NCBI GenBank assembly: GCA_043800255.1
Contig: JAZDNF010000009.1
Span: 128,001-192,000 of the forward strand
Length of the DNA: 64,000 nucleotides
Source: Candidatus Altiarchaeota archaeon
GTDB taxonomy: Archaea > Altiarchaeota > Altiarchaeia > IMC4 > SCGC-AAA252-I15
Reading direction: 5' to 3'
How positions within the stretch are numbered: position 1 is the stretch's first letter; each line of letters begins with the position of its first letter. The notes beneath the pieces are model-generated. The model had not been told where the DNA came from. It worked only from the letters and a program-made list of their open reading frames with translations, and did not search any database. Positions 1 through 64,000 of the stretch are shown here, one piece after another. The position numbers and the translations under genes were made by a program.

Positions 1-3000
1 TTGGCGAACACTCAGAGCATTGACGCATACAGTGTTAATGCGACAATAAGCACATTGGACCCCTACATCTGGATATACGATAATTTCGAGACCTTCTCTG
101 ATATAACTGCAGGATCTACAAGGTATTCGGACTCAGATTATGATTTCTATGTGTCATCATTGGCTCCGGGTAATCATTGGGTTGTTTTTGAAATCAATAT
201 CAGCGACTCCACCGGAAACCATTGGACTAACACTTTTACACTTCAGATAATCGACAATGTCGCACCGGCAATATCGAATGTTATGATAGAGCCGAGACGA
301 CCGACATACGGGGGGCCAATTAATGTCAGTACTACTGTCTATGACGGAAGCGAATTATCAAGTGTTACTTATCATTTCCGTTCATTTATATTTGGGTCAG
401 CTACCAAGAACCTTTATGATGATGGATTACATAATGATGGTTTGGCAAATGATAGTGTTTTCGGAAATTATGAAACATTTTATTTCGGAAATCCTGACCT
501 AAATTTTACATTAAAAATAAATGCAATTGATATTTTCAATAATTCAGTTATATCCTCTATCGATTTTACAACTAAACCCTTTAACATTACCTCAAATGTT
601 CTAATCGTTGACGATGACGATGGTCAATCCTATGAAGGCTACTATACCGATGCCTTGGATGCCATTGGCTATTCCTACGATGTTTGGAATGTAGATTTTC
701 GCGGTTCTCTAAAAAGTGAAGTTATAGACAATTATACTGATGGAATAGTAATCTGGTTCACTGGAAATGATTGGGTAACAACATTGACGACTGATGACCA
801 GAACAATCTCAAAAGATACCTGAACAGAGGGGGAAAATTATTCATATCGGGACAGGATATTGGGTATGACATTGGAACAACAACATTTTTCTCGAAGTAT
901 CTACACGGGAAATATGAGTCCGATGATAGCAATTCCTACAAGATCAATGGAATTTCAGGGGATTCAATTACAAATGGGATGAGTATAGGAATATCGGGTG
1001 GGGATGGTGCTAACAATCAATATTATCCTAGTATCGTATCAGGTATAAATGGAGCAGAAACAATCGTGTATTATGATATCTCTCCAACTGTTCTCCCACT
1101 TGTAATAAATAAGACAAGTAGGGCAAAATTTGCTAGGGAGAACATAAGTATAATATCCTTCGAAGAGTATAGAGATATTTTTGACATAATAGCCGTAAAA
1201 TTGGAGGGCAATAACATTGAGGAAGAGCCAGTGGGAATAGCACAACCTCCTTCTCCACCATTCTGCACAGTAGAGGTCGAATCGTACCCTCTCGCTATAG
1301 GCTATGGTAAAACGGGAACAATTTACTGGAATATATCGTGTTCGACAAGTCATACCAATACCCATTATTGCAAACCTAGTTACGGTTCCACTTGTGATCC
1401 TCCATATACTTACCAATATGCTACATTTAATACCCAAACCGGACCTAGTGGCAAGTATAGTGATACCCTAACATTCGATGAACAGGGAACTTGGTCGTTC
1501 TTCATCCACGTGATTAACGATAGCTTTAATTACTATTCAGATGCTTACACAATTGAGGTAACAGGTTGCGTGCCGTCTGTCATCAGCTATCCTTCGTCTA
1601 CCAATAGTGGAGAAACAAAGACTATTACTTGGAATAATGGTTGCAATTCAACCCATACAAATGTGCACTATTGTACCCCCGGCTTTGATTGTGATAGTAA
1701 TACAAACACCTACGAAGCCGTAACCACTATGCAATCAGGATCTAGTGGGGTATATAGTGCTAATTTAACTCTAAATGAAGTTGGCACTTGGGAGTTTTTT
1801 GTCCACACGACAAGCAATTCCACAGACTATTTCTCGCGAGAGTATTCCTTCAACGTCACTGGAGAGATTAACACATCAGCAGGAATCCGTGCAGACGAGG
1901 GATCGTACAAGGTCGTGTATCTTGCGTTCGGGTTTGAGGCGATAAACAATTCCAATGATAGAACAAATTTACTTAACAAGAGCATTTCTTGGTTACTGAA
2001 CACAACCAGAGAGATTGCTTATGATGATGGAAGTTACGGATCATCACTATGGGCTGATTCGAGTACTGAGCTTTCTGTAAAAATGGACCCATTTAAATAC
2101 CCATTTAATTTAACAGCAATAAGTTATTATTTTTCTGTATCATCTCAACCTGGAACCCTTGAGTTACATATCCGGGATGACAATGGAGCAAACGGGGGTC
2201 CTAGCTCAGATTTGTTAGATCCCATAATCATAAATGCAACTTCAGGATGGAATACAATAAATCTTTCAGAAAATTCTATTCTAATAACTGCTGGTAGTTT
2301 TTACGTTGGCTATAGACCCAATGTGTCTTACGGTGTGGGTATAATGGCGGATACAAGCCCACCTATACATAATAGATCCTTTGCTGGGACTTCTATGTAC
2401 CCAGGTTATAATATTGCAATTAGAGCCAATGGCGTTATAATGGCAGATATTTCACCACCAAATATAACGATAAATTATCCACTTGATAACAACACGTATG
2501 TTACAAGCTCAGTAACAATTAATTATACGGTTGAAGATAGTTCTAACATCTCCAACTGTTCGATATATACAAACCGAACTGGAAATTGGTTAATTGGTAA
2601 TACAAGTTCAACAATCAATGCAACTGGAGAAAATATCTTTGTGCTTGTAAATTTAACGAATGGAACATATACGTGGAGCATCAAGTGTATTGATGATGTC
2701 GAGAATGTTGGCTATGCGCTTCAGAATTACACTTTCACGATAAGTCCATATTCAACTGCACAAATATCATCCTTCGGAAGTTACGGATATACTGATGACA
2801 AATTTGAGTACCCCGGTGATATTGATATCGATGGCTTAGGGAATATATACGTGGCTGGTGGAGGTAAGAACAAAATACAGATTTTCTACTCAAATGGTTC
2901 GTTAAAACAAGCCTTTGGATCCTATGGCAACGAAAGTGGTCAATTCAGCAACCCTAGGGGGATTTCAGTAACTGACGATAGGATATATATTGCAGATACG

Positions 3001-5292
3001 TTTAACCACAGGATTCAGGTTTTCAATCTATCTGGTACTTTTCTGTTTAGTTTTGGAAGTTATGGGGCTGGCGATACACAATTCAACTATCCCTATTCAA
3101 TTGTTGTGTCTGGCAATAGGATATATGTAACAGATACACACCACTGGAAAGTGAAGATTTTCGATCTTTCAGGTAACTTATTAACTAGTTTTCAGGGGGT
3201 AACCTCAGATGCTTACATAACCGCGCCTGAGGGTATAGCTGTGAGTGCGAATAAAATTTTTGTTAGCAGCTCTTACCAAGATAACTATGTACCAGGTCAT
3301 GATATTGACGTTTTTAACTTATCTGGTTCCTACTTATACAGTTTTGGTAATCATGGAAATCAAACTGGACAATTTGATAGGCCAGGAGCATTAGTGATTG
3401 ATAATAATAGCAGATTGTATGTTCTGGATTGCGATAATAATCGAATACAATTATTCAACTTAGATGGCACCCATATATTATCATTCGGACGTTATGGTTC
3501 AAATCCTGAACAATTTAACAGCTTGACTGGCATCGGTGTTGATGATGATGGGGGATTATATGTTACTGATAACAACTATAAAGTCCAGATATTTGACGTA
3601 TTTGCTTGGAGAGATACAACACCCCCATCGACACCTACTCTAAATGATCCTGGAAGCGCGGATGATGATGGCACATACACCCTAGGTTGGTCCGAGGCGA
3701 GCGATGATGTTAGGATTGCAATTTATGAAATTGGTGAGATAGCGAGTAGTACACCCACATTTCTAAGTGATAACTCAGAGGGTTCGAATAATTGGACGGT
3801 TGAAGGATATTGGAATCAAACTTTGTTGACATATCACTCTGGTCAAAAGAGTTATTGGGCATCTGCCAATGGAAATGGGTCATTGTGCTCTTCAACAAGC
3901 ATTCTAGGAGCATGCTATAATAGTAGCACTTCCTCGTATATGACTCAAGAAATTGATTTAAGTTCCTGCACTAATGCCACTCTAAAGTATTGGTACTATT
4001 ACCAGATTGAATATCAGGCAAATTGTGTCTGGGACAGAGCTTACGTCCAAATATCCACAAATAACCTTTCATACACCAATCTTGTTAATCCTTTCTGTGG
4101 CGAGGGGGGAGCACAATCTGACACATCAGGGAGTGCATATGGTTTGGCTGAAACATGGAATGAGGAAACAGGAATAAATATCAGTAATTACTGTGGAAAT
4201 GAAAATGTTTATATACGCTTTGGATTTACATCTGACTCTAGTGTAGAACATTCAGGTTTCTTCGTTGATGACATAGTTGTGGAAAGTGACGACTGGTTGT
4301 TTATTGGAAACACGACAGGGACAAACTACACATTCTATGGTAAACAACCCAATAGTTACTACTACAGAGTGAGGGCTCTAGACACAAGTGAAAATGAGGG
4401 GAACTGGAGTAATGTAGAGAACATAACAGTAACTCAAACAGGGACCACGACAACAGTAACTACAACAATACCTGACAATGACCCCCCAGACATAACTCTG
4501 ATCTCACCATCAGATAACTACAACGATAGAGATGGAAATGTGTTTTTTGTTTACACAGCCAGCGATAGATCCACATTAAATTGTTCCATTTTCACAGACA
4601 TCACTGGACCTTTCACATCAGTTTTGGATGACACAACTATTTTAAATAACAGTAGGAACAGCTTCTTCTTACAGAACATATCCGATGGCGAATACAGCTG
4701 GAGTATCTCATGTACAGATAATCACGGCAACTTGAATTTAAAGCAGCCATACAGAATCCTAAGAGTGTCAAAGATCTCGAATAAGACACACTACACGTCT
4801 CTAAATGTAACTACGAATACGACTGCAAGAGTGAATTCCTCAGAAACAAACACCATCATCGACTTAACCACCTCAGAAGATATTACTGATTCGTTTGTTT
4901 CTATCTCACTATCCTCAAATAATACTGCAAATGCATCCCTCACCCTAATTGGTCTTAATAAATATGTCACAATAGATGCAAGTCCAGAATTAGAGATGTG
5001 TCTATCCTCAGCACTAATCAAGGTTTATTATACTGATAGTGAAGTTCAAAATGCAGGCATAAATGAAACTGATTTAGCAATCTACTGGTTTAACGAAACC
5101 GAATCAGAATGGCAAAGACTAAATAGCAATACAATGGGGTGGGTGTATGGAACAGGCGTAGAAACAGATTTAAATTATGTGTGGGCCAATGTATCGCACT
5201 TCAGCGATTATACAATAGCGGAAGGTGTAGAGACACAATCTATACCACTACTATCAGGTTGGAACCTGATTTCTATTCCGCTGGTTGCTTAG
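1..5292 (+). CDS. Large extracellular/surface multidomain protein, probably 5'-partial: Ig-like repeats, LYDDG.HND motif, GATase-like domain, NHL-repeat beta-propeller, FN3-like and jelly-roll modules
   Basis: ORF open from the window edge. Repeated FGSYG..GQF..P.GI NHL repeats, many N-x-S/T sequons, C-terminal GWNLISIP motif. AT-richer than the core genes. Confidence 0.8.
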   Translation: MANTQSIDAYSVNATISTLDPYIWIYDNFETFSDITAGSTRYSDSDYDFYVSSLAPGNHWVVFEINISDSTGNHWTNTFTLQIIDNVAPAISNVMIEPRRPTYGGPINVSTTVYDGSELSSVTYHFRSFIFGSATKNLYDDGLHNDGLANDSVFGNYETFYFGNPDLNFTLKINAIDIFNNSVISSIDFTTKPFNITSNVLIVDDDDGQSYEGYYTDALDAIGYSYDVWNVDFRGSLKSEVIDNYTDGIVIWFTGNDWVTTLTTDDQNNLKRYLNRGGKLFISGQDIGYDIGTTTFFSKYLHGKYESDDSNSYKINGISGDSITNGMSIGISGGDGANNQYYPSIVSGINGAETIVYYDISPTVLPLVINKTSRAKFARENISIISFEEYRDIFDIIAVKLEGNNIEEEPVGIAQPPSPPFCTVEVESYPLAIGYGKTGTIYWNISCSTSHTNTHYCKPSYGSTCDPPYTYQYATFNTQTGPSGKYSDTLTFDEQGTWSFFIHVINDSFNYYSDAYTIEVTGCVPSVISYPSSTNSGETKTITWNNGCNSTHTNVHYCTPGFDCDSNTNTYEAVTTMQSGSSGVYSANLTLNEVGTWEFFVHTTSNSTDYFSREYSFNVTGEINTSAGIRADEGSYKVVYLAFGFEAINNSNDRTNLLNKSISWLLNTTREIAYDDGSYGSSLWADSSTELSVKMDPFKYPFNLTAISYYFSVSSQPGTLELHIRDDNGANGGPSSDLLDPIIINATSGWNTINLSENSILITAGSFYVGYRPNVSYGVGIMADTSPPIHNRSFAGTSMYPGYNIAIRANGVIMADISPPNITINYPLDNNTYVTSSVTINYTVEDSSNISNCSIYTNRTGNWLIGNTSSTINATGENIFVLVNLTNGTYTWSIKCIDDVENVGYALQNYTFTISPYSTAQISSFGSYGYTDDKFEYPGDIDIDGLGNIYVAGGGKNKIQIFYSNGSLKQAFGSYGNESGQFSNPRGISVTDDRIYIADTFNHRIQVFNLSGTFLFSFGSYGAGDTQFNYPYSIVVSGNRIYVTDTHHWKVKIFDLSGNLLTSFQGVTSDAYITAPEGIAVSANKIFVSSSYQDNYVPGHDIDVFNLSGSYLYSFGNHGNQTGQFDRPGALVIDNNSRLYVLDCDNNRIQLFNLDGTHILSFGRYGSNPEQFNSLTGIGVDDDGGLYVTDNNYKVQIFDVFAWRDTTPPSTPTLNDPGSADDDGTYTLGWSEASDDVRIAIYEIGEIASSTPTFLSDNSEGSNNWTVEGYWNQTLLTYHSGQKSYWASANGNGSLCSSTSILGACYNSSTSSYMTQEIDLSSCTNATLKYWYYYQIEYQANCVWDRAYVQISTNNLSYTNLVNPFCGEGGAQSDTSGSAYGLAETWNEETGINISNYCGNENVYIRFGFTSDSSVEHSGFFVDDIVVESDDWLFIGNTTGTNYTFYGKQPNSYYYRVRALDTSENEGNWSNVENITVTQTGTTTTVTTTIPDNDPPDITLISPSDNYNDRDGNVFFVYTASDRSTLNCSIFTDITGPFTSVLDDTTILNNSRNSFFLQNISDGEYSWSISCTDNHGNLNLKQPYRILRVSKISNKTHYTSLNVTTNTTARVNSSETNTIIDLTTSEDITDSFVSISLSSNNTANASLTLIGLNKYVTIDASPELEMCLSSALIKVYYTDSEVQNAGINETDLAIYWFNETESEWQRLNSNTMGWVYGTGVETDLNYVWANVSHFSDYTIAEGVETQSIPLLSGWNLISIPLVA

Positions 5293-5705
5293 GGGGGTCT
5301 GAGAGTTGTTGATGTTATAGTTTGGGCGAATAGCTTCGCCAGAGACATACGCGGTTTGATCGCTTCTCCTGATAGTTTCAACATGATTTTAACGTACCCC
5401 CTGGTGATGCCTATCCTCTTATTTTGCAGCCCCTGTGGCGTCAATGTCCACCATAGGTGTGCTTCGCCCCGGTCCGTTATTTTGTAGACAAAGCCCTTAC
5501 CCACTCTCTCACGGGCTAGCAGGCCTTGCTCATAGTACCTCTTCAAGGCTGTTGAAGCGGCAGTCAGGCTCATATTCAACCCATTGGCCACATCATGGGA
5601 GAACATATACTTCCTATCTTTGACCAGCCTCAGGATTTCTTCCTTACGGTACGAATATATCATCTTCATAATTGCTGGTTCACACTTATACGGTGAACCA
5701 ACCAT
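5289..5705 (-). CDS. Winged helix-turn-helix DNA-binding protein
   Basis: SHDVANGLNMSLTAASTALKRYYEQGLLARER..GFVYKITDRG is a typical wHTH pattern. The true start may be a later Met. Confidence 0.7.
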   Translation of the reverse strand: MVGSPYKCEPAIMKMIYSYRKEEILRLVKDRKYMFSHDVANGLNMSLTAASTALKRYYEQGLLARERVGKGFVYKITDRGEAHLWWTLTPQGLQNKRIGITRGYVKIMLKLSGEAIKPRMSLAKLFAQTITSTTLRPP

Positions 5706-5748
5706 AATCTATCCTAAACATTTTCATATAAAAGCATGTTGCAGTTTG

Positions 5749-5957
5749 CGGCGGATTTTTCGTGTTAGAACAGTAATCCAGTGCCCTAATCTTTTTTCTT
5801 TAGTCCGCTCCCGGGGGCTTCCATTGGTAAGTTCAAGTCCTGTCCGTTAACATGTGTCAAACACGTGTTTGACAGACAGGCAACAAAGCCCTCTTAATCG
5901 CTATTATATCCCTTTTGATTTATCAAAAGTTCGAGGCGAAGCCGAGAAAATCCGCCG
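5749..5957. repeat. Nested inverted-repeat element with a perfect 20-bp palindromic core
   Basis: CGGCGGATTTT (5749-5759) pairs with AAAATCCGCCG (5947-5957). CCTGTC (5839-5844) pairs with GACAGG (5875-5880). The core TGTCAAACACGTGTTTGACA (5855-5874) is self-complementary. Confidence 0.75.
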
Positions 5958-6063
5958 TAGCCCGTTGCTCGGAATGGTTAGGTTAAGGACAGTACAAAGA
6001 GCGCGAAGACATAATTTCGCATGAGGTAGAACAAATCAATAAACACCCTACTGTTTCGGCATT

Positions 6064-6993
6064 TCATTGTTTTGCCGTAAGATTCAGACAGATGTCTTTC
6101 ATATTATATGCTGCGCTTTTTATTTCATTGCATAGGCTTGCGTTTCTGTTTTCGATTGCGTACCATTGGATACATAAATCCTGCTGAGTCTCGATTTTTT
6201 CCATAACGCATGAGAAATCACATGAAATTTTTCGACATTCTGTCCAGTCCTTGGTCGCTTTAGCCTTGCAGAATCCCCTGGATTTCGGCATGCCGGTAAG
6301 GTCGCATGCTGAGGTATCTCCCGTAGCAATCGCATAGTTTCTTATGCACTCTTCATATCCTATGGCAGTTAGATTAAACGCTTTGAGTGACATGCTACAT
6401 GCGTCAACGTTTCCTAGTTCAGCCCCAACCTTTGCCGCACATTCACCAAGTTTACCCTCACGCGACCATCCGTCCGCATCAACAATGGGTTCAGACATTA
6501 AGTAGCTACAATTATCAATAATTGCCTTCTCAAGCTCCGCGTGCTGTGCTTCTAAGTTGAATATAGAGAGATTAGTTCGTGCAATTATGGCCCCGCTGTC
6601 GTCTTTAATTGTCAGAAGCTCGATTATGTATTTGCCTGGCATGAGATTATGGTAATACTTGTTTTGTTCTACCCAACCAGGTGCCTTTGCAACGAATGTT
6701 TCATACACTGGCATTATCTCATTTCCGCCTTCATCAATGACTCTAAACCCATACGTTGTTCCTTTAGGAAGTCCTCTTTGCTGGAGAAAAAACCATTCGT
6801 TTGTTCCAAGGGATGTTACTACGTTTTTATCATTGTCTAGAACAACCACTTCGGCATCAGGAGAAATATTTTCAGAAATGCTCAAATTTAATCCGGGAGG
6901 GGTGGTGTGGGGAATAAGACCATTGAGAAAAAATATTAATAAAAGTATGAGAACAGCGAAAACGATGAATAAAAACAAATATTTTAGTCGCAT
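6064..6993 (-). CDS. Membrane-anchored Cys-rich extracellular protein
   Basis: N-terminal hydrophobic anchor. C-terminal repeats of the form C..(A/I)....D...C..I. Confidence 0.7.
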   Translation of the reverse strand: MRLKYLFLFIVFAVLILLLIFFLNGLIPHTTPPGLNLSISENISPDAEVVVLDNDKNVVTSLGTNEWFFLQQRGLPKGTTYGFRVIDEGGNEIMPVYETFVAKAPGWVEQNKYYHNLMPGKYIIELLTIKDDSGAIIARTNLSIFNLEAQHAELEKAIIDNCSYLMSEPIVDADGWSREGKLGECAAKVGAELGNVDACSMSLKAFNLTAIGYEECIRNYAIATGDTSACDLTGMPKSRGFCKAKATKDWTECRKISCDFSCVMEKIETQQDLCIQWYAIENRNASLCNEIKSAAYNMKDICLNLTAKQ

Positions 6994-7074
6994 ATATCAA
7001 GAATATACGTAACAATTTAAGAATATTGCTATTGTGGGTGGCCTCCGGGGGGGCTTTATACTTCTTATTAAACA

Positions 7075-8127
7075 ATGCTTACTATGAAAAATCGTGCTCT
7101 TTTCATGATTTTTATCTTGATTCTTATCGGAGTATCTTTTTACTACTATGAATTTGTTTATATTCCCAGTTCCGTAAAACTTTCTCCCCCCAGGGATTTG
7201 CCCTTTTTCAGTGTTTCATATGTCTACCAGATTCAACCTACTTCACCCATCACCTTTGCCTTTGGATCAGAGGCGGTATCGTCCATGGAATTAAGTCAGA
7301 AAATCGAGGGTGATTTGCACAATATAAAACAGATGGGGTTTGAGGGGGTTAAGTTATCGTTCCATTTTAGGGAGAACAATTATCTTCCAGAGAGGATTGC
7401 CCTGAAGGCTGCTAAAGAAGACTTGTATCCGATAGGTATTCTCATGGGCCATGACACCAAGCCCAGAGATAGGGCGTTTACTGAGGATGAACTGAGGGAA
7501 TGGGAATCCTTTGTAAGAACGGAGGTGAGGGCGAACAAGGGCATAATCTATTTTTGGGAGGTCTGGAATGAGCCAGACATTGATTTGTTCAGATATGGAA
7601 CGCCTGAAGAATTTCTAACGCTCCTTGAGAGGACGTACAAAATAATCAAAGAAGAGAACCCTCAAGCTAGGGTCATAGTAACCCTTGATGCTTTTGACAG
7701 GCGGCCGCGTGAATTTTCCGAGGGTTTATTGTCGTTGGGTGGTGGGGATTATTTTGATATTCTTAGCTTTCATCCCTATGGAGCGAATCCATACATACGG
7801 GAGGATGTTTTTAATGAGTCGATAGTCGAGGAGAAAGAGATGCTGGCAAGGTATAACAATCGGTGGCCGCTTTGGATAACTGAGATAGGCCAGCCAACAA
7901 GCGAAGTCTCTGAGGGAACACAGGCAGATTTGGCGGAATTAGTTTTCAAAACCGCTCACAAAGAGAGAATACCAATAATCTGGCTTCACTATTCTGATCA
8001 GAGACTATATCAGATTGGAGAAAGTTCTGGTTGGGGGTTGTTAGACATAAACGGTAATCCTAAACCAGTTTTTGAAAGAATAAAAGGAATTTTACAAGAG
8101 GCAGGTAAAGGAACAGTGAATTCTTGA
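7075..8127 (+). CDS. Membrane-anchored clan GH-A glycoside hydrolase (GH5/GH39-like)
   Basis: WEVWNEP acid/base motif, SFHPY, and LWITEIG nucleophile motif. N-terminal TM helix. Confidence 0.8.
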   Translation: MLTMKNRALFMIFILILIGVSFYYYEFVYIPSSVKLSPPRDLPFFSVSYVYQIQPTSPITFAFGSEAVSSMELSQKIEGDLHNIKQMGFEGVKLSFHFRENNYLPERIALKAAKEDLYPIGILMGHDTKPRDRAFTEDELREWESFVRTEVRANKGIIYFWEVWNEPDIDLFRYGTPEEFLTLLERTYKIIKEENPQARVIVTLDAFDRRPREFSEGLLSLGGGDYFDILSFHPYGANPYIREDVFNESIVEEKEMLARYNNRWPLWITEIGQPTSEVSEGTQADLAELVFKTAHKERIPIIWLHYSDQRLYQIGESSGWGLLDINGNPKPVFERIKGILQEAGKGTVNS

Positions 8128-8403
8128 ATCTTGTCAGGAACTTATTTTTTTGGACGTTATCTGCTTTTTCCCCCGAATATAATTGTGAATTTTTCTTTTT
8201 CTTGCCCTTTTCCTTTCTTCGGCTTCAAAATATAAAAACCGCATACTCTTCCGCAACCCAACAATCTAACATTCCCCAACAGCTCCATTATCCCACTGGC
8301 TGCGGCTCAGACGGCGAAATCCACTATCACACAGGAAACCAAACCCGCACGGACAACCAAAAAATCAGCGAAAACAAAATAGAAAAACCATGGTTTATTG
8401 TAT

Positions 8404-8462
8404 GTTATTTAAAATGGGATTCAATGTTCTATTATGGACTCTGCTCACATTCAAATCGCTGA
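8404..8462 (+). repeat. 59-bp perfect direct repeat, left copy
   Basis: Identical to 9602-9660 (GTTATTTAAAATGGG...AAATCGCTGA). Confidence 0.95.
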
Positions 8463-8559
8463 GGTGGAGGGTATCTCAGACCTACTGCAAAAGCTTTTCT
8501 GGAAGCAGCCTGCGATGGCTGGGAAGGCTGTGGAGTTTTTGGAGTATGTGAGGCAGTGG
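8434..8559 (+). pseudogene. Truncated, diverged 5' copy (42 codons) of the wHTH gene at 9632
   Basis: MDSAHIQIAEVEGISDLLQKLFWKQPAMAGKAVEFLEYVRQW versus MDSAHIQIAEVEGVADLLQRLFWKQPQMAGKAVEFLDYIRQW. Similarity stops after RQW. Confidence 0.85.
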
Positions 8560-8645
8560 TGCCATATTATGAAACGGATGGTAGGCGGTTTGGGATTCGC
8601 TTATATTTATACTAGTTCATATCTGTTATACGTAGGTTGTCGGTC

Positions 8646-8924
8646 ATGCAAACTCACATTGACTCTCCACAGCAGCTTCGGGATTTCATAGATCACCGGA
8701 TGGATGAGGCTGTTAGGGATGCTCGAAGGACTGCTGAGAGGGTTGCTAGGACTGAGGCGAAGCTTGCTGAATTCGAACTTCTGTATTCTGCTGTTGTCGA
8801 TGGAGGGGAGAGTAGGAAGAATCTCGAACTGCTGAGAAGGGACAGGGAAACCCGGTGGAAGAAGGCTTTGAAAAAGGCTGGCGGCAATGAGGATGAGGCC
8901 TTGCTCATCTACGACGAGTTTTAG
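8646..8924 (+). CDS. Small helical hypothetical protein (possible antitoxin)
   Basis: ATG at 8646 preceded by AGGT. Charged helical sequence. Convergent with the PIN gene and overlapping it by 20 bp. Confidence 0.55.
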   Translation: MQTHIDSPQQLRDFIDHRMDEAVRDARRTAERVARTEAKLAEFELLYSAVVDGGESRKNLELLRRDRETRWKKALKKAGGNEDEALLIYDEF

Positions 8925-9456
8925 ACCTTCTGCCGTATGTTTGCCTGAAGAAGTCTTTGATTTTTTTGTCCATAGTGGGGAATTCGCCGACTCCCATGCC
9001 CATGAGTTTGCAGGCTTGTTTGAAGTGGTTGTTGGTTGAGTAGACGAGGTTGATGCGTTCCTTTTTGAAGTCGGCGATGATGTAACAGTCTGGGGGGTGC
9101 ATTTCTATGTTGTTTTTCTTGCACAGGTTGAAGAGTTCTCTGACCGTTTCTCTGTTAGTGGAATCCCTTTCTATGACCTGGATTTTGTTGTTTTTTAGGA
9201 ATTCGGTCAGCTCTTGGGTAGCTTCCTTTAGGCTGCGTCCTTTCTTTTGTAGGATGTGGGTGGCTTCTTTGTCGGGTTCTAGGGATATGCGATGTACGAA
9301 AGCGGTGTCTCCGAGTATTTGGTCACCTTCGTTGGAGAAGAATCGTGGATTCTCTATGAGGTCGACTAGGATGTTAGTGTCCAATCCTATTCTGCGTTCT
9401 CCTTGGAATCTGGCTGTTCTCTTCAGCCGGTAGATTTGTTCCCTCTTTTCGCCCAT
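8905..9456 (-). CDS. PIN-domain (VapC-like) ribonuclease
   Basis: IGLDTNILVD N-terminal motif, HPPDCYIIA, and VYSTNNHF. Likely start is MGEKRE at 9456; the ORF is open to 9573. Confidence 0.75.
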   Translation of the reverse strand: MGEKREQIYRLKRTARFQGERRIGLDTNILVDLIENPRFFSNEGDQILGDTAFVHRISLEPDKEATHILQKKGRSLKEATQELTEFLKNNKIQVIERDSTNRETVRELFNLCKKNNIEMHPPDCYIIADFKKERINLVYSTNNHFKQACKLMGMGVGEFPTMDKKIKDFFRQTYGRRSKTRRR

Positions 9457-9601
9457 TGCAGAAGATATTGAGAGGGGAGAGGTATAAGAGCGGTATCTGG
9501 TTAGGTAGTAGCTTCCATAGCCCACCCCATTAACCAACCACCATGCTCTCAGCTTCCCCACCATTTCTGTCAATTGGGGCAGGACGCCGAAGAAATTTCA
9601 C

Positions 9602-9660
9602 GTTATTTAAAATGGGATTCAATGTTCTATTATGGACTCTGCTCACATTCAAATCGCTGA
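9602..9660 (+). repeat. 59-bp perfect direct repeat, right copy
   Basis: Identical to 8404-8462. Contains the TTATTTAAA promoter-like box and the start of the 9632 gene. Confidence 0.95.
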
Positions 9661-9985
9661 AGTGGAGGGTGTCGCAGACCTCCTTCAGAGGTTGTTCTGG
9701 AAGCAGCCGCAGATGGCGGGGAAAGCTGTCGAGTTCTTGGATTACATCAGACAGTGGGGGCGGAGTGAGACGCCCTATAGGGTGGACCAGTGGGAGAACT
9801 ACTGTGAGAGGCATGGGATAACGCAGAGCAAATACCATAACATGCTGAAAAGGCTGAAAAGGGCGGGGATGATAGAGAAAAAATACAATAAGACGAAGAA
9901 GACGCACGAGCTGTTCCTGTCCGAAGGATTCTCAGAACGGCTGGAGAGTATGACATCAGCGTGGGACAACTTCAGAAAGAATTAG
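9632..9985 (+). CDS. Small wHTH-like protein
   Basis: GITQSKYHNMLKRLKRAGMIEKKY...LFLSEGF wHTH-like pattern. Confidence 0.7.
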   Translation: MDSAHIQIAEVEGVADLLQRLFWKQPQMAGKAVEFLDYIRQWGRSETPYRVDQWENYCERHGITQSKYHNMLKRLKRAGMIEKKYNKTKKTHELFLSEGFSERLESMTSAWDNFRKN

Positions 9986-11106
9986 AGACGCAGGAAGTCG
10001 ACGACAGGATTCCTTCTGAGGTCAACCGCATGATGGGGGCACATCTCATGACAACAATAACAGCGGATGCACATGCTAAGGTCCATGCGCGCCCTCCCGT
10101 CCTTCAAGGTTATGGCATCCACAGGACAGTTCTCCACGCAGATGCCGCAACCGACACAATTGCTGTTGCTGTGAGGGCTGGGAATGAACAGAGAACGGGA
10201 GACGCTCCCAAGCAAGGACATCAGAGTGCTTGAAGCAGGAGACAACGGAGGCCTGAAACCAGAAACCCGGACGGAATCCAAAGGCTCACCGATGATGCTG
10301 ATATCCTCCAACCTGCCAGACCAGAGGCCTCTTTGGATGGCAGCCCAGAGAGTAGGAACAGAACCAGGGTCAAAGCCCACAACAGAACAGGCAACGGCGT
10401 CCAAGGCAACGCTGTCAGAAGAAGCTAGAATGAGACCAACCTGCTTAGGACTGCCGGCAGCAGGCCCGTCGCCGTCCATCCCAATAACACCGTCCATGAT
10501 GGACAGTTCAGGCTTCACCAACTGGAGTAAGTCCACAAGCATCTCGGCGAAATTCTCCCTGCTCTTGAGCTTACCATGGTAGCCGGACTTCAGGAGACCT
10601 GGAATCAAACCGAACAAAATCTTAGTAGAACCGGTGAACTGCATGAGAACATGAGTCTTCAACTTCGGCAACGTGACGACAGAGTCAACAGAATCAAGGA
10701 CGTTGAGAACCTGGAAGCCTTTGATCAGCTTCCCCCCAGGATTGGGAACATACTTGTATGAGACGTCATAATTGAGACTGGCGCCAGTCTCCTCAACCAC
10801 CTGCAGCAGACCAGCCAACTTGTAAGCGCGCTTCAGCATCCTCTCCACCATCGGCCCCCCAGGACTGTCGCCGATGACAACCTCATGACCGCGAGACTGC
10901 AATAGCTCGACGACTGCCTTCACTACCATAGGATGAGTCACGATAGCCTCCTCAGGACGGGAAGGCCTGAGAAGATTGACCTTCAACAGGACCCTGGAAC
11001 CAAGATTGTTAAGGCCACCGGAAAGCTCCGCAGCCCTCCTGACAGAGGCTGAGACCGCATCATACGAGTAACTGCCGCAGCCCACAATGGAGACCGTGGA
11101 TTTCAC
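9982..11106 (-). CDS. DUF362 family Fe-S protein with C-terminal 2x[4Fe-4S] ferredoxin
   Basis: VLLKVN, VTHP, LPKLKTH and GDGP motifs. CVGCGICVENCP and CIRCYCCHEMCP. Confidence 0.9.
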   Translation of the reverse strand: MKSTVSIVGCGSYSYDAVSASVRRAAELSGGLNNLGSRVLLKVNLLRPSRPEEAIVTHPMVVKAVVELLQSRGHEVVIGDSPGGPMVERMLKRAYKLAGLLQVVEETGASLNYDVSYKYVPNPGGKLIKGFQVLNVLDSVDSVVTLPKLKTHVLMQFTGSTKILFGLIPGLLKSGYHGKLKSRENFAEMLVDLLQLVKPELSIMDGVIGMDGDGPAAGSPKQVGLILASSDSVALDAVACSVVGFDPGSVPTLWAAIQRGLWSGRLEDISIIGEPLDSVRVSGFRPPLSPASSTLMSLLGSVSRSLFIPSPHSNSNCVGCGICVENCPVDAITLKDGRARMDLSMCIRCYCCHEMCPHHAVDLRRNPVVDFLRL

Positions 11107-11119
11107 CTGACCTTGAACC

Positions 11120-11749
11120 TCACCGCAGCCCCTCCAACAAGACAGGCAGCCGCGCTATGGAATCGATGACATACTGCGCGCCGTTGCTCAAGAACATGTC
11201 ACGCCTCGTGCCGCCGCTGAGAACAGCGACGAACACGACGCCAGCATTGATGGCACACTCCAAGTCCACGATGGAATCCCCGACATATAACATGTCATCC
11301 ATGCCAACCATGAGCTTCCTCGAGATCTGAAAAAGCGCCGAAGGATCGGGCTTATGCCGGGTTATCGAACCCTTATGCAGTATCACATAGAAGATGCCAG
11401 GATCGATCCCCATCAGCTTAAGATGAGAGTACAACGTGTCCTCCCCACGCGACGTCAATATCGCAAGCCTGTACTTTTTGGAAAGCAGCTCCAGAGTCTC
11501 CTTCACCCCCACTATTGGAGTGGACTTCTCGACATTCCCCCTGTAAAGCTTGTTGAACCTGTCGATGTCGACGTCAGGCCATAACCCCATCAAAGCCGCA
11601 ACCCACGGCTTCCCAAGCTGGGACGTGAACTTCTCGAACTCCACCTCCTCCAGCCCCATGAGAGCGGCAACACGCTTATACTCCCCCCAGATGCTGTTGG
11701 TAGTGTCAATCAACGTCCCGTCGAAATCGAAGACTATCGCCCTGAGCAT
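11120..11749 (-). CDS. HAD-superfamily hydrolase (phosphoglycolate phosphatase-like)
   Basis: FDFDGTL, KPDP and YVGDSIVD motifs. Confidence 0.9.
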   Translation of the reverse strand: MLRAIVFDFDGTLIDTTNSIWGEYKRVAALMGLEEVEFEKFTSQLGKPWVAALMGLWPDVDIDRFNKLYRGNVEKSTPIVGVKETLELLSKKYRLAILTSRGEDTLYSHLKLMGIDPGIFYVILHKGSITRHKPDPSALFQISRKLMVGMDDMLYVGDSIVDLECAINAGVVFVAVLSGGTRRDMFLSNGAQYVIDSIARLPVLLEGLR

Positions 11750-11816
11750 GTTAAGGATTGTTAAAAGAAGTAATTATGCATTTTTATCCCCATATTAGGA
11801 TATTTAACGACAAAAA

Positions 11817-12779
11817 ATGCCATCACCGTGGGTTCTGGGACCTATTTTCAACTTCATCGCGATAGTAATCTCACTCTTCGCAGTCCTCTACTGGATCAGA
11901 CTGTACAGGGCCCTCTACAAGAAGGATGAGAGGGAGATAAGAGGATGGAGGTGGATCTTCGTGGCCGTCCTGGGGATACTTCTATTCAACATAACATCCG
12001 CCTACCTTCTGGTCAACATCTCAGACCTCTACGTGGCCGTGAACGTGGAGAAACTGTTCCCCAACGCCAAGAACAAAGTCTACGTACTCGACATGGGCAT
12101 GATGGAAGTCTTCAACACCCTCGGCAGGACCATAATAGGCCTCTCCATGACAGTCGGCGCCTACCTCATCTACGCCCCAATGAGAAGGGTCAAGGGAGTC
12201 CAATACAGGTTCGTCCCAGTCACTCCCACAACGGAGACGAAAAGCCAGGAAGAATCAAAATACAGCCTCGCGAAATCCAGCATCTACATGATAAAGGACG
12301 AGCGGCCCACCGCAGGAAGCAGGGACTACATGGTGAAAGGCACGATGCCGAACAAGGCCCTGTCAATCTTCAAAGACCTCGTCACCCACGACATAGAAGG
12401 CCTCTGCATCTCCAGAACCCACCCTGAGAAGATAAGGGAGATGTACGACCTCAGGAAGATCCCAGTCTTATGGCTGAGCCGCTCCCAAGAATACAGAGGA
12501 CATCTCGAACCGTCAGACCTCGTCGAGCTGATGCAAACCATAAAGGAATTCGTGACAAAGAGCGCTAACAGCGTCGTCCTCCTTGATGGGCTGGAATACC
12601 TGATAACCCAGAACAGCTTCGATGACATACTAAGGTTCATCCAGTCCCTCAACGACATAATATCGACCAGCAACGCCCGTGTCATCATCCCCGTCGATCC
12701 GACGACGATAGAGGAGAAGCAGCTCCACCTCCTGCAGAGGGAGATGAACGAGATAACCAGCGTCTGGGACAGAGCCTAA
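11817..12779 (+). CDS. Membrane protein with C-terminal DUF835 (inactive KaiC/RecA-like) domain
   Basis: Three N-terminal TM helices. GLCISRTHP, VLWLS, VVLLDGLEYLI..NSF, LND.I motifs. Confidence 0.85.
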   Translation: MPSPWVLGPIFNFIAIVISLFAVLYWIRLYRALYKKDEREIRGWRWIFVAVLGILLFNITSAYLLVNISDLYVAVNVEKLFPNAKNKVYVLDMGMMEVFNTLGRTIIGLSMTVGAYLIYAPMRRVKGVQYRFVPVTPTTETKSQEESKYSLAKSSIYMIKDERPTAGSRDYMVKGTMPNKALSIFKDLVTHDIEGLCISRTHPEKIREMYDLRKIPVLWLSRSQEYRGHLEPSDLVELMQTIKEFVTKSANSVVLLDGLEYLITQNSFDDILRFIQSLNDIISTSNARVIIPVDPTTIEEKQLHLLQREMNEITSVWDRA

Positions 12780-13081
12780 CGGAAGCCGGTGAACAGCACC
12801 CTCCTGAAATCAACTACCCTGCCGTCAACTATTCCGACACCCTCAGACCTGAGCAGCCGAATCTTCCTCTCAATACCCTGGTTGTATCCTCCAACCTCCC
12901 CGTTCGAGCGCACCACCCTGTGGCACGGCATCTCCACAGGATCAGGGTTAGAGCGCATCAGCATGCCAACAGCCCGCGCCGCCTTCCTGTTGCCCAACGC
13001 CCTCGCAACCTCTCCATAGGTTGACACACTCCCCCGCGGAATCTGCCTCACCAGAAAGTAGGCTTCCTCTCTGATGCCCAT
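12776..13081 (-). CDS. ogt: O6-methylguanine-DNA methyltransferase (single domain)
   Basis: TYGEVA..G..KAARAVG and the PCHRVV active site. Confidence 0.9.
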   Translation of the reverse strand: MGIREEAYFLVRQIPRGSVSTYGEVARALGNRKAARAVGMLMRSNPDPVEMPCHRVVRSNGEVGGYNQGIERKIRLLRSEGVGIVDGRVVDFRRVLFTGFR

Positions 13082-13110
13082 GATATTTACTCTAGGAGTT
13101 AATCATTAAT

Positions 13111-14100
13111 ATGAGAGACCTTTCCCCGGAGTTCAAATTCGACGAGGACATTCTCAGAAGGGAGTTCGCAAAACTTGCGAACAGGATGGAACGCCCCAAG
13201 ATTGACAGGAAAGACCTGCTGAGAAGACTGTCTGCAGCAGGCCTCAAGGTTGAGAGGATCGTACCAGCCGCTCCCAAGAACGTCGGCATGCTGTGCGCTG
13301 ACTCCTCCTTCACGGTGAGAAACTTCAGATTCCACAGCATCTGGGGAGGGCACTGCGCGACAGTCTACGCCACCTACGACGGCGGAGAGCACGTTGACCC
13401 GCTCTCAGGCTCAGCCATCCTCGGATACACGAGGATGATGCACGACTCCTACGTCGACTTCGGAACCCTGACAGCAGGCATGAACGACGACGAAGCCTCC
13501 GGCCTTCGAAGAGTGAGACTCGAATACAGCTGCCTGCTGAGGTCCAAAGAGGACATAAGGAACATGGACCTAAAGGCAGACCTGCTGCTGGTGGACGGGA
13601 GCATCGCAACCCTGAAAAGATTCCTCGCCGAGAAAGCTGACAAGGAGATGATAGGACTGCAGGACTCCCTGCTAAAGAACAGAGTCGTTGGCATGGTCGA
13701 GGACTCCAGAGCCTCCGACGTCTCAAATTCCATGGGAGTGGACTGCCCCAACACGCTCCTATTCGACATGATACTCGAACCCCTCGAATACGTCAAAGTA
13801 GTCCATGACAGCGTCTGCGTATGCTACCTGAAGCTTCCGCCGAAGAAGGTTGACTTCCTCCCAGAATCACGTACGCCGCCGATAACCGTGAGATGGGAGT
13901 TCAGCTTTCCCGAATTTTTGAAGGATCTGAACGAGCTGGCAGGCATCTGGTCCTCAGAGGAGGACACCCTACACCCTCAGCTCTACCCCATCAGGGTTGC
14001 GGATTACCTGACCAGGAAGGTCAGGATTCAGCCGATCATCGACGAACTGGCCGCAGAATACGGCCTCCAGCCGGAATACCGGAGCATGAGGAGCTTATAG
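13111..14100 (+). CDS. nurA: NurA-family nuclease
   Basis: CADSS and LLLVDGSI acidic motifs, GMVEDS, and C-terminal YP..VAD..TR. Confidence 0.65.
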   Translation: MRDLSPEFKFDEDILRREFAKLANRMERPKIDRKDLLRRLSAAGLKVERIVPAAPKNVGMLCADSSFTVRNFRFHSIWGGHCATVYATYDGGEHVDPLSGSAILGYTRMMHDSYVDFGTLTAGMNDDEASGLRRVRLEYSCLLRSKEDIRNMDLKADLLLVDGSIATLKRFLAEKADKEMIGLQDSLLKNRVVGMVEDSRASDVSNSMGVDCPNTLLFDMILEPLEYVKVVHDSVCVCYLKLPPKKVDFLPESRTPPITVRWEFSFPEFLKDLNELAGIWSSEEDTLHPQLYPIRVADYLTRKVRIQPIIDELAAEYGLQPEYRSMRSL

Positions 14101-14134
14101 ATTATTTATTCTGTCATTCACATCATTTACGATC

Positions 14135-15640
14135 ATGAAATACAAGGTAAGATTGTATGAGATCGAGACTGGGAAGCCTATCGTAGTCCTCAACGATGAG
14201 GACGTCGCGGAGATGGGCATCCACGTCGGCGACAGAGTCAAGATCATAAAAGGCAGCAAGGCAGTCACAGGCATCGTAGACACCACCACATCCTTCGTCA
14301 ACCCCGATGAGATAGGGATCTTCGAGGAAGTCAAAGAGTGCCTGGACGTGAAAGACGGAGACACCGTCGAAGTAAAGTCCACGGTGAGGCCGAAGTCGGT
14401 AGAGTTCCTGAAGAAGAAACTAAAAGGCGAGGAACTCCACGGCCACGAGATTAGGACCATAATACAGGATATCGTGGACAACAACTTGAGCGACATCGAA
14501 TTGAGCGCCTTCGTAACCGCATCATACATCAACGGCTACACGATGGACGAGATAGTAGCCCTTACAAACTCTATGGTCGAGACAGGAGACACCTTCGACT
14601 TCGGCGACGACACGGTGGACAAGCACTGCATCGGCGGCGTCGCAGGCAACAGAACGACTATGATACTCGTGCCAATTGTCGCGGCAGCAGGCCTCACCAT
14701 CCCGAAGACCAGCTCGAGGGCGATAACGTCGCCTGCTGGAACAGCCGACACCATGGAATTCCTCGCCAACGTCGAATTCGACATCGAAGAGCTCAAGAAG
14801 ATCGTGGCAAAGACCAACGGATGCATAGTCTGGGGTGGTGCAGTCAACCTCGCGCCAGCCGATGACAAGATAATAAGGGCAGAATATCCGCTCTCAATAG
14901 ACCCTGAAGGGCAGGTGCTGGCTTCGGTCATGGCCAAGAAGAAGTCAGTCGGCTCCGACTATGTGGTAATAGACATACCAGTCGGCAAGGGAACGAAGAT
15001 AGAGGACATGGACCAGGCTAACCTCCTCGCGAGGAAGTTCATCGAACTAGGCAACCGCCTTGAGATTTCAACAGAATGCATCGTCACCGACGGCAGCGCG
15101 CCCATAGGGAACGGCATCGGCCCAGCCCTGGAGGCACGCGATGTTTTGGACGTGCTCAACGGGAAGGGGCCGACAGACCTCGCTAACAAGTCAGTTGACC
15201 TAGCTGGCGTCCTCCTGGAGCTGTCTGGGAAGGTGAGGAAAGGCGAGGGCAGGAAAACCGCTGAAAGCATCCTCGAATCCGGCAAGGCGAAGAAGAAGAT
15301 GATGGAAATCATCGAAGCCCAGGGCGGCAACCCCAGGATAAAATCATCTGACATCCAGCTGGGGGACAAAACCTACGAAGTCCTCTCTGACATCAAGGGA
15401 AGGGTCAAGTTCATAGACAACAGCCTCATCTCAAAGGTCGCCAGGGCCGCTGGCGCGCCGAAGAACAAGGGCGCAGGCATCCTATTGCACGTAGGCGTCG
15501 GCGACAAGATCGAGAAGAACCAGAAGCTCTTCACCATATACTCTGAAGTCGAGGACAAGCTCGATTACGCGATAAAGACTAACGAGCAGCTGATACCAAT
15601 AAGAGTCGGCGGAGTCATACTGAAATCAGTCGTCAAGTGA
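14135..15640 (+). CDS. deoA: AMP phosphorylase (thymidine phosphorylase family)
   Basis: N-terminal double-psi barrel. DKHCIGGVAGNRTT and PKTSSRAITSPAGTADTME motifs. Confidence 0.95.
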   Translation: MKYKVRLYEIETGKPIVVLNDEDVAEMGIHVGDRVKIIKGSKAVTGIVDTTTSFVNPDEIGIFEEVKECLDVKDGDTVEVKSTVRPKSVEFLKKKLKGEELHGHEIRTIIQDIVDNNLSDIELSAFVTASYINGYTMDEIVALTNSMVETGDTFDFGDDTVDKHCIGGVAGNRTTMILVPIVAAAGLTIPKTSSRAITSPAGTADTMEFLANVEFDIEELKKIVAKTNGCIVWGGAVNLAPADDKIIRAEYPLSIDPEGQVLASVMAKKKSVGSDYVVIDIPVGKGTKIEDMDQANLLARKFIELGNRLEISTECIVTDGSAPIGNGIGPALEARDVLDVLNGKGPTDLANKSVDLAGVLLELSGKVRKGEGRKTAESILESGKAKKKMMEIIEAQGGNPRIKSSDIQLGDKTYEVLSDIKGRVKFIDNSLISKVARAAGAPKNKGAGILLHVGVGDKIEKNQKLFTIYSEVEDKLDYAIKTNEQLIPIRVGGVILKSVVK

Positions 15641-15823
15641 GTTCAGACGTTCTTTTTTTCTCTTACATTGCCTTGCGCTTTCTGCCATCTCCTTCGACTC
15701 TGGAATCTCAATCACGCCCTTATGCTTTGAGTAATCTTCTCCAGCGGCAGCGCCGCCCACCTTCACATTAGGAAGCTCAACACCCTCAAAAGTCCTGTGC
15801 CTCAGCCGGTTGATCATCATCAC
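15626..15823 (-). CDS. Small hypothetical protein
   Basis: Start overlaps the stop of the upstream ORF and follows GAGGAG. No recognisable motif. Confidence 0.35.
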   Translation of the reverse strand: MMMINRLRHRTFEGVELPNVKVGGAAAGEDYSKHKGVIEIPESKEMAESARQCKRKKERLNSLDD

Positions 15824-16362
15824 TCCTCGTCTGCCTTCCTAGCAGCCTTCTTGATGTCCTGTTTTTTATCATCGGTTAGCTCTTTGCCTTTGCGGAATTC
15901 GTTTACTGCGTCTAACACTCCGTCATCACCGGCCCACGCGTTCTCCTCTATCTTCTGAACGTACTGCTCGACTTCAGCCTTGTCGACGTATCCCGCCCCA
16001 TAACCTTTCATTATGTCAGGCGACACCCTCACAAGATGCTGTAATGAATCAGACCACTCCCGGGATTCCATGCTACCCTTAGCCAGGTTTATGCCCTCAT
16101 CGATTCTGTCAAGGGTAGGCTGCCATGCCTCAGACTGTACTCTCTCGCCTATCACCTTCCGGGCGAACTCAGCCTCCTCTATCTTCCTCTTCACCAGGTT
16201 AGCCCAGTCCTCGTCCCTCGTTGCCTTCCGTATCTCGTTTATGTCCTCCCTACTGAGGCCGTACATGTCCTCCCTAGTCATCTGATCAGGGTCCTTCTCC
16301 TTCGACATCTTCCCCAGCTGAGCCAGCTTCGCAATGCACGAAGGGCATAAATCGTGTGCCAA
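15820..16362 (-). CDS. Helical hypothetical protein, probably the frameshifted C-terminal part of 16364..18571
   Basis: TTG start 1 nt after the upstream stop. Begins with CPSC, complementing the CEEC at the end of the upstream ORF. Confidence 0.6.
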   Translation of the reverse strand: MAHDLCPSCIAKLAQLGKMSKEKDPDQMTREDMYGLSREDINEIRKATRDEDWANLVKRKIEEAEFARKVIGERVQSEAWQPTLDRIDEGINLAKGSMESREWSDSLQHLVRVSPDIMKGYGAGYVDKAEVEQYVQKIEENAWAGDDGVLDAVNEFRKGKELTDDKKQDIKKAARKADEE

Positions 16363-16363
16363 T

Positions 16364-18571
16364 TTATTTACCTCTCTTCTGTTTTATGAACGGCATACCG
16401 CATTCCTCGCATACCGCAACCTCCCAACCCTTCAGCTCCTCCTCAGGGTTCTCGGCCTCGGCAGCCTTCCTGATCATCTTATCAGCCACACTCCGCCCGT
16501 CAGCGCCCTCCTCCAGAATCTGAGGCGCCTTCTCCGCCTTGCCGACTAAGTCACCCACCACAGCGCCCTTATCCTTGAATCTGTCCGAGAGGCCGGCCTC
16601 CTCAACCCTGCCGAACACCTCCTTCACCCTCTCAGCCTCATCAGGCTTCAACCTCTCAAGCCTCCGCTCATCCACATGAGCCTTCCAAGCCCCAAGCTCG
16701 GCAGGAGCACCACGCCTCGGCCTCTCAACAGCAGACGGAGCCTCGATGGCAGCCTCAGGCCCGGCATGCGGGACTTCAGCACCCAAACCCTCGCCAGCTC
16801 TCCTGGGTTTGCCTTTGACTGCGTAGTCGCTCTCTGTTATTCTGGCTCCGGATGTTGCTGGAGGCATCTCGCCTTCTGGGATTGCTTCGCCGGCAGCCTC
16901 TGACAGCTCTTCTTTCCTCTCATGCTCAGCCTCGGTGAACTTCTCACGCTCCCTATCCCTCCACAGGCTGCTGAGATCCTTCTGCCTGCCAGCCTCCTCG
17001 CCAGCCGTCTCACCCTCCATCTGAGTCTCAGGAGGAACAACCGGCTTGGAAGGAACACCAGTCTCAGAGACGACACCGCCCTCGCCGGCAGCCGGGCGCG
17101 AAACCCTCGCGCCCCTGACAGCCTCAGTGGCTTTTCTGACATCATCCAGAGGAGCATGCCTGCCAGGCTCCTTCGCAGAAGCAGAGGGAATTATCTTAGA
17201 CGGCTCCCTCGCCCTCTCAACCGAAGCGGGAGTGACATCATTCAAATCCCTGCCAGGCCTCTGCACGCTGGGTGAGCCGGCTCCGGGAGCAGTATGCCTG
17301 CGAGAACTCCAGAACGAACACCCAGGACGATTATACTCGTAGTCGCCGGTCGCCCTGAAAGCCATCCTACCGGCGCCAGGCGTCATACTATACCATCCTG
17401 ACCTCTCCCCCGCATAATAGCCGCCCTCGGTGTAGGCGACAACCTCCTCACCGGATAGGCCTCGGGAATAGTAGAGTGCGGAACCAAGCCTCTCACCGCC
17501 ACGCTCACTCCACCCCATAGTATGAGTCGTCTGATAACGGCCGCCTGCCGCAGCTATCGCCGAGGAGAAGCTGCTGCCCTGCATCATAAGCGCTATCGGC
17601 CTCGTGAAAGTCGCACCACCCCTCGACGAGTAAGCGAACACTGTGCCGCCAATCCACGGCAGAATCTTGGAAACGAGGAGCGGCGTCAACACTATGCCCA
17701 AAAAGCTCGCCAATGTGAGCACAGCATTGATTATGCCAGAGCCGCCGGAACTTAGGAAGGTGATGCCCATCGCGAGGAAGCCCATCTGGAAGACCTGAGT
17801 GAAAATCACAGCAATCGAGAAATTTATTATGGCATTGCCCATACCCTTAGTCAGCCTGAAAGACCACAGGAATATGCCAAGAGGGAACAGCGCAGCGCAC
17901 ACTACCACAACAAAATACCGTATAGCCGCAACCAGCACCGCCATCTGAACAAACCATAAACCAAACTGCCATATGCAGAACCCGATTATCAGCGCACCCG
18001 CCGGCACCTTGAATATGTCAAAGACGCTCGTAAGCTCAGTGTCAACAGACAACGCCATAGCATCCACAATCTCCCCAGAAATGTTAAGCAAAGTCTGGAA
18101 TATCAAAGGCGAAATCGAAGTCAACACCAAGCCTATGAAAACGTCCAACAGCATCGACTTCGCCTGAGCCCTCCCCCGAACAGAACCCTGCATGAAAATC
18201 AGATACAACCCCAACAGTATCAGCAGAGTCACGAAAAACGGGACGAAAAGCTTCAGCAACGTCCCGTTAATATTCTTCACGGTAGTGTCCTCCTGCAGCG
18301 GGAAATAGAAGAATGAGCTGCTCTCGAAGTACTCGCAGTAGCCGCCAGTCTCCCCCACCACGCACGGGTTAACCCGTATTATAAAAACCAGAAAATAGAA
18401 CGCCTTCTCCAGGAAGAGGTTAGCGCCAGTCGTGAGGAAATCAGCACTCTCCGCAGGAGTCGTCTCCTTATAAGGCGGGACAGCAGCAAACACCAAAGGA
18501 GAGAACAAGAGAGTTAACACTATGAGCAAGGCAAACCAACTCATCCCGGATTTCAGAATACGTTTCATCAT
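16364..18571 (-). CDS. VirB6/TrbL(CedA)-like polytopic membrane protein with long low-complexity tail
   Basis: Signal peptide and about 7 TM helices. RYFVVVVCAALFPLGIFLWSFRLTKGMG motif. Paralogous to the N-terminus of 18584..22855. Confidence 0.6.
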   Translation of the reverse strand: MMKRILKSGMSWFALLIVLTLLFSPLVFAAVPPYKETTPAESADFLTTGANLFLEKAFYFLVFIIRVNPCVVGETGGYCEYFESSSFFYFPLQEDTTVKNINGTLLKLFVPFFVTLLILLGLYLIFMQGSVRGRAQAKSMLLDVFIGLVLTSISPLIFQTLLNISGEIVDAMALSVDTELTSVFDIFKVPAGALIIGFCIWQFGLWFVQMAVLVAAIRYFVVVVCAALFPLGIFLWSFRLTKGMGNAIINFSIAVIFTQVFQMGFLAMGITFLSSGGSGIINAVLTLASFLGIVLTPLLVSKILPWIGGTVFAYSSRGGATFTRPIALMMQGSSFSSAIAAAGGRYQTTHTMGWSERGGERLGSALYYSRGLSGEEVVAYTEGGYYAGERSGWYSMTPGAGRMAFRATGDYEYNRPGCSFWSSRRHTAPGAGSPSVQRPGRDLNDVTPASVERAREPSKIIPSASAKEPGRHAPLDDVRKATEAVRGARVSRPAAGEGGVVSETGVPSKPVVPPETQMEGETAGEEAGRQKDLSSLWRDREREKFTEAEHERKEELSEAAGEAIPEGEMPPATSGARITESDYAVKGKPRRAGEGLGAEVPHAGPEAAIEAPSAVERPRRGAPAELGAWKAHVDERRLERLKPDEAERVKEVFGRVEEAGLSDRFKDKGAVVGDLVGKAEKAPQILEEGADGRSVADKMIRKAAEAENPEEELKGWEVAVCEECGMPFIKQKRGK

Positions 18572-18583
18572 CTCATTGACCTC

Positions 18584-21500
18584 TCAAGCCCCCTCTATCG
18601 CCTCCCTCGATTTAGTCTTATGATTGTAAGCTTCCACCCTGTCTCCGTCGAATATTATGCCGCCCCCTCCCCCACCGTAGGCGTCTGCCATCCCAGCATC
18701 AACGTTGATTATTCTCCCACCATACTGCTGGTTGACTCGGTTATCTCTCCTGTCAGGGATGTGCGCGTGGACTATCCGCTCAACTCCAAGCTCTCCTAGA
18801 AGCTGACCTAATGCCCGCTCTTTCTTTGGAGTTCCAATTGCCCAGTAATCTTGCAAATTGAGATTAGGATCCCTGCGAGTTGCATCGAATGCTCCATTAA
18901 CATCACCGAAACGCTTTTTCCCTTCACCATTCAACTCTAATCCGCCTAGAGCATGATACCATTCCCAATTACGCTGCGTATCCCCAGCCCACATGGGAGA
19001 GTTCCCGCTATTCCACCTGTTAAAATCGAGGTTCCCTCCGCTCATGTCTTTTTGCATCTCCTGCATGCCCTCAAGGCCAGTCTTTCCTTTGTAGGGTATC
19101 CAGTCGCCATTCTGATCCAACGGCAATCCAGCGTGCACGAAGAGTGCGTTGTTCTCAAGATGGTATATGCTGCCTTTCGCCCCCATCTGCTCCGCCATCC
19201 TCTGAAGCCGCGGATTGTTCATAGCGCCCCGCTGGTCTGAAGCACCCACCTCATTCAGAACTTTGTCACCTCCGTTGTACATCCAGTTCTGGTACGCATT
19301 CGTATCCCCCTGCATCGCTGCCATGAAGAAGAGATCGTGATTTCCTAACAGTCCAACCGCCCTGCCCTGGTCGATAAGACCGCCATCTCCGAACACCTGC
19401 TCAGCTACAGCAACCCCCTGATCACCCCTGTCCATATAGTCCCCATGGAATACGAACCTGTCGCCGCTGTGAGCCTCCATGATCTCCTGAAACCTGCCCA
19501 ACTCCCCATGCTGGTCTCCGACCGCCATAAGCCTGTTGTATTTACCGCCAGTCGATTCACCGACGGGGATGATACTGCCGTCAGACTGTGGTCCCGCCAA
19601 AATCACAGGCTCGCCGGCGGCTGCTTCGGTTACGGGCTGGGCGTTTGGCGTCGACTCATGCGCATGAGCAGGAGCAACAGGTGGCTTCTCCGGCTCCGGA
19701 GGTCTCTCTGGCCTAGGGCCGCCTGAGGATGGTGGCCGGCCTCCTGACGGACCAGCACCTCCTCCAGAGCTGCCCGGCTTTTCGACCCTGCGCTTCCCGC
19801 GCCGTTCCTTAGCCAGCCTCCTCGCGCCCAACGCGGCCCCAATCCCCAAGCCTATGGCCGAACCTAAGAACGGAACAGGAAGAACGGTTCCAACAGCCAT
19901 TCCAGCACCAAGATAAGGAGCTAACGTCCTCAAACGCTTCCATTTCGGATACTTGTACTTGCCGCTCACTATGTCATCGTATATGCCGAACGCCTTTCTT
20001 TTCGACTTGGTGCCCTGGAGGTTCATCTCATCCAGGCGTTTCTTTGCCTTCCACTCCTCATTCTTGCCTACTGCACCAACAGCGTATTCGTTTGGAGACT
20101 TCACATGCAGCATCCCATTCCTCTTCGAGGCGAGCTCCCGGTGCCTGTAACCCAACGTCTTATCCCCGGTTGCCTTCTCAGCGAACTTCAACTTATCATC
20201 AAAGCCCATTGTTCTCTTCTCATCCCTGTTAAGACCTCTGACGCCGTCTTCAAACTGGGCGTCAGCTTTAATCCAGCGCTCATTGTCCACGACGCTGGAA
20301 AAACCGTTCTCCTTCGCGCGTGCGAGCATCTCCCCGTACTCGCCCTCATCTCTAAGACCTTCAAGATCGGATTTCCCCGGCCCCAACAGCTCGTCCAGAG
20401 ACTGCAACTTGTCGAATGCGTCGCCGGCATTAACAAGGCCTAAATCCTCGCCCAAGGGATTGTCAATCTCCTCATCCCTGAGATTTTGAATCTCGTCACT
20501 AACCCTGCTTATCTCCCCAGTATCCTCGATCATTCTGCCTAACCGCTCATCATGCTCATCCCCAAGTTTGAGCTTATCCTTAACAGACTCAACTCTCTCC
20601 TCGGGTTTCCCGGCGGAATCTTTTATCGCCTTCTCAATATCCCTCTTACTGTTGCCTGTCTGAGCCTCAAGATCCGCGATGTCAGACTGCCTCCTATCCT
20701 TCCTGTGCTCAACCTCGGCGTTCAGGACTTCCAGCTTCCGCATCTTCTCGTTTTTCCCCAACGCCTTCTGCTTACCCCTGAGACCGTCAACCTCATGATC
20801 GTATGCGCTGCCTCTCGTCTGAAGCACCTCCGCCACATCGCCAACTCCAGCGTCTATCTCAAGAAGAGAGTAAGCGCCTAAAACCTTCTTACCGTCTGCT
20901 GATGGGATGGCTCCAGGGCCCCCGCCAGGCTTCCCGCCTGCTGAACCCTCCCCACCGGATCCGCCCTTATCAGGCGCTCCACCAGGCTTGCCTCCCGGAG
21001 GCCCACCACCAGGCGTCCCCCCAGCACCAGGAGCAGGCCCTCTAGCAGCAGCCCTTGTCGTATCAGCCATCTGCTCCCGCCTACGTTTATCAACCCCTTT
21101 GACTATTTTGCTGACTCCGATGGTGGCCGCGATTCCGATGCCGACGCCGCCGAAAAGGGACATGGATGACAGGAGTGCCAAGCTGACGCCAGCATGCGAT
21201 GCGAGCATGCTAGTGGGAGCCTGCGCTATCTTCCTGCGCATGTAAGTGCCGAAGATGCTCACACTATTCGGACCCTTGTAACCTTTGTCAGACTTGCCCT
21301 TACCCCTCATCCTATCCCTGGCTCTCACATCCAGCTCAGCCTTCGCGAGCTTCCAATCCCTGTCTTTAGTAATCTGGGGGAACAATTTACCCCACTCAGT
21401 ATACTCTTTCGTTTCCTTATCCCGCTCAATGCCAGCGCCAAGCGCCCGCCCCATATGACGAGCGTAACCCTTAAGGAACGGCGGCAAAACGTACATCTTC

Positions 21501-22855
21501 TCCGCCCCGGCAGCTGTGAACACCTTCCCAATAGGCTGCACCGCAGTCAAAAGGCCATCCTTTGCAGCACCAGTCAGAGACTCCATAAGACCCCTCTTCT
21601 GCTGCGTGCTGGTCGAGCCCATCCGCCCCCCATACAAGAAATTGTCGACAGCCCCATCCCAACCACTCCGACTGAAAACGCCCTTACTGAGTTTACCGCC
21701 TCCAGCATCCTTGATACCATGATAGACTCCTCGCACGCCTCGGGCAGGCTTGCTGACGTCTCCTCCCGGGCGGGCGACTTCAGGCCTGCTGTCCTGATAC
21801 TCATCCCATCCCGCCTTTCGGAATCCTGTGAACGAGCCCGCAGCCTCCAAAGCCCACGGGCCGCTGCCCATCATAAGCTGACCTACCGCTATCATCTTCG
21901 GACTGCCCCAGTACCCTCCAGCTGCATTAACATAACTCCCCAGTGAGCTCATGAGGGTGGTCATCATCAGAGGCGAGATGATGATCATGGCAAAGCAGAC
22001 TATGGCAAGCAGAGCGCCTAACACGCCCTGAAAGTCAGCTAACAATGAGAGGAACATGACATAGAACAGCGTCTGGAGAACGGGGATTGAAATCCAAATG
22101 AGCGTCCACCTCATCAACTTAGCGCCCAACTTCTTCGTGTAATCCCACATGTAGAAGAAGATGGTTATGGGAAAGAAGGCGCCAAGTATGGCAACCACAA
22201 GATACCTCACATAGACCATGATAGCAGCAAGAAGTATCAGAAGTAGCACAATCCATCCGACCGTGCAAAGGAAATGAGGGAAGAACAGGAGAACCAGGAG
22301 GAGTATGACGCCGTTCATGGCCGCATTCCAGTCCCCTCCCGGAAACGCGGTCGTGAATATGGAATCAACCATCGCCTTCTCGATGTCAAGAATCATCTGA
22401 TATATCATCGGGGCGAAAGTCACGATAACGAGGCCGAAAAACAGCCGAGTGATGTACTGTTTAGCGTGCGCCCTCCGCCTATAGTCCATGGACACGAATA
22501 TCAGATACATCCCAGCCAGGATGATCACGCCCATGTAAGCTGGGATAACAATCAGCATCGCAAGCCTACTGATGTCCTTATAGGAACCGGTAAGCTGGCC
22601 AGTGCCCCAGTCGTAGATGTTAGGATTTAAGGACAAACCATCGAGAAGCAATCCAGTAAACCACCTCACGCCGTCCATCAAAAACCCTGAGAGCCAGTCG
22701 ATGATCTTACCTATCAGCCCCGGACCAGCACCAACGCCCTTGCCCATAGCGCCCGTCGAACCAACCTTCTCATCCCCAGAAGCAAAAAACGAGAACAATA
22801 GGAGTAAGGACGAGAAGAGTAGCGTCAACTTGATAATCTGATGCCTACTTTTCAT
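18584..22855 (-). CDS. VirB6/TrbL-like membrane domain fused via Gly/Pro-rich and coiled-coil regions to a C-terminal PPP-family metallophosphoesterase
   Basis: N-terminal TM bundle with RYLVVAILGAFFPITIFFYMWDYTKKLG. C-terminal GDQHG, GDYMDRG, GNHD, FVHAG, HAH and VDAGM motifs. Confidence 0.7.
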   Translation of the reverse strand: MKSRHQIIKLTLLFSSLLLLFSFFASGDEKVGSTGAMGKGVGAGPGLIGKIIDWLSGFLMDGVRWFTGLLLDGLSLNPNIYDWGTGQLTGSYKDISRLAMLIVIPAYMGVIILAGMYLIFVSMDYRRRAHAKQYITRLFFGLVIVTFAPMIYQMILDIEKAMVDSIFTTAFPGGDWNAAMNGVILLLVLLFFPHFLCTVGWIVLLLILLAAIMVYVRYLVVAILGAFFPITIFFYMWDYTKKLGAKLMRWTLIWISIPVLQTLFYVMFLSLLADFQGVLGALLAIVCFAMIIISPLMMTTLMSSLGSYVNAAGGYWGSPKMIAVGQLMMGSGPWALEAAGSFTGFRKAGWDEYQDSRPEVARPGGDVSKPARGVRGVYHGIKDAGGGKLSKGVFSRSGWDGAVDNFLYGGRMGSTSTQQKRGLMESLTGAAKDGLLTAVQPIGKVFTAAGAEKMYVLPPFLKGYARHMGRALGAGIERDKETKEYTEWGKLFPQITKDRDWKLAKAELDVRARDRMRGKGKSDKGYKGPNSVSIFGTYMRRKIAQAPTSMLASHAGVSLALLSSMSLFGGVGIGIAATIGVSKIVKGVDKRRREQMADTTRAAARGPAPGAGGTPGGGPPGGKPGGAPDKGGSGGEGSAGGKPGGGPGAIPSADGKKVLGAYSLLEIDAGVGDVAEVLQTRGSAYDHEVDGLRGKQKALGKNEKMRKLEVLNAEVEHRKDRRQSDIADLEAQTGNSKRDIEKAIKDSAGKPEERVESVKDKLKLGDEHDERLGRMIEDTGEISRVSDEIQNLRDEEIDNPLGEDLGLVNAGDAFDKLQSLDELLGPGKSDLEGLRDEGEYGEMLARAKENGFSSVVDNERWIKADAQFEDGVRGLNRDEKRTMGFDDKLKFAEKATGDKTLGYRHRELASKRNGMLHVKSPNEYAVGAVGKNEEWKAKKRLDEMNLQGTKSKRKAFGIYDDIVSGKYKYPKWKRLRTLAPYLGAGMAVGTVLPVPFLGSAIGLGIGAALGARRLAKERRGKRRVEKPGSSGGGAGPSGGRPPSSGGPRPERPPEPEKPPVAPAHAHESTPNAQPVTEAAAGEPVILAGPQSDGSIIPVGESTGGKYNRLMAVGDQHGELGRFQEIMEAHSGDRFVFHGDYMDRGDQGVAVAEQVFGDGGLIDQGRAVGLLGNHDLFFMAAMQGDTNAYQNWMYNGGDKVLNEVGASDQRGAMNNPRLQRMAEQMGAKGSIYHLENNALFVHAGLPLDQNGDWIPYKGKTGLEGMQEMQKDMSGGNLDFNRWNSGNSPMWAGDTQRNWEWYHALGGLELNGEGKKRFGDVNGAFDATRRDPNLNLQDYWAIGTPKKERALGQLLGELGVERIVHAHIPDRRDNRVNQQYGGRIINVDAGMADAYGGGGGGIIFDGDRVEAYNHKTKSREAIEGA

Positions 22856-23315
22856 AAGAACCCCATAATCTTCCGGAGCTCCTGTGAGAGGTTAAAGTCC
22901 TGTTGTCAAGATAGTCAACCGCAAGAAGCACCTCAAACCTCCCGCCAGCCTCACCCTCGCGTATAACCGTTGTGTTAATGTTCTGTATGCTCCCCGGCGG
23001 GACTTCAACAGGAAGCGACGGTTGGAGAACGACAGACTGTAATGTTCCACCGACTACAACCTGAACGTCGGTGATGTTAACAGACCCCCCGACTTCGTTA
23101 ACAAACGATATTGATAGGTTGCCCTCTTCAACCATTTTGAAATCTGCAGGCATTAGACCCCAGAAACCCAGAGAACCAGGAGCGATATCACCGCCGATGT
23201 TGAACAGGCCCAGCTGCCATGCCATCAGGATGGCAACAATAAGCAGGAGAAGAGCCCAACCATAGGTCATAAGAAACTCTAACGCGCCCTGACCTTTGGT
23301 GGACTGGATTCTCAT
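22845..23315 (-). CDS. Class III signal peptide (type IV pilin-like) protein
   Basis: KG|QGALEFLMTYGWALL prepilin-peptidase cleavage motif followed by a hydrophobic helix and a beta-rich domain. Confidence 0.85.
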   Translation of the reverse strand: MRIQSTKGQGALEFLMTYGWALLLLIVAILMAWQLGLFNIGGDIAPGSLGFWGLMPADFKMVEEGNLSISFVNEVGGSVNITDVQVVVGGTLQSVVLQPSLPVEVPPGSIQNINTTVIREGEAGGRFEVLLAVDYLDNRTLTSHRSSGRLWGSYEK

Positions 23316-23394
23316 CTTAGAGGCTAGAATAACCCAATACTATATTAAAAGCAGAACAATAAAAGGTGTTAGAAGCTGGAGAAAGCTGCAGATT

Positions 23395-25155
23395 TCAACG
23401 TCTGACAGAGGTCTCGCTATCCCACATGTCACCTGGATTATCTTCCCGCCTTATCAGGAACCTCCCAATGACCAGACAGTCTATTCTGGTCCCCATCATG
23501 CACTTGTACGCATCAGACGGCGTGCAGACTATCGGCTCCCCGCGCACATTATAGGATGTGTTTATCAGCATCGGCACTCCTGAAAGTTTTCCGAACTCCT
23601 TGATCAGGTCATGGTAGAGTGGATTCTGGGATCGCCTGATGGTTTGCAGCCTCCCCGTGCCGTCAACGTGGGTTACGGCAGGTATTCTCTGACGCCACTT
23701 TTCTTTGACAGGATATACCATCAGCATATAGTATGTGGGCTCAGGCAGGGGAACATCACATTCGAAAAAATCCAGCGCATCGTCCTCGCACACTACGGGA
23801 GCGAACGGCCTGAAACCCTCCCTATGCTTCACCTTCATGTTGAGTATGTCCTTCATCTCCGGGTTGATAGGGTTCGCAAGTATGCTCCTCGATCCTAATG
23901 CCCTCGGCCCCCACTCCATCCTACCCTGGAACCATCCGACAATCTTGTCGTCGAATATCAGCTTAGCGGTCTGTCCTATGAGGTCACCATCATTCTCGAA
24001 CTGGGAGTAGATTATTCCGTTCCCGTCTAAGAACTCCCTTATCTCATCGGCTGAGAACTCCGGGCCCAGGTAGGCTGTTGAAAGTGGCGTCTCGCGCGGT
24101 CTCTTGAGCAGCGTATGGTAGAGGTAGGCTGCGACGCCTGCGCTTGTCCCGCCGTCGCCTGGATCCGGATGGATCCAGACATTCTTGAAAGGAGTATTCT
24201 TCAGTATCTTCCCGTTCAACACGCTGTTCAAGCCGACGCCACCAGCCAGCACAAGATTCTCGCAGCCGGTCTCATCATACAGGCTGTTGACAAGTTTAAG
24301 AACGATATCCTCCGTCAGAAGCTGAAGGGCTGCGGCAATGTCCTTGTGCCTCTGCGTCAACTCAGCACCTTCCGTTCTTACTGGGCCTCCGAGAAGATCA
24401 CAAAGTTCTCGGCTCGGCATTCTGTCCTTGTAATGATATGCAAAGTAGCGCATGTCAAGCCTGAAGCTTCCATCATCTTTCACGTCAACCGCTTTTTTCA
24501 GCCGTGAAAAATAGTTGTTAGTCTCCCTGTCCATGTCACCGTAGGCGCTCAGACCCATAACCTTGTACTCGGAGTTGTTCACCTTGAAGCCGAGGTAAGC
24601 TGTTATGGTCGAATACAGCAGCCCGACAGAATGCGGAAACCGTATCTCCCTGAAGAGGGCGATGTCATTCCCCTCAGCGGTTCCATAGGCTGTGGTGGTC
24701 CACTCTCCAACGCCGTCTACGGTAAGAACTGCCGCCTTCTTGAACGGACTAATGAGATAACTTGAGGCTGCGTGCGCCATATGATGTTCCACGAACAGCA
24801 CATTCCCCCTATAGCCTATGGACTTCCGAACTTTCCGCACAACCCTCAGCTTCTCGGTCAGCCAGGAGGGCATAGAAGTGACGAACGTCTTAAGGCTCCG
24901 GGGGAACGTCTGGATGTGCTGGTAGAGCACTCTCTCGAACTTTATGAACGGTTTCTCATAGAAGCCGACATAGTCCAAGTCGGCTGAGGTAATGCCTTCG
25001 CTTTCAAGACAGAACCTTATCGCGTTGATTGGAAACGAATTATCATGCTTCTTTCTCGTGAACCTCTCCTCCGCAGCAGCTGCGACAATTCTGCCGTCCT
25101 TCAGGAGGCATGCTGAAGAATCGTGGTAGTAACATGATATTCCTAGGATGTGCAT
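23395..25155 (-). CDS. O-carbamoyltransferase, NodU/CmcH (SxtI-like) family
   Basis: ILGISCYYHDSSACL, EERFTRKKH, HHMAHAAS, RMEWGPRALGSRS, FRPFAP, THVDGTGRLQT and NTSYN motifs. Confidence 0.95.
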   Translation of the reverse strand: MHILGISCYYHDSSACLLKDGRIVAAAAEERFTRKKHDNSFPINAIRFCLESEGITSADLDYVGFYEKPFIKFERVLYQHIQTFPRSLKTFVTSMPSWLTEKLRVVRKVRKSIGYRGNVLFVEHHMAHAASSYLISPFKKAAVLTVDGVGEWTTTAYGTAEGNDIALFREIRFPHSVGLLYSTITAYLGFKVNNSEYKVMGLSAYGDMDRETNNYFSRLKKAVDVKDDGSFRLDMRYFAYHYKDRMPSRELCDLLGGPVRTEGAELTQRHKDIAAALQLLTEDIVLKLVNSLYDETGCENLVLAGGVGLNSVLNGKILKNTPFKNVWIHPDPGDGGTSAGVAAYLYHTLLKRPRETPLSTAYLGPEFSADEIREFLDGNGIIYSQFENDGDLIGQTAKLIFDDKIVGWFQGRMEWGPRALGSRSILANPINPEMKDILNMKVKHREGFRPFAPVVCEDDALDFFECDVPLPEPTYYMLMVYPVKEKWRQRIPAVTHVDGTGRLQTIRRSQNPLYHDLIKEFGKLSGVPMLINTSYNVRGEPIVCTPSDAYKCMMGTRIDCLVIGRFLIRREDNPGDMWDSETSVRR

Positions 25156-25159
25156 TTTA

Positions 25160-25462
25160 TCAAAACTGTCGATAGTAATCCTTAAAACTTTTTTGTTTCA
25201 GGTTCATGTCTTCCCAGTAGCTGTCCCTGTCTTCGGTTCTCAGCGACAGGAAGTCTTTTTCGAAAAGTCTTGCAAACAGTGAGGTGAATCCAACACCAAA
25301 AAAATACACAAATGTTAGCGATATATAGTTCACAGCATTTGAGACAATTTTGCCGAACTCTTGGAAGAGCCGCCTAAAATCCTTGGATATTAAGTTCAGG
25401 ATGAGAACAAGCGCGATAACATACAAAAGTATCATGTAGGGGATATTAGAAAGAAGGTTCAA
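25160..25462 (-). CDS. SxtJ-like small membrane protein
   Basis: LTFVYFFGVG...LFARLFEKDFL...SYWED...YYRQF C-terminus, next to the carbamoyltransferase. Confidence 0.7.
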   Translation of the reverse strand: MNLLSNIPYMILLYVIALVLILNLISKDFRRLFQEFGKIVSNAVNYISLTFVYFFGVGFTSLFARLFEKDFLSLRTEDRDSYWEDMNLKQKSFKDYYRQF

Positions 25463-25465
25463 AAA

Positions 25466-25627
25466 TCAGAATAAAGTGTATATGAAAGGAGACACTGCAG
25501 TACTCTGCCCGAATACTATGAGAATGCCGACCAAAAGTAGCATTATTACTATGGGAGTGAGCCACCACGCCTTCCTCACCCTGAGAAAATCCCACATTTC
25601 AACGATCAGAGACTTATTTTTTGCCAT
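25466..25627 (-). CDS. DUF5989/SxtK-like 53-aa membrane protein (absent from the ORF track)
   Basis: Own translation: MAKNKSLIVEMWDFLRVRKAWWLTPIVIMLLLVGILIVFGQSTAVSPFIYTLF, with the family-typical RK.WWL.P and PFIYTLF end. Confidence 0.85.
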   Translation of the reverse strand: MAKNKSLIVEMWDFLRVRKAWWLTPIVIMLLLVGILIVFGQSTAVSPFIYTLF

Positions 25628-26135
25628 CTTTCATTCCCCTCACCGCAGCCAACACAATCTCCAGAGTGCCGGGGATGTCCCAGTGTTCCGTGTTCAGGAT
25701 GATATCGTATATCATTAGGTCTTCCAAGTCGATGCCGTATATCCCCTTATACCTTTTTCTCTCGCTCGCCTCCCGCCCCAGTATCGCATCCTCCGGGTCT
25801 CTCGTCTTGTCCCTGACGCTGACGCGCCGAGCCCTGACTTCGAGAGGAGCCGTCAGGAAGATCTTCAGATCAGAGTCTATGAAGTGCGCTGAAATCCTGC
25901 CGTCGACCACGCAGTCGCCCTTCGCCTCACGCCTCTGCCGCTCGTCGATCTCCCTGTCGACTTCCGGATGGCGTTCAGCGTATTCTGAGAATTCCAAAAG
26001 ACGCATATTCCTCTCAGAAGCCATCTGCCGCATTATACTGCCTGCGGATATGTGCCGGTATCCGAGTTCGCGGGCGAGGCCCTCAGCCAGCGTCGTCTTG
26101 CCAGAACCTGCTGAACCGGCTACGGTTATGATCAT
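25614..26135 (-). CDS. cmk: Archaeal cytidylate kinase
   Basis: GSAGSGKTT, ISAGSIMR, VDGRIS and RYKGIYGID motifs. Position after L34e. Confidence 0.92.
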   Translation of the reverse strand: MIITVAGSAGSGKTTLAEGLARELGYRHISAGSIMRQMASERNMRLLEFSEYAERHPEVDREIDERQRREAKGDCVVDGRISAHFIDSDLKIFLTAPLEVRARRVSVRDKTRDPEDAILGREASERKRYKGIYGIDLEDLMIYDIILNTEHWDIPGTLEIVLAAVRGMKDGKK

Positions 26136-26136
26136 C

Positions 26137-26592
26137 CTACGCTTTCTTCGGTTTTTTCTTAGAAGTCTTCTTGGACGATCTCTTTTCCTTCACAGGCTTC
26201 TCTTCCTTTTTCTTCTCGACTACCTTCTTAGCCTTCCTCTTGAATGGCTTCTTAGGCGTCCTCCCCATCTTCTGGCCTGAGCTTACTCGCTCCCACCAGC
26301 CCCTCGGAAGGAACTCCTCCAGTGTGAGGTCTCGTCTGAGGTCAAGGTCATTGTGCTCCGGATAGTGGAATTTGACCCTGAACCGGGTACCATATCTTAT
26401 AAGCTCTTCGGTGCAGTTCACGCACAACAGGCCGGCGTACATCCTCTCGCCGCCGTCGGTTATCTGCACGCCGCATCTCCCGCACGCAGGCAGGTTCTTC
26501 TTCTTGTCCTTGTAGTGTGTTACAGTCCTGCCGCCCGGCGTCCTCCTCTTCACCTTCTTCGTTGACCGTGACCTGTACTTTGGTGCGACCAT
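26137..26592 (-). CDS. rpl34e: 50S ribosomal protein L34e with C-terminal extension
   Basis: YRSRS..KVKRRTPGGRTVTHY, CGRC, ERMYAGLLCVNC. Conserved adk-DUF106-L34e-cmk order. Confidence 0.88.
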   Translation of the reverse strand: MVAPKYRSRSTKKVKRRTPGGRTVTHYKDKKKNLPACGRCGVQITDGGERMYAGLLCVNCTEELIRYGTRFRVKFHYPEHNDLDLRRDLTLEEFLPRGWWERVSSGQKMGRTPKKPFKRKAKKVVEKKKEEKPVKEKRSSKKTSKKKPKKA

Positions 26593-26594
26593 CC

Positions 26595-27020
26595 TTAGTA
26601 ATTACCAAACATCTTATTTAATACCATCGAAACCAGCATCGAACATATGAAATACCACCCGAACCAGCCGAGCTGGATTCCGAACACGGTTGCAACGATT
26701 CCGATTTCGGCATACCTGCGCTGAATCCAGGAGAACACGAGCAGGAAGGGTATCATCGTGTACATCATCGGCTTGAAGGAGTGCTTCATGTTATCCATCA
26801 TGTGAGTCATCATCTCGTCCTGCGCCTTCTTCGCCTTCTTGGAGTCGCCGGACTTCGTAGCCTCCTTCAGCAGCTGCTGGTTCTTTTTCATCTTCTCCTT
26901 CGCCTCCAGCATCTTATCCTTGTCGACGACGGCCCTCCTGACGAGGGAGCTCATCATCATAAGAGCGAACGATATCACCGCTATCTCCCAGCCAGCAGTC
27001 GTAATCAGAAAATCCATCAC
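26595..27020 (-). CDS. DUF106 / EMC3-TMCO1 (Oxa1 superfamily) membrane insertase
   Basis: TM, coiled coil, SFKPMMYTMIPFL, and GWFGWYFICS. Operon context. Confidence 0.88.
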   Translation of the reverse strand: MMDFLITTAGWEIAVISFALMMMSSLVRRAVVDKDKMLEAKEKMKKNQQLLKEATKSGDSKKAKKAQDEMMTHMMDNMKHSFKPMMYTMIPFLLVFSWIQRRYAEIGIVATVFGIQLGWFGWYFICSMLVSMVLNKMFGNY

Positions 27021-27598
27021 CCGCTCCCCAATATCCCCTTCATCTCCTTCACGGCCTTCCCTATCTGCCCCTGGGGATTTTCGACAACCTTTATCGAGGC
27101 GCCGCTTATCACAGAATACGCCCCCGCTACGATACGGTTGAAATCTTGGTGGAACATCAGCTCTTTCACGCCGTCATCGTCCCTGTCTCTCGACTTGTCA
27201 CCCTCTCTCCGCTTTAGGATATCCTCGCCCTTCACTTCGACGATGACTATGCAGTCAGCGTCCAATATCTTGAGAACCTCCTCAGGCAGCCCGGGGAGGA
27301 AACCACGCGACGTTTTGATGGTGCAGTGAGTGTCCAACAGCACATTCCCCCGCTGGCTCTTCTTGTGAATCGCCTCAGCAGCGGTCTTCTGTATCCTCTT
27401 CTGGTCTTCCAACGGCAGCTTCCTCATCTCATCCCTGTCCTCGACCAGTTTCTTGGCTTTGGCTATGTCGAACATCACAGTCCCATAGGTGATGATCTCA
27501 TAGTCCACGCCCTCCGACTTCAGCTCCTCCACAGCCTTCCCGGCCACGGTCGTCTTCCCAGATCCTGGAACGCCGGTCACAATAACAAGCATTTTCAA
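27017..27598 (-). CDS. adkA: Archaeal adenylate kinase
   Basis: VTGVPGSGKTT, RDEMRKL and LDTHCTIKTSRGFLPGLP motifs. Confidence 0.95.
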   Translation of the reverse strand: MKMLVIVTGVPGSGKTTVAGKAVEELKSEGVDYEIITYGTVMFDIAKAKKLVEDRDEMRKLPLEDQKRIQKTAAEAIHKKSQRGNVLLDTHCTIKTSRGFLPGLPEEVLKILDADCIVIVEVKGEDILKRREGDKSRDRDDDGVKELMFHQDFNRIVAGAYSVISGASIKVVENPQGQIGKAVKEMKGILGSG

Positions 27599-27656
27599 AA
27601 AAAAGATGAGTTAATAATGAGGTGGATATGTATTTAAAATAACTTAAGAAGAAGGT

Positions 27657-27995
27657 TTAGCCGGCGCATCCGCCTCCCATCACCAGCGCCACAATCTCCA
27701 CAGCCAAGACCACGATAATCAATCCGACGATGGTGTGAGTTATGCTCTCCTTCGCCTTCTTCGCCGAACCCTCCTCGGCAGAATCCCGCATAATCCTCCA
27801 GCCGTTAACTGCAATCAGAACTATCGCAAGGCCTGCTGCAACTATCTCGAAGAAAACCTTAACGTTAGTCAAAATCCCGCAGACAAGCGAGGCGGCGGCC
27901 GTCGCCGCTGTCGTCCCAGGCACCTGCGCGCTAACAGCGCCAACCATCAGAAACAAAAGCGCTAAAGCAACTTTTGCCATGTAATATATGCTCAA
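27657..27995 (-). CDS. VirB2/TrbC-like (CedA1-like) pilin
   Basis: Signal peptide ending VSAQ, then two TM helices around GWRIM.DSAEEG.AKKAKESI...IVGLIIV. Confidence 0.65.
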   Translation of the reverse strand: MSIYYMAKVALALLFLMVGAVSAQVPGTTAATAAASLVCGILTNVKVFFEIVAAGLAIVLIAVNGWRIMRDSAEEGSAKKAKESITHTIVGLIIVVLAVEIVALVMGGGCAG

Positions 27996-28104
27996 ACATG
28001 ATTAAAAAATAAGGGGTACGGAAGAAGAGATTCGAAATCGAATTCCAGAAGTTGCTGTTAGCGACTTAGGTACAAAAACGTCCAGATGATACACTTCTTT
28101 CTTT

Positions 28105-28288
28105 TTTCGTCAACGTTTCTCTTTTTCGTCAACGCTTAACTTTTCTTTCTCTTTCCTCAAAATCGATAACATCGATTTTGGGACACGCGAATCTCCGATT
28201 CGCATTATCGTCAACGTTTCTCTTTCTTTGAAACTTTTGAAAAAAGTTTCATCAAAAGTTTTGGCCAACCTTTTTCTAAAAGGTTGAA
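28105..28288. repeat. Cluster of short REP-like direct repeats and hairpins downstream of the tRNA
   Basis: TCGTCAACG occurs three times, two of them as TCGTCAACGTTTCTCTTT. Hairpins GCGAATC-TCC-GATTCGC, GAAACTTTT..AAAAGTTTC and CAACCTTTT..AAAAGGTTG. Confidence 0.7.
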
Positions 28289-28433
28289 AGCAGGGGGAGA
28301 GATTTGAACTCCCGTTAGTCGGTCGCTGTGTTCTTCCTTTTTCTTTCTTTTTCGTGAACGTTTTTCTTTCTTTCCTAAAGAAAGAAAAAGGTTCTCTGCA
28401 GCCGACTGCCGAACCAGGCTAGGCAACCCCTGC
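28289..28433 (-). tRNA. tRNA-Cys(GCA) with a 72-nt intron at position 37/38 (intron 28324-28395)
   Basis: Acceptor stem GCAGGGG/CCCCTGC with U73. Anticodon arm GTCGG-CTGCAG^A-CCGAC. T-arm GGGAG-TTCAAAT-CTCTC. Mature length 73 nt without CCA. Confidence 0.93.
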
Positions 28434-28651
28434 GAATCTTTTTTAAAATATTCCGAGAAATCGGATTTGCCGATTTCTGGACGCAAAATTGCTCTGCAAT
28501 TTTGCTGTCATCGAAAGGTGCAGCGTGCGCTCGCATTCGCTCGCTTAGCTGCACTTAATGGAGTATATTATAGTTATTTTTTGGTTTAAATGTTTGCGCT
28601 TTTTAACACCTGTTTGTAATATATTAGCCTATTGTTTTGAGGTCTTATAAG

Positions 28652-29047
28652 ATGGCTGTAGAGGATGTTAAGAAGGGGGGGGAACCTGTTGAGGATGATG
28701 ATGAGGCTATGGACGCGAAAGAGCAGCTTGCCTTCGCGACCGCCCCGATTGTGAGGCTGATAAAGGAGGAGCTTGACAACGACAAGATGGTAAGGCGGCA
28801 GGTTAAGGTCGCCATGAACAAGTGGCTTGAGAAGCTCGTCCGCAAGGTCTCGAAGAAGATGAACGAGAGCGAGTACACGGTTGTCGAGATTGATGACTTT
28901 AAGACTGCGATAGAGCCTTATGAGATGATAGACGACGTCGAAGGGGAGAGGCACAGGATTGTCGCCTCGCTTGAGAAGATAAAACAGGACTGCGACAGCC
29001 TTATCAGGGACGTCAACAGGAAGTTCTTAAGCCCGGACGAAGTCTAG
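28652..29047 (+). CDS. Histone-fold protein with acidic N-tail and C-terminal coiled coil
   Basis: FATAPIVRLIKEEL...VRRQVKVAM..WLE...VVEIDDFKTAI matches the histone fold. ATG at 28652. Confidence 0.7.
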   Translation: MAVEDVKKGGEPVEDDDEAMDAKEQLAFATAPIVRLIKEELDNDKMVRRQVKVAMNKWLEKLVRKVSKKMNESEYTVVEIDDFKTAIEPYEMIDDVEGERHRIVASLEKIKQDCDSLIRDVNRKFLSPDEV

Positions 29048-30045
29048 ATTAGTATAAGTCGGTCTGATTTGTTGTTCCCTAGGACGGCTCTGACAGTCCC
29101 GTTGGCCCCTACTTCTGCCGTTCCGGATATTAGCACCCGCTCACCTTTCTTTGCGTTCTCAGAGAACCTGCCCCTGAAGGAGAGAGCATAATCCAGGCTG
29201 CTCACATGGCCGTCCGTTATTTTTACATCCTCCAGAGGATAGACTGACGGAGTGAAGATGCTATCGGAATCGTCAGCTATTACTGCAGAGGCCCGCACAC
29301 CGCCAACCCGCTTGGATGATACGGAGAACATGCCATCATCAACCTCCCTCGGGCGCCTGACCATCCTGATGAAAAACTCCGAACTATTGTAGATTCCCTG
29401 CAGGAGCTTCCTGCTCTCCGCCCGGACGAACTCATCCAGCTTGTAGCCGAGTGGTGCGCCCCTCATCGCATACAATTTGCTGATTGTGCCTATGTCATAT
29501 CCTTTTAGGGCGGCGTCAAAGAGGTTAGGAAGGCAATCATAGACCATCCGGCAGCTGCCCTCGCCGTATACTATGAGATCCAAGTCAGAGGAGGGATTAT
29601 GCAGTCCAACCGACATTGACCCGGTAACCCCGACAGACTCCACAGGCACTCCGGAAGACTCAACAAGCATATCGGAAAAGTCAACTGCCAGCCTCTGGAG
29701 GCTGTCCAACCTGGAAGACCCTCTGAGAGCATCCAAACGCTGAACAGGGTCGTAGACTTCAACTATGGAGTCAAAGGGAACTCTCTGAACCTCAAAGCCC
29801 AGAGTCTTGTCGAATCCCATGTACTGAGGAAACCTGGCCTTCACGAGGGAGTTGCTATCTTCGAGAGTATCAAGCTTCCGGTAACCTCGTCTGCTGCCTT
29901 CTCTGTTAGGATAGTATCTCAGCACAGCATATGAGCAACCGTCCGGCTGCACGACACCCTTGACAGAGAAGATAAGATTCTCGGCTGTTTTAATGGAATA
30001 GCCCTCGATTATGCTGCCAGCCGACCTTCCTTTTATAGTAGTCAT
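29044..30045 (-). CDS. Pol-beta-like nucleotidyltransferase domain protein (COG1665-like)
   Basis: GVTGS..VGL...SSDLDLIVYG motif. Confidence 0.8.
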   Translation of the reverse strand: MTTIKGRSAGSIIEGYSIKTAENLIFSVKGVVQPDGCSYAVLRYYPNREGSRRGYRKLDTLEDSNSLVKARFPQYMGFDKTLGFEVQRVPFDSIVEVYDPVQRLDALRGSSRLDSLQRLAVDFSDMLVESSGVPVESVGVTGSMSVGLHNPSSDLDLIVYGEGSCRMVYDCLPNLFDAALKGYDIGTISKLYAMRGAPLGYKLDEFVRAESRKLLQGIYNSSEFFIRMVRRPREVDDGMFSVSSKRVGGVRASAVIADDSDSIFTPSVYPLEDVKITDGHVSSLDYALSFRGRFSENAKKGERVLISGTAEVGANGTVRAVLGNNKSDRLILI

Positions 30046-30067
30046 TTCTATATTATATGAACCTGAG

Positions 30068-30481
30068 ATGGACTATAACTATGAGAATCTGCTGGACAGG
30101 GCGTGGAAGAACCTGCCTGAAAAGCTGAAAAGCCCGACAAGATTCGAAGTACCGACGGCGGATACGCTCATTGAAGGAAATCAGACCATAATAAAGAACA
30201 TCAACGACATCGAGAGCACCCTCAACAGGGAGGGCAAATACATACTAAAGTACCTTTCGAAGGACCTCGCAGCCCCTGTGCTGATGGAGGGCAGCAGGGC
30301 CATAGTCCAGAGGAAGATCAGGAACAGCATCATCAACGAGAAAATCCAGGCATACGCTAAGGAATACGTCATCTGCCACGAGTGCGGGAGACCTGACACG
30401 AAGATAACGACCCTGGAAGGCCAGAAGATAATAAAATGCGAGGCCTGCGGCGGATGGTGGCCTCTTAAGAGGATAAAATAG
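30068..30481 (+). CDS. eif2b: Translation initiation factor aIF2 beta subunit
   Basis: The + strand reads MDYNYENLLDRA...RFEVP...YVICHECGRPDT...CEACG. The track strand label is wrong. Confidence 0.95.
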   Translation: MDYNYENLLDRAWKNLPEKLKSPTRFEVPTADTLIEGNQTIIKNINDIESTLNREGKYILKYLSKDLAAPVLMEGSRAIVQRKIRNSIINEKIQAYAKEYVICHECGRPDTKITTLEGQKIIKCEACGGWWPLKRIK

Positions 30482-30778
30482 ATGTACTACGTCAAAGTAC
30501 ATGAGGTTGACGGGGACCGCATCGTCGCCGCCTGCGACAAAGAGCTTCTAGGCAAGAGTCTGAGCGAGGGTGAGATAATGTTTGAAGTCAGCAGATCCTT
30601 TTACGGCGACAGGCTTGTGGACGAGACAACACTGCTCACCGAACTGGACAGCGCAACCATAGCCAACCTGGTGGGCAACAAAACAATCCAGACTGCGGTA
30701 GATAACGGCATCATAGGCGCGGAGAACGTCATAACCATAGCTGGGGTAAAACACGCCCAGATAATAAGCGTACAATGA
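30482..30778 (+). CDS. DUF424 family protein
   Basis: VAACDKELLG, FYG, ATIANLVG and GVKHAQ motifs. Confidence 0.88.
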   Translation: MYYVKVHEVDGDRIVAACDKELLGKSLSEGEIMFEVSRSFYGDRLVDETTLLTELDSATIANLVGNKTIQTAVDNGIIGAENVITIAGVKHAQIISVQ

Positions 30779-31764
30779 AGGACATAGAACTCCCCCGAAA
30801 AGTGTTGGTCGGACACGGCGTGCTGAAGAAGACCGGAGGCCTGATCAAAAGCCTACACCTGAGAGGAAGGTCATACGTCATATGCGATAGGATTACAAGA
30901 GAGGTCGCCGGCAACTCCGTCGCCAGCCAGACGCATTCTGAGATCGTCGAGGAAACAACCGCTGAGGGGATAAAGGAGCGGATTCACAAGAGCGCCAAGT
31001 ACCTTATCGCAGTCGGAGGGGGCACGGTGATAGACGCTGTCAAGATAGCAGCCTATGACGCCGGCATACCCTACATCAGCATACCAACGGCAGCATCCCA
31101 TGACGGGATAGCCTCGCCCAGGGCGTCAGTCAAAAAGGACAAGCCGATGTCCTTCATGACGAACTCCCCGCTGGGCATAGTCGCTGACACCCTGATAATC
31201 GCAAACGCCCCTGAAAGACTTTTATCCGCAGGCTGCGCTGACGCGATCAGCAACTACACTGCCGTTTTGGACTGGCAGCTCGCAAAGAAGGAGAAAAACG
31301 AATACTACGGCGATTACGCTGCCGCCCTGTCGATGCTGAGCGCGGAGATTGTGATGGACAACGCCGACAAGGTCAAGGAGAACGTTAGCATAGTAGTCGA
31401 GGCGCTGATATCAAGCGGCGTCGCCATTGGGATTGCAGGCTCTTCGAGGCCGTGCTCCGGAAGCGAACACCAGTTCAGCCACTCCCTGGACATCATATGC
31501 GAGAAGCCTGCCCTCCACGGGGAGCAGTGCGGAGTCGGCACCATAATGATGGCATACCTCCACAAGGCGGACTGGAAGAGGGTGAGGAGGTCACTGGAGA
31601 AGGTCGGGGCGCCGGTCAACGCAAGACAGCTTGGGATTGACGATTCCACGATCATTGAGGCGCTTACCAAGGCCCACAACGTCAGGGACAGGTATACAAT
31701 ACTGAGAGACGGCCTGTCGGAGAGGAGGGCTGAGAACCTTGCCAAAAAGACGGGAGTGATATGA
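30775..31764 (+). CDS. egsA: sn-glycerol-1-phosphate dehydrogenase
   Basis: GGGTVID, PTAASHDGIASP, SSRPCSGSEHQFSH and LHGEQCG motifs. Confidence 0.95.
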   Translation: MKDIELPRKVLVGHGVLKKTGGLIKSLHLRGRSYVICDRITREVAGNSVASQTHSEIVEETTAEGIKERIHKSAKYLIAVGGGTVIDAVKIAAYDAGIPYISIPTAASHDGIASPRASVKKDKPMSFMTNSPLGIVADTLIIANAPERLLSAGCADAISNYTAVLDWQLAKKEKNEYYGDYAAALSMLSAEIVMDNADKVKENVSIVVEALISSGVAIGIAGSSRPCSGSEHQFSHSLDIICEKPALHGEQCGVGTIMMAYLHKADWKRVRRSLEKVGAPVNARQLGIDDSTIIEALTKAHNVRDRYTILRDGLSERRAENLAKKTGVI

Positions 31765-32498
31765 GGAACATCATAGAATCATGGGTCAAACAGAGGGGGA
31801 AGCTCCATTTCACGCTGATAGACCCTGACAGGCAGACGCCGGAAGACGCCGCCAAGCTTGCGCTGACAGCGCAGGAGAACGGCTCTGATGCGATAATGGC
31901 GGGCGGGTCAACGGCAGGCATCGAAACCGTTGACAGAGCTTGTAAAAGCATAAAAGAGGCGGTCGACATTCCCATCATCCTATTTCCCTCAGGCTCTGCG
32001 GGAGTGACAAGACACGCGGATTACATATTCTTCATGAGCCTCCTGAATTCTAAGAAGAGGAGGTACCTGGTCGAGGAGCAGCTGATCGGAGCGCCGCTTG
32101 TGAAAAAGCTGGGCATCACTCCGATACCGATGGGCTATCTGCTCATAAGCACGAGCAGGGAGCAGACTACTGTCGAGAAGGTTGCGGATCCTGACATCAT
32201 AAGGGCGTCTGACATTGAGAAGGCGAAAGCGTATGCGCTGACTGCGCAGTACTTTGGGATGCACTGCGTCTACCTTGAGGCAGGCTCCGGCGCCGACAAG
32301 CCGGTCCCGCCTCAGATGGTAGAAGAGGTTAAGGGCTTCCTGGAAGTCCCCCTAATCGTCGGCGGGGGCATAAAGGATTCTGTGAGCGCCGAAAAAGCGG
32401 CAACGGCAGGCGCCGATGCCATAGTCACAGGCACCATCGGCGAGCGGGACACTAAGACCCTGGCAGACATCATAAGAAAGGTTAAGGGATTGCGATAA
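31761..32498 (+). CDS. Geranylgeranylglyceryl phosphate synthase
   Basis: HFTLIDPD, AIMAGGST, YLEAGSGA and LIVGGGI motifs. Confidence 0.93.
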   Translation: MRNIIESWVKQRGKLHFTLIDPDRQTPEDAAKLALTAQENGSDAIMAGGSTAGIETVDRACKSIKEAVDIPIILFPSGSAGVTRHADYIFFMSLLNSKKRRYLVEEQLIGAPLVKKLGITPIPMGYLLISTSREQTTVEKVADPDIIRASDIEKAKAYALTAQYFGMHCVYLEAGSGADKPVPPQMVEEVKGFLEVPLIVGGGIKDSVSAEKAATAGADAIVTGTIGERDTKTLADIIRKVKGLR

Positions 32499-32499
32499 G

Positions 32500-33105
32500 A
32501 TGAAGGTCGGCCTGATAGACTACGGAGCAGGGAACCTGAGGAGCATAAAGAACGCGCTCACACTGCTGAAGGCTGAAACGCTCATTGTCGAAAAGCCCGA
32601 ACAGTTGGCTGATGTAGATGCTATCATACTGCCTGGCGTCGGGAATTTCGGAGATGCCATGGAGAAGCTCAAGGACTTCAGGAAGCCGCTGGAGGATGCC
32701 ATAAGCTCCGGAGTCCCTTTCATGGGATTGTGCCTTGGGATACAGATACTGCTTGAGGGTAGCGACGAATCGCCTGGCGCGGAAGGCCTTGGAATCTTCG
32801 AAGGACGGTGCGAGAGGCTCCCCAGGAGAGTTAAGATCCCTCACATGGGCTGGAACGCCTTGGACATCGTGAGAGACGACCCCATACTTGGAGGGCTGAA
32901 GGACGGCGATGACGTATATTTTGTGCACTCCTATTTTCCAAATCCCAAAGACAAGAGATTGATAATAGCTGAGACAGACTATGGATTAAGGTTTCCATCG
33001 CTCATAGGCGATGGAACAGTATATGCTACGCAGTTCCACCCTGAGAAGAGCGGTAAAAATGGGTTGAAGATTCTGGACAACTTCCTCAGCATCGGGCGCA
33101 AGTGA
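32500..33105 (+). CDS. hisH: Imidazole glycerol phosphate synthase glutaminase subunit
   Basis: IDYGAGNL, LPGVG, GLCLG.Q, PHMGWN, YFVHSY and QFHPEKS motifs. Confidence 0.95.
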   Translation: MKVGLIDYGAGNLRSIKNALTLLKAETLIVEKPEQLADVDAIILPGVGNFGDAMEKLKDFRKPLEDAISSGVPFMGLCLGIQILLEGSDESPGAEGLGIFEGRCERLPRRVKIPHMGWNALDIVRDDPILGGLKDGDDVYFVHSYFPNPKDKRLIIAETDYGLRFPSLIGDGTVYATQFHPEKSGKNGLKILDNFLSIGRK

Positions 33106-33142
33106 ATAGTAGAGTCTAATCTCAAAGGGATGCGATAGTCCA

Positions 33143-33313
33143 TCATCTGCCTACCCTTTGCAATCTGGCATAGGTTACCCTCTTCGAAGCAGGTCTTGTA
33201 ACCCAGAGCATCGCTCGTTTTAATGCCTCGAAAATGCCTAACACTAGGCCGAGCCTCAGCACCTTGGCTCCGTAGAAGATAACCCGGAACAACAGGTCTA
33301 CAGACTCTATCAT
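33143..33313 (-). CDS. Putative 56-aa small protein (not in track)
   Basis: MIESVDLLFRVIFYGAKVLRLGLVLGIFEAL... Starts 1 nt after the stop of the upstream 28-aa ORF, preceded by GGTGG. Confidence 0.45.
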   Translation of the reverse strand: MIESVDLLFRVIFYGAKVLRLGLVLGIFEALKRAMLWVTRPASKRVTYARLQRVGR

Positions 33314-33314
33314 C

Positions 33315-33401
33315 TCAGACCACCCACCCTGTGAGCATTCTCACCAACGTCCAACCGTAGAAGACTAGTTCCACGGTCCTTAACATGGTTATTTTGTCCA
33401 T
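33315..33401 (-). CDS. Putative 28-aa hydrophobic peptide (not in track)
   Basis: MDKITMLRTVELVFYGWTLVRMLTGWVV, preceded by the SD-like GGGGGTGA. Confidence 0.45.
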   Translation of the reverse strand: MDKITMLRTVELVFYGWTLVRMLTGWVV

Positions 33402-33598
33402 TCACATCACCCCCAATTTAAGGGATAGGTTGGCCGCACGTCAACTTATGGTTACGCTCGTTCTCGTTCCCTGCATCACCTCCTGTCGTGTTTTCATATT
33501 ATACTGTAATATACTAGGTTAGCCCGATAAAAGAATATGGTGACAAATCAGGGTGACAATAGTGTTAAAACAGTGTCAGGGCAAGAATAGGGTCATTT

Positions 33599-36500
33599 CT
33601 ATCTGATAGGCAGGACCACGCTAAAAATCGAACCCCTACCCTCCTCGCTCTCTACTCCGATAGTGCCCTGATGAGCCTCGACGATCTTCTTACAAACAGC
33701 GAGCCCTAGTCCAACACCCTTGTATTTCCTCCTTCGGGAGGAGTCAACCTGGTAGAAACTCTCGAATATTTTACCAACCTCGCCCTTGGGTATCCCGATG
33801 CCAGTATCCTTAATCTTGATGACGATGTTCCTGCCCAATCTAGAAACGCTGACTGTTATGCTCCCGCCGCGGGGCGTGAACTTGAGGGCATTGTCCAGAA
33901 GGTTGGAGACGACCTGAGACAGCCTGTCACTGTCACACCTGATGAGTGGAATCTTAGAAGGCATTCTGAAACCCAAGTTTATGCCCGACCGCTCGGCAGC
34001 AGGCCTGACATAGTTCACAACATCTTTGACGACTGTTCTAACGTCCAGCTTACGGAAGTTGAACTCCAGCTGGCCGGCCTCTATCCTGCTAAGGTCGAGT
34101 ATGTCGTTCACCAGCTTTATGAGAGCGTCGATGTTCTTCACCATGATGTCGATCTTCTCCTTCTGTTTGGGGTTCAAAATGCCGAACGTCTCGTCCTGGA
34201 GCAGCTCGCCGTAGCCTCTGAGTATGGTCAGAGGCGTCTGAAGCTCGTGGGATGCTATGGAGACGAACTCAGACTTCAGGTTGTCAAGCTCCTTGAGCTG
34301 CTCGTGAGCCTCCTGCAATCTCCTGTAGTTGTCCTCAAGCTGCTCCTGCATTTCCATCCTCTTGGTGACGTCCCTGAAAACGTAGACCGCCGAGGTTATC
34401 CCCCCTGCAGAGTCCTTCAGCGGGTAGGCTCTCACATCATGCCATATCCTCCTGCCTTTTTCAATGTGGTGATGCAGGTCTGCCGATTTTTTTCCGCTCT
34501 TGAACATTTCAGACACGACGCAATAGGAGCAGGGTTTCTTGAAATTGTGGATGACACTGTAACAGGACACGCCCTCAATCCTCTTTTTAGGCTTCCTCAG
34601 GCTCTTTCTGAAGGCCTCATTGTAGCTCACAATCCGCATGTCTCTGTTTATGACCACAAGGCCCTCGTCTATCGCATTGATTATCGTTTCAAGATGGTTC
34701 TTGATGGAGAGTATCTCCTCCTGGGCCCTCTTTCTTTCGGTTATGTCATGTATTACGGCGATCCCTCCCAGGATATCCCCCTTCTCATCGCGCAATGGAA
34801 AATAGTGCCCCTCAAAGTAACCGGTATTCCCTGTTTCGGGCACGATGTAAGGCCTATCCTCTGCAATGACCGTCTCGCCCCTCAGAGCGGCCTTGAAGAA
34901 CTTGTCTTCTCCGGTCTTTTTCAGGAATGGGAAGACGTCGAATGCGACCCTCCCCAACGCTTTGCCATTTTTTATACCAGATATCCTCTCCATACCTGGA
35001 TTCCATATGATGTACCTGAACTTCCTGTCAAAGGCCAGGATGCCGTCAACGCTCCCAGTGATCACGCCCGCTGAGAGGATTTTCTCCCTAAGCATCGCCT
35101 CCTGGGCCCTCTTCTCCTCAGTGATGTCGTGGAAGGCTGCCTGAATGTATCTCTTACCGCTGATTTCAACATCTGTTGTTGAGATCTCAATGTCCCTGAC
35201 TTCGCCGTTCTTTCTTATGATCTGAAGCTCATAGCGCGGTGGGACATACTTCCCCTTATCCCTCTTCTTTATCCTCTCCAGCACCAGCTTCCTCGAACTG
35301 GGGGCGATGGTACTCAAGAGCTGTTTCTTCTTGAACTCATCAAGAGACGTGTAGCCGTATATTTTCAGGAGCGCATCATTGGCGTCCACGATACGGTTGC
35401 CCTGCGATATGCCGATGCCCTCGATCGAGCTCTCGAAGAGGCTCCTGTATTTGGCCTCCGATGCCGCAAGCTCCCTCTCAGCCTTCTTTCTTGCAGTTAT
35501 GTCCCTGAAGATGCCCTCAACCCCGAGAACCTTGCCATCTTTGTCCCTGTAGTAGTGGGAGCTGGTGCTCACCGTAAAGACGCTGCCGTCCCTCCGCCTC
35601 AATTCAACCTCATAGTCCGCCACCCAGCCACTCTTTTTCAGATCGCGGAGGAACTTCTTCCTGTCCTTAGGATGGGCATAGATGCTATTGGCGACGTCTA
35701 AGCCTAGCATATCATCGGGGGATGCGTAGCCGAGTTTCTTCGCAGTTGACGGGGAGACCCAGACGAACCTGCCTTTCGCGTCCGTCCTGTAGAAGGCGTC
35801 CTGCATGCTGTTGAAGACTGAGCGCAGGCGCTCCTCGCTCTCCTTCAAGGCCTCAACAGCCTTTTTCCGCTCTGTGATGTCCTCGATTACGCCGTCAATA
35901 TAGGTTAGACTTCCTTTTTTGTCGTTTACAAGCACTGCTGAGACCGAGCCGATGAACTGTGTGCCGTCTTTTCTCTTGAGATGCAGCTCCTCGTCCTTTA
36001 CAAAACCCTGTCTTCTTATCTTTCTGATGAATTTCAGCCTGTCCTTAGGATTCTGGTATGTATCCCTGACCTTGGCCTTGAGGAATTCACCGCGGTCTTT
36101 ATAGCCCATCCGCCTGATGAGGGCTGGATTAGACTCAATGAATCTGCCGTCTCCCTCGACTGTGCTCCTGTAGACTCCGACGTTCAGGTTCTCGGTCAGC
36201 GTCTTGTACTTTTCCTCGCTCACCTTAAGCTGTTCGTATAGATTCTGCAGCTCCTTGAAGTTGGACTTTAAAATCACCTCGTTTGCTCGCTGAGTCCCCT
36301 CAAGTTTCTTCCGCTTCGTGATATCCCTCACGGCTGCGATAAAACCGCTGGGCTTCCCCTGCGAGTTCTTCACCAAGGCAGCGTTTAATTCGCCGGTGAA
36401 ACGGGTTCTGTCCTTCCTCAGCATGGCATACTCAAGATCCCTTACGACACCCTCCCTGAAAGTTTTGCGAAGGTTCTTAAGCGCCCGCTGACGGTCTTCC

Positions 36501-37066
36501 GGCGCTATAAAATCCAAAGCATTCTTTCCAAGCATATCCTCAGGCTTTCTGAAACCGTGCAACCTCAGGGTTTGGGGCGAGACGAAGGTTAGGCTCCCTT
36601 CAAGGTCGGACATCGTAACAGCCTCGGGAGACGTCCTTACTAGGCCCCTGTAGAGTTCCTCAGAAGACCTGATAGCATCTTCTGCCGCTTTCCACTCGGT
36701 TATGTTACGCGCTACGCCAAGCACTCCGACAATCTTGCCATTGTGCACTATCGGATTAGCATCAACCTCCAGTTCGACAAGCGTCTTTTTCTTCGTGACA
36801 AGGGAAATCCGGTAGGGTTTGACCTTCAAACCGCGCACCCTCCTGATGAAGTTCTTACGGGACAATTCAGCCGATTTTTTTGTGAAGAACCTGTCGAATT
36901 TCCTGTTGATGACCTCAGAAGCCTTATAGCCTGTGAGCTTAAGCGCGACCTTGTTGACGTAGATGAACCTGCCATCCATGTTTAACGCGAACACTATGTC
37001 GTTCAGCTTGTCAGCTACGGAGATGAAATCAGACGAACCCAGACTTTCCAAAGCCCTTCGTGGCAT
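33599..37066 (-). CDS. Soluble multi-PAS (about 7 PAS/PAC) sensor histidine kinase
   Basis: Repeated ..R/HDITERK PAC ends. H-box ASHELQTPL, N-box NLLDNALKF, G-boxes DTGIGI and GVGLGL. Confidence 0.95.
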   Translation of the reverse strand: MPRRALESLGSSDFISVADKLNDIVFALNMDGRFIYVNKVALKLTGYKASEVINRKFDRFFTKKSAELSRKNFIRRVRGLKVKPYRISLVTKKKTLVELEVDANPIVHNGKIVGVLGVARNITEWKAAEDAIRSSEELYRGLVRTSPEAVTMSDLEGSLTFVSPQTLRLHGFRKPEDMLGKNALDFIAPEDRQRALKNLRKTFREGVVRDLEYAMLRKDRTRFTGELNAALVKNSQGKPSGFIAAVRDITKRKKLEGTQRANEVILKSNFKELQNLYEQLKVSEEKYKTLTENLNVGVYRSTVEGDGRFIESNPALIRRMGYKDRGEFLKAKVRDTYQNPKDRLKFIRKIRRQGFVKDEELHLKRKDGTQFIGSVSAVLVNDKKGSLTYIDGVIEDITERKKAVEALKESEERLRSVFNSMQDAFYRTDAKGRFVWVSPSTAKKLGYASPDDMLGLDVANSIYAHPKDRKKFLRDLKKSGWVADYEVELRRRDGSVFTVSTSSHYYRDKDGKVLGVEGIFRDITARKKAERELAASEAKYRSLFESSIEGIGISQGNRIVDANDALLKIYGYTSLDEFKKKQLLSTIAPSSRKLVLERIKKRDKGKYVPPRYELQIIRKNGEVRDIEISTTDVEISGKRYIQAAFHDITEEKRAQEAMLREKILSAGVITGSVDGILAFDRKFRYIIWNPGMERISGIKNGKALGRVAFDVFPFLKKTGEDKFFKAALRGETVIAEDRPYIVPETGNTGYFEGHYFPLRDEKGDILGGIAVIHDITERKRAQEEILSIKNHLETIINAIDEGLVVINRDMRIVSYNEAFRKSLRKPKKRIEGVSCYSVIHNFKKPCSYCVVSEMFKSGKKSADLHHHIEKGRRIWHDVRAYPLKDSAGGITSAVYVFRDVTKRMEMQEQLEDNYRRLQEAHEQLKELDNLKSEFVSIASHELQTPLTILRGYGELLQDETFGILNPKQKEKIDIMVKNIDALIKLVNDILDLSRIEAGQLEFNFRKLDVRTVVKDVVNYVRPAAERSGINLGFRMPSKIPLIRCDSDRLSQVVSNLLDNALKFTPRGGSITVSVSRLGRNIVIKIKDTGIGIPKGEVGKIFESFYQVDSSRRRKYKGVGLGLAVCKKIVEAHQGTIGVESEEGRGSIFSVVLPIR

Positions 37067-37067
37067 T

Positions 37068-37439
37068 CTAATCTTCCAACGAGCTTATTACCCTTAACAG
37101 CTGCCTCTTGTCGAACGGTTTGACCAGATAATCTGACACAACGTCCTGCAGGCCGAATATCTCAACGCCTGGGCCCTTCTCCACAGTCAGTATCAGGACC
37201 TTTGACTTGTCGGTGACCTTCTTCTCCTTCAGGCTCTTCAGAACCTGCCAGCCGTCCATGCCAGGCATCCTAATGTCCAATACCAGGATGTCGGGCGGGG
37301 ACTGCACTACCTTTCTGATGCACTCCTCGCCGCTCAGCGCGGTTGAAACCTTGTGGCCGTGAGACTCGAGCATGTGCTTCAGGATTTCGACCATGTCAGC
37401 CTCATCGTCCACCACCATGATGTTTGCCAACTCATTCAC
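37068..37439 (-). CDS. Stand-alone response regulator receiver
   Basis: VVDDE, LDIRMPGMDG, ILT and YLVKPF motifs. Confidence 0.93.
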   Translation of the reverse strand: MNELANIMVVDDEADMVEILKHMLESHGHKVSTALSGEECIRKVVQSPPDILVLDIRMPGMDGWQVLKSLKEKKVTDKSKVLILTVEKGPGVEIFGLQDVVSDYLVKPFDKRQLLRVISSLED

Positions 37440-38913
37440 CCCCTTCAGGTCCGACCGGACTTGTTAATATCTTCTTGCCTCTCTCAGTGACCTCGAGAAG
37501 CTTGTACTTGCCGTCCTTTATGACCTTCAGCAGGCCCTTGGATTCCAGCTCGGTTATCCTGCTCCTTGCAGTCGTTTTAGTGATCGAGAACCTGCTTGTG
37601 ACATCGACGAAGGACGGCATCTTCCTCCCCCTGTTCTCGTTGTGGACGAACTCCAGAAGCTCGTAGGATTTCTCAGGCAGGACTATGCTGTCAGCCCCGC
37701 TGACATTGTGGAGCTCCTGATACAGGAGTGAGAGCTCGTTGAGCTTCAGGGTGTCCGGGTTCACAGAGACCAGCAGGATGCACCTGCCGCTCATGATACT
37801 GTCATTCAGGGACTGTATGAACCTCAGAACATCCTCGAAGCTGTTCTGCACTATCAGATAGTCCAGCCTCTGCAGCAGTATGACAGAATCGATGTTGTGC
37901 GAGATGAAATCTTTTATTATCAGCCTCAACCTTTTCAGGTCGGTCGGCTTGACAGACTTCTCATCGGACTCGCCGTCCGTAAGCCATAGTATCGGAGTGG
38001 TCCGCAGATTGTACCGTTCCCTGACCTCTGTAGGCCGCAACCGGGAGATGCAGAAACCGTAGTGGCCTTTGGAAATCAGGTCCAGAAATATCTCAAAGCT
38101 CTTCTCGTGGTCTGGGTCTCTGACGAGATAGGAGTGACCCTCCTTCAGCCGGTACTTTGGCTTGTAGTCCTTGACCTTCTCCTTCTTCGGGGTCAGATGC
38201 ATGCCCCTGATCTTGGCCTCCTGCATCAGCATGGCCGCGCAGAAGATGAGCAGCAGGTTGGCGACGAGGTCGAACATCACGCCAGTGAACCGTGTCAGAT
38301 ACTTGGAACTAATGTCGAGAGCCGAGACGTAGTAGTACGTTCTGAGAGACGGGTCAACCAGGAGCAGAACCGAACCAAAGCGTGCGCTGGCATACACGAT
38401 GTTATGGTACTCGGGTATGTAGTTTCTGGCTATCTTCCCTATCGACAGGTAGACGATGACCAGAAGGATTATGCTGAGGTTGTATGCGATAAGGTCCAAT
38501 AATATGATGGCTGACAGTTCCCTGAAGACATAGGCTAGCAGGGGTACGCCAACCCCTATGATGCCAAGTGAGATGCACGTTGCCTTGGTCTTCCCTATGC
38601 TTATCTTCTGGAACCTCAGCAGCGACACTGACGCATAGGCTGCGGCAGACGTTCCCAACAGCAGGATGAGGTCGGCGATTATCCTATTGGAGAGAAACGT
38701 GTCCCCGTACTTCCAGTAGTCGTAGGTCTTCAGGGCAGAATAGAGTATCCCGGAAACGAGGGCTACTAGAAAAAGCCTCCACTGCGTCCTGTATTTGGTG
38801 TATACTTCGATGTTGTAGGAGAGCATGGTCAGGACTATGAACGGAAAAGACCAGGTCACCCACGTCAGGACGTTCGTAGCAGCAACTATTGTGTTTGGCA
38901 TCACCCTCCCCAA
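37432..38913 (-). CDS. Polytopic membrane protein with DUF835 domain and C-terminal wHTH
   Basis: About 7 TM helices. GFCISR..P, ILWLT and LDYLIVQNSF motifs. SITKTTARSRITELESKGLL...VTERG. Confidence 0.82.
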   Translation of the reverse strand: MGRVMPNTIVAATNVLTWVTWSFPFIVLTMLSYNIEVYTKYRTQWRLFLVALVSGILYSALKTYDYWKYGDTFLSNRIIADLILLLGTSAAAYASVSLLRFQKISIGKTKATCISLGIIGVGVPLLAYVFRELSAIILLDLIAYNLSIILLVIVYLSIGKIARNYIPEYHNIVYASARFGSVLLLVDPSLRTYYYVSALDISSKYLTRFTGVMFDLVANLLLIFCAAMLMQEAKIRGMHLTPKKEKVKDYKPKYRLKEGHSYLVRDPDHEKSFEIFLDLISKGHYGFCISRLRPTEVRERYNLRTTPILWLTDGESDEKSVKPTDLKRLRLIIKDFISHNIDSVILLQRLDYLIVQNSFEDVLRFIQSLNDSIMSGRCILLVSVNPDTLKLNELSLLYQELHNVSGADSIVLPEKSYELLEFVHNENRGRKMPSFVDVTSRFSITKTTARSRITELESKGLLKVIKDGKYKLLEVTERGKKILTSPVGPEGGE

Positions 38914-38976
38914 TTAGTTATGATAATCGTCGAATAAAAGACCACTTTTTTAACGCATCACAAGATAGTTAACACC

Positions 38977-39318
38977 ATGTTGGACAGGGAGTCTCTGATG
39001 AGGGAGCTTATGGAATGCTCTGACGTGCCGGCCGTCGTCGAGGGTAGGAAGGACAGGGAAGCTCTGGCATCATTGGGGTTCGAGGATGTCGTGGAATTGA
39101 ACAATGGCGGCTCCCTGCTGTCGACTGTAGAGTCACTGCAGGATTGCGGCAGGGTCTCGATACTAACTGATCTGGACCAGGAGGGCAAGATACTGAGGAA
39201 GAAGCTGCTGAAGCTGTTTAATCTCTACGGCATCGCAGAATACAAAAAACCGAGGGAGATTCTCGCGAACATGAGAGTGCAACACGTTGAAAGCCTGAGG
39301 AGAGTGCAGTATGAGTGA
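38977..39318 (+). CDS. Small TOPRIM-domain protein
   Basis: VVEGRKD and ILTDLDQEG motifs. Confidence 0.85.
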   Translation: MLDRESLMRELMECSDVPAVVEGRKDREALASLGFEDVVELNNGGSLLSTVESLQDCGRVSILTDLDQEGKILRKKLLKLFNLYGIAEYKKPREILANMRVQHVESLRRVQYE

Positions 39319-41038
39319 CAAGACGAGGGAGCCGATAATATCAGTATTGGGGCACGTTGACAGCGGCAAGACGACGCTGCTCGATTACATAAGGGAGAGC
39401 ACGGTATCCCAGAGGGAGGCGGGAGGGATAACACAGCACATCGGCGCCACAGACGTTCCTTTCGAGGTCGTGAGGAAATTATGCGGCCACCTGCTGGACA
39501 AGCTGAACCTGAAGATAATCATAAGAGGCCTCCTCTTCATCGACACCCCAGGCCACGCGGCGTTCATAAACCTCAGGAAGAGGGGCGGGAGCGTCGCAGA
39601 CATAGCGATACTGGTCGTGAACATAAACGAGGGGCTGATGCCGCAGACCATCGAATCCATAAACATCCTAAAACAGTATAAGACGCCGTTCATCGTCGCA
39701 GCTAACAAGGTCGACATGATAAGCGGGTGGATAAAAGACCAGCCGCTTGAAGCGCAACCGCAGCGCGTCAAAGACGAATTCTACAAGAAATTCTACATTC
39801 TGGTCGGCCAGATATCAGAGCACGGTTTCGACTCCGACCTGTATAACAACATAACGGACTTCACAAAGCAGGTTGCCATAGTCCCGCTCAGCGCCAGAAG
39901 CGGATACGGCATTCCCGAACTATTGATGATGCTAACAGGGCTTGCGCAGCAGTTCCTCTCCAAAAAACTGTCGGTTGAGATAACGTCCCCCGGGAGAGGC
40001 ACCATACTGGAGGTCAAGGAAGATGTGGGGCTGGGGACGACCATCGACGTGATACTGTATGATGGGATAATACGAAAGGGCGACCCGATAGTGGTCGGCG
40101 CAATCGGAGAGCCGATTGTTACTAAGGTTAAGGCCCTATTGAGGCCCAAATCGCTTGACGAGATGAGAGATCCAAGGGAAAAGTTCAAAAACGTCGACGA
40201 AGTTTATGCGGCATTCGGCGTGAAGATATCTGCTCCAAGCCTGGAGAGGGCGCTTCCCGGTGCGCCGGTCTACGTCGGGGGCCAGGAGCTTGTCGAGAAG
40301 GTCAGGAGGGAGATACAAGAGGTTGAAGTCTCAAAGGATGCGATAGGAGTGATAGTGAAGACTGACACTCTGGGATCGCTTGAGGCGATGATAAAGATAC
40401 TGTCAGACAACAATATCCCCATAAGGAAGGCTTCCATCGGAAAAGTGTCCAAACAGGATGTGACAGAAGCCATCTCAGTAGAGCAGGACAACAGGTTCCT
40501 CGGGGTCGTGCTCGCCTTCAACTCGCAGGTTCTTGAGAACGCCAGAAAGTCGGCCGAAGACAATAGGATCAGAATCATAGAGGGCAACATCATCTACAGG
40601 ATACTTGAAGACTATCAGGAGTACGTGAAAACCGAGAGGGAAGCCGAACGGCTGAAGAAGCTGAAGGAGGTCACCATGCCTGTCAAGTTCAGGATACTGC
40701 CAGGCCACACGTTCAGGCAGAGCAAGCCCGCGATAGCTGGAGTGGAGATAGTAGCCGGGACGTTGAGGACAGGCTACAGCATAATGCGCGACGACGGCAG
40801 GGTTATTGGAAAGATAAGGGGGATGCAGTCTGAGGGGGAGAGCATAGAGGAGGCCAAGGCAGGGGAGAAGGTGGCGGTCTCCATGGAAGACGTGACAATG
40901 GGCCGCAACCTCGACGAGAACGACATGGTCTACTCGTTCATACCATCAGAAGAGGTCGCGCAGCTAAGCAGGGACGACCTCAGCGACGAGGAGAGAAAAG
41001 TCCTGAAGGAGATACAGGAGATAAAGAAGAAAAGATGA
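39311..41038 (+). CDS. infB: Translation initiation factor aIF5B (IF-2)
   Basis: GHVDSGKTT, EAGGITQHIGA, DTPGH and NKVD motifs. Confidence 0.97.
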   Translation: MSDKTREPIISVLGHVDSGKTTLLDYIRESTVSQREAGGITQHIGATDVPFEVVRKLCGHLLDKLNLKIIIRGLLFIDTPGHAAFINLRKRGGSVADIAILVVNINEGLMPQTIESINILKQYKTPFIVAANKVDMISGWIKDQPLEAQPQRVKDEFYKKFYILVGQISEHGFDSDLYNNITDFTKQVAIVPLSARSGYGIPELLMMLTGLAQQFLSKKLSVEITSPGRGTILEVKEDVGLGTTIDVILYDGIIRKGDPIVVGAIGEPIVTKVKALLRPKSLDEMRDPREKFKNVDEVYAAFGVKISAPSLERALPGAPVYVGGQELVEKVRREIQEVEVSKDAIGVIVKTDTLGSLEAMIKILSDNNIPIRKASIGKVSKQDVTEAISVEQDNRFLGVVLAFNSQVLENARKSAEDNRIRIIEGNIIYRILEDYQEYVKTEREAERLKKLKEVTMPVKFRILPGHTFRQSKPAIAGVEIVAGTLRTGYSIMRDDGRVIGKIRGMQSEGESIEEAKAGEKVAVSMEDVTMGRNLDENDMVYSFIPSEEVAQLSRDDLSDEERKVLKEIQEIKKKR

Positions 41039-41295
41039 CAGACTACGACCTCGAGATTGAGAGGATCATGAGGGAGATAAGAAACTCGAACGCGAAGGTG
41101 GTCGGCCTCCAGTTCCCGGAAGGCCTGAAAGAGAAGGCGGTCGAGATTGCTGAGAGGATAGAGGAGGAGACAGGCTGCATCGCAGTCATATTCGTAGACC
41201 CAACTTACGGAGCCTGCGACACCAAGGACTCCGTCTCAGAGAGGGTTGGCGTCGATTTGTTGGTTCATTTCGGCCACACTGAATTCGGCCTGTAG
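41035..41295 (+). CDS. Stand-alone N-terminal domain of diphthamide synthesis protein Dph2
   Basis: VGLQFPEGLK, YGACD and LLVHFGH motifs. Ends at 86 aa. Confidence 0.75.
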   Translation: MTDYDLEIERIMREIRNSNAKVVGLQFPEGLKEKAVEIAERIEEETGCIAVIFVDPTYGACDTKDSVSERVGVDLLVHFGHTEFGL

Positions 41296-41358
41296 GCATT
41301 AGTTTTCCTCTGCTCTAGGCCAGGCTATTTTTATGCGCCGCGAAAAAGTGAGTGTACA

Positions 41359-41448
41359 ATGAAAGCCAACAGCAGAGCAGAGGAAACCCTTAACATAATC
41401 TACTTTTCGATGCTCCTCACAGTAGGAGCGTCGGCGCTGATGTTCTGA
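41359..41448 (+). CDS. Putative 29-aa single-TM peptide (not in track)
   Basis: MKANSRAEETLNIIYFSMLLTVGASALMF, with a TTTTTAT box about 25-30 nt upstream. Confidence 0.35.
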   Translation: MKANSRAEETLNIIYFSMLLTVGASALMF

Positions 41449-41495
41449 ATCAGAAGCCAATTTTGAGTCAGACGAAGGCGCAGTAGTTCAGAGCG

Positions 41496-42383
41496 TCAGA
41501 GCAGGCTCTCAAGGTACATCCTGACGTAATCCCTCCTGCCATCCTTCGAAGCCCTCTCCCTGAAGCCCTTCTCCTTTGCGAGCCTCTGCAATATCTTGTG
41601 AGAGCCGGAGCCGTACTGTGCAGCCCTCTTCCTCCTGTTGATTATGTAATCCGGGACCTCCGATTTCTCAGCCATCTTCCGCAGTACGTACTTTCTTATG
41701 AACTTCCTCCCGCCGGCAACGTCAACGCAGTCGTACTCTCCCCCGTCTTTGACCTCCCGTATCTTAAGCTCCGGCGGAATTCCTTTGGCATAGTTCACAA
41801 ACGCTTCATCTGTGAACGGAAACCTGAGTTCGATGCCGTTCCCCCTGCAGACCGCGGCATCATACCGCAGCTGACCGTCGAACAGGCTGCTGACATCATA
41901 ATCCAGAGCCTCCTGCAGGCTGCCGTAGCCGTCCTCCGAGAGGATCTCCAGATACCTGTTGTAGCCTCCGAAGAGCTCGTCAGGGCCCTGACCGCATAGC
42001 ATCACCCTCAGGCCGTCCTCGCCCGCTCTCCTAGAAGCGAAGTAGAAGGGCACGGCAACTGAAACCTTCAGAGGATCGGGAACTCCGACAAGCCGCACGA
42101 TGGGCTTCAGCGCAACTTCAACGTCTTCAACCGTGAATTCGATGATTCTGCCCTCAAACTTGGATGACTCCAGAAGCAGTCTAGCATATTTCAGGTCGTC
42201 TGAATCTGCAATACCCACAGAATATGAAGTCACTTCAGCAAGACGTGATGCGGTGACTGCCACGAGAGTTGAATCAAGACCGCCGGACAGTATAACGCCG
42301 ACCCCTCCATCAGCGCACTCCCGTCTGACAGCGTCAACGAACAATTCTTTCAGATTCCGCACGTAATCTTCCAAAGGATTCAT
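41496..42383 (-). CDS. Asparagine synthetase C-terminal (ATP pyrophosphatase) domain protein lacking the glutaminase domain
   Basis: ILSGGLDS, GQGPDELFGGY, ELRFPF and KRAAQYGSG motifs. Confidence 0.88.
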   Translation of the reverse strand: MNPLEDYVRNLKELFVDAVRRECADGGVGVILSGGLDSTLVAVTASRLAEVTSYSVGIADSDDLKYARLLLESSKFEGRIIEFTVEDVEVALKPIVRLVGVPDPLKVSVAVPFYFASRRAGEDGLRVMLCGQGPDELFGGYNRYLEILSEDGYGSLQEALDYDVSSLFDGQLRYDAAVCRGNGIELRFPFTDEAFVNYAKGIPPELKIREVKDGGEYDCVDVAGGRKFIRKYVLRKMAEKSEVPDYIINRRKRAAQYGSGSHKILQRLAKEKGFRERASKDGRRDYVRMYLESLL

Positions 42384-42426
42384 AAGAGGGGGATTTTAGT
42401 ATATACTCCTATAGCTAAAAGAGCAG

Positions 42427-43686
42427 GTGATTAAATTTAGGATACACTTTCTAGGAGGGGCGATGGAAGTCGGCAAATCCGCCTTCCTCATTGAATCGGA
42501 GGACGCTTCGGTCATGCTGGACTTCGGAGTTAAACTGACTGAACCGCCAACCTATCCCCAGGTCCCGAAGAATGTTGACGCTATCGTGCTCTCGCACTGC
42601 CACCTGGACCATAGCGGCGGCATACCGATACTGCACAAGAGTGCTAAGGTACCGGTTTATGCGACAGACATCACCCTCGAACTCGCACGGCTCCTCCAGC
42701 TAGACTCGCTCAAGATAAGCACTATGAGAGGGTTCCCTTCCCCGTATACGGAGGAGGATATCGAACGCATGCACCCTGACGAGGTGCCAGTAGACTTCAA
42801 CTCCAGCCGCAAGATAGGAAGGAACGTGAAATTCGAGCTCACACGGGCAGGGCACATCCCAGGCAGCGCTGCAGTGCTTATGGAACTTGACGGGCGCAGG
42901 CTCCTCTACACTGGCGACATCAACACCTCAGACACCCTGCTGATGGCTGCCGGAAGCGTGCCTGAAGCTGACATGCTGATTCTGGAGTCAACATACGGCG
43001 ACAGGGACCACCCTCCAAGGGAGGAGACCGAGAGGAAGTTCCTGGAGAGGATAAAGACGACACTCGTCGGCGGTGGCGTCGCCCTAGTCCCGGCCTTCGG
43101 GGTCGGAAGGTCGCAGGAGATGCTCCTGCTGCTCCAGAACCTCGAGTACCCAGTATACTTGGACGGGATGGCGAAGACCGCCACAACGCTTATGCTCGAA
43201 TACCCTGAGTACCTGAGAGACCCGGATGAACTCCAGAAGGCTGCCGAGAATGCAGTCTGGATAAGGAACAACAGGGACAGGAAGGATGCTATCCGGCAGC
43301 CCTGCGCCATAGTCACAACTGCAGGGATGCTCACAGGAGGCCCTGTTGTGAAGTACATACAGCTGTTGAACAAGAACAAGAAGAACAGTATAACGCTCAC
43401 CGGATACCAGGTCGAGGGCACGAACGGCAGGCTTCTCCTTGAGAGCGGCTACATCATCGACGAGATGACGAACAGGAAAGTAAAAGTCAGGCTCGACGTC
43501 GAAAAGTTCGACTTCTCAGCCCACGCAGACCATAAGGACATACTTAGGATAGTGAAGGACGTGAACCCGGAGAATGTGGCGCTCGTCCACGGCGATCCCC
43601 AGGTCATAGAGACGCTGGCAAAGGAACTAACGCCAAATCATAAGGTCTATACGCCTGAAGTGGGAACAACCGTCGATATCAGATAG
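42427..43686 (+). CDS. MBL-fold beta-CASP ribonuclease
   Basis: SHCHLDHSG, AGHIPGS, YTGD, ESTYG, FSAHAD and VHGD motifs. Confidence 0.92.
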   Translation: MIKFRIHFLGGAMEVGKSAFLIESEDASVMLDFGVKLTEPPTYPQVPKNVDAIVLSHCHLDHSGGIPILHKSAKVPVYATDITLELARLLQLDSLKISTMRGFPSPYTEEDIERMHPDEVPVDFNSSRKIGRNVKFELTRAGHIPGSAAVLMELDGRRLLYTGDINTSDTLLMAAGSVPEADMLILESTYGDRDHPPREETERKFLERIKTTLVGGGVALVPAFGVGRSQEMLLLLQNLEYPVYLDGMAKTATTLMLEYPEYLRDPDELQKAAENAVWIRNNRDRKDAIRQPCAIVTTAGMLTGGPVVKYIQLLNKNKKNSITLTGYQVEGTNGRLLLESGYIIDEMTNRKVKVRLDVEKFDFSAHADHKDILRIVKDVNPENVALVHGDPQVIETLAKELTPNHKVYTPEVGTTVDIR

Positions 43687-44080
43687 CAACAGGAGACAGC
43701 TGAGCCCTGCAGTTAGGGCACTTGGGATAGGACAACGCCAGGGATATCTTGCACTTCGGGCACCTTATGTCAGACTCGATATTAGATATGATAGTCTCCT
43801 TCTTCTTCACGGTTGCCTCCTTGTTCTCCAGGACGGCTATCCGCCAGCAGTCATAGGAGATTATTACGCCAGCTGCAAGCGAACCTGGAATGCCAAAGTA
43901 GTAGCTTAACGCAAGGTTAGCCATCAGAAAAATCAACCCTCTGCCGATTTTCCAAACGTACAGGTAAGCTATCGGCCCGAACAGTAGGCCAAGAAAGGCT
44001 GCAACATGAGGGTTCTTCGGCTTATGCTGAACTCTAGATTCAGATTGAGGCTTAACAACCGGGCTTCCGACTTCTTCCAT
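43679..44080 (-). CDS. Small membrane protein with C-terminal zinc ribbon
   Basis: KNPHVAAFLGLLFG TM2-like start. CPKC...CPNC. Confidence 0.7.
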   Translation of the reverse strand: MEEVGSPVVKPQSESRVQHKPKNPHVAAFLGLLFGPIAYLYVWKIGRGLIFLMANLALSYYFGIPGSLAAGVIISYDCWRIAVLENKEATVKKKETIISNIESDIRCPKCKISLALSYPKCPNCRAQLSPVAI

Positions 44081-44147
44081 CCTCTACTAATATGTAATCA
44101 ATGTTTAAAACATAGTAGTACTGAGAGCATATATCCGTTACATAACA

Positions 44148-46256
44148 CTAGATAACATAACCCAAAGATTTAAGTCGTTCGACCTGCTCCGGGGTGAGCT
44201 CGATTACCCCAACAGTGACGTTCTCCGCCAGCCTGCTGTTCTCAGCCTCCCAGGCATACAGCATCTGCCTCAGGCCTTCAGCCATTTCTGGAAGTTCTTG
44301 GGATAAATCCTCTTTTTCGTTGGGGTCATCTTCGAGGTCATACAGGGCATAGAATTCTCCGAGGGGGAGAGTATCATCGTTAGAGAATACCCTCCTTGCA
44401 TGACTGCGCATCAGCTTCCAGTTTCCAGTGCGGACGGAGTCCTGGCCGAAGAGGATTGCAAGGTCCTTTCTAGACCAGTTGGGGTATGCTGCAGAGAACA
44501 GTCCATGCCTGAACACCTCAAGATCAGAATCATGGTTGGTTTCATCTGCTGAACAGGCTGCCGAGCTTAGAATTCTGTCAGCTAGGCCGTAGTCAAAATC
44601 CGAGCTAGATGAGAGTGAGTAGAGGCCGGTTGAATAATATGTGCCACCGCATGACAGAATCCTGGATAGGCCGTGGACGCCCTGAATTCTAGTAACTGGA
44701 GAGACATCCTCAGCCCTTAGTTCCAGCCCGCTCGAAGTGAAATCGACAGTGATGTCCCCAGGAGAGATGGACTCGGATATTATTTCAGTCGCATTGCCAT
44801 CGATGAACGCCCGAACGCAGTCTTCGATTGCCTTATTGTCCTTGCATTCGACAACGTCGAACCGTAGCATGAATGCGTCATTCTCGAATACCGTAAGCGG
44901 GGTTAGTTTGAAATCCCCAACAAAAAAATAGCTAAAAGGCAGTTTCTCAATGTGGAAAGTACTACTGAAAACAGGAACCTCTGCACCCGTATTGCCGTAT
45001 AACAGAGGGGCGAAAGACACTCCCTGCAGGTTGTCCTCTGGGCCAACTCCCAAGAGATCGAGGATTGCTGGCATGATATCGATGGTTCTAACGGTATTGC
45101 GAATGCGTTTACCCCCGCTAAGAGATGGTATCAGGACCAGAAGCGGCACGTGTATAGTCTCGTCGTACAATTGACCGTGACCAACAAAGCCATGTTCTCC
45201 GAACTCTTCGCCATGGTCTGAGGTTATTATTACAATAGTCTTATTGGAGATGCCAAGACTGTCTAATTTTTCGAAAATTGTACCAATAAATGAGTCTACA
45301 TAGGTTATCTTCCTGTCGTACATTCCGATGATCGTATTAATATCGTCCAGCCCGGATATGTTGACCACGAACGACTCGATCAGTCTGCTGTCGGAGTTAC
45401 CAGCGCCATTGAAGTTCTGGTCCGGCTGGAATGAAAGGTAGGAGTCATGTACGCTGTAGGTGTGGAAGAACATGAAGAACTGTTCATCATAATTCTCATC
45501 CAACCAAGCCAACAGCAGGCCACTGTTTTTGTCAGGGTCATCATAAAACAAATCGAAGCCCCTTAATCCAATATCCTCTATCACCTGACCGCCTCCGGTG
45601 AATGCGACAGTCCGGTAGCCCTCGCCGTTGAGTATCTCCGGTAGAGTGCGTATGGACTCGTCCAGTTGGAAGCTGCAATCCGGATTCGATTGTTGTTCTA
45701 GATTGCATATCCTGTGTACTGAAGGATAGAATGACGTTAGCATCGTCATGTGAGATGGGGCGCTTGCCACGGACTGTGTGAAAGCGTTCTCGAACAGTAT
45801 GCCATCGGCTGCAAGACTGTCAATGATGGAGCTTGTGTTCCTCTCGTATCCGTAGCATCCCAGATGGTCCGCCCTGAGAGCATCTATTGAGACAATGATG
45901 ACATTCATGCCATACAGGGAATCAAAGCCGGAACAGTCCTCATCCACTCCATCAAGGGGAATCTCAACAGCCTGTGAATTTACCCGCATATTGGTGTCGT
46001 TACAGTCGCTGCCACCGACCATAAGCGATGCGAAACCGTCTCCATCAATATCAACAACGTCAAAACCGTCACAATCCTGGTCGACACCATCATACGGAAT
46101 CTCAACACCACCAGGGTGGACACTCTCCGACATATCATCACAGTCGCCGCCTCCGAAAAAAAAGTTTAAGTATTGGTCACCATCCCTGTCCAAGATTCTA
46201 GAATAGAATACTAGAAGCAATAGGACTATTAGAGGTGCTACTTTCCCCGAAGTCAT
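44148..46256 (-). CDS. Secreted sulfatase-like hydrolase with N-terminal Asp/Cys-rich metal-binding repeats
   Basis: DCDD...HPG..EIP.DGVDQDCDG repeats. IDALRADHLGCYGY, TSDHGEEFGEHG and LYDLEDDPNE motifs. Confidence 0.88.
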   Translation of the reverse strand: MTSGKVAPLIVLLLLVFYSRILDRDGDQYLNFFFGGGDCDDMSESVHPGGVEIPYDGVDQDCDGFDVVDIDGDGFASLMVGGSDCNDTNMRVNSQAVEIPLDGVDEDCSGFDSLYGMNVIIVSIDALRADHLGCYGYERNTSSIIDSLAADGILFENAFTQSVASAPSHMTMLTSFYPSVHRICNLEQQSNPDCSFQLDESIRTLPEILNGEGYRTVAFTGGGQVIEDIGLRGFDLFYDDPDKNSGLLLAWLDENYDEQFFMFFHTYSVHDSYLSFQPDQNFNGAGNSDSRLIESFVVNISGLDDINTIIGMYDRKITYVDSFIGTIFEKLDSLGISNKTIVIITSDHGEEFGEHGFVGHGQLYDETIHVPLLVLIPSLSGGKRIRNTVRTIDIMPAILDLLGVGPEDNLQGVSFAPLLYGNTGAEVPVFSSTFHIEKLPFSYFFVGDFKLTPLTVFENDAFMLRFDVVECKDNKAIEDCVRAFIDGNATEIISESISPGDITVDFTSSGLELRAEDVSPVTRIQGVHGLSRILSCGGTYYSTGLYSLSSSSDFDYGLADRILSSAACSADETNHDSDLEVFRHGLFSAAYPNWSRKDLAILFGQDSVRTGNWKLMRSHARRVFSNDDTLPLGEFYALYDLEDDPNEKEDLSQELPEMAEGLRQMLYAWEAENSRLAENVTVGVIELTPEQVERLKSLGYVI

Positions 46257-46747
46257 TTGGAATTTAGTACTTGTGACATGGCCATTTTAACAGCATCAGC
46301 CGGCCTGGCACGATTAACTTGAGAGATGCCCTTCAGAGTACCATCCACAGTATCTGTTACACCTCCTGTGCCGTCAACCAGAACAACAGGCCTGTTGTAA
46401 TTCAACGCCAGTGCAATCTCGGAGAGAGTGCCCTTGCCACCGTGAATCGCTATAACAGCGTCTGACGAGGAGACGACCAACGCATTTCGGGCGTATCCCA
46501 TCCCCGTTGGGAGGACGATGTCAACGTATTTGTTGGCGTCATTTTTGTCGGCAGATGGCAGTATGCCAACTGTCAATCCTCCAGCACCTTTAGCGCCCCT
46601 GCAGGCTGCCTCCATGACGCCGCCCCGGCCGCCGCAGACGAGAACACACCCATTTTTTGCGATATCACTGCCAACGGTTTCGGCAGCCTCCCTCACTTTA
46701 TTGGGAATCTCACCATCGCTCCCGATGACGCCGATGCACGTTCTCAT
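46253..46747 (-). CDS. TIGR00725 / LOG-family Rossmann-fold protein
   Basis: CGGRGGVMEAACRGA, TGMGYARN and GTLSEIA motifs. Confidence 0.9.
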   Translation of the reverse strand: MRTCIGVIGSDGEIPNKVREAAETVGSDIAKNGCVLVCGGRGGVMEAACRGAKGAGGLTVGILPSADKNDANKYVDIVLPTGMGYARNALVVSSSDAVIAIHGGKGTLSEIALALNYNRPVVLVDGTGGVTDTVDGTLKGISQVNRARPADAVKMAMSQVLNSK

Positions 46748-48066
46748 CTGATGTTACCGCCTATCCGGCTGAAGAAGTCCCTAATGGAATCCTCCTTCCC
46801 CTTCCGCCTCTGGTTTATGAACTCGACGCTGAAGCAGACGCTCTTCAGGTTCCTCCCGAGTTTATCGCTCCTGTAGACGTCCTTGACCGTTACGCCGATT
46901 ATCTCAGGGTTATGCTCTGAGAGGATTTTTGATATGAACTTCTCATCAGCATTGTCCTGCAACAGAACAGAAAAGTCCCTCGAGGATGCCCCATACTTCT
47001 GCACCTTGAATTCTATCCTGTCCTCCTCAGAGAGCACCTTAACATTCGACAGCTTAAGCGTTGACTCCTTTCCCATATCCTCAAGGGTAACAGACTCAGG
47101 AGTTACCGTCTTCACTATCCCAAGATGGCATTTTCCGGAGTATATGTGGCACAAACATATCTCCCGCCCGACGGACTCCTTAAGGGCTTTCAGCTCCGCC
47201 GCCAAGGAGCTTATGGCCTTGTCGGACCGCCCCATCGCGCTGTCAACGTCGTCAAAGTTCTTCGCAGCCTCGGCCATAGTCTGCACGAAACTCTTCTCGT
47301 CCTTCTCTCTGACTATGTCCTTCAGCTCGGAAACGCTTCTGAGAAAAGCCTCATGGGCTTCTCCCACATGCGGATTCATGAACTGTATCTCGGCGTAAAG
47401 GTGAGGGTCCTGCCCGATGATCCTGCCTACCATGTCAAGCATCAGCTCGTAAACCGGTGATGAGAATTTCCTCGACTTCTTGATGTCAAAGTTCAGGTCC
47501 TTAAGAGCCTTGGCGAACGATATGTAGCTGAAATGCGTGAGCCCCTGGACCACCGCCATGATCCGGTCATGCTCCTCGGGTGTGGACTCGTAGACCCGGG
47601 CATGGCGGGCTTCAAAGATCTTCCTGACCTTCTGAGTCCACTTCGTTCCCCTGAGGGAAGTGAGAACCAGCACCTGGTTTTCCAGCCCTCCGACGCGGGG
47701 GCCGAAGATGGGATGGCAGCCGAGGACTTCAACGCCCTTCCCAGAGTGGTTCAGCATAGCCTTGCAGGGGCCCTCCTTGATGGAAGTGAGGTCCATGAGC
47801 AGGCTCTTCTCCCTGACATGCGGCGCAACTTCCTTGATGATGTCAACCGTGACGCTGATGGGAACCGTGACTATTACTATGTCGGCAGTTGAGGCTGCGC
47901 CAGCATTGTCCCTGCTGTACGAAACTCCAAGCTCCTCCGCGGCCTTCCTGCCCTTCCTCTCGGTCGGGCCCGTAACCGTAACGTCAAAACCCTCCTCTTT
48001 GAAGAGCCTGGCGAAAATTCGCCCCATACCCCCGTAGCCGCCTATAATAGCAACCCTGCTAGCCAT
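46744..48066 (-). CDS. tyrA: Prephenate dehydrogenase with C-terminal extension
   Basis: IIGGYGGMG, DLTSIK, HPIFGP and EHDRIMAVVQGLTHF motifs. Confidence 0.92.
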   Translation of the reverse strand: MASRVAIIGGYGGMGRIFARLFKEEGFDVTVTGPTERKGRKAAEELGVSYSRDNAGAASTADIVIVTVPISVTVDIIKEVAPHVREKSLLMDLTSIKEGPCKAMLNHSGKGVEVLGCHPIFGPRVGGLENQVLVLTSLRGTKWTQKVRKIFEARHARVYESTPEEHDRIMAVVQGLTHFSYISFAKALKDLNFDIKKSRKFSSPVYELMLDMVGRIIGQDPHLYAEIQFMNPHVGEAHEAFLRSVSELKDIVREKDEKSFVQTMAEAAKNFDDVDSAMGRSDKAISSLAAELKALKESVGREICLCHIYSGKCHLGIVKTVTPESVTLEDMGKESTLKLSNVKVLSEEDRIEFKVQKYGASSRDFSVLLQDNADEKFISKILSEHNPEIIGVTVKDVYRSDKLGRNLKSVCFSVEFINQRRKGKEDSIRDFFSRIGGNIR

Positions 48067-48118
48067 ACTGGTAATAATATGTTTTATTTATGCATAAAAC
48101 ACGGAAGATAATATTAGA

Positions 48119-48829
48119 ATGGCTGACCAAAGTCGCGGACCACAAAAGGAGAAGAAGAAAGTTACTGGAGAATCTCAACAGTCTGAGAGGGAGATAAAAG
48201 AGATAGAGCCAAAGAGACCAGGATGGTGGTCCAGATTCCGGGAGAGGGGAGAGCTTAAGAAGTCCCTCCCAACCAAGACGGCGCTCACAACATCGAAAGG
48301 CGAGATGGTCATAAACCTGAGGAAGGAGGTCCTCAGCAGATTCCCCCTAAAGTCCTCAAAGGTTGTCGAACTGGCTGACGAAGTCTTCGGCCAACCGGAA
48401 GAGGATGCGAAAGGGATTTCCAGCAGAGACCATGCTCTGCTCTCACTAGTGAGAATGGACAAGTCTCTCCCGACCGTGTACCAGGATAGGTTCAGGCAGG
48501 CTGCGGCTCTGCTGATTATCGACGGCATCCGGGACATAACAGACATAAAAGATAAGAACCTCACCCTGTCCAAACCTCATGCCATCTTGGACGCTCTGAG
48601 GAGCAAAGGCAACGAGCTTGTCACATCCAAGAGCGACAGGCAGGGCATAGACGCCCGTGTAAAGTTCTTCACAACAAGCGATGGCGCACTGAAACTGTTG
48701 AAAGACGTCCGTGACGCGGTTAAAGGCGAACTGAGTGTCGGACACACAGTAGACGATGAAAAAGTGCTGAAACTCGTCAAAGGCTACGACATCTCTCGCG
48801 ACTTCCGCAAAACAACACCACTGCCCTGA
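48119..48829 (+). CDS. Hypothetical protein
   Basis: 236-aa ORF with an AT-rich upstream region. No motif recognised. Confidence 0.6.
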   Translation: MADQSRGPQKEKKKVTGESQQSEREIKEIEPKRPGWWSRFRERGELKKSLPTKTALTTSKGEMVINLRKEVLSRFPLKSSKVVELADEVFGQPEEDAKGISSRDHALLSLVRMDKSLPTVYQDRFRQAAALLIIDGIRDITDIKDKNLTLSKPHAILDALRSKGNELVTSKSDRQGIDARVKFFTTSDGALKLLKDVRDAVKGELSVGHTVDDEKVLKLVKGYDISRDFRKTTPLP

Positions 48830-48901
48830 CAGATATTGGAGTCTATTAGGCAGGCATACTGCGAATGAGCGTATTTTTTCCGATAGTCCCCTATACTATC
48901 C

Positions 48902-49984
48902 ATGCGAGTAAGCTACCGCAGCGGCGGAGGCGGCATCCACGGATCACCATCTGATGATAGGAACTTCGCTAGGACAACAGACTACAGCTCGATAGCTGAA
49001 AGAGCCTCCGAGAGAGTGCTCAACGCGTCCGCGGTGAACTATTTTTTCAGGGACAAATTCAGCATCTTAGTGGACAGGCCTGAGGTTAATGATAGATTCT
49101 TCAAGGGCAGGAGCGGGGCAGAGAAAAAACCGTTGAACATCGCGATTGCGATACTGGAAGCGCATCCCGGATGGCTCAAAGACAAGGAGCCTGAAGGCGT
49201 TAAAAGATTGCTCGAGGGCGTGGCAGACATGACAGAGGACGTTAACCTGCAGGACACGCGATGCACTGCCGATGAGGTGAAAGCAGTTGAGGCAACGCTT
49301 CAATTGGGATTAGAAGACGTTGGCGTTATTGAAAAAATCGACAAATGCAGGCTCCCGGCGCCGGTGGAACCGGACGCATACTCCAGGCCACCGCGCCCTG
49401 AGAGGAGGCAGCTGCTGGAGGTGAGCAGACAGCACGGTCTGACAAAGTTGGTGGGCGACGTCTGGTCCGCCTTTGGAAAGATGAACGTCGTCGCCAATCC
49501 AGAAGATGCTGCTAACAGATTGGTTAATGACGTCCTGAACCCAACAATATTGGACCTCCCGATTCACGGGTTAAAATTCGAGGGTGACGGGCCCAGACAA
49601 TCCATCAACGAGAGAGGCATCCGGCTCTTCAAAACATTTGACCCGCCTACGAGGGTTCTGATACTGGATGTGATAGAGACTGAGATGGACAGCAGACAAA
49701 GGGACGGGACGAGGAACGACGCACTCCAGGTCTGCGCTAACCTGCTCGATGAGCTGCCTGCAAGAGCATGCGCTGAGATGCTGACTGAGATTGAGCCGAT
49801 AAAGGGCGCGATGATGCTGGAGCTGATGCGACCTGAAAATGCCGCCAATTCTGTCGAAAGACTTCTCAAAAACAGGGACCCGGTAGTAGTCCACAAGGGC
49901 GGCAGCCTGATGCGTTACATCCACAGGGATGTTGGCGAGGATATACGGGGAAGATTGGGCAAATCAGCCCTGAAAAATTTATAG
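48902..49984 (+). CDS. Hypothetical protein with MgtE-N/FliG-like helical repeats near the C-terminus
   Basis: ANLLDELPARACAEMLTEIEP..GAMMLELMRPENAA pattern. Confidence 0.55.
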   Translation: MRVSYRSGGGGIHGSPSDDRNFARTTDYSSIAERASERVLNASAVNYFFRDKFSILVDRPEVNDRFFKGRSGAEKKPLNIAIAILEAHPGWLKDKEPEGVKRLLEGVADMTEDVNLQDTRCTADEVKAVEATLQLGLEDVGVIEKIDKCRLPAPVEPDAYSRPPRPERRQLLEVSRQHGLTKLVGDVWSAFGKMNVVANPEDAANRLVNDVLNPTILDLPIHGLKFEGDGPRQSINERGIRLFKTFDPPTRVLILDVIETEMDSRQRDGTRNDALQVCANLLDELPARACAEMLTEIEPIKGAMMLELMRPENAANSVERLLKNRDPVVVHKGGSLMRYIHRDVGEDIRGRLGKSALKNL

Positions 49985-50083
49985 TAATTATTAACCTGCC
50001 ATGAGAAAGCCGTGTGAAGAACCACCGGTCAAAGACGGGTGGGATAGAGCGTTTTAATACGGCTTTTCTATATTGTTATTAGA

Positions 50084-51628
50084 ATGTCCTACGACTATGA
50101 CATCAACCTAGAGCACGAGTACCATAATCTGGGGAACGATTACTATAAGCTGGGCGAGTTCGACAAGGCAGTTGAGCACTACAACAAGGCCATCGAACTG
50201 AAGCCAGACCTCCTTGAGACCTATTTCAACAGAGGCCTCGCATACACGAGAAAGCAGATGTACGACAAGGCCATAGAGGACATAAACAAGGTCATAGAGC
50301 TGAACTCGAACCTGGCCGAAGCATTCTACACCAGAGGGCTGGTGTACGAGTACAAGGGGGAATACGACAGGGCTATCACCGACTACGACAAGGCCCTGCA
50401 GATTGACCCCAAATACAGCAAGGCAGAGAGCCAGAGGGAGGTTGCCAAGAGCAAGAAGTCCAGCGGGACGCCGCCGTCAGGGGGGCCTGCAAAGCAGACA
50501 TCAGGCGGAGAGGAGGGCGAGGGGCTGACGAAGTTCGACGTCCTCAAGAAGCCGAAGATGAACTTCGACAACGTCGCAGGCCTTGAGAAGACGAAAGAAC
50601 TCATCAAGGAGTCGATAGTCTACCCTCTCCTGGACCTGGAGCTTGCTAAAAAGTATGGCAAGAGGACGGGAGGCGGAGTCCTATTCTACGGGCCTCCTGG
50701 AACAGGTAAGACTTTCATCGGGAAGGCGACTGCAGGAGAGTGCGATGCGGCGTTCATAAACGTCAAGATATCCGACATCGTCGACATGTACGCCGGTAAC
50801 ACTGAGAAGAACATGCACAACGCATTCCACACCGCACGAGACAACAAGCCATGCATACTGTTCTTCGACGAAGTCGACGGCATGGGAGGCAAGAGGGAAG
50901 GCCAGCAGCAGAGCTTCGAGAGGAGGGCGATAAACCAGTTCCTGACTGAGATGGACGGGGTCGAATACGACAACGAAGGCGTGCTGGTCATAGGCTCGAC
51001 CAACGCACCATGGGCTGTGGACTCGGCCCTGAGAAGAGCGGGACGTTTCAGCAAGATGATATACTTCCCACAGCCTGACAAGAAGACGAGAAACGAGCTT
51101 CTCAGGCTTTACCTGAAGGACAGGCCGGTCGACCCTAAACTAAAAATAAGCAGACTCGCTAGGATGACCGAGGGATTCTCCGGAGCCGACGTCAAGGAGC
51201 TGTGCGACGCAGCAGCCGCAATACCCTGGAAGGAGGCGCTTAAGACCAAGAAGGAGAGGCTGGTAACGTTCAAAGATTTCAGAAAGGCTACGAGCGGTGA
51301 CCGGGCAGTCATGTCATCGCTCCCAGCGTGGTACAGTTCCGTTAAAAAGTATCTGATAGAGGAGGAAGATGAGGAGGACGGCAAGAAGGGGAAAAGCTTC
51401 AGCGCGAAGATATTCAGGGACATCTTCGACCTAAGTCCAGCACAGCAGACAGGCGGTGGAGACTCTTCCAGCACTACCGTGAGGCACAAGAAGGACCAGG
51501 AGGAACTCCTTGGCGAGGAGGAGAGGAGACTCTTCAACGACCTCATAAAGGACATAAAAAAGCACACGGACCCGATGTACAAGATGTCCAGGAAGGGGAG
51601 GATGATGTTCGCGAGATATGTGACATGA
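50084..51628 (+). CDS. TPR-repeat AAA+ ATPase (classical clade, Vps4/Cdc48-like single ring)
   Basis: Three TPRs. FDNVAGL, GPPGTGKT, ILFFDE and STNAPWAVDSALRRAGRF motifs. Confidence 0.9.
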   Translation: MSYDYDINLEHEYHNLGNDYYKLGEFDKAVEHYNKAIELKPDLLETYFNRGLAYTRKQMYDKAIEDINKVIELNSNLAEAFYTRGLVYEYKGEYDRAITDYDKALQIDPKYSKAESQREVAKSKKSSGTPPSGGPAKQTSGGEEGEGLTKFDVLKKPKMNFDNVAGLEKTKELIKESIVYPLLDLELAKKYGKRTGGGVLFYGPPGTGKTFIGKATAGECDAAFINVKISDIVDMYAGNTEKNMHNAFHTARDNKPCILFFDEVDGMGGKREGQQQSFERRAINQFLTEMDGVEYDNEGVLVIGSTNAPWAVDSALRRAGRFSKMIYFPQPDKKTRNELLRLYLKDRPVDPKLKISRLARMTEGFSGADVKELCDAAAAIPWKEALKTKKERLVTFKDFRKATSGDRAVMSSLPAWYSSVKKYLIEEEDEEDGKKGKSFSAKIFRDIFDLSPAQQTGGGDSSSTTVRHKKDQEELLGEEERRLFNDLIKDIKKHTDPMYKMSRKGRMMFARYVT

Positions 51629-52203
51629 AAAAGAAGGTTCTGGGGGTGAGCGGCTCCCACAGGCACGCCAACACAGACGAGCTTGTGAAGAGGGCGCTGG
51701 AGTACTGCGGCAAAAAAGGGTTGGAAACGGAATTCATACCACTGGCTGACCTGGAAGTCGGGTACTGCACAGACTGCGGCGTCTGCAGGACGGGATTCGA
51801 ATGCTCAATAGACGATGATGTATTCCCAGTACTCGAGAAGATGAGCAAAGCTGATGGCATGATTGTAGGAAGCCCCGTTTACTTCTCAAGCGTCTCCGGA
51901 AAACTGAAGGCTCTCTTCGACCGCACTCTCCCGCTGAGGAGGAACGGCATGATGCTCTCTGGGAAAGTTGGGGGAGCAGTAGCAGTCGGGGGCTCAAGGA
52001 ACGGCGGGCAGGAGTTCACAGTAAGGGACATTCAGAACTGGATGCTCCTGCAGGAGATGACAGTAGTGGGAGACGTGAAAACCGCGCATTTCGGCGGCAT
52101 CGTCCATGGTAGGAATCCAGGCGACTGGGAGAAAGACGGGATAGGGCTTGAAACCGTTGATAACCTAGCTGAGAATATCGTCAGGTCCCTCAAGCGAAGT
52201 TGA
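51625..52203 (+). CDS. Iron-sulfur flavoprotein (flavodoxin-like, Isf family)
   Basis: SGSHR..NT, CTDCGVC....C, GSPVYF and GGSRNGGQE motifs. Confidence 0.9.
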   Translation: MKKKVLGVSGSHRHANTDELVKRALEYCGKKGLETEFIPLADLEVGYCTDCGVCRTGFECSIDDDVFPVLEKMSKADGMIVGSPVYFSSVSGKLKALFDRTLPLRRNGMMLSGKVGGAVAVGGSRNGGQEFTVRDIQNWMLLQEMTVVGDVKTAHFGGIVHGRNPGDWEKDGIGLETVDNLAENIVRSLKRS

Positions 52204-53292
52204 TGCAGCACCTGCGATACCGATAGCTGACCTCATTTTTTCAACAAAAAGGGCTAGGTCGAATCTCGCAGCCTGCTGCTCGCAAGCCACCCTATACTTC
52301 AGCGGATTGGCTGAGACTTCTCTCACAACCCTCAGAAGCGAGTTGATGTCAGCGTCAACCAATCTGCCGGTGACGCCGTCCACTACAGTTTCGAGATAGC
52401 CGCCCTCTTTCACGGCGACAACAGGCTTCCCTGATGCCATCGCCTCAAGGGGGGTCATGCCGAAATCCTCATCCAATGATGTCGTGATGAACGCCTCGCA
52501 CTCGCCGTAAAGCTGCCTCAGCCGGTCCTCGGAGACGCGCCCCAGCAGGAAGACGTTCTCAGGCAGGTCCTCGATGACGCCCTTCCTGTAGGCGTCGGCA
52601 TGGTCGCCCCTCGCGAATCCTCCGACGATTATCAGCTTCTTCTCCGGAAGCCTCCTGAAAACCTCGGTCTGCAATTTTATTCGCTTCTCAGGATAGAACC
52701 TGTTAACGCTCAGCCAGTAGTCACCAGCCTTAACGTAATGGTATCTGGAGCAGTCAGCGAACGGGTATATCACATCAGAATCCCGCCGATAGTATTTTTT
52801 CACTCTCTCTCGGGTATTCTTAGAATTTGAGACCAGCTTATCGACATGTCCTATGAAATGCTCAGTGAGGGGCCTGTGAATGCACACCCACAACCTGAAC
52901 AATAGTCTTCTGAAAAAGCCAAGACGGCTGAGAAAGACATCATACAAGTCATAAAAGTGCCTGGGAGGAGTATGACAGTATAATAAGTTGGGCGTGTGTC
53001 TTTTCGCTGCGAACACGCTCCACTCCCCGCTGAATATGAAAAAATCATACTTCCTACTGAAATCGCACATCAGAAACTTCAACGACGTGTGTATCTGCTT
53101 CAGAGGAGGAATGGTTAAAGTATCCCCAAGCGAGATTATGTTATCGCACGTGAAACCCATCTGCCGTACGATGCCCTCATCCAGGTTAGTCGTGACGACG
53201 TCAGCGCCAAGCTCCCTGGCAAGGGTGAGAACCAGCTTTTCCCCCCCTCCGATGGTATCCAAGTAATTGTGGAATATTAAAACCCGCATCAA
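52165..53292 (-). CDS. GT4 glycosyltransferase
   Basis: GGGEK and EDFGMTPLEAMASGKPV motifs. Confidence 0.92.
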   Translation of the reverse strand: MMRVLIFHNYLDTIGGGEKLVLTLARELGADVVTTNLDEGIVRQMGFTCDNIISLGDTLTIPPLKQIHTSLKFLMCDFSRKYDFFIFSGEWSVFAAKRHTPNLLYCHTPPRHFYDLYDVFLSRLGFFRRLLFRLWVCIHRPLTEHFIGHVDKLVSNSKNTRERVKKYYRRDSDVIYPFADCSRYHYVKAGDYWLSVNRFYPEKRIKLQTEVFRRLPEKKLIIVGGFARGDHADAYRKGVIEDLPENVFLLGRVSEDRLRQLYGECEAFITTSLDEDFGMTPLEAMASGKPVVAVKEGGYLETVVDGVTGRLVDADINSLLRVVREVSANPLKYRVACEQQAARFDLALFVEKMRSAIGIAGAASTSLEGPDDILS

Positions 53293-53298
53293 GTATAT

Positions 53299-54441
53299 AT
53301 GACCGATAGATTGAAAAAACAGATGGTTGGGGGGGAGAGAGAGTTGAAAAATCTGCCACTGATTTCACTAGTAATCGTTAACCACAATGGCAGGGATTTG
53401 TTAGAGGATTGTCTATCGTCAATCCGCGATCTTGAGTATCCAAAAGAGAAACTTGAAATCATCATGGTGGACAACATATCAGAAGACGATTCCATGTCAT
53501 TTGTCAGCGAAAGTTTCCCAGAGTGTAGGATCATAAGGAGCGGGGAGAACAATTACGCCAAGGCGAACAATATTGGGATAAGAGAATCAAAAGGTAACTT
53601 CGTCGGCCTGCTGAATAACGATGTCAGAGTGGAACGGAATTGGCTGGTAGAACTAGTTAGAGTTATGATGTCTGACGCGAAAGTGGGCGTTGCCGGTGGG
53701 AAGATTCTGTTCGAGAACGGCAGGATACAGAGCGTAGGGCATGTCGAACTTGGGAATTACTACTGGAGCGACAGGGGATTCAACGAGACCGACCGGGAAC
53801 AGTATGACAGAGTGGAAGACGTCAAAAGCCTGTGCGGGGCGGCAGTCCTCTATAGGAGGAAGTGCCTGGACGACGTTGGACTGTTTGACGAGGACTTCGT
53901 CATGTACTACGAGGACGTCGACCTGAACCTGCGGTGTGGGGAAAGAGGGTGGAGGAGGGTGTACGTTCCCAAAAGCGTCGCATACCACAAGTTCAGGGGA
54001 ACCGCAACAGAGGATACAGTGAAAAAATGGTGTGAAAGGAACAGGTTGATGCTAATAGCCAAGAAAGAGCCGAACGCGTTTTTGGAAAAACTGATTCGAA
54101 CAGAGTATTACATCAAACAGAATTCAAAAAAGGCGGAAGAGGACTTGAACGCCATTCTAAAAAAATGGTTTGATAGTATGAAGGATGGGAAAAATGTCGG
54201 AAGCCTTCAGCAGAGACTGCTTGTCCTATTGAACCTGTCCTACGCTGAACTCTATGGCAGGGACAGTGGGATAGAAAAGATGGAGGAGGAGATAAAGCTG
54301 ATGAACCAGCAACTGGCTGATAGGAACCAGTACATAAGGCAGAAGGAGGAACAGCTGGATAGGATATTCAACTCCAGGGGCTGGAAGTCCCTAACTGCAT
54401 TCCACGACATAAAAAAGTCGTTAGGTCTTGTCAAAGAATGA
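53299..54441 (+). CDS. GT2 glycosyltransferase with C-terminal coiled coil
   Basis: IVNHNG, VDN.S.D, LLNND and FVMYYEDVD motifs. Tail IFNSRGWK. Confidence 0.9.
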   Translation: MTDRLKKQMVGGERELKNLPLISLVIVNHNGRDLLEDCLSSIRDLEYPKEKLEIIMVDNISEDDSMSFVSESFPECRIIRSGENNYAKANNIGIRESKGNFVGLLNNDVRVERNWLVELVRVMMSDAKVGVAGGKILFENGRIQSVGHVELGNYYWSDRGFNETDREQYDRVEDVKSLCGAAVLYRRKCLDDVGLFDEDFVMYYEDVDLNLRCGERGWRRVYVPKSVAYHKFRGTATEDTVKKWCERNRLMLIAKKEPNAFLEKLIRTEYYIKQNSKKAEEDLNAILKKWFDSMKDGKNVGSLQQRLLVLLNLSYAELYGRDSGIEKMEEEIKLMNQQLADRNQYIRQKEEQLDRIFNSRGWKSLTAFHDIKKSLGLVKE

Positions 54442-55832
54442 AAGTACTGCTTATAAACCCACCGACAACAAATGACCAGGTTCCAGAGAACCCGCCATTG
54501 GGGCTGCTATACCTCGCAGCTAGCATAAGAGACCAGCATGACGTCTGGGTAGTCGACTTGGACGCGCTGAAATACGATGATATGCAGATTCAACGCAGAC
54601 TGGTAAAGGAAGCCCCAGACATTATAGGCATCACTGCCACAACGTTTAGCTACAATAGCATGAGAAGACTATGCGAACTATCCCGGAAGGTTCTGCCAAG
54701 GACAGAAATCGTAATCGGAGGCCCGCACGTTTCCTCATGCCCTGAAAAGAGCTTGGAGGAGACTGGAGCAGACCATGTGATAGTGGGAGAAGGCGAATTA
54801 AGTTTTAAGAAAATGTTAGATGACCCGAAGGATGAGAACCGGAAGATTATCAAAGGATTGAGAGTGGAAGAGTTAAGCTGTCTTCCGCTTCCAGCACGCG
54901 ACCTCCTAGAACCCGACATCACGTACTATAACGGTAACATCCCAAGACATGTGAAGCCTGAGACTGTGATGATGTGGAGCCGCGGCTGCCCGCACAACTG
55001 CCTGTTCTGCTCAAACACAATCTACATGAGACAGAAAACCCGGTTCAGACCTCCTGAGGACATCATATCAGAGATAAAAATCCTAAGTGAGTTCGGAATC
55101 AATGAGATATTTGTCTACGACGACGAGCTTGTTGGCATGAGCGAAAATCAAAACAGGTGGCTTCAGAAAGTATGCAACCTTATCATAAGCGAAGGACTTA
55201 ATGACATTTTTTTCAAATGCCAAGGCAGATGCTCCAGACACGTCGACTTGGAAACGCTAGCCATCATGAAAAAGGCAGGTTTCAAGACCATAATGTGGGG
55301 CTGTGAATCTGGCTCAGACAAAGTCCTGAACGTGATAAGAAAGGGTACAAAGGTGCTGGACATAGAGCATACTATAAGAACGTGCAAAAAGTCGGGAATC
55401 GAAGCTTGGATGTTTCTTATGATAGGGAATTACAAGGAGACGTTGGATGATGCTGAAAAGACTGTCAGACTCGTAAGGAAGTTGAGCCCGGACTTCATAC
55501 AGGTGACATATGCTACTCCGTATCCGAGCGACTTCGAAAAAATCTGCATTGAAAAAGACCTCATCATAGAGCCTGACAGGTCGAAATGGAACACAAATGT
55601 TCCCGTAGCAAAATCAGAGCACATGAGGGTAGAGGAGATGGAACAGATTAGAAACAAACTCCTAGTCGAAGGCAGGATTTATCAAATAAAAAAAGCCATC
55701 TTAAAAGAACTCATGAGAATGGAGTTCCCCTACAAGCACCCAATCATGCTCTTTCACCAGCACTATAAGAACCAAGGTCTCACTTATGCGTCAAAAAAAG
55801 CAATAGAATACGCCAAGAGAGGGTTCAAATGA
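54438..55832 (+). CDS. Cobalamin-binding radical SAM protein
   Basis: PPLGLLYLAA, GGPH, GEGE, SRGCPHNCLFC and GCESGS motifs. Confidence 0.92.
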   Translation: MKVLLINPPTTNDQVPENPPLGLLYLAASIRDQHDVWVVDLDALKYDDMQIQRRLVKEAPDIIGITATTFSYNSMRRLCELSRKVLPRTEIVIGGPHVSSCPEKSLEETGADHVIVGEGELSFKKMLDDPKDENRKIIKGLRVEELSCLPLPARDLLEPDITYYNGNIPRHVKPETVMMWSRGCPHNCLFCSNTIYMRQKTRFRPPEDIISEIKILSEFGINEIFVYDDELVGMSENQNRWLQKVCNLIISEGLNDIFFKCQGRCSRHVDLETLAIMKKAGFKTIMWGCESGSDKVLNVIRKGTKVLDIEHTIRTCKKSGIEAWMFLMIGNYKETLDDAEKTVRLVRKLSPDFIQVTYATPYPSDFEKICIEKDLIIEPDRSKWNTNVPVAKSEHMRVEEMEQIRNKLLVEGRIYQIKKAILKELMRMEFPYKHPIMLFHQHYKNQGLTYASKKAIEYAKRGFK

Positions 55833-55841
55833 ATTTTAAAC

Positions 55842-56915
55842 ATGATGAAGGTACTCCACATAAACGACCATAAGGATTATGCTGGCGCGGAAACAGCAGT
55901 GAGGATGCTACGCAACTCTCACCAAGCGATGGGTTTGGAAACATCACTGATGACTGCAGACGATTTCCAACTTCAACCATTTTTGCCTAATAGGATGAAA
56001 GATAGACTATACCGCTCTTTCTTCAGAAAGTTCAAGCCAGACGTCATACACGTGCACAACATATCGCGATTTGGACTGGGACCGATAAAAGTTGCGAAAA
56101 AGGAGGGCATCCCAATCGTGTGGACATTCCACGATTACGCTGGAGTATGTCCCAACACACTGCTTTTCAGGCCGAATAGGACAGTCTGCAAAGACAGAAC
56201 CCAGTGTATGAGCTGCAACAATCTTGTGGTACCATACAATTACAGCCAATTATACGAGTTATTGGATGATGTTTCATGCGTAGTGGCCTCAGACTACGTC
56301 AAATCCCAGTACGCTGAGGTCATAAGCACTAAGCGAGTATATTGGGACGCTGACCCCTTTCTTTTAGACATGCCATCAAGAGATTTTAGAGGTAGGACAA
56401 TACTCTTCGGCGGCAGGCTTGATGAAGAGAAAGGTGTGAGATTTGCAATAATAGCTTTCAAGAGGATAGTAGGGAAATACCCGGATTCCAGGTTGATTCT
56501 TGCAGGAACCTATAGGCAAGACATCTTCACAAGATTACTGAGGATATATGACATAGAAAAGAATGTGGATTATGTTGGTAGCATGCCATGGCAAGAGTAT
56601 ATTAACACAGTCCGAAACTCTGCGGCAGTATTATGCACCTCCATATGGGCTGAACCATTCAATCTGAGTATGCTTGAGGCGATGGCCTTGGGCAAGCCTG
56701 TCATCGCAACAGGCGTTGGAGGACAGACTGAAGTTGTGGGCGATTCGGGAATCATCATTCAGCCTAAGTCATCACATGCCATATTCGAGGCAGTATGCGA
56801 TATATTCTCAGATAGGGGGAGATATAAACAACTATGTGAAAAAGGTAAGAAACGAGCCAAAAACTTCAGGGGAGGCGCTGAAGAATATCTGAAAATTTAC
56901 GAGTCATTGATTTAA
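55842..56915 (+). CDS. GT4 glycosyltransferase
   Basis: HVHN, TFHDY..CP, GRL..EKG and EPF.LS.LEAMALGKPV motifs. Confidence 0.9.
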   Translation: MMKVLHINDHKDYAGAETAVRMLRNSHQAMGLETSLMTADDFQLQPFLPNRMKDRLYRSFFRKFKPDVIHVHNISRFGLGPIKVAKKEGIPIVWTFHDYAGVCPNTLLFRPNRTVCKDRTQCMSCNNLVVPYNYSQLYELLDDVSCVVASDYVKSQYAEVISTKRVYWDADPFLLDMPSRDFRGRTILFGGRLDEEKGVRFAIIAFKRIVGKYPDSRLILAGTYRQDIFTRLLRIYDIEKNVDYVGSMPWQEYINTVRNSAAVLCTSIWAEPFNLSMLEAMALGKPVIATGVGGQTEVVGDSGIIIQPKSSHAIFEAVCDIFSDRGRYKQLCEKGKKRAKNFRGGAEEYLKIYESLI

Positions 56916-57685
56916 TGCAGAAGAAGATGCCAAGCCATTATTTACCTCTGATAAGGGAGCTAGCATGGACTGACTTCAAATTGAGGTATAACCGGTCAAT
57001 TCTAGGGTTTCTATGGTCGCTTCTAAAGCCGCTTCTCATGCTTGTGACATTATATCTGGTCTTTCACGTTCTGATGAGGTGGGACATACAGAACTACGAA
57101 CTGTTCCTGCTGCTGGGCATAGTGGAGTGGAACTTCTTCGTCGAGGGTACGCTGAATTCAATGAACAACATCCTCGCAAAAGGCAACCTCATAAAAAAAG
57201 TCTATTTTCCAAGGGAGTTCGTCGTCCTGAGCTCCTGCCTGAGTTCGTCGCTCACCTTCGCCTTGAACCTTGCAGTCTTCTTCGCCTTCATGCTCGCGTT
57301 GGACGTGATGCCAGGCTGGCAGGCAATGATGATGCCGGTATTGGTGGTGGAACTGTTCATCTTGGTCCTCGGACTGTCGCTTGCGCTCTCGGCCCTGTAT
57401 GTGATGTACCGTGACATGGTGCACATATGGGAGGTTCTCCTTCAGGTTGGGTTCTGGGTATCGCCTATAGTCTACTCCGTAGACGTCATACCAGAAAGAT
57501 ACGTGAAATGGTACATGCTGAACCCGATCGCCAGGGTCATAAAAGACTCTAGGGATGCCGTCATATCCCATGGCATACCATCGCTGAGGCACATGACGAT
57601 AACTCTCGTAATCTGCCTGGTCATACTGGCTGCAGGGTATGCTATGTTCAGGAAGCTATCACCGAAAATACCGGAGACGCTATGA
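56915..57685 (+). CDS. wzm: ABC-2 polysaccharide export permease (Wzm-like)
   Basis: DFKLRY..SILGFLWSLLKP, LIKKVYFPRE and YRDM.HIW motifs. Confidence 0.92.
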   Translation: MQKKMPSHYLPLIRELAWTDFKLRYNRSILGFLWSLLKPLLMLVTLYLVFHVLMRWDIQNYELFLLLGIVEWNFFVEGTLNSMNNILAKGNLIKKVYFPREFVVLSSCLSSSLTFALNLAVFFAFMLALDVMPGWQAMMMPVLVVELFILVLGLSLALSALYVMYRDMVHIWEVLLQVGFWVSPIVYSVDVIPERYVKWYMLNPIARVIKDSRDAVISHGIPSLRHMTITLVICLVILAAGYAMFRKLSPKIPETL

Positions 57686-58896
57686 CAAACGCCATCGTGA
57701 CAAAAAAACTCACAAAGTGCTTCAGGATACAGCACGAGAAGAAGACGACGCTGTTCGAGAACATCCTAGGGCTTATGAAGAAGAGGCTCACGTATGAGAT
57801 ATTGACTGCAGTCGACAGCCTAGACCTTGAAGTCAGAAGGGGAGAGACTCTGGGCGTCATAGGACCCAACGGCAGTGGAAAGAGCACCCTGCTTAGGATG
57901 ATCGCGGGCACTATGGAGCCGACTTCAGGCACGGTCAGCGTCGACGGCAGGGTAAGCCCATTCCTGGAGCTCGGCGTTGGATTTCAAGACAACCTGACAG
58001 GCAAGGAGAACATAATATTGTACGGGACGCTCATGGGCCTATCAAGACAGGACATCGAAAGCGGCTTGAGCCGGATACTAGAATTCTCAGGACTCGAAAG
58101 GTTTTGTGACACAGAGATAGGACACTACTCCGACGGGATGAGGATGCGACTGGCTTTTTCAACAGCAATAGAGTCGAATGGAGACGTATATCTCGTCGAC
58201 GAAGCATTCGCTGTCGGAGACGAGAGGTTCAGGAAGAAATGCCTCAAGGAGATAAGAAGACTTAAGTCAGAGGGGAGGACCATACTACTCGTAACCCATT
58301 CAACGGACATAATCGATGAGCTATGCGACAGAGCCGTACTCCTAGACCAGGGCAGGATAATATCAGACGGCAACCCAAAAAAAGTTGTTGAAGACTACAA
58401 GAGACTCCTCAGCATAAACAACAAAGGAGAGCTGAAGGACGAGACGAACAGGTGGGGGACTGGAGACGTTGAAATCGTCGGCGTAAAACTGTTCGGCGAC
58501 GAAGGTAAGACCAAGTCGGAATTCAGAAAAGACGAGAGCATAACAGTCAGGATGGAGTATAAGGCTAACCGGAGGGTTAAAAATCCAGAGTTCGGACTAG
58601 CAATCCACTCGGCTGACGGCAGCTACCTTGTCGGCCCCAACAACGTGAACTCGGGAGCGCATATCGACGAGATAGAAGGCTGCGGACAGATTACGTGCAG
58701 GCTGAACCCGCTTCCCCTGAGGAATGGACGATATCAACTCAGCGTGGCAGTCCACGGAACTGAAAAGAGGAGAGAATTATGCTACGATTTTCGGAAGAAT
58801 ATCATGGGATTCTCAATCGGCAGAGGGAAGGGCATAAGACAGTTCGGTAACATAGACGTCGGATGCAGATGGGAGCACGTCAAGAATAATAAGTAG
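57682..58896 (+). CDS. wzt: ABC polysaccharide export ATPase with C-terminal carbohydrate-binding domain (Wzt-like)
   Basis: GPNGSGKST, YSDGM..RL and VDEAFAVGD motifs. C-terminal RWGTG..I..V...L..G.Y.LSV domain. Confidence 0.92.
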   Translation: MTNAIVTKKLTKCFRIQHEKKTTLFENILGLMKKRLTYEILTAVDSLDLEVRRGETLGVIGPNGSGKSTLLRMIAGTMEPTSGTVSVDGRVSPFLELGVGFQDNLTGKENIILYGTLMGLSRQDIESGLSRILEFSGLERFCDTEIGHYSDGMRMRLAFSTAIESNGDVYLVDEAFAVGDERFRKKCLKEIRRLKSEGRTILLVTHSTDIIDELCDRAVLLDQGRIISDGNPKKVVEDYKRLLSINNKGELKDETNRWGTGDVEIVGVKLFGDEGKTKSEFRKDESITVRMEYKANRRVKNPEFGLAIHSADGSYLVGPNNVNSGAHIDEIEGCGQITCRLNPLPLRNGRYQLSVAVHGTEKRRELCYDFRKNIMGFSIGRGKGIRQFGNIDVGCRWEHVKNNK

Positions 58897-58914
58897 GAAT
58901 GTAATAAGAAATAT

Positions 58915-60414
58915 ATGTCAATTCTGACGGAAAATCGAACCCATAATCAGCTTATATTCCTGCTGATACTGGTATTGACTTTTTCGACAGTTTATTCAGT
59001 GCACAAGAATTACAGGTTCCCGTTGCACGCCGATGAGTGGCAGCATCTTGCGCTTTCGATCCAAATCATGGAAGAGGAGGGTTTGAGCAGTCTGAACCCC
59101 TATGACCTGAGCTTGCATGTTGACACCGAGCCGGGATTCCACATACTCGTCTCAGAGATTCTTATGATAACAGGAGTAGAGCCGGTGACATACTATCGTT
59201 TTCTGCCGGCAATATTCGCCTGCATTTCGAACATCATGTTATTCGCGTTCGTATGGAAGCTTACCAAGAACAGGGGAATAGGATTTTTATCGATGATATT
59301 CTTCTCAACTTTGAAGAGCAACGTTAACATACTGGGCCCAGTATTCCTCGTGCCGCTTACCGCATCCATACCGCTAATCTACTTGTTCTTCCTGACCGTC
59401 CACCAAGCGTTAGCCTGGAAGAGCATGCGACGGGTTTACACCCTCATAAGCGTGTGGATTGCGCTCTTCCTGATACACCCAATCTCCGCGGCGTTTACTG
59501 CCTTCGTCTGCTTCATCTACGCCCTGACAGAGTACAAGAGGACTATGGATCTGATGCGAAAGCTGAGCGTCTTCATAGTCATACCCGTTGCAGTGTTCGT
59601 CGTCTTTATAAGGAGCCTTGAAGAGCATTGGGGTGGGGGGATCACATACATATTCGTGGACCACATCGTGTACGAGTACGGTTGGGGTAAGACTGAGATA
59701 CTGTACGCGCTCCATGATTTTTACGGGTACACGCCACTGCTGCTGGCCTTGCTCGGCCTTATAGTAGAGGCCAGAAGGAAGGAGCCGCTGGTTCCACTCT
59801 GGAGCCTCTACGCCGCCCTGAACATTTACGCATATGGTTTCTTGGAAGCCACAGTGATTGCGCCGTTCCAGAGGATGCTCTATTACGCGATGTTAGGGCT
59901 TACAGTACTTTCCGGGATAGGATTGTACAGACTCCTGGATTATGTCAGAACCAGCTTACAGAGGATAACTCTGGAGGCTCGGCTCAGGGGCTATGTCACT
60001 CAGATTGCGATTACCCTGACGCTTGCGGCAGTATTCTACGTCAGCTTCTCAACCTACTTCGATTTCCCAACGAGAGCGAAACTGTATCAGGTGATAGAGG
60101 AGGACGAGTACTCGGCCATAAGATGGATTGGAGACAACTACGGGGGAGACAACATCGTATTAGCAGACACTTGGACCTCCATTGCAGTTTATCCGATTAC
60201 AAGAAACAGGGTCGTTGGATTTGTATCAGCCCATATAGAAAGCGACGGTGATGATTTTGCCGATGAATTTTTCAAAAGTGACTGTATCAACATGGCTTCC
60301 ATGATTGAAAGGGAGGGTATTAGTCTGGTAATAACCAAAGAGCGCATAAGCTGTCCTGGCATCGAATTGGTCTACGGAAACAAGACACTCGTATATGAAA
60401 CAAAAAGGGTATAG
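58915..60414 (+). CDS. Polytopic membrane protein, GT-C-like glycosyltransferase candidate
   Basis: First TM followed by a HADEW acidic loop, 10 or more TM helices, and a C-terminal AIRWI...IVLAD soluble domain. Confidence 0.6.
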   Translation: MSILTENRTHNQLIFLLILVLTFSTVYSVHKNYRFPLHADEWQHLALSIQIMEEEGLSSLNPYDLSLHVDTEPGFHILVSEILMITGVEPVTYYRFLPAIFACISNIMLFAFVWKLTKNRGIGFLSMIFFSTLKSNVNILGPVFLVPLTASIPLIYLFFLTVHQALAWKSMRRVYTLISVWIALFLIHPISAAFTAFVCFIYALTEYKRTMDLMRKLSVFIVIPVAVFVVFIRSLEEHWGGGITYIFVDHIVYEYGWGKTEILYALHDFYGYTPLLLALLGLIVEARRKEPLVPLWSLYAALNIYAYGFLEATVIAPFQRMLYYAMLGLTVLSGIGLYRLLDYVRTSLQRITLEARLRGYVTQIAITLTLAAVFYVSFSTYFDFPTRAKLYQVIEEDEYSAIRWIGDNYGGDNIVLADTWTSIAVYPITRNRVVGFVSAHIESDGDDFADEFFKSDCINMASMIEREGISLVITKERISCPGIELVYGNKTLVYETKRV

Positions 60415-60422
60415 TCGATAAC

Positions 60423-60698
60423 ATGGCCCTCAGAGCCCGCATTATTGTCTCGGGAAGGGTGCAGGGAGTGTACTTCAGGGCGCACGCGAAAGACGAGGCC
60501 TTGAAGCTTAACCTGAGGGGATGGGTGAGGAACCTGCCGGACAGGATGGTCGAAGCAGTTATCGAGGGGGACGATAAGTCTGTGAAGAAGATGGTTGATT
60601 GGTGCAGGACTGGCCCGCCGAGCGCAAGAGTCGAAAGCATAGAGGTTGAGTGGGAGAAGCCGTCAGACGAGTTCTCTTCCTTCACGGTAAGGTACTAG
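60423..60698 (+). CDS. acyP: Acylphosphatase
   Basis: GRVQGVYFR, GWVRNLPD and GPPSARV motifs. Confidence 0.95.
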   Translation: MALRARIIVSGRVQGVYFRAHAKDEALKLNLRGWVRNLPDRMVEAVIEGDDKSVKKMVDWCRTGPPSARVESIEVEWEKPSDEFSSFTVRY

Positions 60699-60699
60699 T

Positions 60700-61593
60700 A
60701 TGTTCTCAGACTCATGTAACGCTAGGAAGGCACTGCCAAAGTACTTCGACATCGTTGAAGGCAGGGAGAAAGCCAGATTCCTGGACGCGGGGAACCTGGA
60801 GGGGAGGGCCGAGCAGGCTGACATCATCTTCAAAAGCTGCCGCTTCTGCGAGAGGAGATGCCGCGTTGACAGGAGCATTGGGAGGAAGGGAATTTGCGGC
60901 GTCCTGGATGCGAGAATTTCAAACGAGTTCCTACATCTGGGAGAGGAGCCTGAACTCGTTCCATCGCATACCATATTCTTCACAGGATGCACCTTCAAGT
61001 GCGTCTTCTGCCAGAACTGGGACATCAGCCAGTACCCTGACGGCGGAGCCAGCATCAGGCCTGAGAACCTGGCAAGGGTGATAAAAAGCAGGGGATGCAG
61101 GAACGTGAACTGGGTCGGCGGCGACCCGACGCCGAATTTGAATTACATCCTCCGGGTGCTGACGTTCTTGGATAAGAACATCGCGCAGGTGTGGAACTCG
61201 AACATGTATCTTTCGGAGGAGAGCATGCAACTCTTGGAGGGGGTTATAGACGTATACCTGACCGACTTCAAGTACGGCTGCGATGAATGCGCCATGCGAC
61301 TGTCCTCTGCACCATACTACTGGAGGATAATGACGAGGAACCACCTGCTGGCCTCACAGCAGTGCGAACTCCTCATAAGGCACCTTGTGCTGCCAGGGCA
61401 CTTTTACTGCTGCACCAAGCCAGTGCTGGACTGGATTGCCGAGAACGTTCCTGATGCCAGAGTCAACGTGATGGACCAGTACCGGCCGGAATACAGGGCA
61501 TGCGACTACGATGAGATATCAGAAAAGCTCACAGGAGAGGAATACTCAGAAGCGCACGCATACGCCAAAGACCTCGGACTGAGCCTAGTATGA
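60700..61593 (+). CDS. pflX: PflX-like radical SAM protein
   Basis: CRFCERRC.VDR, HLGEE, GCTFKCVFCQNWDIS, DFKYG and IRHLVLPG motifs. Confidence 0.85.
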   Translation: MFSDSCNARKALPKYFDIVEGREKARFLDAGNLEGRAEQADIIFKSCRFCERRCRVDRSIGRKGICGVLDARISNEFLHLGEEPELVPSHTIFFTGCTFKCVFCQNWDISQYPDGGASIRPENLARVIKSRGCRNVNWVGGDPTPNLNYILRVLTFLDKNIAQVWNSNMYLSEESMQLLEGVIDVYLTDFKYGCDECAMRLSSAPYYWRIMTRNHLLASQQCELLIRHLVLPGHFYCCTKPVLDWIAENVPDARVNVMDQYRPEYRACDYDEISEKLTGEEYSEAHAYAKDLGLSLV

Positions 61594-61606
61594 ACAGATA
61601 CTCGCT

Positions 61607-61632
61607 GGTTCAAATCCCGATCGGGGCGTCCA
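61607..61632 (+). other. tRNA 3'-end fragment (att-like site)
   Basis: GGTTCAAATCCCGATCGGGGCGTCCA is a T-loop plus 3' T-stem and acceptor strand with no 5' half. It lies at the compositional boundary next to the integrase region. Confidence 0.65.
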
Positions 61633-61654
61633 ACCCGTAGACCCAATTTAGGGG

Positions 61655-62986
61655 CTAATTGACACCCCTAATCTCCTCGTACTTGTAATCATCAGCAATG
61701 TTGAGATAACCCCCTTGATACCCAAGGATATGGAGTAATAGCCTATCGATAAAATGGATGAGCCGGTGATTAATCTCAAGGTGTTCTTTAGTATCGTCAG
61801 GATACATCCCGCGATGTATGAAATGCTTTCTTAGCCCATACAATTCTTGCTCACCCTGTTTATACTCCATACCAAAATCTCCCATCAACTTGTTTATAGA
61901 GTCGGGTAATGTGGGGTAAGAATATCCCACTTCCTCGGCGATTTTTCTGATTGTTTCCTCCCCGAGATTATGGCTCGATGGTAGTATTTCATTTAGCTTT
62001 TTGATGTTTGACTTGGTTAGACTAGCTACTATTGGATTGCCATTTTTTTCGTAATACTGCTGTGCCTTGCTTGAAAGACATTCGAGGAGAATAAACCCGA
62101 AAAGACAACGAATATCCATAATTGAACCCGTTTTCATTAGCAGGTAATAGTCGATAATCACTGGAAGATTAAAAGAATCTTTGTATTTTAGATAATCCTC
62201 GTAGGTCTGCTCAACAAATTCTTTAATCTCCTCAGTAGGATGCTCGCGTATCAAAGAATCCAACCCATTGTAACGGTCAACTCTACGTATATAACTATTC
62301 TCCCCTATAACTTTCTCTCCATCAATTTTTCGCTCTATAAGCGGCACGATCGAATTACCCATCGCCAAAGATAGCAATATGCAGATATTTTTCACAATCT
62401 CAGACAAATGTTCGAATTCATCAAACCGTGCTTTTACAACGATTCTGGCCGTTATCGCAAAAGGATTGTCTTTCCTCTTCAAGCACTTCACAATATCTTC
62501 ATAATTCTGGATATGCTGAAACGTAAATTCGTATCCCTCAAGCGAAATAGTGAATCTATCTAATCGAGTAACCCCATCTGAATGTTTAGTGTAGTCGCAT
62601 CCGGTAAATACAAAATTACTTACGAGAAACTCTAACTTCTGCTCATCTGAATCCTTTGAATCCCGATCGATGGTCATAAAGTAGGCATTGTATATTTTTG
62701 GCAGAGGCTTTCCTCTCTTGAGGCCCCCTTTTGATGTTAAATAAAGCTCGTTAATCTTGATTCTCCTTCCATCTGACAAGATTCCTTCAAGAGATGCTTT
62801 CTCTGGTAACTCGTGAAAAAGTCCGTTCAATGCATCGGGCAGACTTGAATCGCCCTCCTTTTCATGAAAATGTACCTTTAAAGGCTTATCAATATAGCGA
62901 ATTACTTCAAATTGCCCCTCAGAGTCTCCTTCACGGGTTGATAGTTTACCTGTTCCCTCTATCTTGTCAATAATGTTTTGGCACAT
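61655..62986 (-). CDS. HEPN-motif protein with beta-rich N-terminal region (ApeA-like)
   Basis: C-terminal LLECLS...LYGLRKHFIHRG...LLLHILGY containing R-x4-H. AT-rich. Confidence 0.6.
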   Translation of the reverse strand: MCQNIIDKIEGTGKLSTREGDSEGQFEVIRYIDKPLKVHFHEKEGDSSLPDALNGLFHELPEKASLEGILSDGRRIKINELYLTSKGGLKRGKPLPKIYNAYFMTIDRDSKDSDEQKLEFLVSNFVFTGCDYTKHSDGVTRLDRFTISLEGYEFTFQHIQNYEDIVKCLKRKDNPFAITARIVVKARFDEFEHLSEIVKNICILLSLAMGNSIVPLIERKIDGEKVIGENSYIRRVDRYNGLDSLIREHPTEEIKEFVEQTYEDYLKYKDSFNLPVIIDYYLLMKTGSIMDIRCLFGFILLECLSSKAQQYYEKNGNPIVASLTKSNIKKLNEILPSSHNLGEETIRKIAEEVGYSYPTLPDSINKLMGDFGMEYKQGEQELYGLRKHFIHRGMYPDDTKEHLEINHRLIHFIDRLLLHILGYQGGYLNIADDYKYEEIRGVN

Positions 62987-63020
62987 TTCTTTTTACTCAC
63001 CTATTTTATCAGGCCACTAT

Positions 63021-64000
63021 TTAATTGTTCGATTTCAATGGTAAAGTCCCTTCCTTGAATTTTGTCTCTAGCCAGCCTCTGAATTCCTGGTTTTTGTACA
63101 GTTCTACGAAGAATTTTCTGGCTTCTTGTTCTTCCTGTTCAATTGCTCCGAGGGCTTCTGGGATTAGGGGCGTTGCGCATCGGTTGCAGAACCAGCCGTC
63201 TGGGGGGTTGACTTTGTTGCATTTGCTGCATTTCCTCGGTTCCCTGGTCTCTGTGTGTTCTTTGGGTTTGATGCCATTCATCCCCAATATAACGCTGTCT
63301 ACGTCCCGGCCGCTTAGGTGGACGTAGGTTGCTGCCATGTCTGAGCCCATTATCCACCCGAAGAAGGCGCAGAGCTGGCTTTCAGTCATTACTTTAGCGA
63401 GTTCCGTTGCCCGGCTGTGTCTGAAGTTGTGGGGGTAACATTTGTTTAATGGTATTCCTACTTGTATGCCTTTTTTCTTTATCATCTGCCGTATCGCGTC
63501 GTATCTAATGGGCTTCTTGTATTGGAAGTCTATCCATAGCGGGGAGTCAATGTCGTCGCCGTAGGGGTGGTTTCTGATCCAGACTCGCAGGTATGGTTCC
63601 GGCTCCAGGACGAGTATGCTTCTTGCTCCGGTCTTTCCTTTTTGTACGTGGACCCGAACCCCGTTTTCCTCAAACACTATGTCCTTTATCCGAAGCTCTC
63701 CCAGTTCCCCAACCCTTAATCCGCCATAATAAAGCAGGGGTATTATGGCCCGATCACGGTCGAACTTGCATGCCCTAATCAATTGGTCAACTTCCGAGAT
63801 TGACAGGAGCTGTTCTGGGAGTTTTTTGTCTCTTCTTTTGACCGAGCATTTTATGAAATCTACCTTTTCAGGGGGTTTGCCTCCGTTCATTACCTTGTAA
63901 AATTTCTTTAGGCAGACCTTCAGGTCTTTTTTGGTTTCTGCTGCGGAGTCGCAATAGTTTATCCCTATGACCAGCTCTCTGAGGTCTTTCTCTGTGGCGT
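63021..64000 (-). CDS. Tyrosine recombinase/integrase with C-terminal zinc ribbon, 5'-partial
   Basis: GLRVGEL (R), KGKTG (K), HNFRHSRAT (HxxR), FGW, ATYVH (Y), and CSKC..CNRC. The frame stays open upstream of 63890 to the window edge (ATEKDLRELV...FYKVM). Confidence 0.93.
   Translation of the reverse strand, partial: ATEKDLRELVIGINYCDSAAETKKDLKVCLKKFYKVMNGGKPPEKVDFIKCSVKRRDKKLPEQLLSISEVDQLIRACKFDRDRAIIPLLYYGGLRVGELGELRIKDIVFEENGVRVHVQKGKTGARSILVLEPEPYLRVWIRNHPYGDDIDSPLWIDFQYKKPIRYDAIRQMIKKKGIQVGIPLNKCYPHNFRHSRATELAKVMTESQLCAFFGWIMGSDMAATYVHLSGRDVDSVILGMNGIKPKEHTETREPRKCSKCNKVNPPDGWFCNRCATPLIPEALGAIEQEEQEARKFFVELYKNQEFRGWLETKFKEGTLPLKSNN

Follow-up and report, generated by a model that had tools for sequence, protein, structure and literature searches.

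The locus considered here lies in a 64,000-nucleotide stretch of a Candidatus Altiarchaeota contig (hereafter the window) and raises the question of what two large membrane proteins, encoded in tandem on the minus strand and preceded by pilin genes, are made for. They had originally been predicted to be extended VirB6-like proteins carrying cargo domains, within a chromosomal module related to T4SS (type IV secretion systems) as well as to the Ced system, together with two types of pilin. The answer to which we give a probability of about 70% is that the pair consists of VirB6-type inner-membrane subunits, forming a satellite long and short pair of a minimal chromosomal T4SS-derived apparatus found throughout the order (Altiarchaeales-type).

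All the ORFs on which the prediction was built are present in the ORF list and its translations. The gene of the long extended VirB6-like protein (1423 aa, 18584..22855, minus strand) overlaps by 11 nt the stop of an archaeal type IV pilin gene (156 aa, 22845..23315, minus strand), and the gene of the short extended paralogue (735 aa, 16364..18571, minus strand) starts 12 nt past the long gene's own stop. After a 1-nt gap comes the gene of an acidic soluble protein of 180 aa (15820..16362, minus strand), overlapped by 4 nt by a putative 65-aa ORF (15626..15823, minus strand), which may not be a real gene. A VirB2-type T4SS pilin of 112 aa is encoded on the same strand at 27657..27995. The predicted co-oriented run is thus correct in its orientation and ORFs, but not as an uninterrupted stretch from 27995 to 22845, since housekeeping genes lie in between: a carbamoyltransferase and an EMC3/DUF106 protein, both confirmed by Pfam, as well as adenylate kinase (adk), L34e and cytidylate kinase (cmk), putatively identified by reading the translations.

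When the 1423-aa and 735-aa proteins are compared by BLASTP, a single significant segment is obtained, between residues 91-330 and 97-332, respectively (25% identity over 245 columns, E 4e-22). All other segments have E ≥ 0.37, which indicates that the two tails are unrelated, in line with the shared N-terminal transmembrane bundle that had been proposed. The motifs noted at that time correspond to the most conserved columns of the family (R128, A131, K132, R217, F228, P229, T240 and G244). The membrane domain of the long protein (P0001, residues 1-340, 21836..22855, minus strand) matches 273 library representatives at E ≤ 1e-3, and its equivalent in the paralogue also covers residues 1-340 (17552-18571, minus strand). 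According to hydropathy, a signal peptide is followed by five to six hydrophobic stretches within residues 94-306, and the N terminus of the domain would be extracytoplasmic. The AF2 model of this N-terminal domain is a helical bundle (pLDDT 86.2), and residues 1-340 can be described as a VirB2-like hairpin followed by a VirB6-like helical bundle. The hairpin part, residues 88-153, resembles a T4SS pilin, with Pfam T4SS_pilin scores of 21.7-24.4 bits for a cut-off of 26.6, and of 28.6 bits for the domain in the whole-genome scan.

Neither of the two large proteins matches Pfam TrbL at E ≤ 1, and the family profile finds no VirB6 among PDB sequences. Of the 46 family members, 9 nevertheless match TrbL weakly (E ≤ 0.01, with 3.1e-6 for the best), as does the short paralogue of the core locus described below (E 3.9e-4, 20.7 bits, under the 25.9 cut-off). 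Structure searches with the AF2 model lead in the same direction. The best five of 350,542 chains in Foldseek are all TrwI/VirB6 of R388, although these matches are weak (E 0.04-0.25, TM 0.27-0.41). VIA-align, among 48,161 chains, ranks DotA first (Z 9.5, 209 residues aligned) and TrwI/VirB6 second (Z 8.3, 213 residues), values to be read with the tool's own warning that helical bundles often give Z below about 13. For most of the other VIA-align matches listed, the alignment is limited to some 46-78 residues within the hairpin region (90-161), and a few align 90-154. TrwI/VirB6 (7o3v, 8rtd, 8rt9) and DotA of the Legionella Dot/Icm system (9ngy) are thus the best matches of the model over more than 200 residues, but at 9-18% identity, and neither a VirB5 nor an IcmX partner could be identified. 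For the 735-aa paralogue, the closest named clusters in the ESM Atlas carry TrbL_3 together with T4SS_pilin (score 0.93). All the direct matches being below the usual significance thresholds, one might consider an unrelated transporter or membrane family, which would look like VirB6 merely as a helical bundle. Such a family is hardly credible in view of the concurrence of independent leads (Pfam TrbL in relatives, two structure searches, ESM features) and of the conserved linkage of paralogues to VirB4, PrgI and VirB2-like pilins. The predicted VirB6/TrbL-like nature of the shared domain is therefore retained as probable.

This linkage is observed at a core locus on another contig of the same genome (G000:C5), which encodes a VirB2-like pilin, then long and short VirB6-like paralogues upstream of VirB4, a PrgI/VirB3-like protein whose gene precedes VirB4, and further pilin-domain proteins after VirB4. 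VirB4-like matches in the genome are found at G000:C5 and at C7:198071, past the end of the window, so that the window itself contains no VirB4-like match, as had been noted for a VirB4/CedB ATPase. The VirB4-like protein scores 307.4 bits (E 2e-91) against NCBIfam NF045971 (CD1110 family), just under the cut-off of 325, and exceeds the cut-offs of P-loop_TraG (96.4 bits for 25.8) and AAA_10 (57.7 bits for 27.5); with CagE_TrbE_VirB it reaches 17.2 bits for a cut-off of 21. None of these matches attains equivalog level. The PrgI assignment comes from the G043 orthologue (31.6 bits for a cut-off of 27), to which the genome's own copy is 64% identical. The core gene order is repeated in G043, G038 and G050, and partly in G005, and VirB6-like paralogues are encoded with VirB4 at G000:C5 and in G043, G038, G050, G005, G027 and G024. 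The original prediction was to be given up if the genome had no VirB4/CedB-like ATPase and the gene neighbourhood was not conserved; since it has such an ATPase, with a PrgI/VirB3-like partner and two further paralogues beside it, the prediction stands on this point. As the window holds no ATPase, we infer that its pair uses the VirB4 encoded on C5.

The two pilins are of different types. The 112-aa protein is confirmed as VirB2-type by Pfam T4SS_pilin (PF18895, 31.0 bits for a cut-off of 26.6), its score against the TrbC/VirB2 profile being 19.5 bits, below the 27.9 cut-off. A signal peptide and two hydrophobic helices with a charged loop between them can be read from its translation, and it is 60% identical (E 1e-26) to the pilin preceding the long VirB6-like gene of the core locus. 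Its place in a conserved module could not be maintained: housekeeping genes separate it from the pair, and relatives lack it at this position, with no such gene between adk and the one that follows in G039, nor 5' of adk in G044 and G045. This copy is thus a dispersed paralogue, with no syntenic link to the VirB6-like pair.

Class III signals are cleaved by a prepilin peptidase at a site with Glu at +5. The 156-aa protein has such a signal, with predicted cleavage at KG|Q and Glu at +5, and the pattern [KR][GA]Q..[LI]EF extends over 11 aligned orthologues, Q9 and E13 being invariant, although the Pfam Class_IIIsignal score is 11.2 bits for a cut-off of 23.7. Its AF2 model (pLDDT 84.1) has an N-terminal helix followed by a beta-sandwich, and the best Foldseek matches of this predicted model are to type IV pili of archaea, 8fk7 at E 2.6e-4 and 6nav at E 4.2e-4. 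Two A24 prepilin peptidase genes (Peptidase_A24) score above cut-off in the genome. The class III pilin of the original prediction is thus well founded on the alignment and fold matches, and the question is whether it belongs with the pair. Its overlap with the long gene recurs at L033 and L035 (11 nt) and at L034 (4 nt), and a type IV pilin gene adjoins a long gene, by coordinates, in G043, G046 and G005. The VirB6-like proteins could accordingly be regarded as membrane proteins accessory to a type IV pilus, working with the class III pilin and a pilus ATPase, independently of VirB4. This is quite improbable, since in seven of the eight relatives compared the orthologous pilin gene still follows cmk without any VirB6-like gene, the nearest paralogues of the two proteins are encoded beside VirB4 and PrgI instead of type IV pilus genes, and both fold and family evidence lead to VirB6. 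The type IV pilin gene is a conserved neighbour of the cmk cluster, which weakens its proposed membership of the VirB6-like module.

The VirB6-like family is present in 48 of 61 genomes, including all 47 of families f1-f6 and none in f7 (0/1) or f8-f9 (0/12), and VirB4 in 45 of 61 (44/47 in f1-f6, 0/13 in f7-f9). Both follow one phyletic pattern, covering nearly all of the order and none of the 12 sister-order genomes. Three genomes have the VirB6-like family and no VirB4 found by the protein query or NF045971: G021 (92% complete), G022 (73%) and G044 (82%). Three other genomes have the pair in synteny beside adk-cmk. In G044 and G045 it lies between the adk-cmk cluster and an AMP-phosphorylase gene, and in G035 the contig ends inside the VirB6-like gene at this locus. 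The tree clades are locus-specific, with support of 99 for the adk-locus long, 99 for the adk-locus short and 98 for the core short proteins, and the 735-aa paralogue groups with the short orthologue of G044 (SH-aLRT 99). The window pair, whose orthologues form their own clades, is a satellite copy of the order-wide system. G050, G039, G033 and G051, four genomes of the same family, lack it at the matching chromosomal position, which means that it is dispensable or was gained later.

This last observation could also fit with an integrated conjugative element, of which the locus would be a part or a remnant, and not with a system owned by the host, all the more as VirB4 is of a conjugation-type lineage (CD1110/MPF-FATA-like) and as another, divergent VirB4 (33-42% identity), which may be mobile, occurs in some relatives. 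Such an origin is improbable when confronted with the pair's syntenic position between housekeeping genes in several genera and its locus-specific clades. Across the order, the full-length best VirB4 matches are 55-77% identical and thus more conserved than adenylate kinase (35-62%). Neither a relaxase nor a coupling protein was found when searched for, and the window has no tRNA gene. The synteny, the tree clades and the order-wide conservation together favour the chromosomal, domesticated (vertically inherited) system that had been proposed.

Some known systems offer instructive comparisons. A VirB6-type domain is fused to large extra domains in the Rickettsiales rvh system, in TraG of the F plasmid and in TcpH of pCW3, and tandem extended VirB6 paralogues are a feature of the Rickettsiales (rvh system). 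These proteins are bacterial, and encoded within or beside the rest of their T4SS. The altiarchaeal family shares with them the VirB6-type domain with a large extension and the several tandem paralogues. Its extension is however C-terminal, mostly of low complexity and very fast evolving, and differs in this from theirs as described.

The closest archaeal parallels are Ced (Sulfolobales) and Ted (Thermoproteales), DNA-import systems which are presented in Beltran et al. 2023 (PMC9905601) as chromosomal T4SS derivatives that combine a VirB2-like pilin with a VirB6-like membrane protein and an ATPase of VirB4-like type, and have no relaxase. The altiarchaeal system is likewise chromosomal, with the same three components and no relaxase. 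The VirB6-like N terminus resembles a pilin, as reported there for CedA and CedA1, and its signal peptide looks cleavable, as described there for TedC. By sequence it is not Ced, since the NCBIfam scores are 51.8 bits for CedB (cut-off 700) and 60.7 bits for CedD (cut-off 600). It also belongs to a different phylum and has a PrgI/VirB3-like gene, and one genome carries five VirB6-like paralogues, whose tails are up to about 1400 aa long, besides 16 genes for small pilins. DNA import would be proposed here by analogy with Ced and Ted. Another likeness is with the MPF-FATA conjugation systems of monoderms and the T4SS of Patescibacteria (PMC12102498): CD1110 is the best VirB4 family match, PrgI, T4SS_pilin and VirB6-like components are all present, and the system is host-wide, not plasmid-carried, as in Patescibacteria. 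The differences are a VirB4 score under the family cut-off, the coupling protein and relaxase not found here, and the VirB6-like tails with their long and short pairing, of which the sections of PMC12102498 used for this comparison contain no description.

The tails are the most variable part of the pair. Comparisons across genera give 33-39% identity for the membrane domain and no similarity at E < 0.009 for the tails, which agrees with the variable C-terminal tails predicted, but "cargo domains" proved an overstatement. Only the 1423-aa protein has one, at its C terminus (residues about 1090-1423, 18587..19588, minus strand): an intact-looking calcineurin-like metallophosphatase domain of the PPP/ApaH type. 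It scores 23.9 bits with Pfam Metallophos, above the cut-off of 21.5, and 24.9 bits with FBPase_2, below the cut-off of 27. NCBIfam ApaH (E 5.9e-8) and Pnkp (E 2.6e-5) are both far below their cut-offs. The three metal-binding motifs GDxHG, GDxxDRG and GNH[DE] are present, as GDQHG, GDYMDRG and GNHD, with two later His motifs (VHAG and VHAH). The Glu/Ala/Arg-rich tail of the 735-aa protein has no domain recognised by profile searches. The remainder of the long tail is Gly/Lys/Arg-rich, with two glycine-zipper hydrophobic segments (555-585 and 985-1010). Since Lys/Arg clusters border both segments on either side, the positive-inside rule suggests that the tails are cytoplasmic and not exported.

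The tails and phosphatase might otherwise be an exported cargo or polymorphic effector, delivered to the surface or to neighbours via the apparatus, the small downstream ORFs then serving for immunity or as adaptors. In favour of this are tails that change much more quickly than the membrane domain, a catalytic-looking domain at the very end of the C terminus, the presence of the lineage-specific 180-aa and 65-aa ORFs after the pair, and the wide range of family lengths, from 195 to 2584 aa. We consider this unlikely all the same, given the charges around the hydrophobic segments. In addition, among 33 long members, the enzyme domain occurs only in the window's own protein and HHH_5 in one other, no tail domain is recognised at E ≤ 0.01 in the syntenic orthologues, and what comes after the phosphatase gene is the short VirB6-like gene and not a small immunity-like ORF.

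As domesticated Ced/Ted-like subunits, the VirB6-type pair could work as follows. After cleavage of the signal peptide, the N-terminal pilin-like hairpin and the helical bundle would enter the membrane. The VirB6-like domains would then provide a platform or channel where VirB2-like pilins are extracted and polymerised, powered by a single VirB3/VirB4 motor, the window pair supplying alternative platform subunits co-transcribed with the type IV pilin. The long, fast-evolving tails would remain cytoplasmic, tethered by their glycine-zipper hairpins, and may act as scaffolds or recruitment arms, the long one ending here in the intact-looking phosphatase. By analogy with Ced and Ted, the most likely output would be pilus-mediated cell-cell contact with exchange of macromolecules (DNA).

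Two minor points concern the ends of the gene cluster. The 180-aa protein belongs to no Pfam or NCBIfam family above cut-off and has no similarity to a 179-aa protein of the core locus; its gene has no counterpart at the matching position in G044 and is absent from L033. At the other end, the element TTTTAATATA (23341..23350, minus strand), 26-35 nt 5' of the pilin ATG, reads as TATA-box-like by the archaeal TATA consensus, and is a candidate promoter for an operon of five genes between 23315 and 15626.

The two VirB6-like proteins of the window are encoded on the minus strand within a packed run. This run starts with a 156-aa gene (22845–23315) and continues with the 1423-aa gene (18584–22855), which overlaps the former by 11 nt, the 735-aa gene (16364–18571), which follows after a 12-nt gap, a tightly packed 180-aa gene (15820–16362) and finally a 65-aa ORF (15626–15823). 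The element TTTTAATATA, located 26–35 nt 5' of the ATG of the 156-aa gene, is presumably a TATA element, a candidate taken as such from the archaeal TATA consensus. All these frames probably form a single operon. The 112-aa gene coding for a VirB2-type pilin (27657–27995, minus strand) lies 4.3 kb upstream of the run, with housekeeping genes in between. Carbamoyltransferase and EMC3/DUF106 genes were recognized there by Pfam, and adenylate kinase, L34e and cytidylate kinase genes would also intervene, judging from the translations. The G+C content amounts to 0.38–0.43 at positions 1–8000 and 62001–64000, versus 0.48–0.57 across most of the window, and these low-G+C ends may represent a foreign island; the start of an ORF at 63021–64073 looks integrase-like by eye.

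The sole alignable stretch between the long and short proteins covers residues 91–330 and 97–332, respectively (25% identity, E = 4e-22), their tails being mutually unrelated, as the original prediction had it. An exhaustive HMMER search with the membrane domain (residues 1–340 of the long protein) retrieved 273 representatives at E ≤ 1e-3, 138 of them at E ≤ 1e-10; a word-indexed homologue search returned the query itself only. Among the 150 matches listed, the domain sits N-terminally in homologues of 195–2584 aa (median about 738), 65 of which are at least 900 aa long. Two of ten homologues looked up have a source name, each being annotated as a hypothetical protein in a ‘Candidatus Altiarchaeota archaeon’ MAG.

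Direct sequence support for a VirB6 likeness is weak. Pfam gives no TrbL match for either window protein, and a paralogue on contig C5 of the source genome reaches 20.7 bits, under the cut-off of 25.9. TrbL is matched (E ≤ 0.01) by 9 of the 46 family members aligned, and T4SS_pilin (PF18895) by the first hairpin of 13 of the 46. The named ESM Atlas clusters nearest to the 735-aa protein bear both TrbL_3 and T4SS_pilin (score 0.93, 208 shared features). The family profile found nothing T4SS-related among PDB sequences (best E 0.8). An AF2 model of the membrane domain, predicted with confidence from the family alignment (pLDDT 86.2, pTM 0.77), had no Foldseek match at E ≤ 0.001 among 350,542 PDB chains; the best five rows are all TrwI/VirB6 of plasmid R388 (E 0.04–0.25, probability 0.84–0.97). 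With an independent all-against-all structure aligner (48,161 chains), DotA of the Dot/Icm T4SS leads the ranking with Z 9.5 over 209 residues, and TrwI/VirB6 comes next with Z 8.3 over 213 residues, Z values of this size being common among helical proteins according to the tool's own caution. Among the other rows shown, most cover only about 46–78 residues of the 90–161 hairpin region, and a few align 90–154. The evidence from the predicted structure points one way, towards a VirB6-type domain, and in combination with the genomic context this assignment was accepted (probability of about 0.85–0.9). A complex prediction with the long and short membrane domains scored 0.00, which speaks neither for nor against their binding.

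The tails look far more variable than the membrane domain. Between genera, syntenic orthologues are 33–39% identical in the membrane domain, with no similarity between their tails at E < 0.009, and tail identity within a genus is 32%, versus 55% for the membrane domain. Of 65 long members, the 33 ranked highest were scanned; among these, Metallophos and FBPase_2 domains were found in the 1423-aa window protein alone, and HHH_5 in one other member. Pfam gives no tail domain for the syntenic orthologues at E ≤ 0.01. Of the variable C-terminal cargo originally envisaged, a single enzyme domain was found among these proteins, in the 1423-aa window protein and not in its orthologues. A helix-hairpin-helix motif considered in the tails of two relatives was dropped, given this Pfam result for the syntenic orthologues. 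The phosphatase domain has the full set of PPP-type motifs and resembles the ApaH and Pnkp phosphatases, with no match at E ≤ 0.01 among PDB sequences. Its only homologues, besides itself, are two of near length and a longer one, P0160, which was ruled out as a VirB6-like protein. Both hydrophobic segments of the tail are glycine-zipper-like, with Lys/Arg on either side, and are probably re-entrant anchors of a cytoplasmic tail. The canonical VirB6 topology is N-out, C-in.

The rest of the machine was searched for in the source genome (1.75 Mb, 17 contigs, 93% completeness). It encodes both a VirB4-like ATPase and further paralogues. The membrane domain occurs five times, in the window pair, in a C5 pair of 1749 and 596 aa, and in a 708-aa protein on C8. 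Some 10 kb separate the ATPase from the C5 pair. This ATPase matches P-loop_TraG (96 bits), AAA_10 and DUF87, as well as the NCBIfam VirB4 CD1110 family (E = 2e-91, 307 bits, the cut-off of 325 not being reached). A 305-aa PrgI/VirB3-like gene precedes it, and 739- and 131-aa proteins with T4SS_pilin domains come after it. No coupling protein was detected in this 93% complete genome with NF045973, PF02534 gave only a 19-bit P-loop match, and relaxases (PF03432, PF02486) were not found. The 739-aa protein (C5:72025–74244; L015:6025–8244), right after VirB4, is secreted-looking; residues 283–335 match the T4SS_pilin hairpin (32.8 bits), and a thrombospondin type 3 repeat is matched weakly. The protein may be an adhesin with a pilin anchor, or a tip protein, and has a 35% identical counterpart in the relative G043. 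On C8, a secreted-looking protein of 2650 aa with no Pfam match is encoded immediately 5' of the fifth VirB6-like paralogue; this locus (C8:158469–168552; L016) is flanked by ribosomal and translation genes.

Two pilin types have to be distinguished. The window's 112-aa pilin shares 60% identity with the one encoded ahead of the C5 long VirB6-like gene. PF18895 matches 22 places in the source genome, 18 of them above the cut-off: five VirB6-like hairpins, one in the 739-aa protein and 16 small ORFs. Eleven of these small ORFs stand in tandem within 3.7 kb (C8:144028–147683), each matching T4SS_pilin at 26.6–50 bits, an unusually big VirB2-type pilin array for a single genome. The 156-aa gene, by contrast in type, codes for a true archaeal type IV pilin. 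Residues Q9 and E13 never vary among its orthologues, which fits cleavage before Q with Glu at +5; its model displays a beta-sandwich behind the N-terminal helix, archaeal type IV pili are its best PDB matches, and two A24 peptidases are encoded in the source genome. All 49 genomes of the order encode this pilin family.

The window pair constitutes a conserved satellite. Relative G044 has the same arrangement as the window: adk, DUF106, L34e, cmk, one gene, the type IV pilin (45% identical), the long (1480 aa) and short (694 aa) genes, and a convergent AMP-phosphorylase (80%). The arrangement is retained through to the long gene in G045 and to the contig end in G035, and the pilin orthologue also adjoins a VirB6-like gene, by coordinates, in G043, G046 and G005. 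In a tree of 26 membrane domains, the long and short copies of the adk locus form clades with support of 99 each, the core short copies with 98 and the core long copies with 53; the adk-locus and core long copies cluster together (94). These locus-specific clades imply that the paralogues predate these genera. In seven genomes (G050, G039, G033, G051, G023, G031, G007), the pilin orthologue has no VirB6-like gene after it, and the missing pair counts against a universal role. It is the cmk cluster to which the type IV pilin gene is anchored, rather than the VirB6-like genes. The 112-aa pilin gene lies within an extra stretch of about 1 kb; adk of G039 directly adjoins the gene homologous to that at 28637 of the window.

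The core order consists of a pilin, a long VirB6-like gene, a ~170-aa gene, a short VirB6-like gene, a ~350-aa gene, a PrgI-like gene, VirB4 and pilin-domain genes. It is repeated in G043, G038 and G050, and in part in G005. Compared with the first three, the source genome carries an insertion between the ~350-aa and PrgI-like genes (C5:62102–68584), with two TPR proteins, a KaiC-like gene and two genes that read as radical-SAM-like. The window's 180-aa protein does not resemble the 179-aa protein encoded between the paralogues of the core locus. In family f6 (G027, G024), VirB6-like genes come in arrays of five, mostly short (about 310–420 aa), with one 666-aa member in G024.

Across the phylum sample, the VirB6-like profile is present in 48 of 61 genomes, namely all 47 of families f1–f6 and the source genome, with none in the single f7 genome or the 12 of the class's two other families. 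Matches number 1–19 per genome, often in tandem. The VirB4 protein query matched 45 of the 61 genomes, including 44 of the 47 in f1–f6, and none of the 13 beyond these families; in G021, G022 and G044, which possess the VirB6-like family, neither the protein query nor the family model gave a VirB4 match. Adenylate kinase is 35–62% identical across the same order, against 55–77% for the best full-length VirB4 matches. Close VirB4 relatives occur at 24 loci of a species-genome collection, titled Candidatus Altiarchaeales/Altiarchaeota (14), ‘uncultured archaeon’ (7), ‘Methanobacteriota archaeon’ (2) and ‘Euryarchaeota archaeon’ (1).

The best reading is that the window pair provides satellite VirB6-type platform subunits of an order-wide, domesticated minimal T4SS, which would comprise VirB2, VirB3, VirB4 and VirB6, without coupling protein and relaxase. 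By analogy, this system would work like the Ced/Ted or Patescibacteria systems, although it is not a sequence member of Ced. To our knowledge, domesticated T4SS-like machines of archaea are known only from two crenarchaeal orders (Ced, Ted). The present data point to a comparable system almost universal in an uncultivated order, its full-length best VirB4 matches being 55–77% identical across families. Unusual features are the long/short VirB6-like pairing, the satellite pair copies, the large pilin repertoire, and tails that reach about 1400 residues and turn over between genera. The findings bear on how a T4SS can operate without coupling protein, and for work on Altiarchaeales biofilms by metaproteomics, cryo-ET and cryo-EM of pili they provide concrete targets. 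In the literature searched, no publication was found that links Altiarchaeota with VirB4 or VirB6; supplementary tables may list such genes.

A more ambitious joint reading, which we consider unlikely, sees here a third independently domesticated archaeal T4SS beside Ced and Ted, with giant-tailed VirB6 paralogues replacing the coupling protein and a pilin operon joining adhesion and transfer. The hypervariable tails would recruit the substrate in the coupling protein's stead, or cross the envelope; this lineage has two membranes. The window pair would be co-transcribed with the type IV pilin, which would bring Ups-type adhesion and Ced-type transfer into one operon, for DNA or protein exchange among biofilm cells.

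Some relatives carry a second, divergent VirB4 (33–42% identity, frames of about 790–1140 aa) at G039:C14, G040:C24, G041:C33/C26, G038:C51, G043:C43 and G032:C94; these copies may belong to true mobile elements. At C7:198071–198526, 6 kb past the window end, lies a 183-aa frame that shares 35% identity with the C-terminal 155 residues of the VirB4-like ATPase (E = 5e-19); similar frames of ~190–240 aa occur in G048, G050 and G037. In f6, VirB4 is followed by a ~590–600-aa protein (L050:3522–6990, G024; L052:5799–7613, G011). In the G024 protein, Pfam recognizes a fusion of Mrr-type restriction-endonuclease and PAP2 phosphatase domains; an SPFH/Band-7 protein is encoded between this protein and VirB4. 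The 604-aa G011 protein was matched to the G024 one by a similar N terminus only.

Follow-up and report, generated by a model that had tools for sequence, protein, structure and literature searches.

Within the window, that is, the whole 64,000-nucleotide stretch of DNA analysed here, two adjacent open reading frames on the minus strand are separated by a single base, and each carries a CxxC pair of cysteine residues near the end that faces the other. The upstream frame, which we designate ORF1 (16364..18571), encodes 735 residues and ends with ...VCEECGMPFIKQKRGK-TAA; the downstream frame, ORF2 (15820..16362), encodes 180 residues that begin with MAHDLCPSC. The first cysteine pair, C721-E-E-C724-G725 of ORF1 (16397..16411, minus strand; Cys721 codon 16411-16409, Cys724 codon 16402-16400), is preceded by the strand-like segment WEVAV. 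The ORF1 tail, GMPFIKQKRGK, closes with a lysine codon AAA (16369-16367) followed by the stop TAA (16364..16366), and a single A at 16363 lies between this stop and the TTG start codon of ORF2 (16360..16362). The TTG is the earliest start codon downstream of the stop that lies in the ORF2 frame at 16388-16386. An SD-like GAGGT (16370..16374) is embedded in the final ORF1 codons at a distance of 7 nt from the TTG, which places the end of GAGG 8 nt from the start codon. The second cysteine pair, C6-P-S-C9 of ORF2 (16336..16347, minus strand; Cys6 codon 16347-16345, Cys9 codon 16338-16336), is located at the N-terminus of a helix in the AF2 model. If TAAA is read as one step, the two frames join into a protein of 916 residues containing CEEC-x17-CPSC, and deletion of one TAAA gives 915 residues containing CEEC-x16-CPSC. 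The initial annotation was exact in all of these sequence features, namely the frames, the cysteine pairs, the AAA-TAA-A, the position of GAGGT 7 nt from TTG, and the read-through lengths of 915 and 916 residues. Upstream in the same gene string lies a paralog of 1423 residues (18584..22855, minus strand), which has the same membrane module and a C-terminal calcineurin-like phosphoesterase. A convergent gene of the AMP/thymidine-phosphorylase family (14135..15640, plus strand) served as a synteny anchor for the orthologous loci described below.

ORF1 includes a signal peptide, a five-helix VirB6-like membrane module (approximately residues 96–316), and an extended low-complexity region; its C-terminal tail is conserved and closes with CEECG-x10-stop. 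Members of its family were found in 22 of the 61 genomes of the phylum set. In the AF2 model (mean pLDDT 65), the signal peptide is followed by five membrane helices, and positively charged loops are located at residues 128–140 and 238–243. The five helices, together with the positive-inside loops, suggest a cytoplasmic tail, which would put it in the same compartment as ORF2, which has no leader. Structural comparison using Foldseek gave TrwI/VirB6 of R388 as the top folds (chains 7o3v_F/G/J, 8rtd_L, and 8rt9_F), with probabilities of 0.85–0.97, E values of 0.13–0.83, and TM scores of 0.29–0.46. ORF1 can be compared with VirB6/TrwI through its best fold matches, its five membrane helices, and its weak matches to T4SS_pilin and a pLS20 conjugation membrane protein. 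It differs in that all scores were below the curated cut-offs (T4SS_pilin, 14–24 bits against a cut-off of 26.6; conj_pls20_p028, 16.8 against 150), and in that the tails of the family are giant and variable. The extended VirB6 paralogs of Rickettsiales are a parallel to these large tails. The PF19590 label precomputed for P0002 was not reproduced by hmmscan, no T4SS ATPase, the VirB4 type included, was found within the 64-kb window, and PF03135 was not found in the genome. An 880-residue AAA_10 frame on contig C5 is located approximately 10 kb from two of the paralogs, and the same model also matches 10 of 14 control genomes.

The protein encoded by ORF2 is predicted to be soluble and all-helical with no signal peptide, and its AF2 model (pLDDT 82) begins a helix at residue 7. 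No family or fold could be assigned: the best Foldseek match in the PDB had an E value of 2.5; the PDB sequence search, PHROGs, and Pfam gave nothing; the NCBIfam matches to aMBF1 (E = 0.11) and CotS (E = 0.02) were not significant; and the ESM Atlas returned no feature match and weak structural look-alikes only.

Shifty-stop +1 frameshifting occurs in bacterial prfB and, at AAA-TAA, in Euplotes. The junction shares with these systems the lysine codon AAA before TAA and the SD-like motif just upstream, and the fused reading would complete a CxxC-x17-CxxC arrangement. On these features the initial annotation had raised the possibility of a programmed +1 frameshift at AAA-TAA-A, by which a 916-residue fusion would be made besides the 735-residue product. 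Genome-wide counts over 1637 crude genes and 1049 same-strand adjacent pairs revealed that (i) the stop-N-start junction is found in 74 of the 1049 pairs and ranks second behind the 4-nt overlap (186 pairs), with ATG as the start codon in 70 of the 74 and TTG in 3; (ii) AAA-TAA-A terminates 7 of the 1637 genes against approximately 11 expected, AAA being the most frequent last sense codon; (iii) the distance from GAGG to the start codon peaks at 7–10 nt across the genome, and the 8 nt of ORF2 is inside this peak; and (iv) an SD-like 4-mer lies upstream in 26 of the 74 pairs with a gap of +1 and in 76 of the 186 pairs with a 4-nt overlap, compared with 13% in random DNA. A script search of the assembly for the 16S 3' end motif found none. 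RNA folding at the junction was unremarkable (z = +0.11, +0.74, and −0.84). TAA-A-TTG with an upstream GAGG is an ordinary operon junction of two separate genes, and stop-N-ATG is a frequent form of coupling in this genome. Unlike a shifty stop, the junction serves a downstream frame that has its own start codon and an SD at a spacing typical of initiation, many ordinary genes here end in this motif or one like it, and both the junction and the frame relation vary among the orthologs, which have no conserved fused product. In the archaeal gene fucA1 of Saccharolobus solfataricus, a −1 programmed frameshift joins two ORFs into one functional domain through a 40-base overlap and a slippery heptamer, and full-length homologues exist elsewhere (PMC8211752). 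ORF1 and ORF2, by contrast, do not overlap and are initiated separately, and their one fused ortholog lacks the cysteine motif. According to the same source, −1 is the only type of frameshifting demonstrated for archaeal cellular genes (PMC8211752), and no zinc-ribbon fusion was present among the homologues that we found. A programmed +1 frameshift is therefore very improbable, even though the relative described below retains AAA-TAA-A. An AAA-TAA-A with an upstream SD is a tempting false positive for recoding, and it is removed here as a routine operon junction of this genome.

The junction was also compared with relatives, which were seen as contigs from the runs of one study (word shares of 0.04–0.13). 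In a relative with approximately 92% identity, two contigs span position 16363 with 0 gaps, one of 501 nt with 38 differences (run X2, record 3) and one of 175 nt with 11 differences (run X4, record 12). The differences from the relatives number 133 in all, and the readings of substitutions cover the 40 that were listed. Among the listed substitutions near the junction, those at residues 734, 725 (Gly, GGT>GGC), and 724 (Cys, TGC>TGT) of ORF1 and at residues 4 (Asp) and 10 (Ile) of ORF2 are synonymous in the frame in which they lie. The relative has ATG where this locus has the TTG start codon (16362, A>T on the plus strand; both runs), and the changes in residues 664–735 of the ORF1 tail are mostly synonymous. 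Contigs of several strains that cover ORF2 (84%–95% identical) have 0 gaps. The break between ORF1 and ORF2 is real and conserved.

These contigs bear on the other reading of the initial annotation, that is to say, a slipped-strand on/off switch through TAAA copy number or a recent mutation, and likewise on an assembly error. The two-copy direct repeat TAAATAAA and the status of the genome as a 17-contig assembly would suit such explanations. However, independent assemblies from two other runs have the same junction length, and the orthologs of two further genera are split as well but contain no TAAA repeat. In addition, Tandem Repeats Finder reported no array at the junction, so the TAAA-TAAA is merely a two-copy coincidence of AAA, TAA, and A. 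Contigs are blind to minor variants, so a rare TAAA variant may still exist in the population; a switch or an assembly error has only the slimmest chance of accounting for the break, and the reading as a recent mutation is likewise not supported.

Four syntenic loci, recovered through a search with the ORF1 tail, were found in the 61 phylum genomes: the present locus (G000) and those of G001, G011, and G013, in the last three of which the synteny anchor lies directly downstream with 67%–71% identity (tblastn). Three loci are split and one is fused. Comparison of the four revealed that (i) G000 has a gap of +1, AAA-TAA-A, and a frame relation of +1; (ii) G011 has AAG-TGA, a start codon GTG within a GTGA overlap, and a frame relation of −1, its upstream protein ends with ...VCDGCGKVYMKVVKK at the stop codon, its cysteine-pair segment reads VMDVCDGCGKVY, and its small protein begins with MSGICQEC; (iii) G013 has CGA-TGA, an 11-nt overlap, and an ATG start with GGAGGT 7 nt upstream, its tail contains IVTCKRCGRLF, and its small protein begins with MSDDLCPEC; and (iv) G001 has a single fused frame of 2190 residues, the last 778 of which contain no CxxC. 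The CKRCG of G013 is located 84 residues from the C-terminus, so nearness of the first knuckle to the junction is not constant. Both cysteine pairs, the CxxCG in the tail and the CxxC at residues 5–9 of the small protein, are present in 3 of 3 split loci and in 0 of 1 fused locus; the four loci are not independent, since they all come from one family (three genera), and the fused state is represented by one locus. To the question posed by the initial annotation, whether the orthologs are fused or keep the same break, the answer is mixed: three are split, at differing junctions, and one is fused. The absence of the cysteine pairs from orthologs, which that annotation had named as counting against its proposal, was not encountered in the split loci and was found in the fused one.

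The fused ortholog and the fact that removal of one TAAA recreates CxxC-x16-CxxC could also indicate gene fission heading to loss, in which a fused gene was broken inside a zinc ribbon, for example by TAAA duplication, and no working site is left. This is improbable, since the fused G001 protein has no zinc ribbon, three genera are split through different junctions, and neither the synonymous substitutions listed at the junction, nor the change of the start codon to ATG, nor the ungapped ORF2 contigs of several strains speak for decay. Four closer relatives of the ORF1 membrane module (P0007–P0010) and the ortholog in G015 lack both the cysteine tail and the coupled small gene; the pair is thus a lineage-restricted addition, which counts against the zinc-sharing proposal set out below.

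In the word-indexed database, the read-through protein P0001 (region 640–916, lengths 503–1603) and ORF2 each matched only themselves, and the first ORF2 profile (A1) had no match in the other 60 phylum genomes. Weak matches of the A4 profile to G043 (E = 0.0275) and G033 (E = 0.054) were not repeated at E ≤ 0.01 and were dropped, as was a match in an Acetobacteraceae MAG (residues 147–221), which was a low-complexity artefact.

The joint occurrence of the two cysteine pairs supports the third reading of the initial annotation, in which two coupled proteins share a zinc ion. This is the best supported of its three readings, with zinc binding itself predicted from sequence. We lean slightly towards the proposal that ORF1 and ORF2 are translationally coupled and jointly form a single Cys4 zinc site in trans, which would tether ORF2 to the ORF1 tail; that the site is a zinc ribbon assembled in trans from the ORF1 tail and the first nine residues of ORF2, in a small group of probable Altiarchaeota, we hold to be an even call. 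In the proposed mechanism, the ribosome that ends ORF1 would start ORF2 one base later with no frameshift, and this termination-reinitiation would deliver the second knuckle beside the first. The CxxCG knuckle of ORF1 and the CPxC-helix knuckle of ORF2 would then hold one zinc ion in trans, the two-chain site may fold as a zinc ribbon or a treble clef, and the shared zinc would tether the helical ORF2 to the VirB6-like ORF1 tail in the manner of a zinc clasp. Zinc binding, a heterodimer, a cytoplasmic tail, and termination-reinitiation coupling are each proposed here for ORF1 and ORF2 as features that we infer.

In all 3 split loci, the sequences of two chains each supply two putative cysteine ligands, and the ligands co-vary with the gene arrangement, in that the fused G001 has no CxxC (one fused locus against three split, in one family). 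The motif by itself is suggestive and not overwhelming: a CxxC lies within the last 20 residues in 32 of 1637 genes and within the first 20 residues in 23, and adjacent pairs with both a terminal and an initial CxxC number 1 of 1049 (ORF1-ORF2) against approximately 0.29 expected, so the weight of the case comes from conservation and not from the motif alone. Across the proteome, 129 of 486 CxxC motifs are CxxCG and 68 of 486 are CPxC, and both forms are found in 10 of 122 paired sites; the halves in ORF1 and ORF2 match the canonical knuckle signatures, a CxxCG and a CPxC followed by a helix. That chance expectation, which is not negligible, the distance of the first pair from the gene end in G013, and the lack of a match between the read-through protein and a zinc-ribbon family model all leave room for the genes being coupled and their cysteine pairs independent, that is, forming homodimeric hooks, binding another partner or metal, or having no function, with the adjacency coincidental. 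This alternative is unlikely, though its chance is appreciable. Against it, both pairs are kept in every split locus across three genera and are jointly absent from the fused locus, and the two signatures complement each other, with a strand ahead of the CxxCG and a helix behind the CPxC, and are not like halves. The prediction of a complex of ORF1 residues 620–735, ORF2, and Zn (score of 0.26, mark of 0.32) speaks neither for nor against a shared site. Narrow literature searches on zinc ribbons made of two polypeptides and on split genes in Altiarchaeota found nothing relevant.

The shared site proposed for ORF1 and ORF2 has partial precedents among known zinc sites. The motif of the CD4 zinc clasp is CxC. 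In the CD4/CD8alpha-Lck clasp, a zinc ion is shared between the tail of a membrane protein and the N-terminus of a soluble partner (PMC12198760). That clasp is from vertebrates, has a kinase as the partner, and is encoded by unlinked genes, whereas ORF1 and ORF2 are adjacent and coupled and carry CxxCG and CPxC-helix motifs, the putative halves of a ribbon or treble clef. In the Rad50 zinc hook, each of two chains supplies a CxxC to one Cys4 zinc; the source cited above names it as an interprotein site (PMC12198760). The hook differs in being a homodimer whose like halves meet at the apex of a coiled coil, whereas the halves of ORF1 and ORF2 are unlike and belong to different proteins. If the proposal is correct, the site would be a rare natural example of one zinc finger that two gene products make together, and the absence of both knuckles where the genes are fused would provide its evolutionary control. 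It would also give the T-cell zinc clasp a prokaryotic counterpart and would show that in archaea, too, a zinc clasp can dock a soluble partner on the tail of a membrane protein. There it could act as a zinc-dependent, and possibly redox-dependent, switch for the docking of such a partner on a membrane protein of the secretion type.

Among 1.84 billion representatives, ORF2 has three non-self homologues, each of them a short protein encoded on its own (181, 303, and 168 residues). Scans of genomes, metagenomes, and viral contigs gave no true match for the DNA context of these three proteins (P0004–P0006). P0004 begins with MDLCASC, and P0005 and P0006, as called, begin downstream of the CxxC position, a point against the proposal. 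The database entry of ORF2 itself, P0003, starts at Met19 (a call of 162 residues), so the ORF2 of the database is without the CPSC knuckle. In view of this entry, the starts of P0005 and P0006 may be mis-called as well, and motifs such as the CPSC of ORF2 can be concealed by automatic gene calls.

The membrane protein ORF1 (16364..18571, minus strand, 735 aa) ends in ...KGWEVAVCEECGMPFIKQKRGK followed by TAA, and a one-base spacer (16363, minus) separates this stop from the small downstream protein ORF2 (15820..16362, minus, 180 aa), which opens with TTG GCA CAC GAT TTA TGC CCT TCG TGC (MAHDLCPSC). A GAGGT sequence (16374-16370, minus) lies 7 nt upstream of the ORF2 TTG. Re-reading of the window revealed that the minus-strand sequence of the junction given in the initial annotation was exactly correct; when TAAA is taken as a single step, the window sequence gives a 916-residue product with CEEC-x17-CPSC. 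Pfam had no family match for either ORF. In the public protein database, ORF2 exists solely as a 162-aa call from Met19 (P0003), in which the CPSC knuckle is lost; the gene caller overlooked the TTG start (ATG in a relative).

The break between the two ORFs is real. The host assembly (G000) comprises 17 contigs (1.75 Mb, ~93% complete), and parts of the window occur in four public runs of one study with small word shares (0.04-0.13); the junction was compared with assembled contigs of relatives, not of the same strain. Two contigs span it, X2 record 3 (16147-16647, 38 differences) and X4 record 12 (16277-16451, 11 differences), both with 0 gaps; thus, independent assemblies of a relative with ~92% identity contain both the stop and the one-base spacer. 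A switch by slippage of the TAAA repeat, or an assembly error, is extremely improbable. Among the differences listed (40 of 133, contig depths ~4), five at the junction are synonymous, each in the frame of its own ORF: GGT>GGG at 16370 (Gly734), GGT>GGC at 16397 (Gly725), and TGC>TGT at 16400 (Cys724) in ORF1, and GAT>GAC at 16351 (Asp4) and ATT>ATA at 16333 (Ile10) in ORF2. The TTG>ATG substitution at 16362 is without effect if this codon is the ORF2 start. Within the same set, changes in ORF1 residues 664-700 are chiefly silent or conservative, unlike those in the low-complexity residues 539-633, where replacements are many. A decaying gene fission, in which the two frames would be remnants of one gene, is quite improbable. 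In the low-complexity part of ORF1, an X4 contig of one relative gains one base at 16693 and loses one at 16698, a compensated frame change spanning five bases, and ~80 bases (16988-17073) are swapped in the relatives for diverged sequence of similar length.

The junction is of an ordinary type. In a crude gene set for the host genome (1637 ORFs covering 91.5% of it), the 4-nt overlap is the most frequent junction (186 of 1049 same-strand neighbour pairs) and the one-base gap (stop-N-start) the second (74 of 1049). The 74 one-base-gap pairs start with ATG (70), TTG (3), or GTG (1) and prefer TAA as the stop (47/74); their preferred spacer base is G (41/74). AAA is the most frequent last sense codon (133 genes), AAA-TAA closes 30 genes, and AAA-TAA-A closes 7, with ~11 expected. 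Starts are preceded by SD-like motifs more often than background (GAGGT, 3.7% versus 0.9%), and an SD-like 4-mer precedes 35% of the one-base-gap pairs and 41% of the overlap pairs, compared with 13% of random DNA. The distance from GAGG to the start is 8 for ORF2, and the genome peak is at 7-10 nt. RNA folding around and after the junction did not differ from that of shuffles (z of +0.11, +0.74, and -0.84). No property of the site itself demands recoding, and the headline claim of programmed recoding at AAA-TAA-A was rejected. A +1 frameshift joining the two ORFs is very improbable; according to the review PMC8211752, -1 frameshifting (fucA1) is the sole kind demonstrated for archaeal cellular genes, +1 frameshifting being only suggested, for a haloarchaeal virus.

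Among 1.84 billion representatives, ORF2 has just three non-self relatives (39-42% identity), all short: P0004 (181 aa), P0005 (303 aa), and P0006 (168 aa). P0004 begins with MDLCASC. P0005 and P0006 as called start directly past the CxxC position, and these start calls are unreliable because the window's own entry P0003 starts at Met19. The ORF2 model is soluble and all-helical (pLDDT 82), and fold and family searches matched it to no known fold or family.

A search of the phylum with the last 146 residues of ORF1 gave a weak match (E 0.003) in G013, within a 2354-aa frame of the ORF1 family, and an ORF2 profile widened with the G013 protein revealed two further loci, in G011 and G001. (i) In G013, 80 low-complexity residues come after ...PDEELVEAEIVTCKRCGRLFKKTG... 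in the upstream protein; the downstream gene (187 aa, MSDDLCPECVEELKQMALAK...) has its ATG 11 nt before the upstream stop and GGAGGT 7 nt upstream. (ii) In G011, the upstream protein ends in ...KVVMDVCDGCGKVYMKVVKK, and the downstream gene, whose product reads MSGICQECVEKLRKL, lies in the -1 frame with a GTG start overlapping the stop (GTGA) and GGTGA 4 nt upstream. (iii) In G001, which belongs to the genus of G011, the ORF2-like domain and the membrane module share one 2190-aa frame; the aligned stretch is PEMGDEEYSATLTKIRRMALAR, and CxxC is absent from the last 778 residues. The same convergent AMP-phosphorylase-family gene (67-71% identity) comes after all four loci; therefore, they are positional orthologs. 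The ORF2-like domain thus occurs in 4 of 61 genomes; three of the loci are split and one is fused. The split loci have three different junctions, two frame relations, and a start codon each of their own.

ORF1 and ORF2 are most likely two translationally coupled genes. The ORF1 tail knuckle (a strand, then CxxCG) would form one half of a zinc ribbon or treble clef, the ORF2 N-terminal knuckle (CPxC, then a helix) would form the complementary half, and both would hold one zinc ion between the chains. We propose this putative single shared zinc site, the third reading of the initial annotation, as the best supported: both Cys pairs are present in all three split loci and absent from the fused one, and, because the genomes are related (three genera of one family), this distribution is a pattern, not a statistic. 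That the two Cys pairs act independently is unlikely. By parsimony, the four loci suggest that the split state with cysteines came first and that the G001 fusion is secondary, the putative clasp then being no longer required. The closest described mechanism is the zinc clasp joining the CD4/CD8alpha cytoplasmic tails to the Lck N-terminus; the Rad50 zinc hook is the homodimeric analogue (PMC12198760). The split motif with a fused, cysteine-free ortholog would be a modestly novel, testable variant of this site type.

The N-terminal module of ORF1 has four paralogs in G000 and is present in 22 of the 61 genomes, with open-frame lengths from 205 to 2432 aa. Neither a Cys tail nor an ORF2-like extension occurs in four closer relatives (P0007-P0010, 490-730 aa, one labelled Candidatus Altiarchaeota by its source), and plain intergenic DNA comes after the matching locus in G015. 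For residues 1-400, AF2 (8-row alignment, mean pLDDT 65) modeled a signal-peptide helix followed by five long helices (96-127, 131-186, 191-237, 244-274, and 279-316); with positive loops at 128-140 and 238-243, an N-out, C-in topology and thus a cytoplasmic tail are predicted. Foldseek ranked TrwI/VirB6 from the type IV secretion system of R388 best (probability 0.85-0.97, E 0.13-0.83), and there were sub-threshold matches to T4SS_pilin and to a conjugation membrane protein of pLS20; therefore, the modeled ORF1 may be termed VirB6-like, by resemblance and not by demonstrated family membership.

Members of this VirB6-like family combine a signal peptide and the five-helix module with giant, highly variable, low-complexity tails. 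The five copies in G000 lie at 18584-22855 and 16364-18571 of the window, at 53483-58756 and 59188-61044 of contig C5, and at 166417-168552 of C8; tandem arrangement is frequent in the phylum, and a single G038 contig has five matches. The 1423-aa copy in the window has a C-terminal calcineurin-like/ApaH-like phosphoesterase domain. Two members from other genomes, L016 (G006:C88) and L024 (G030:C36), have one in-frame TAA each and may be broken copies. An 880-aa open frame outside the window, on C5 (70296-71189), ~10 kb from the two paralogs there, matches AAA_10 (VirB4/TraC-type ATPase family) barely above the cut-off. The AAA_10 model also matches in 10 of 14 control genomes, and the frame is therefore only a lead to a secretion- or conjugation-type cluster; PF03135 (CagE_TrbE_VirB) had no match in the G000 genome.

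A 156-aa ORF (22845-23315) comes first in the minus-strand string to which the 1423-aa gene belongs and shares 11 nt with the start of that gene; its sole signal is a very weak match to a class III (archaeal pilin-type) signal peptide (E 0.38). Positions 1-9600 have a low GC (0.38-0.46 versus ~0.52 elsewhere) and carry a 1763-aa NHL-repeat/MAM-domain protein extending past the window start, two family-less ORFs, and a PIN-domain gene. At the right end, GC falls to 0.43 with a phage-integrase-family gene (63021-63890).
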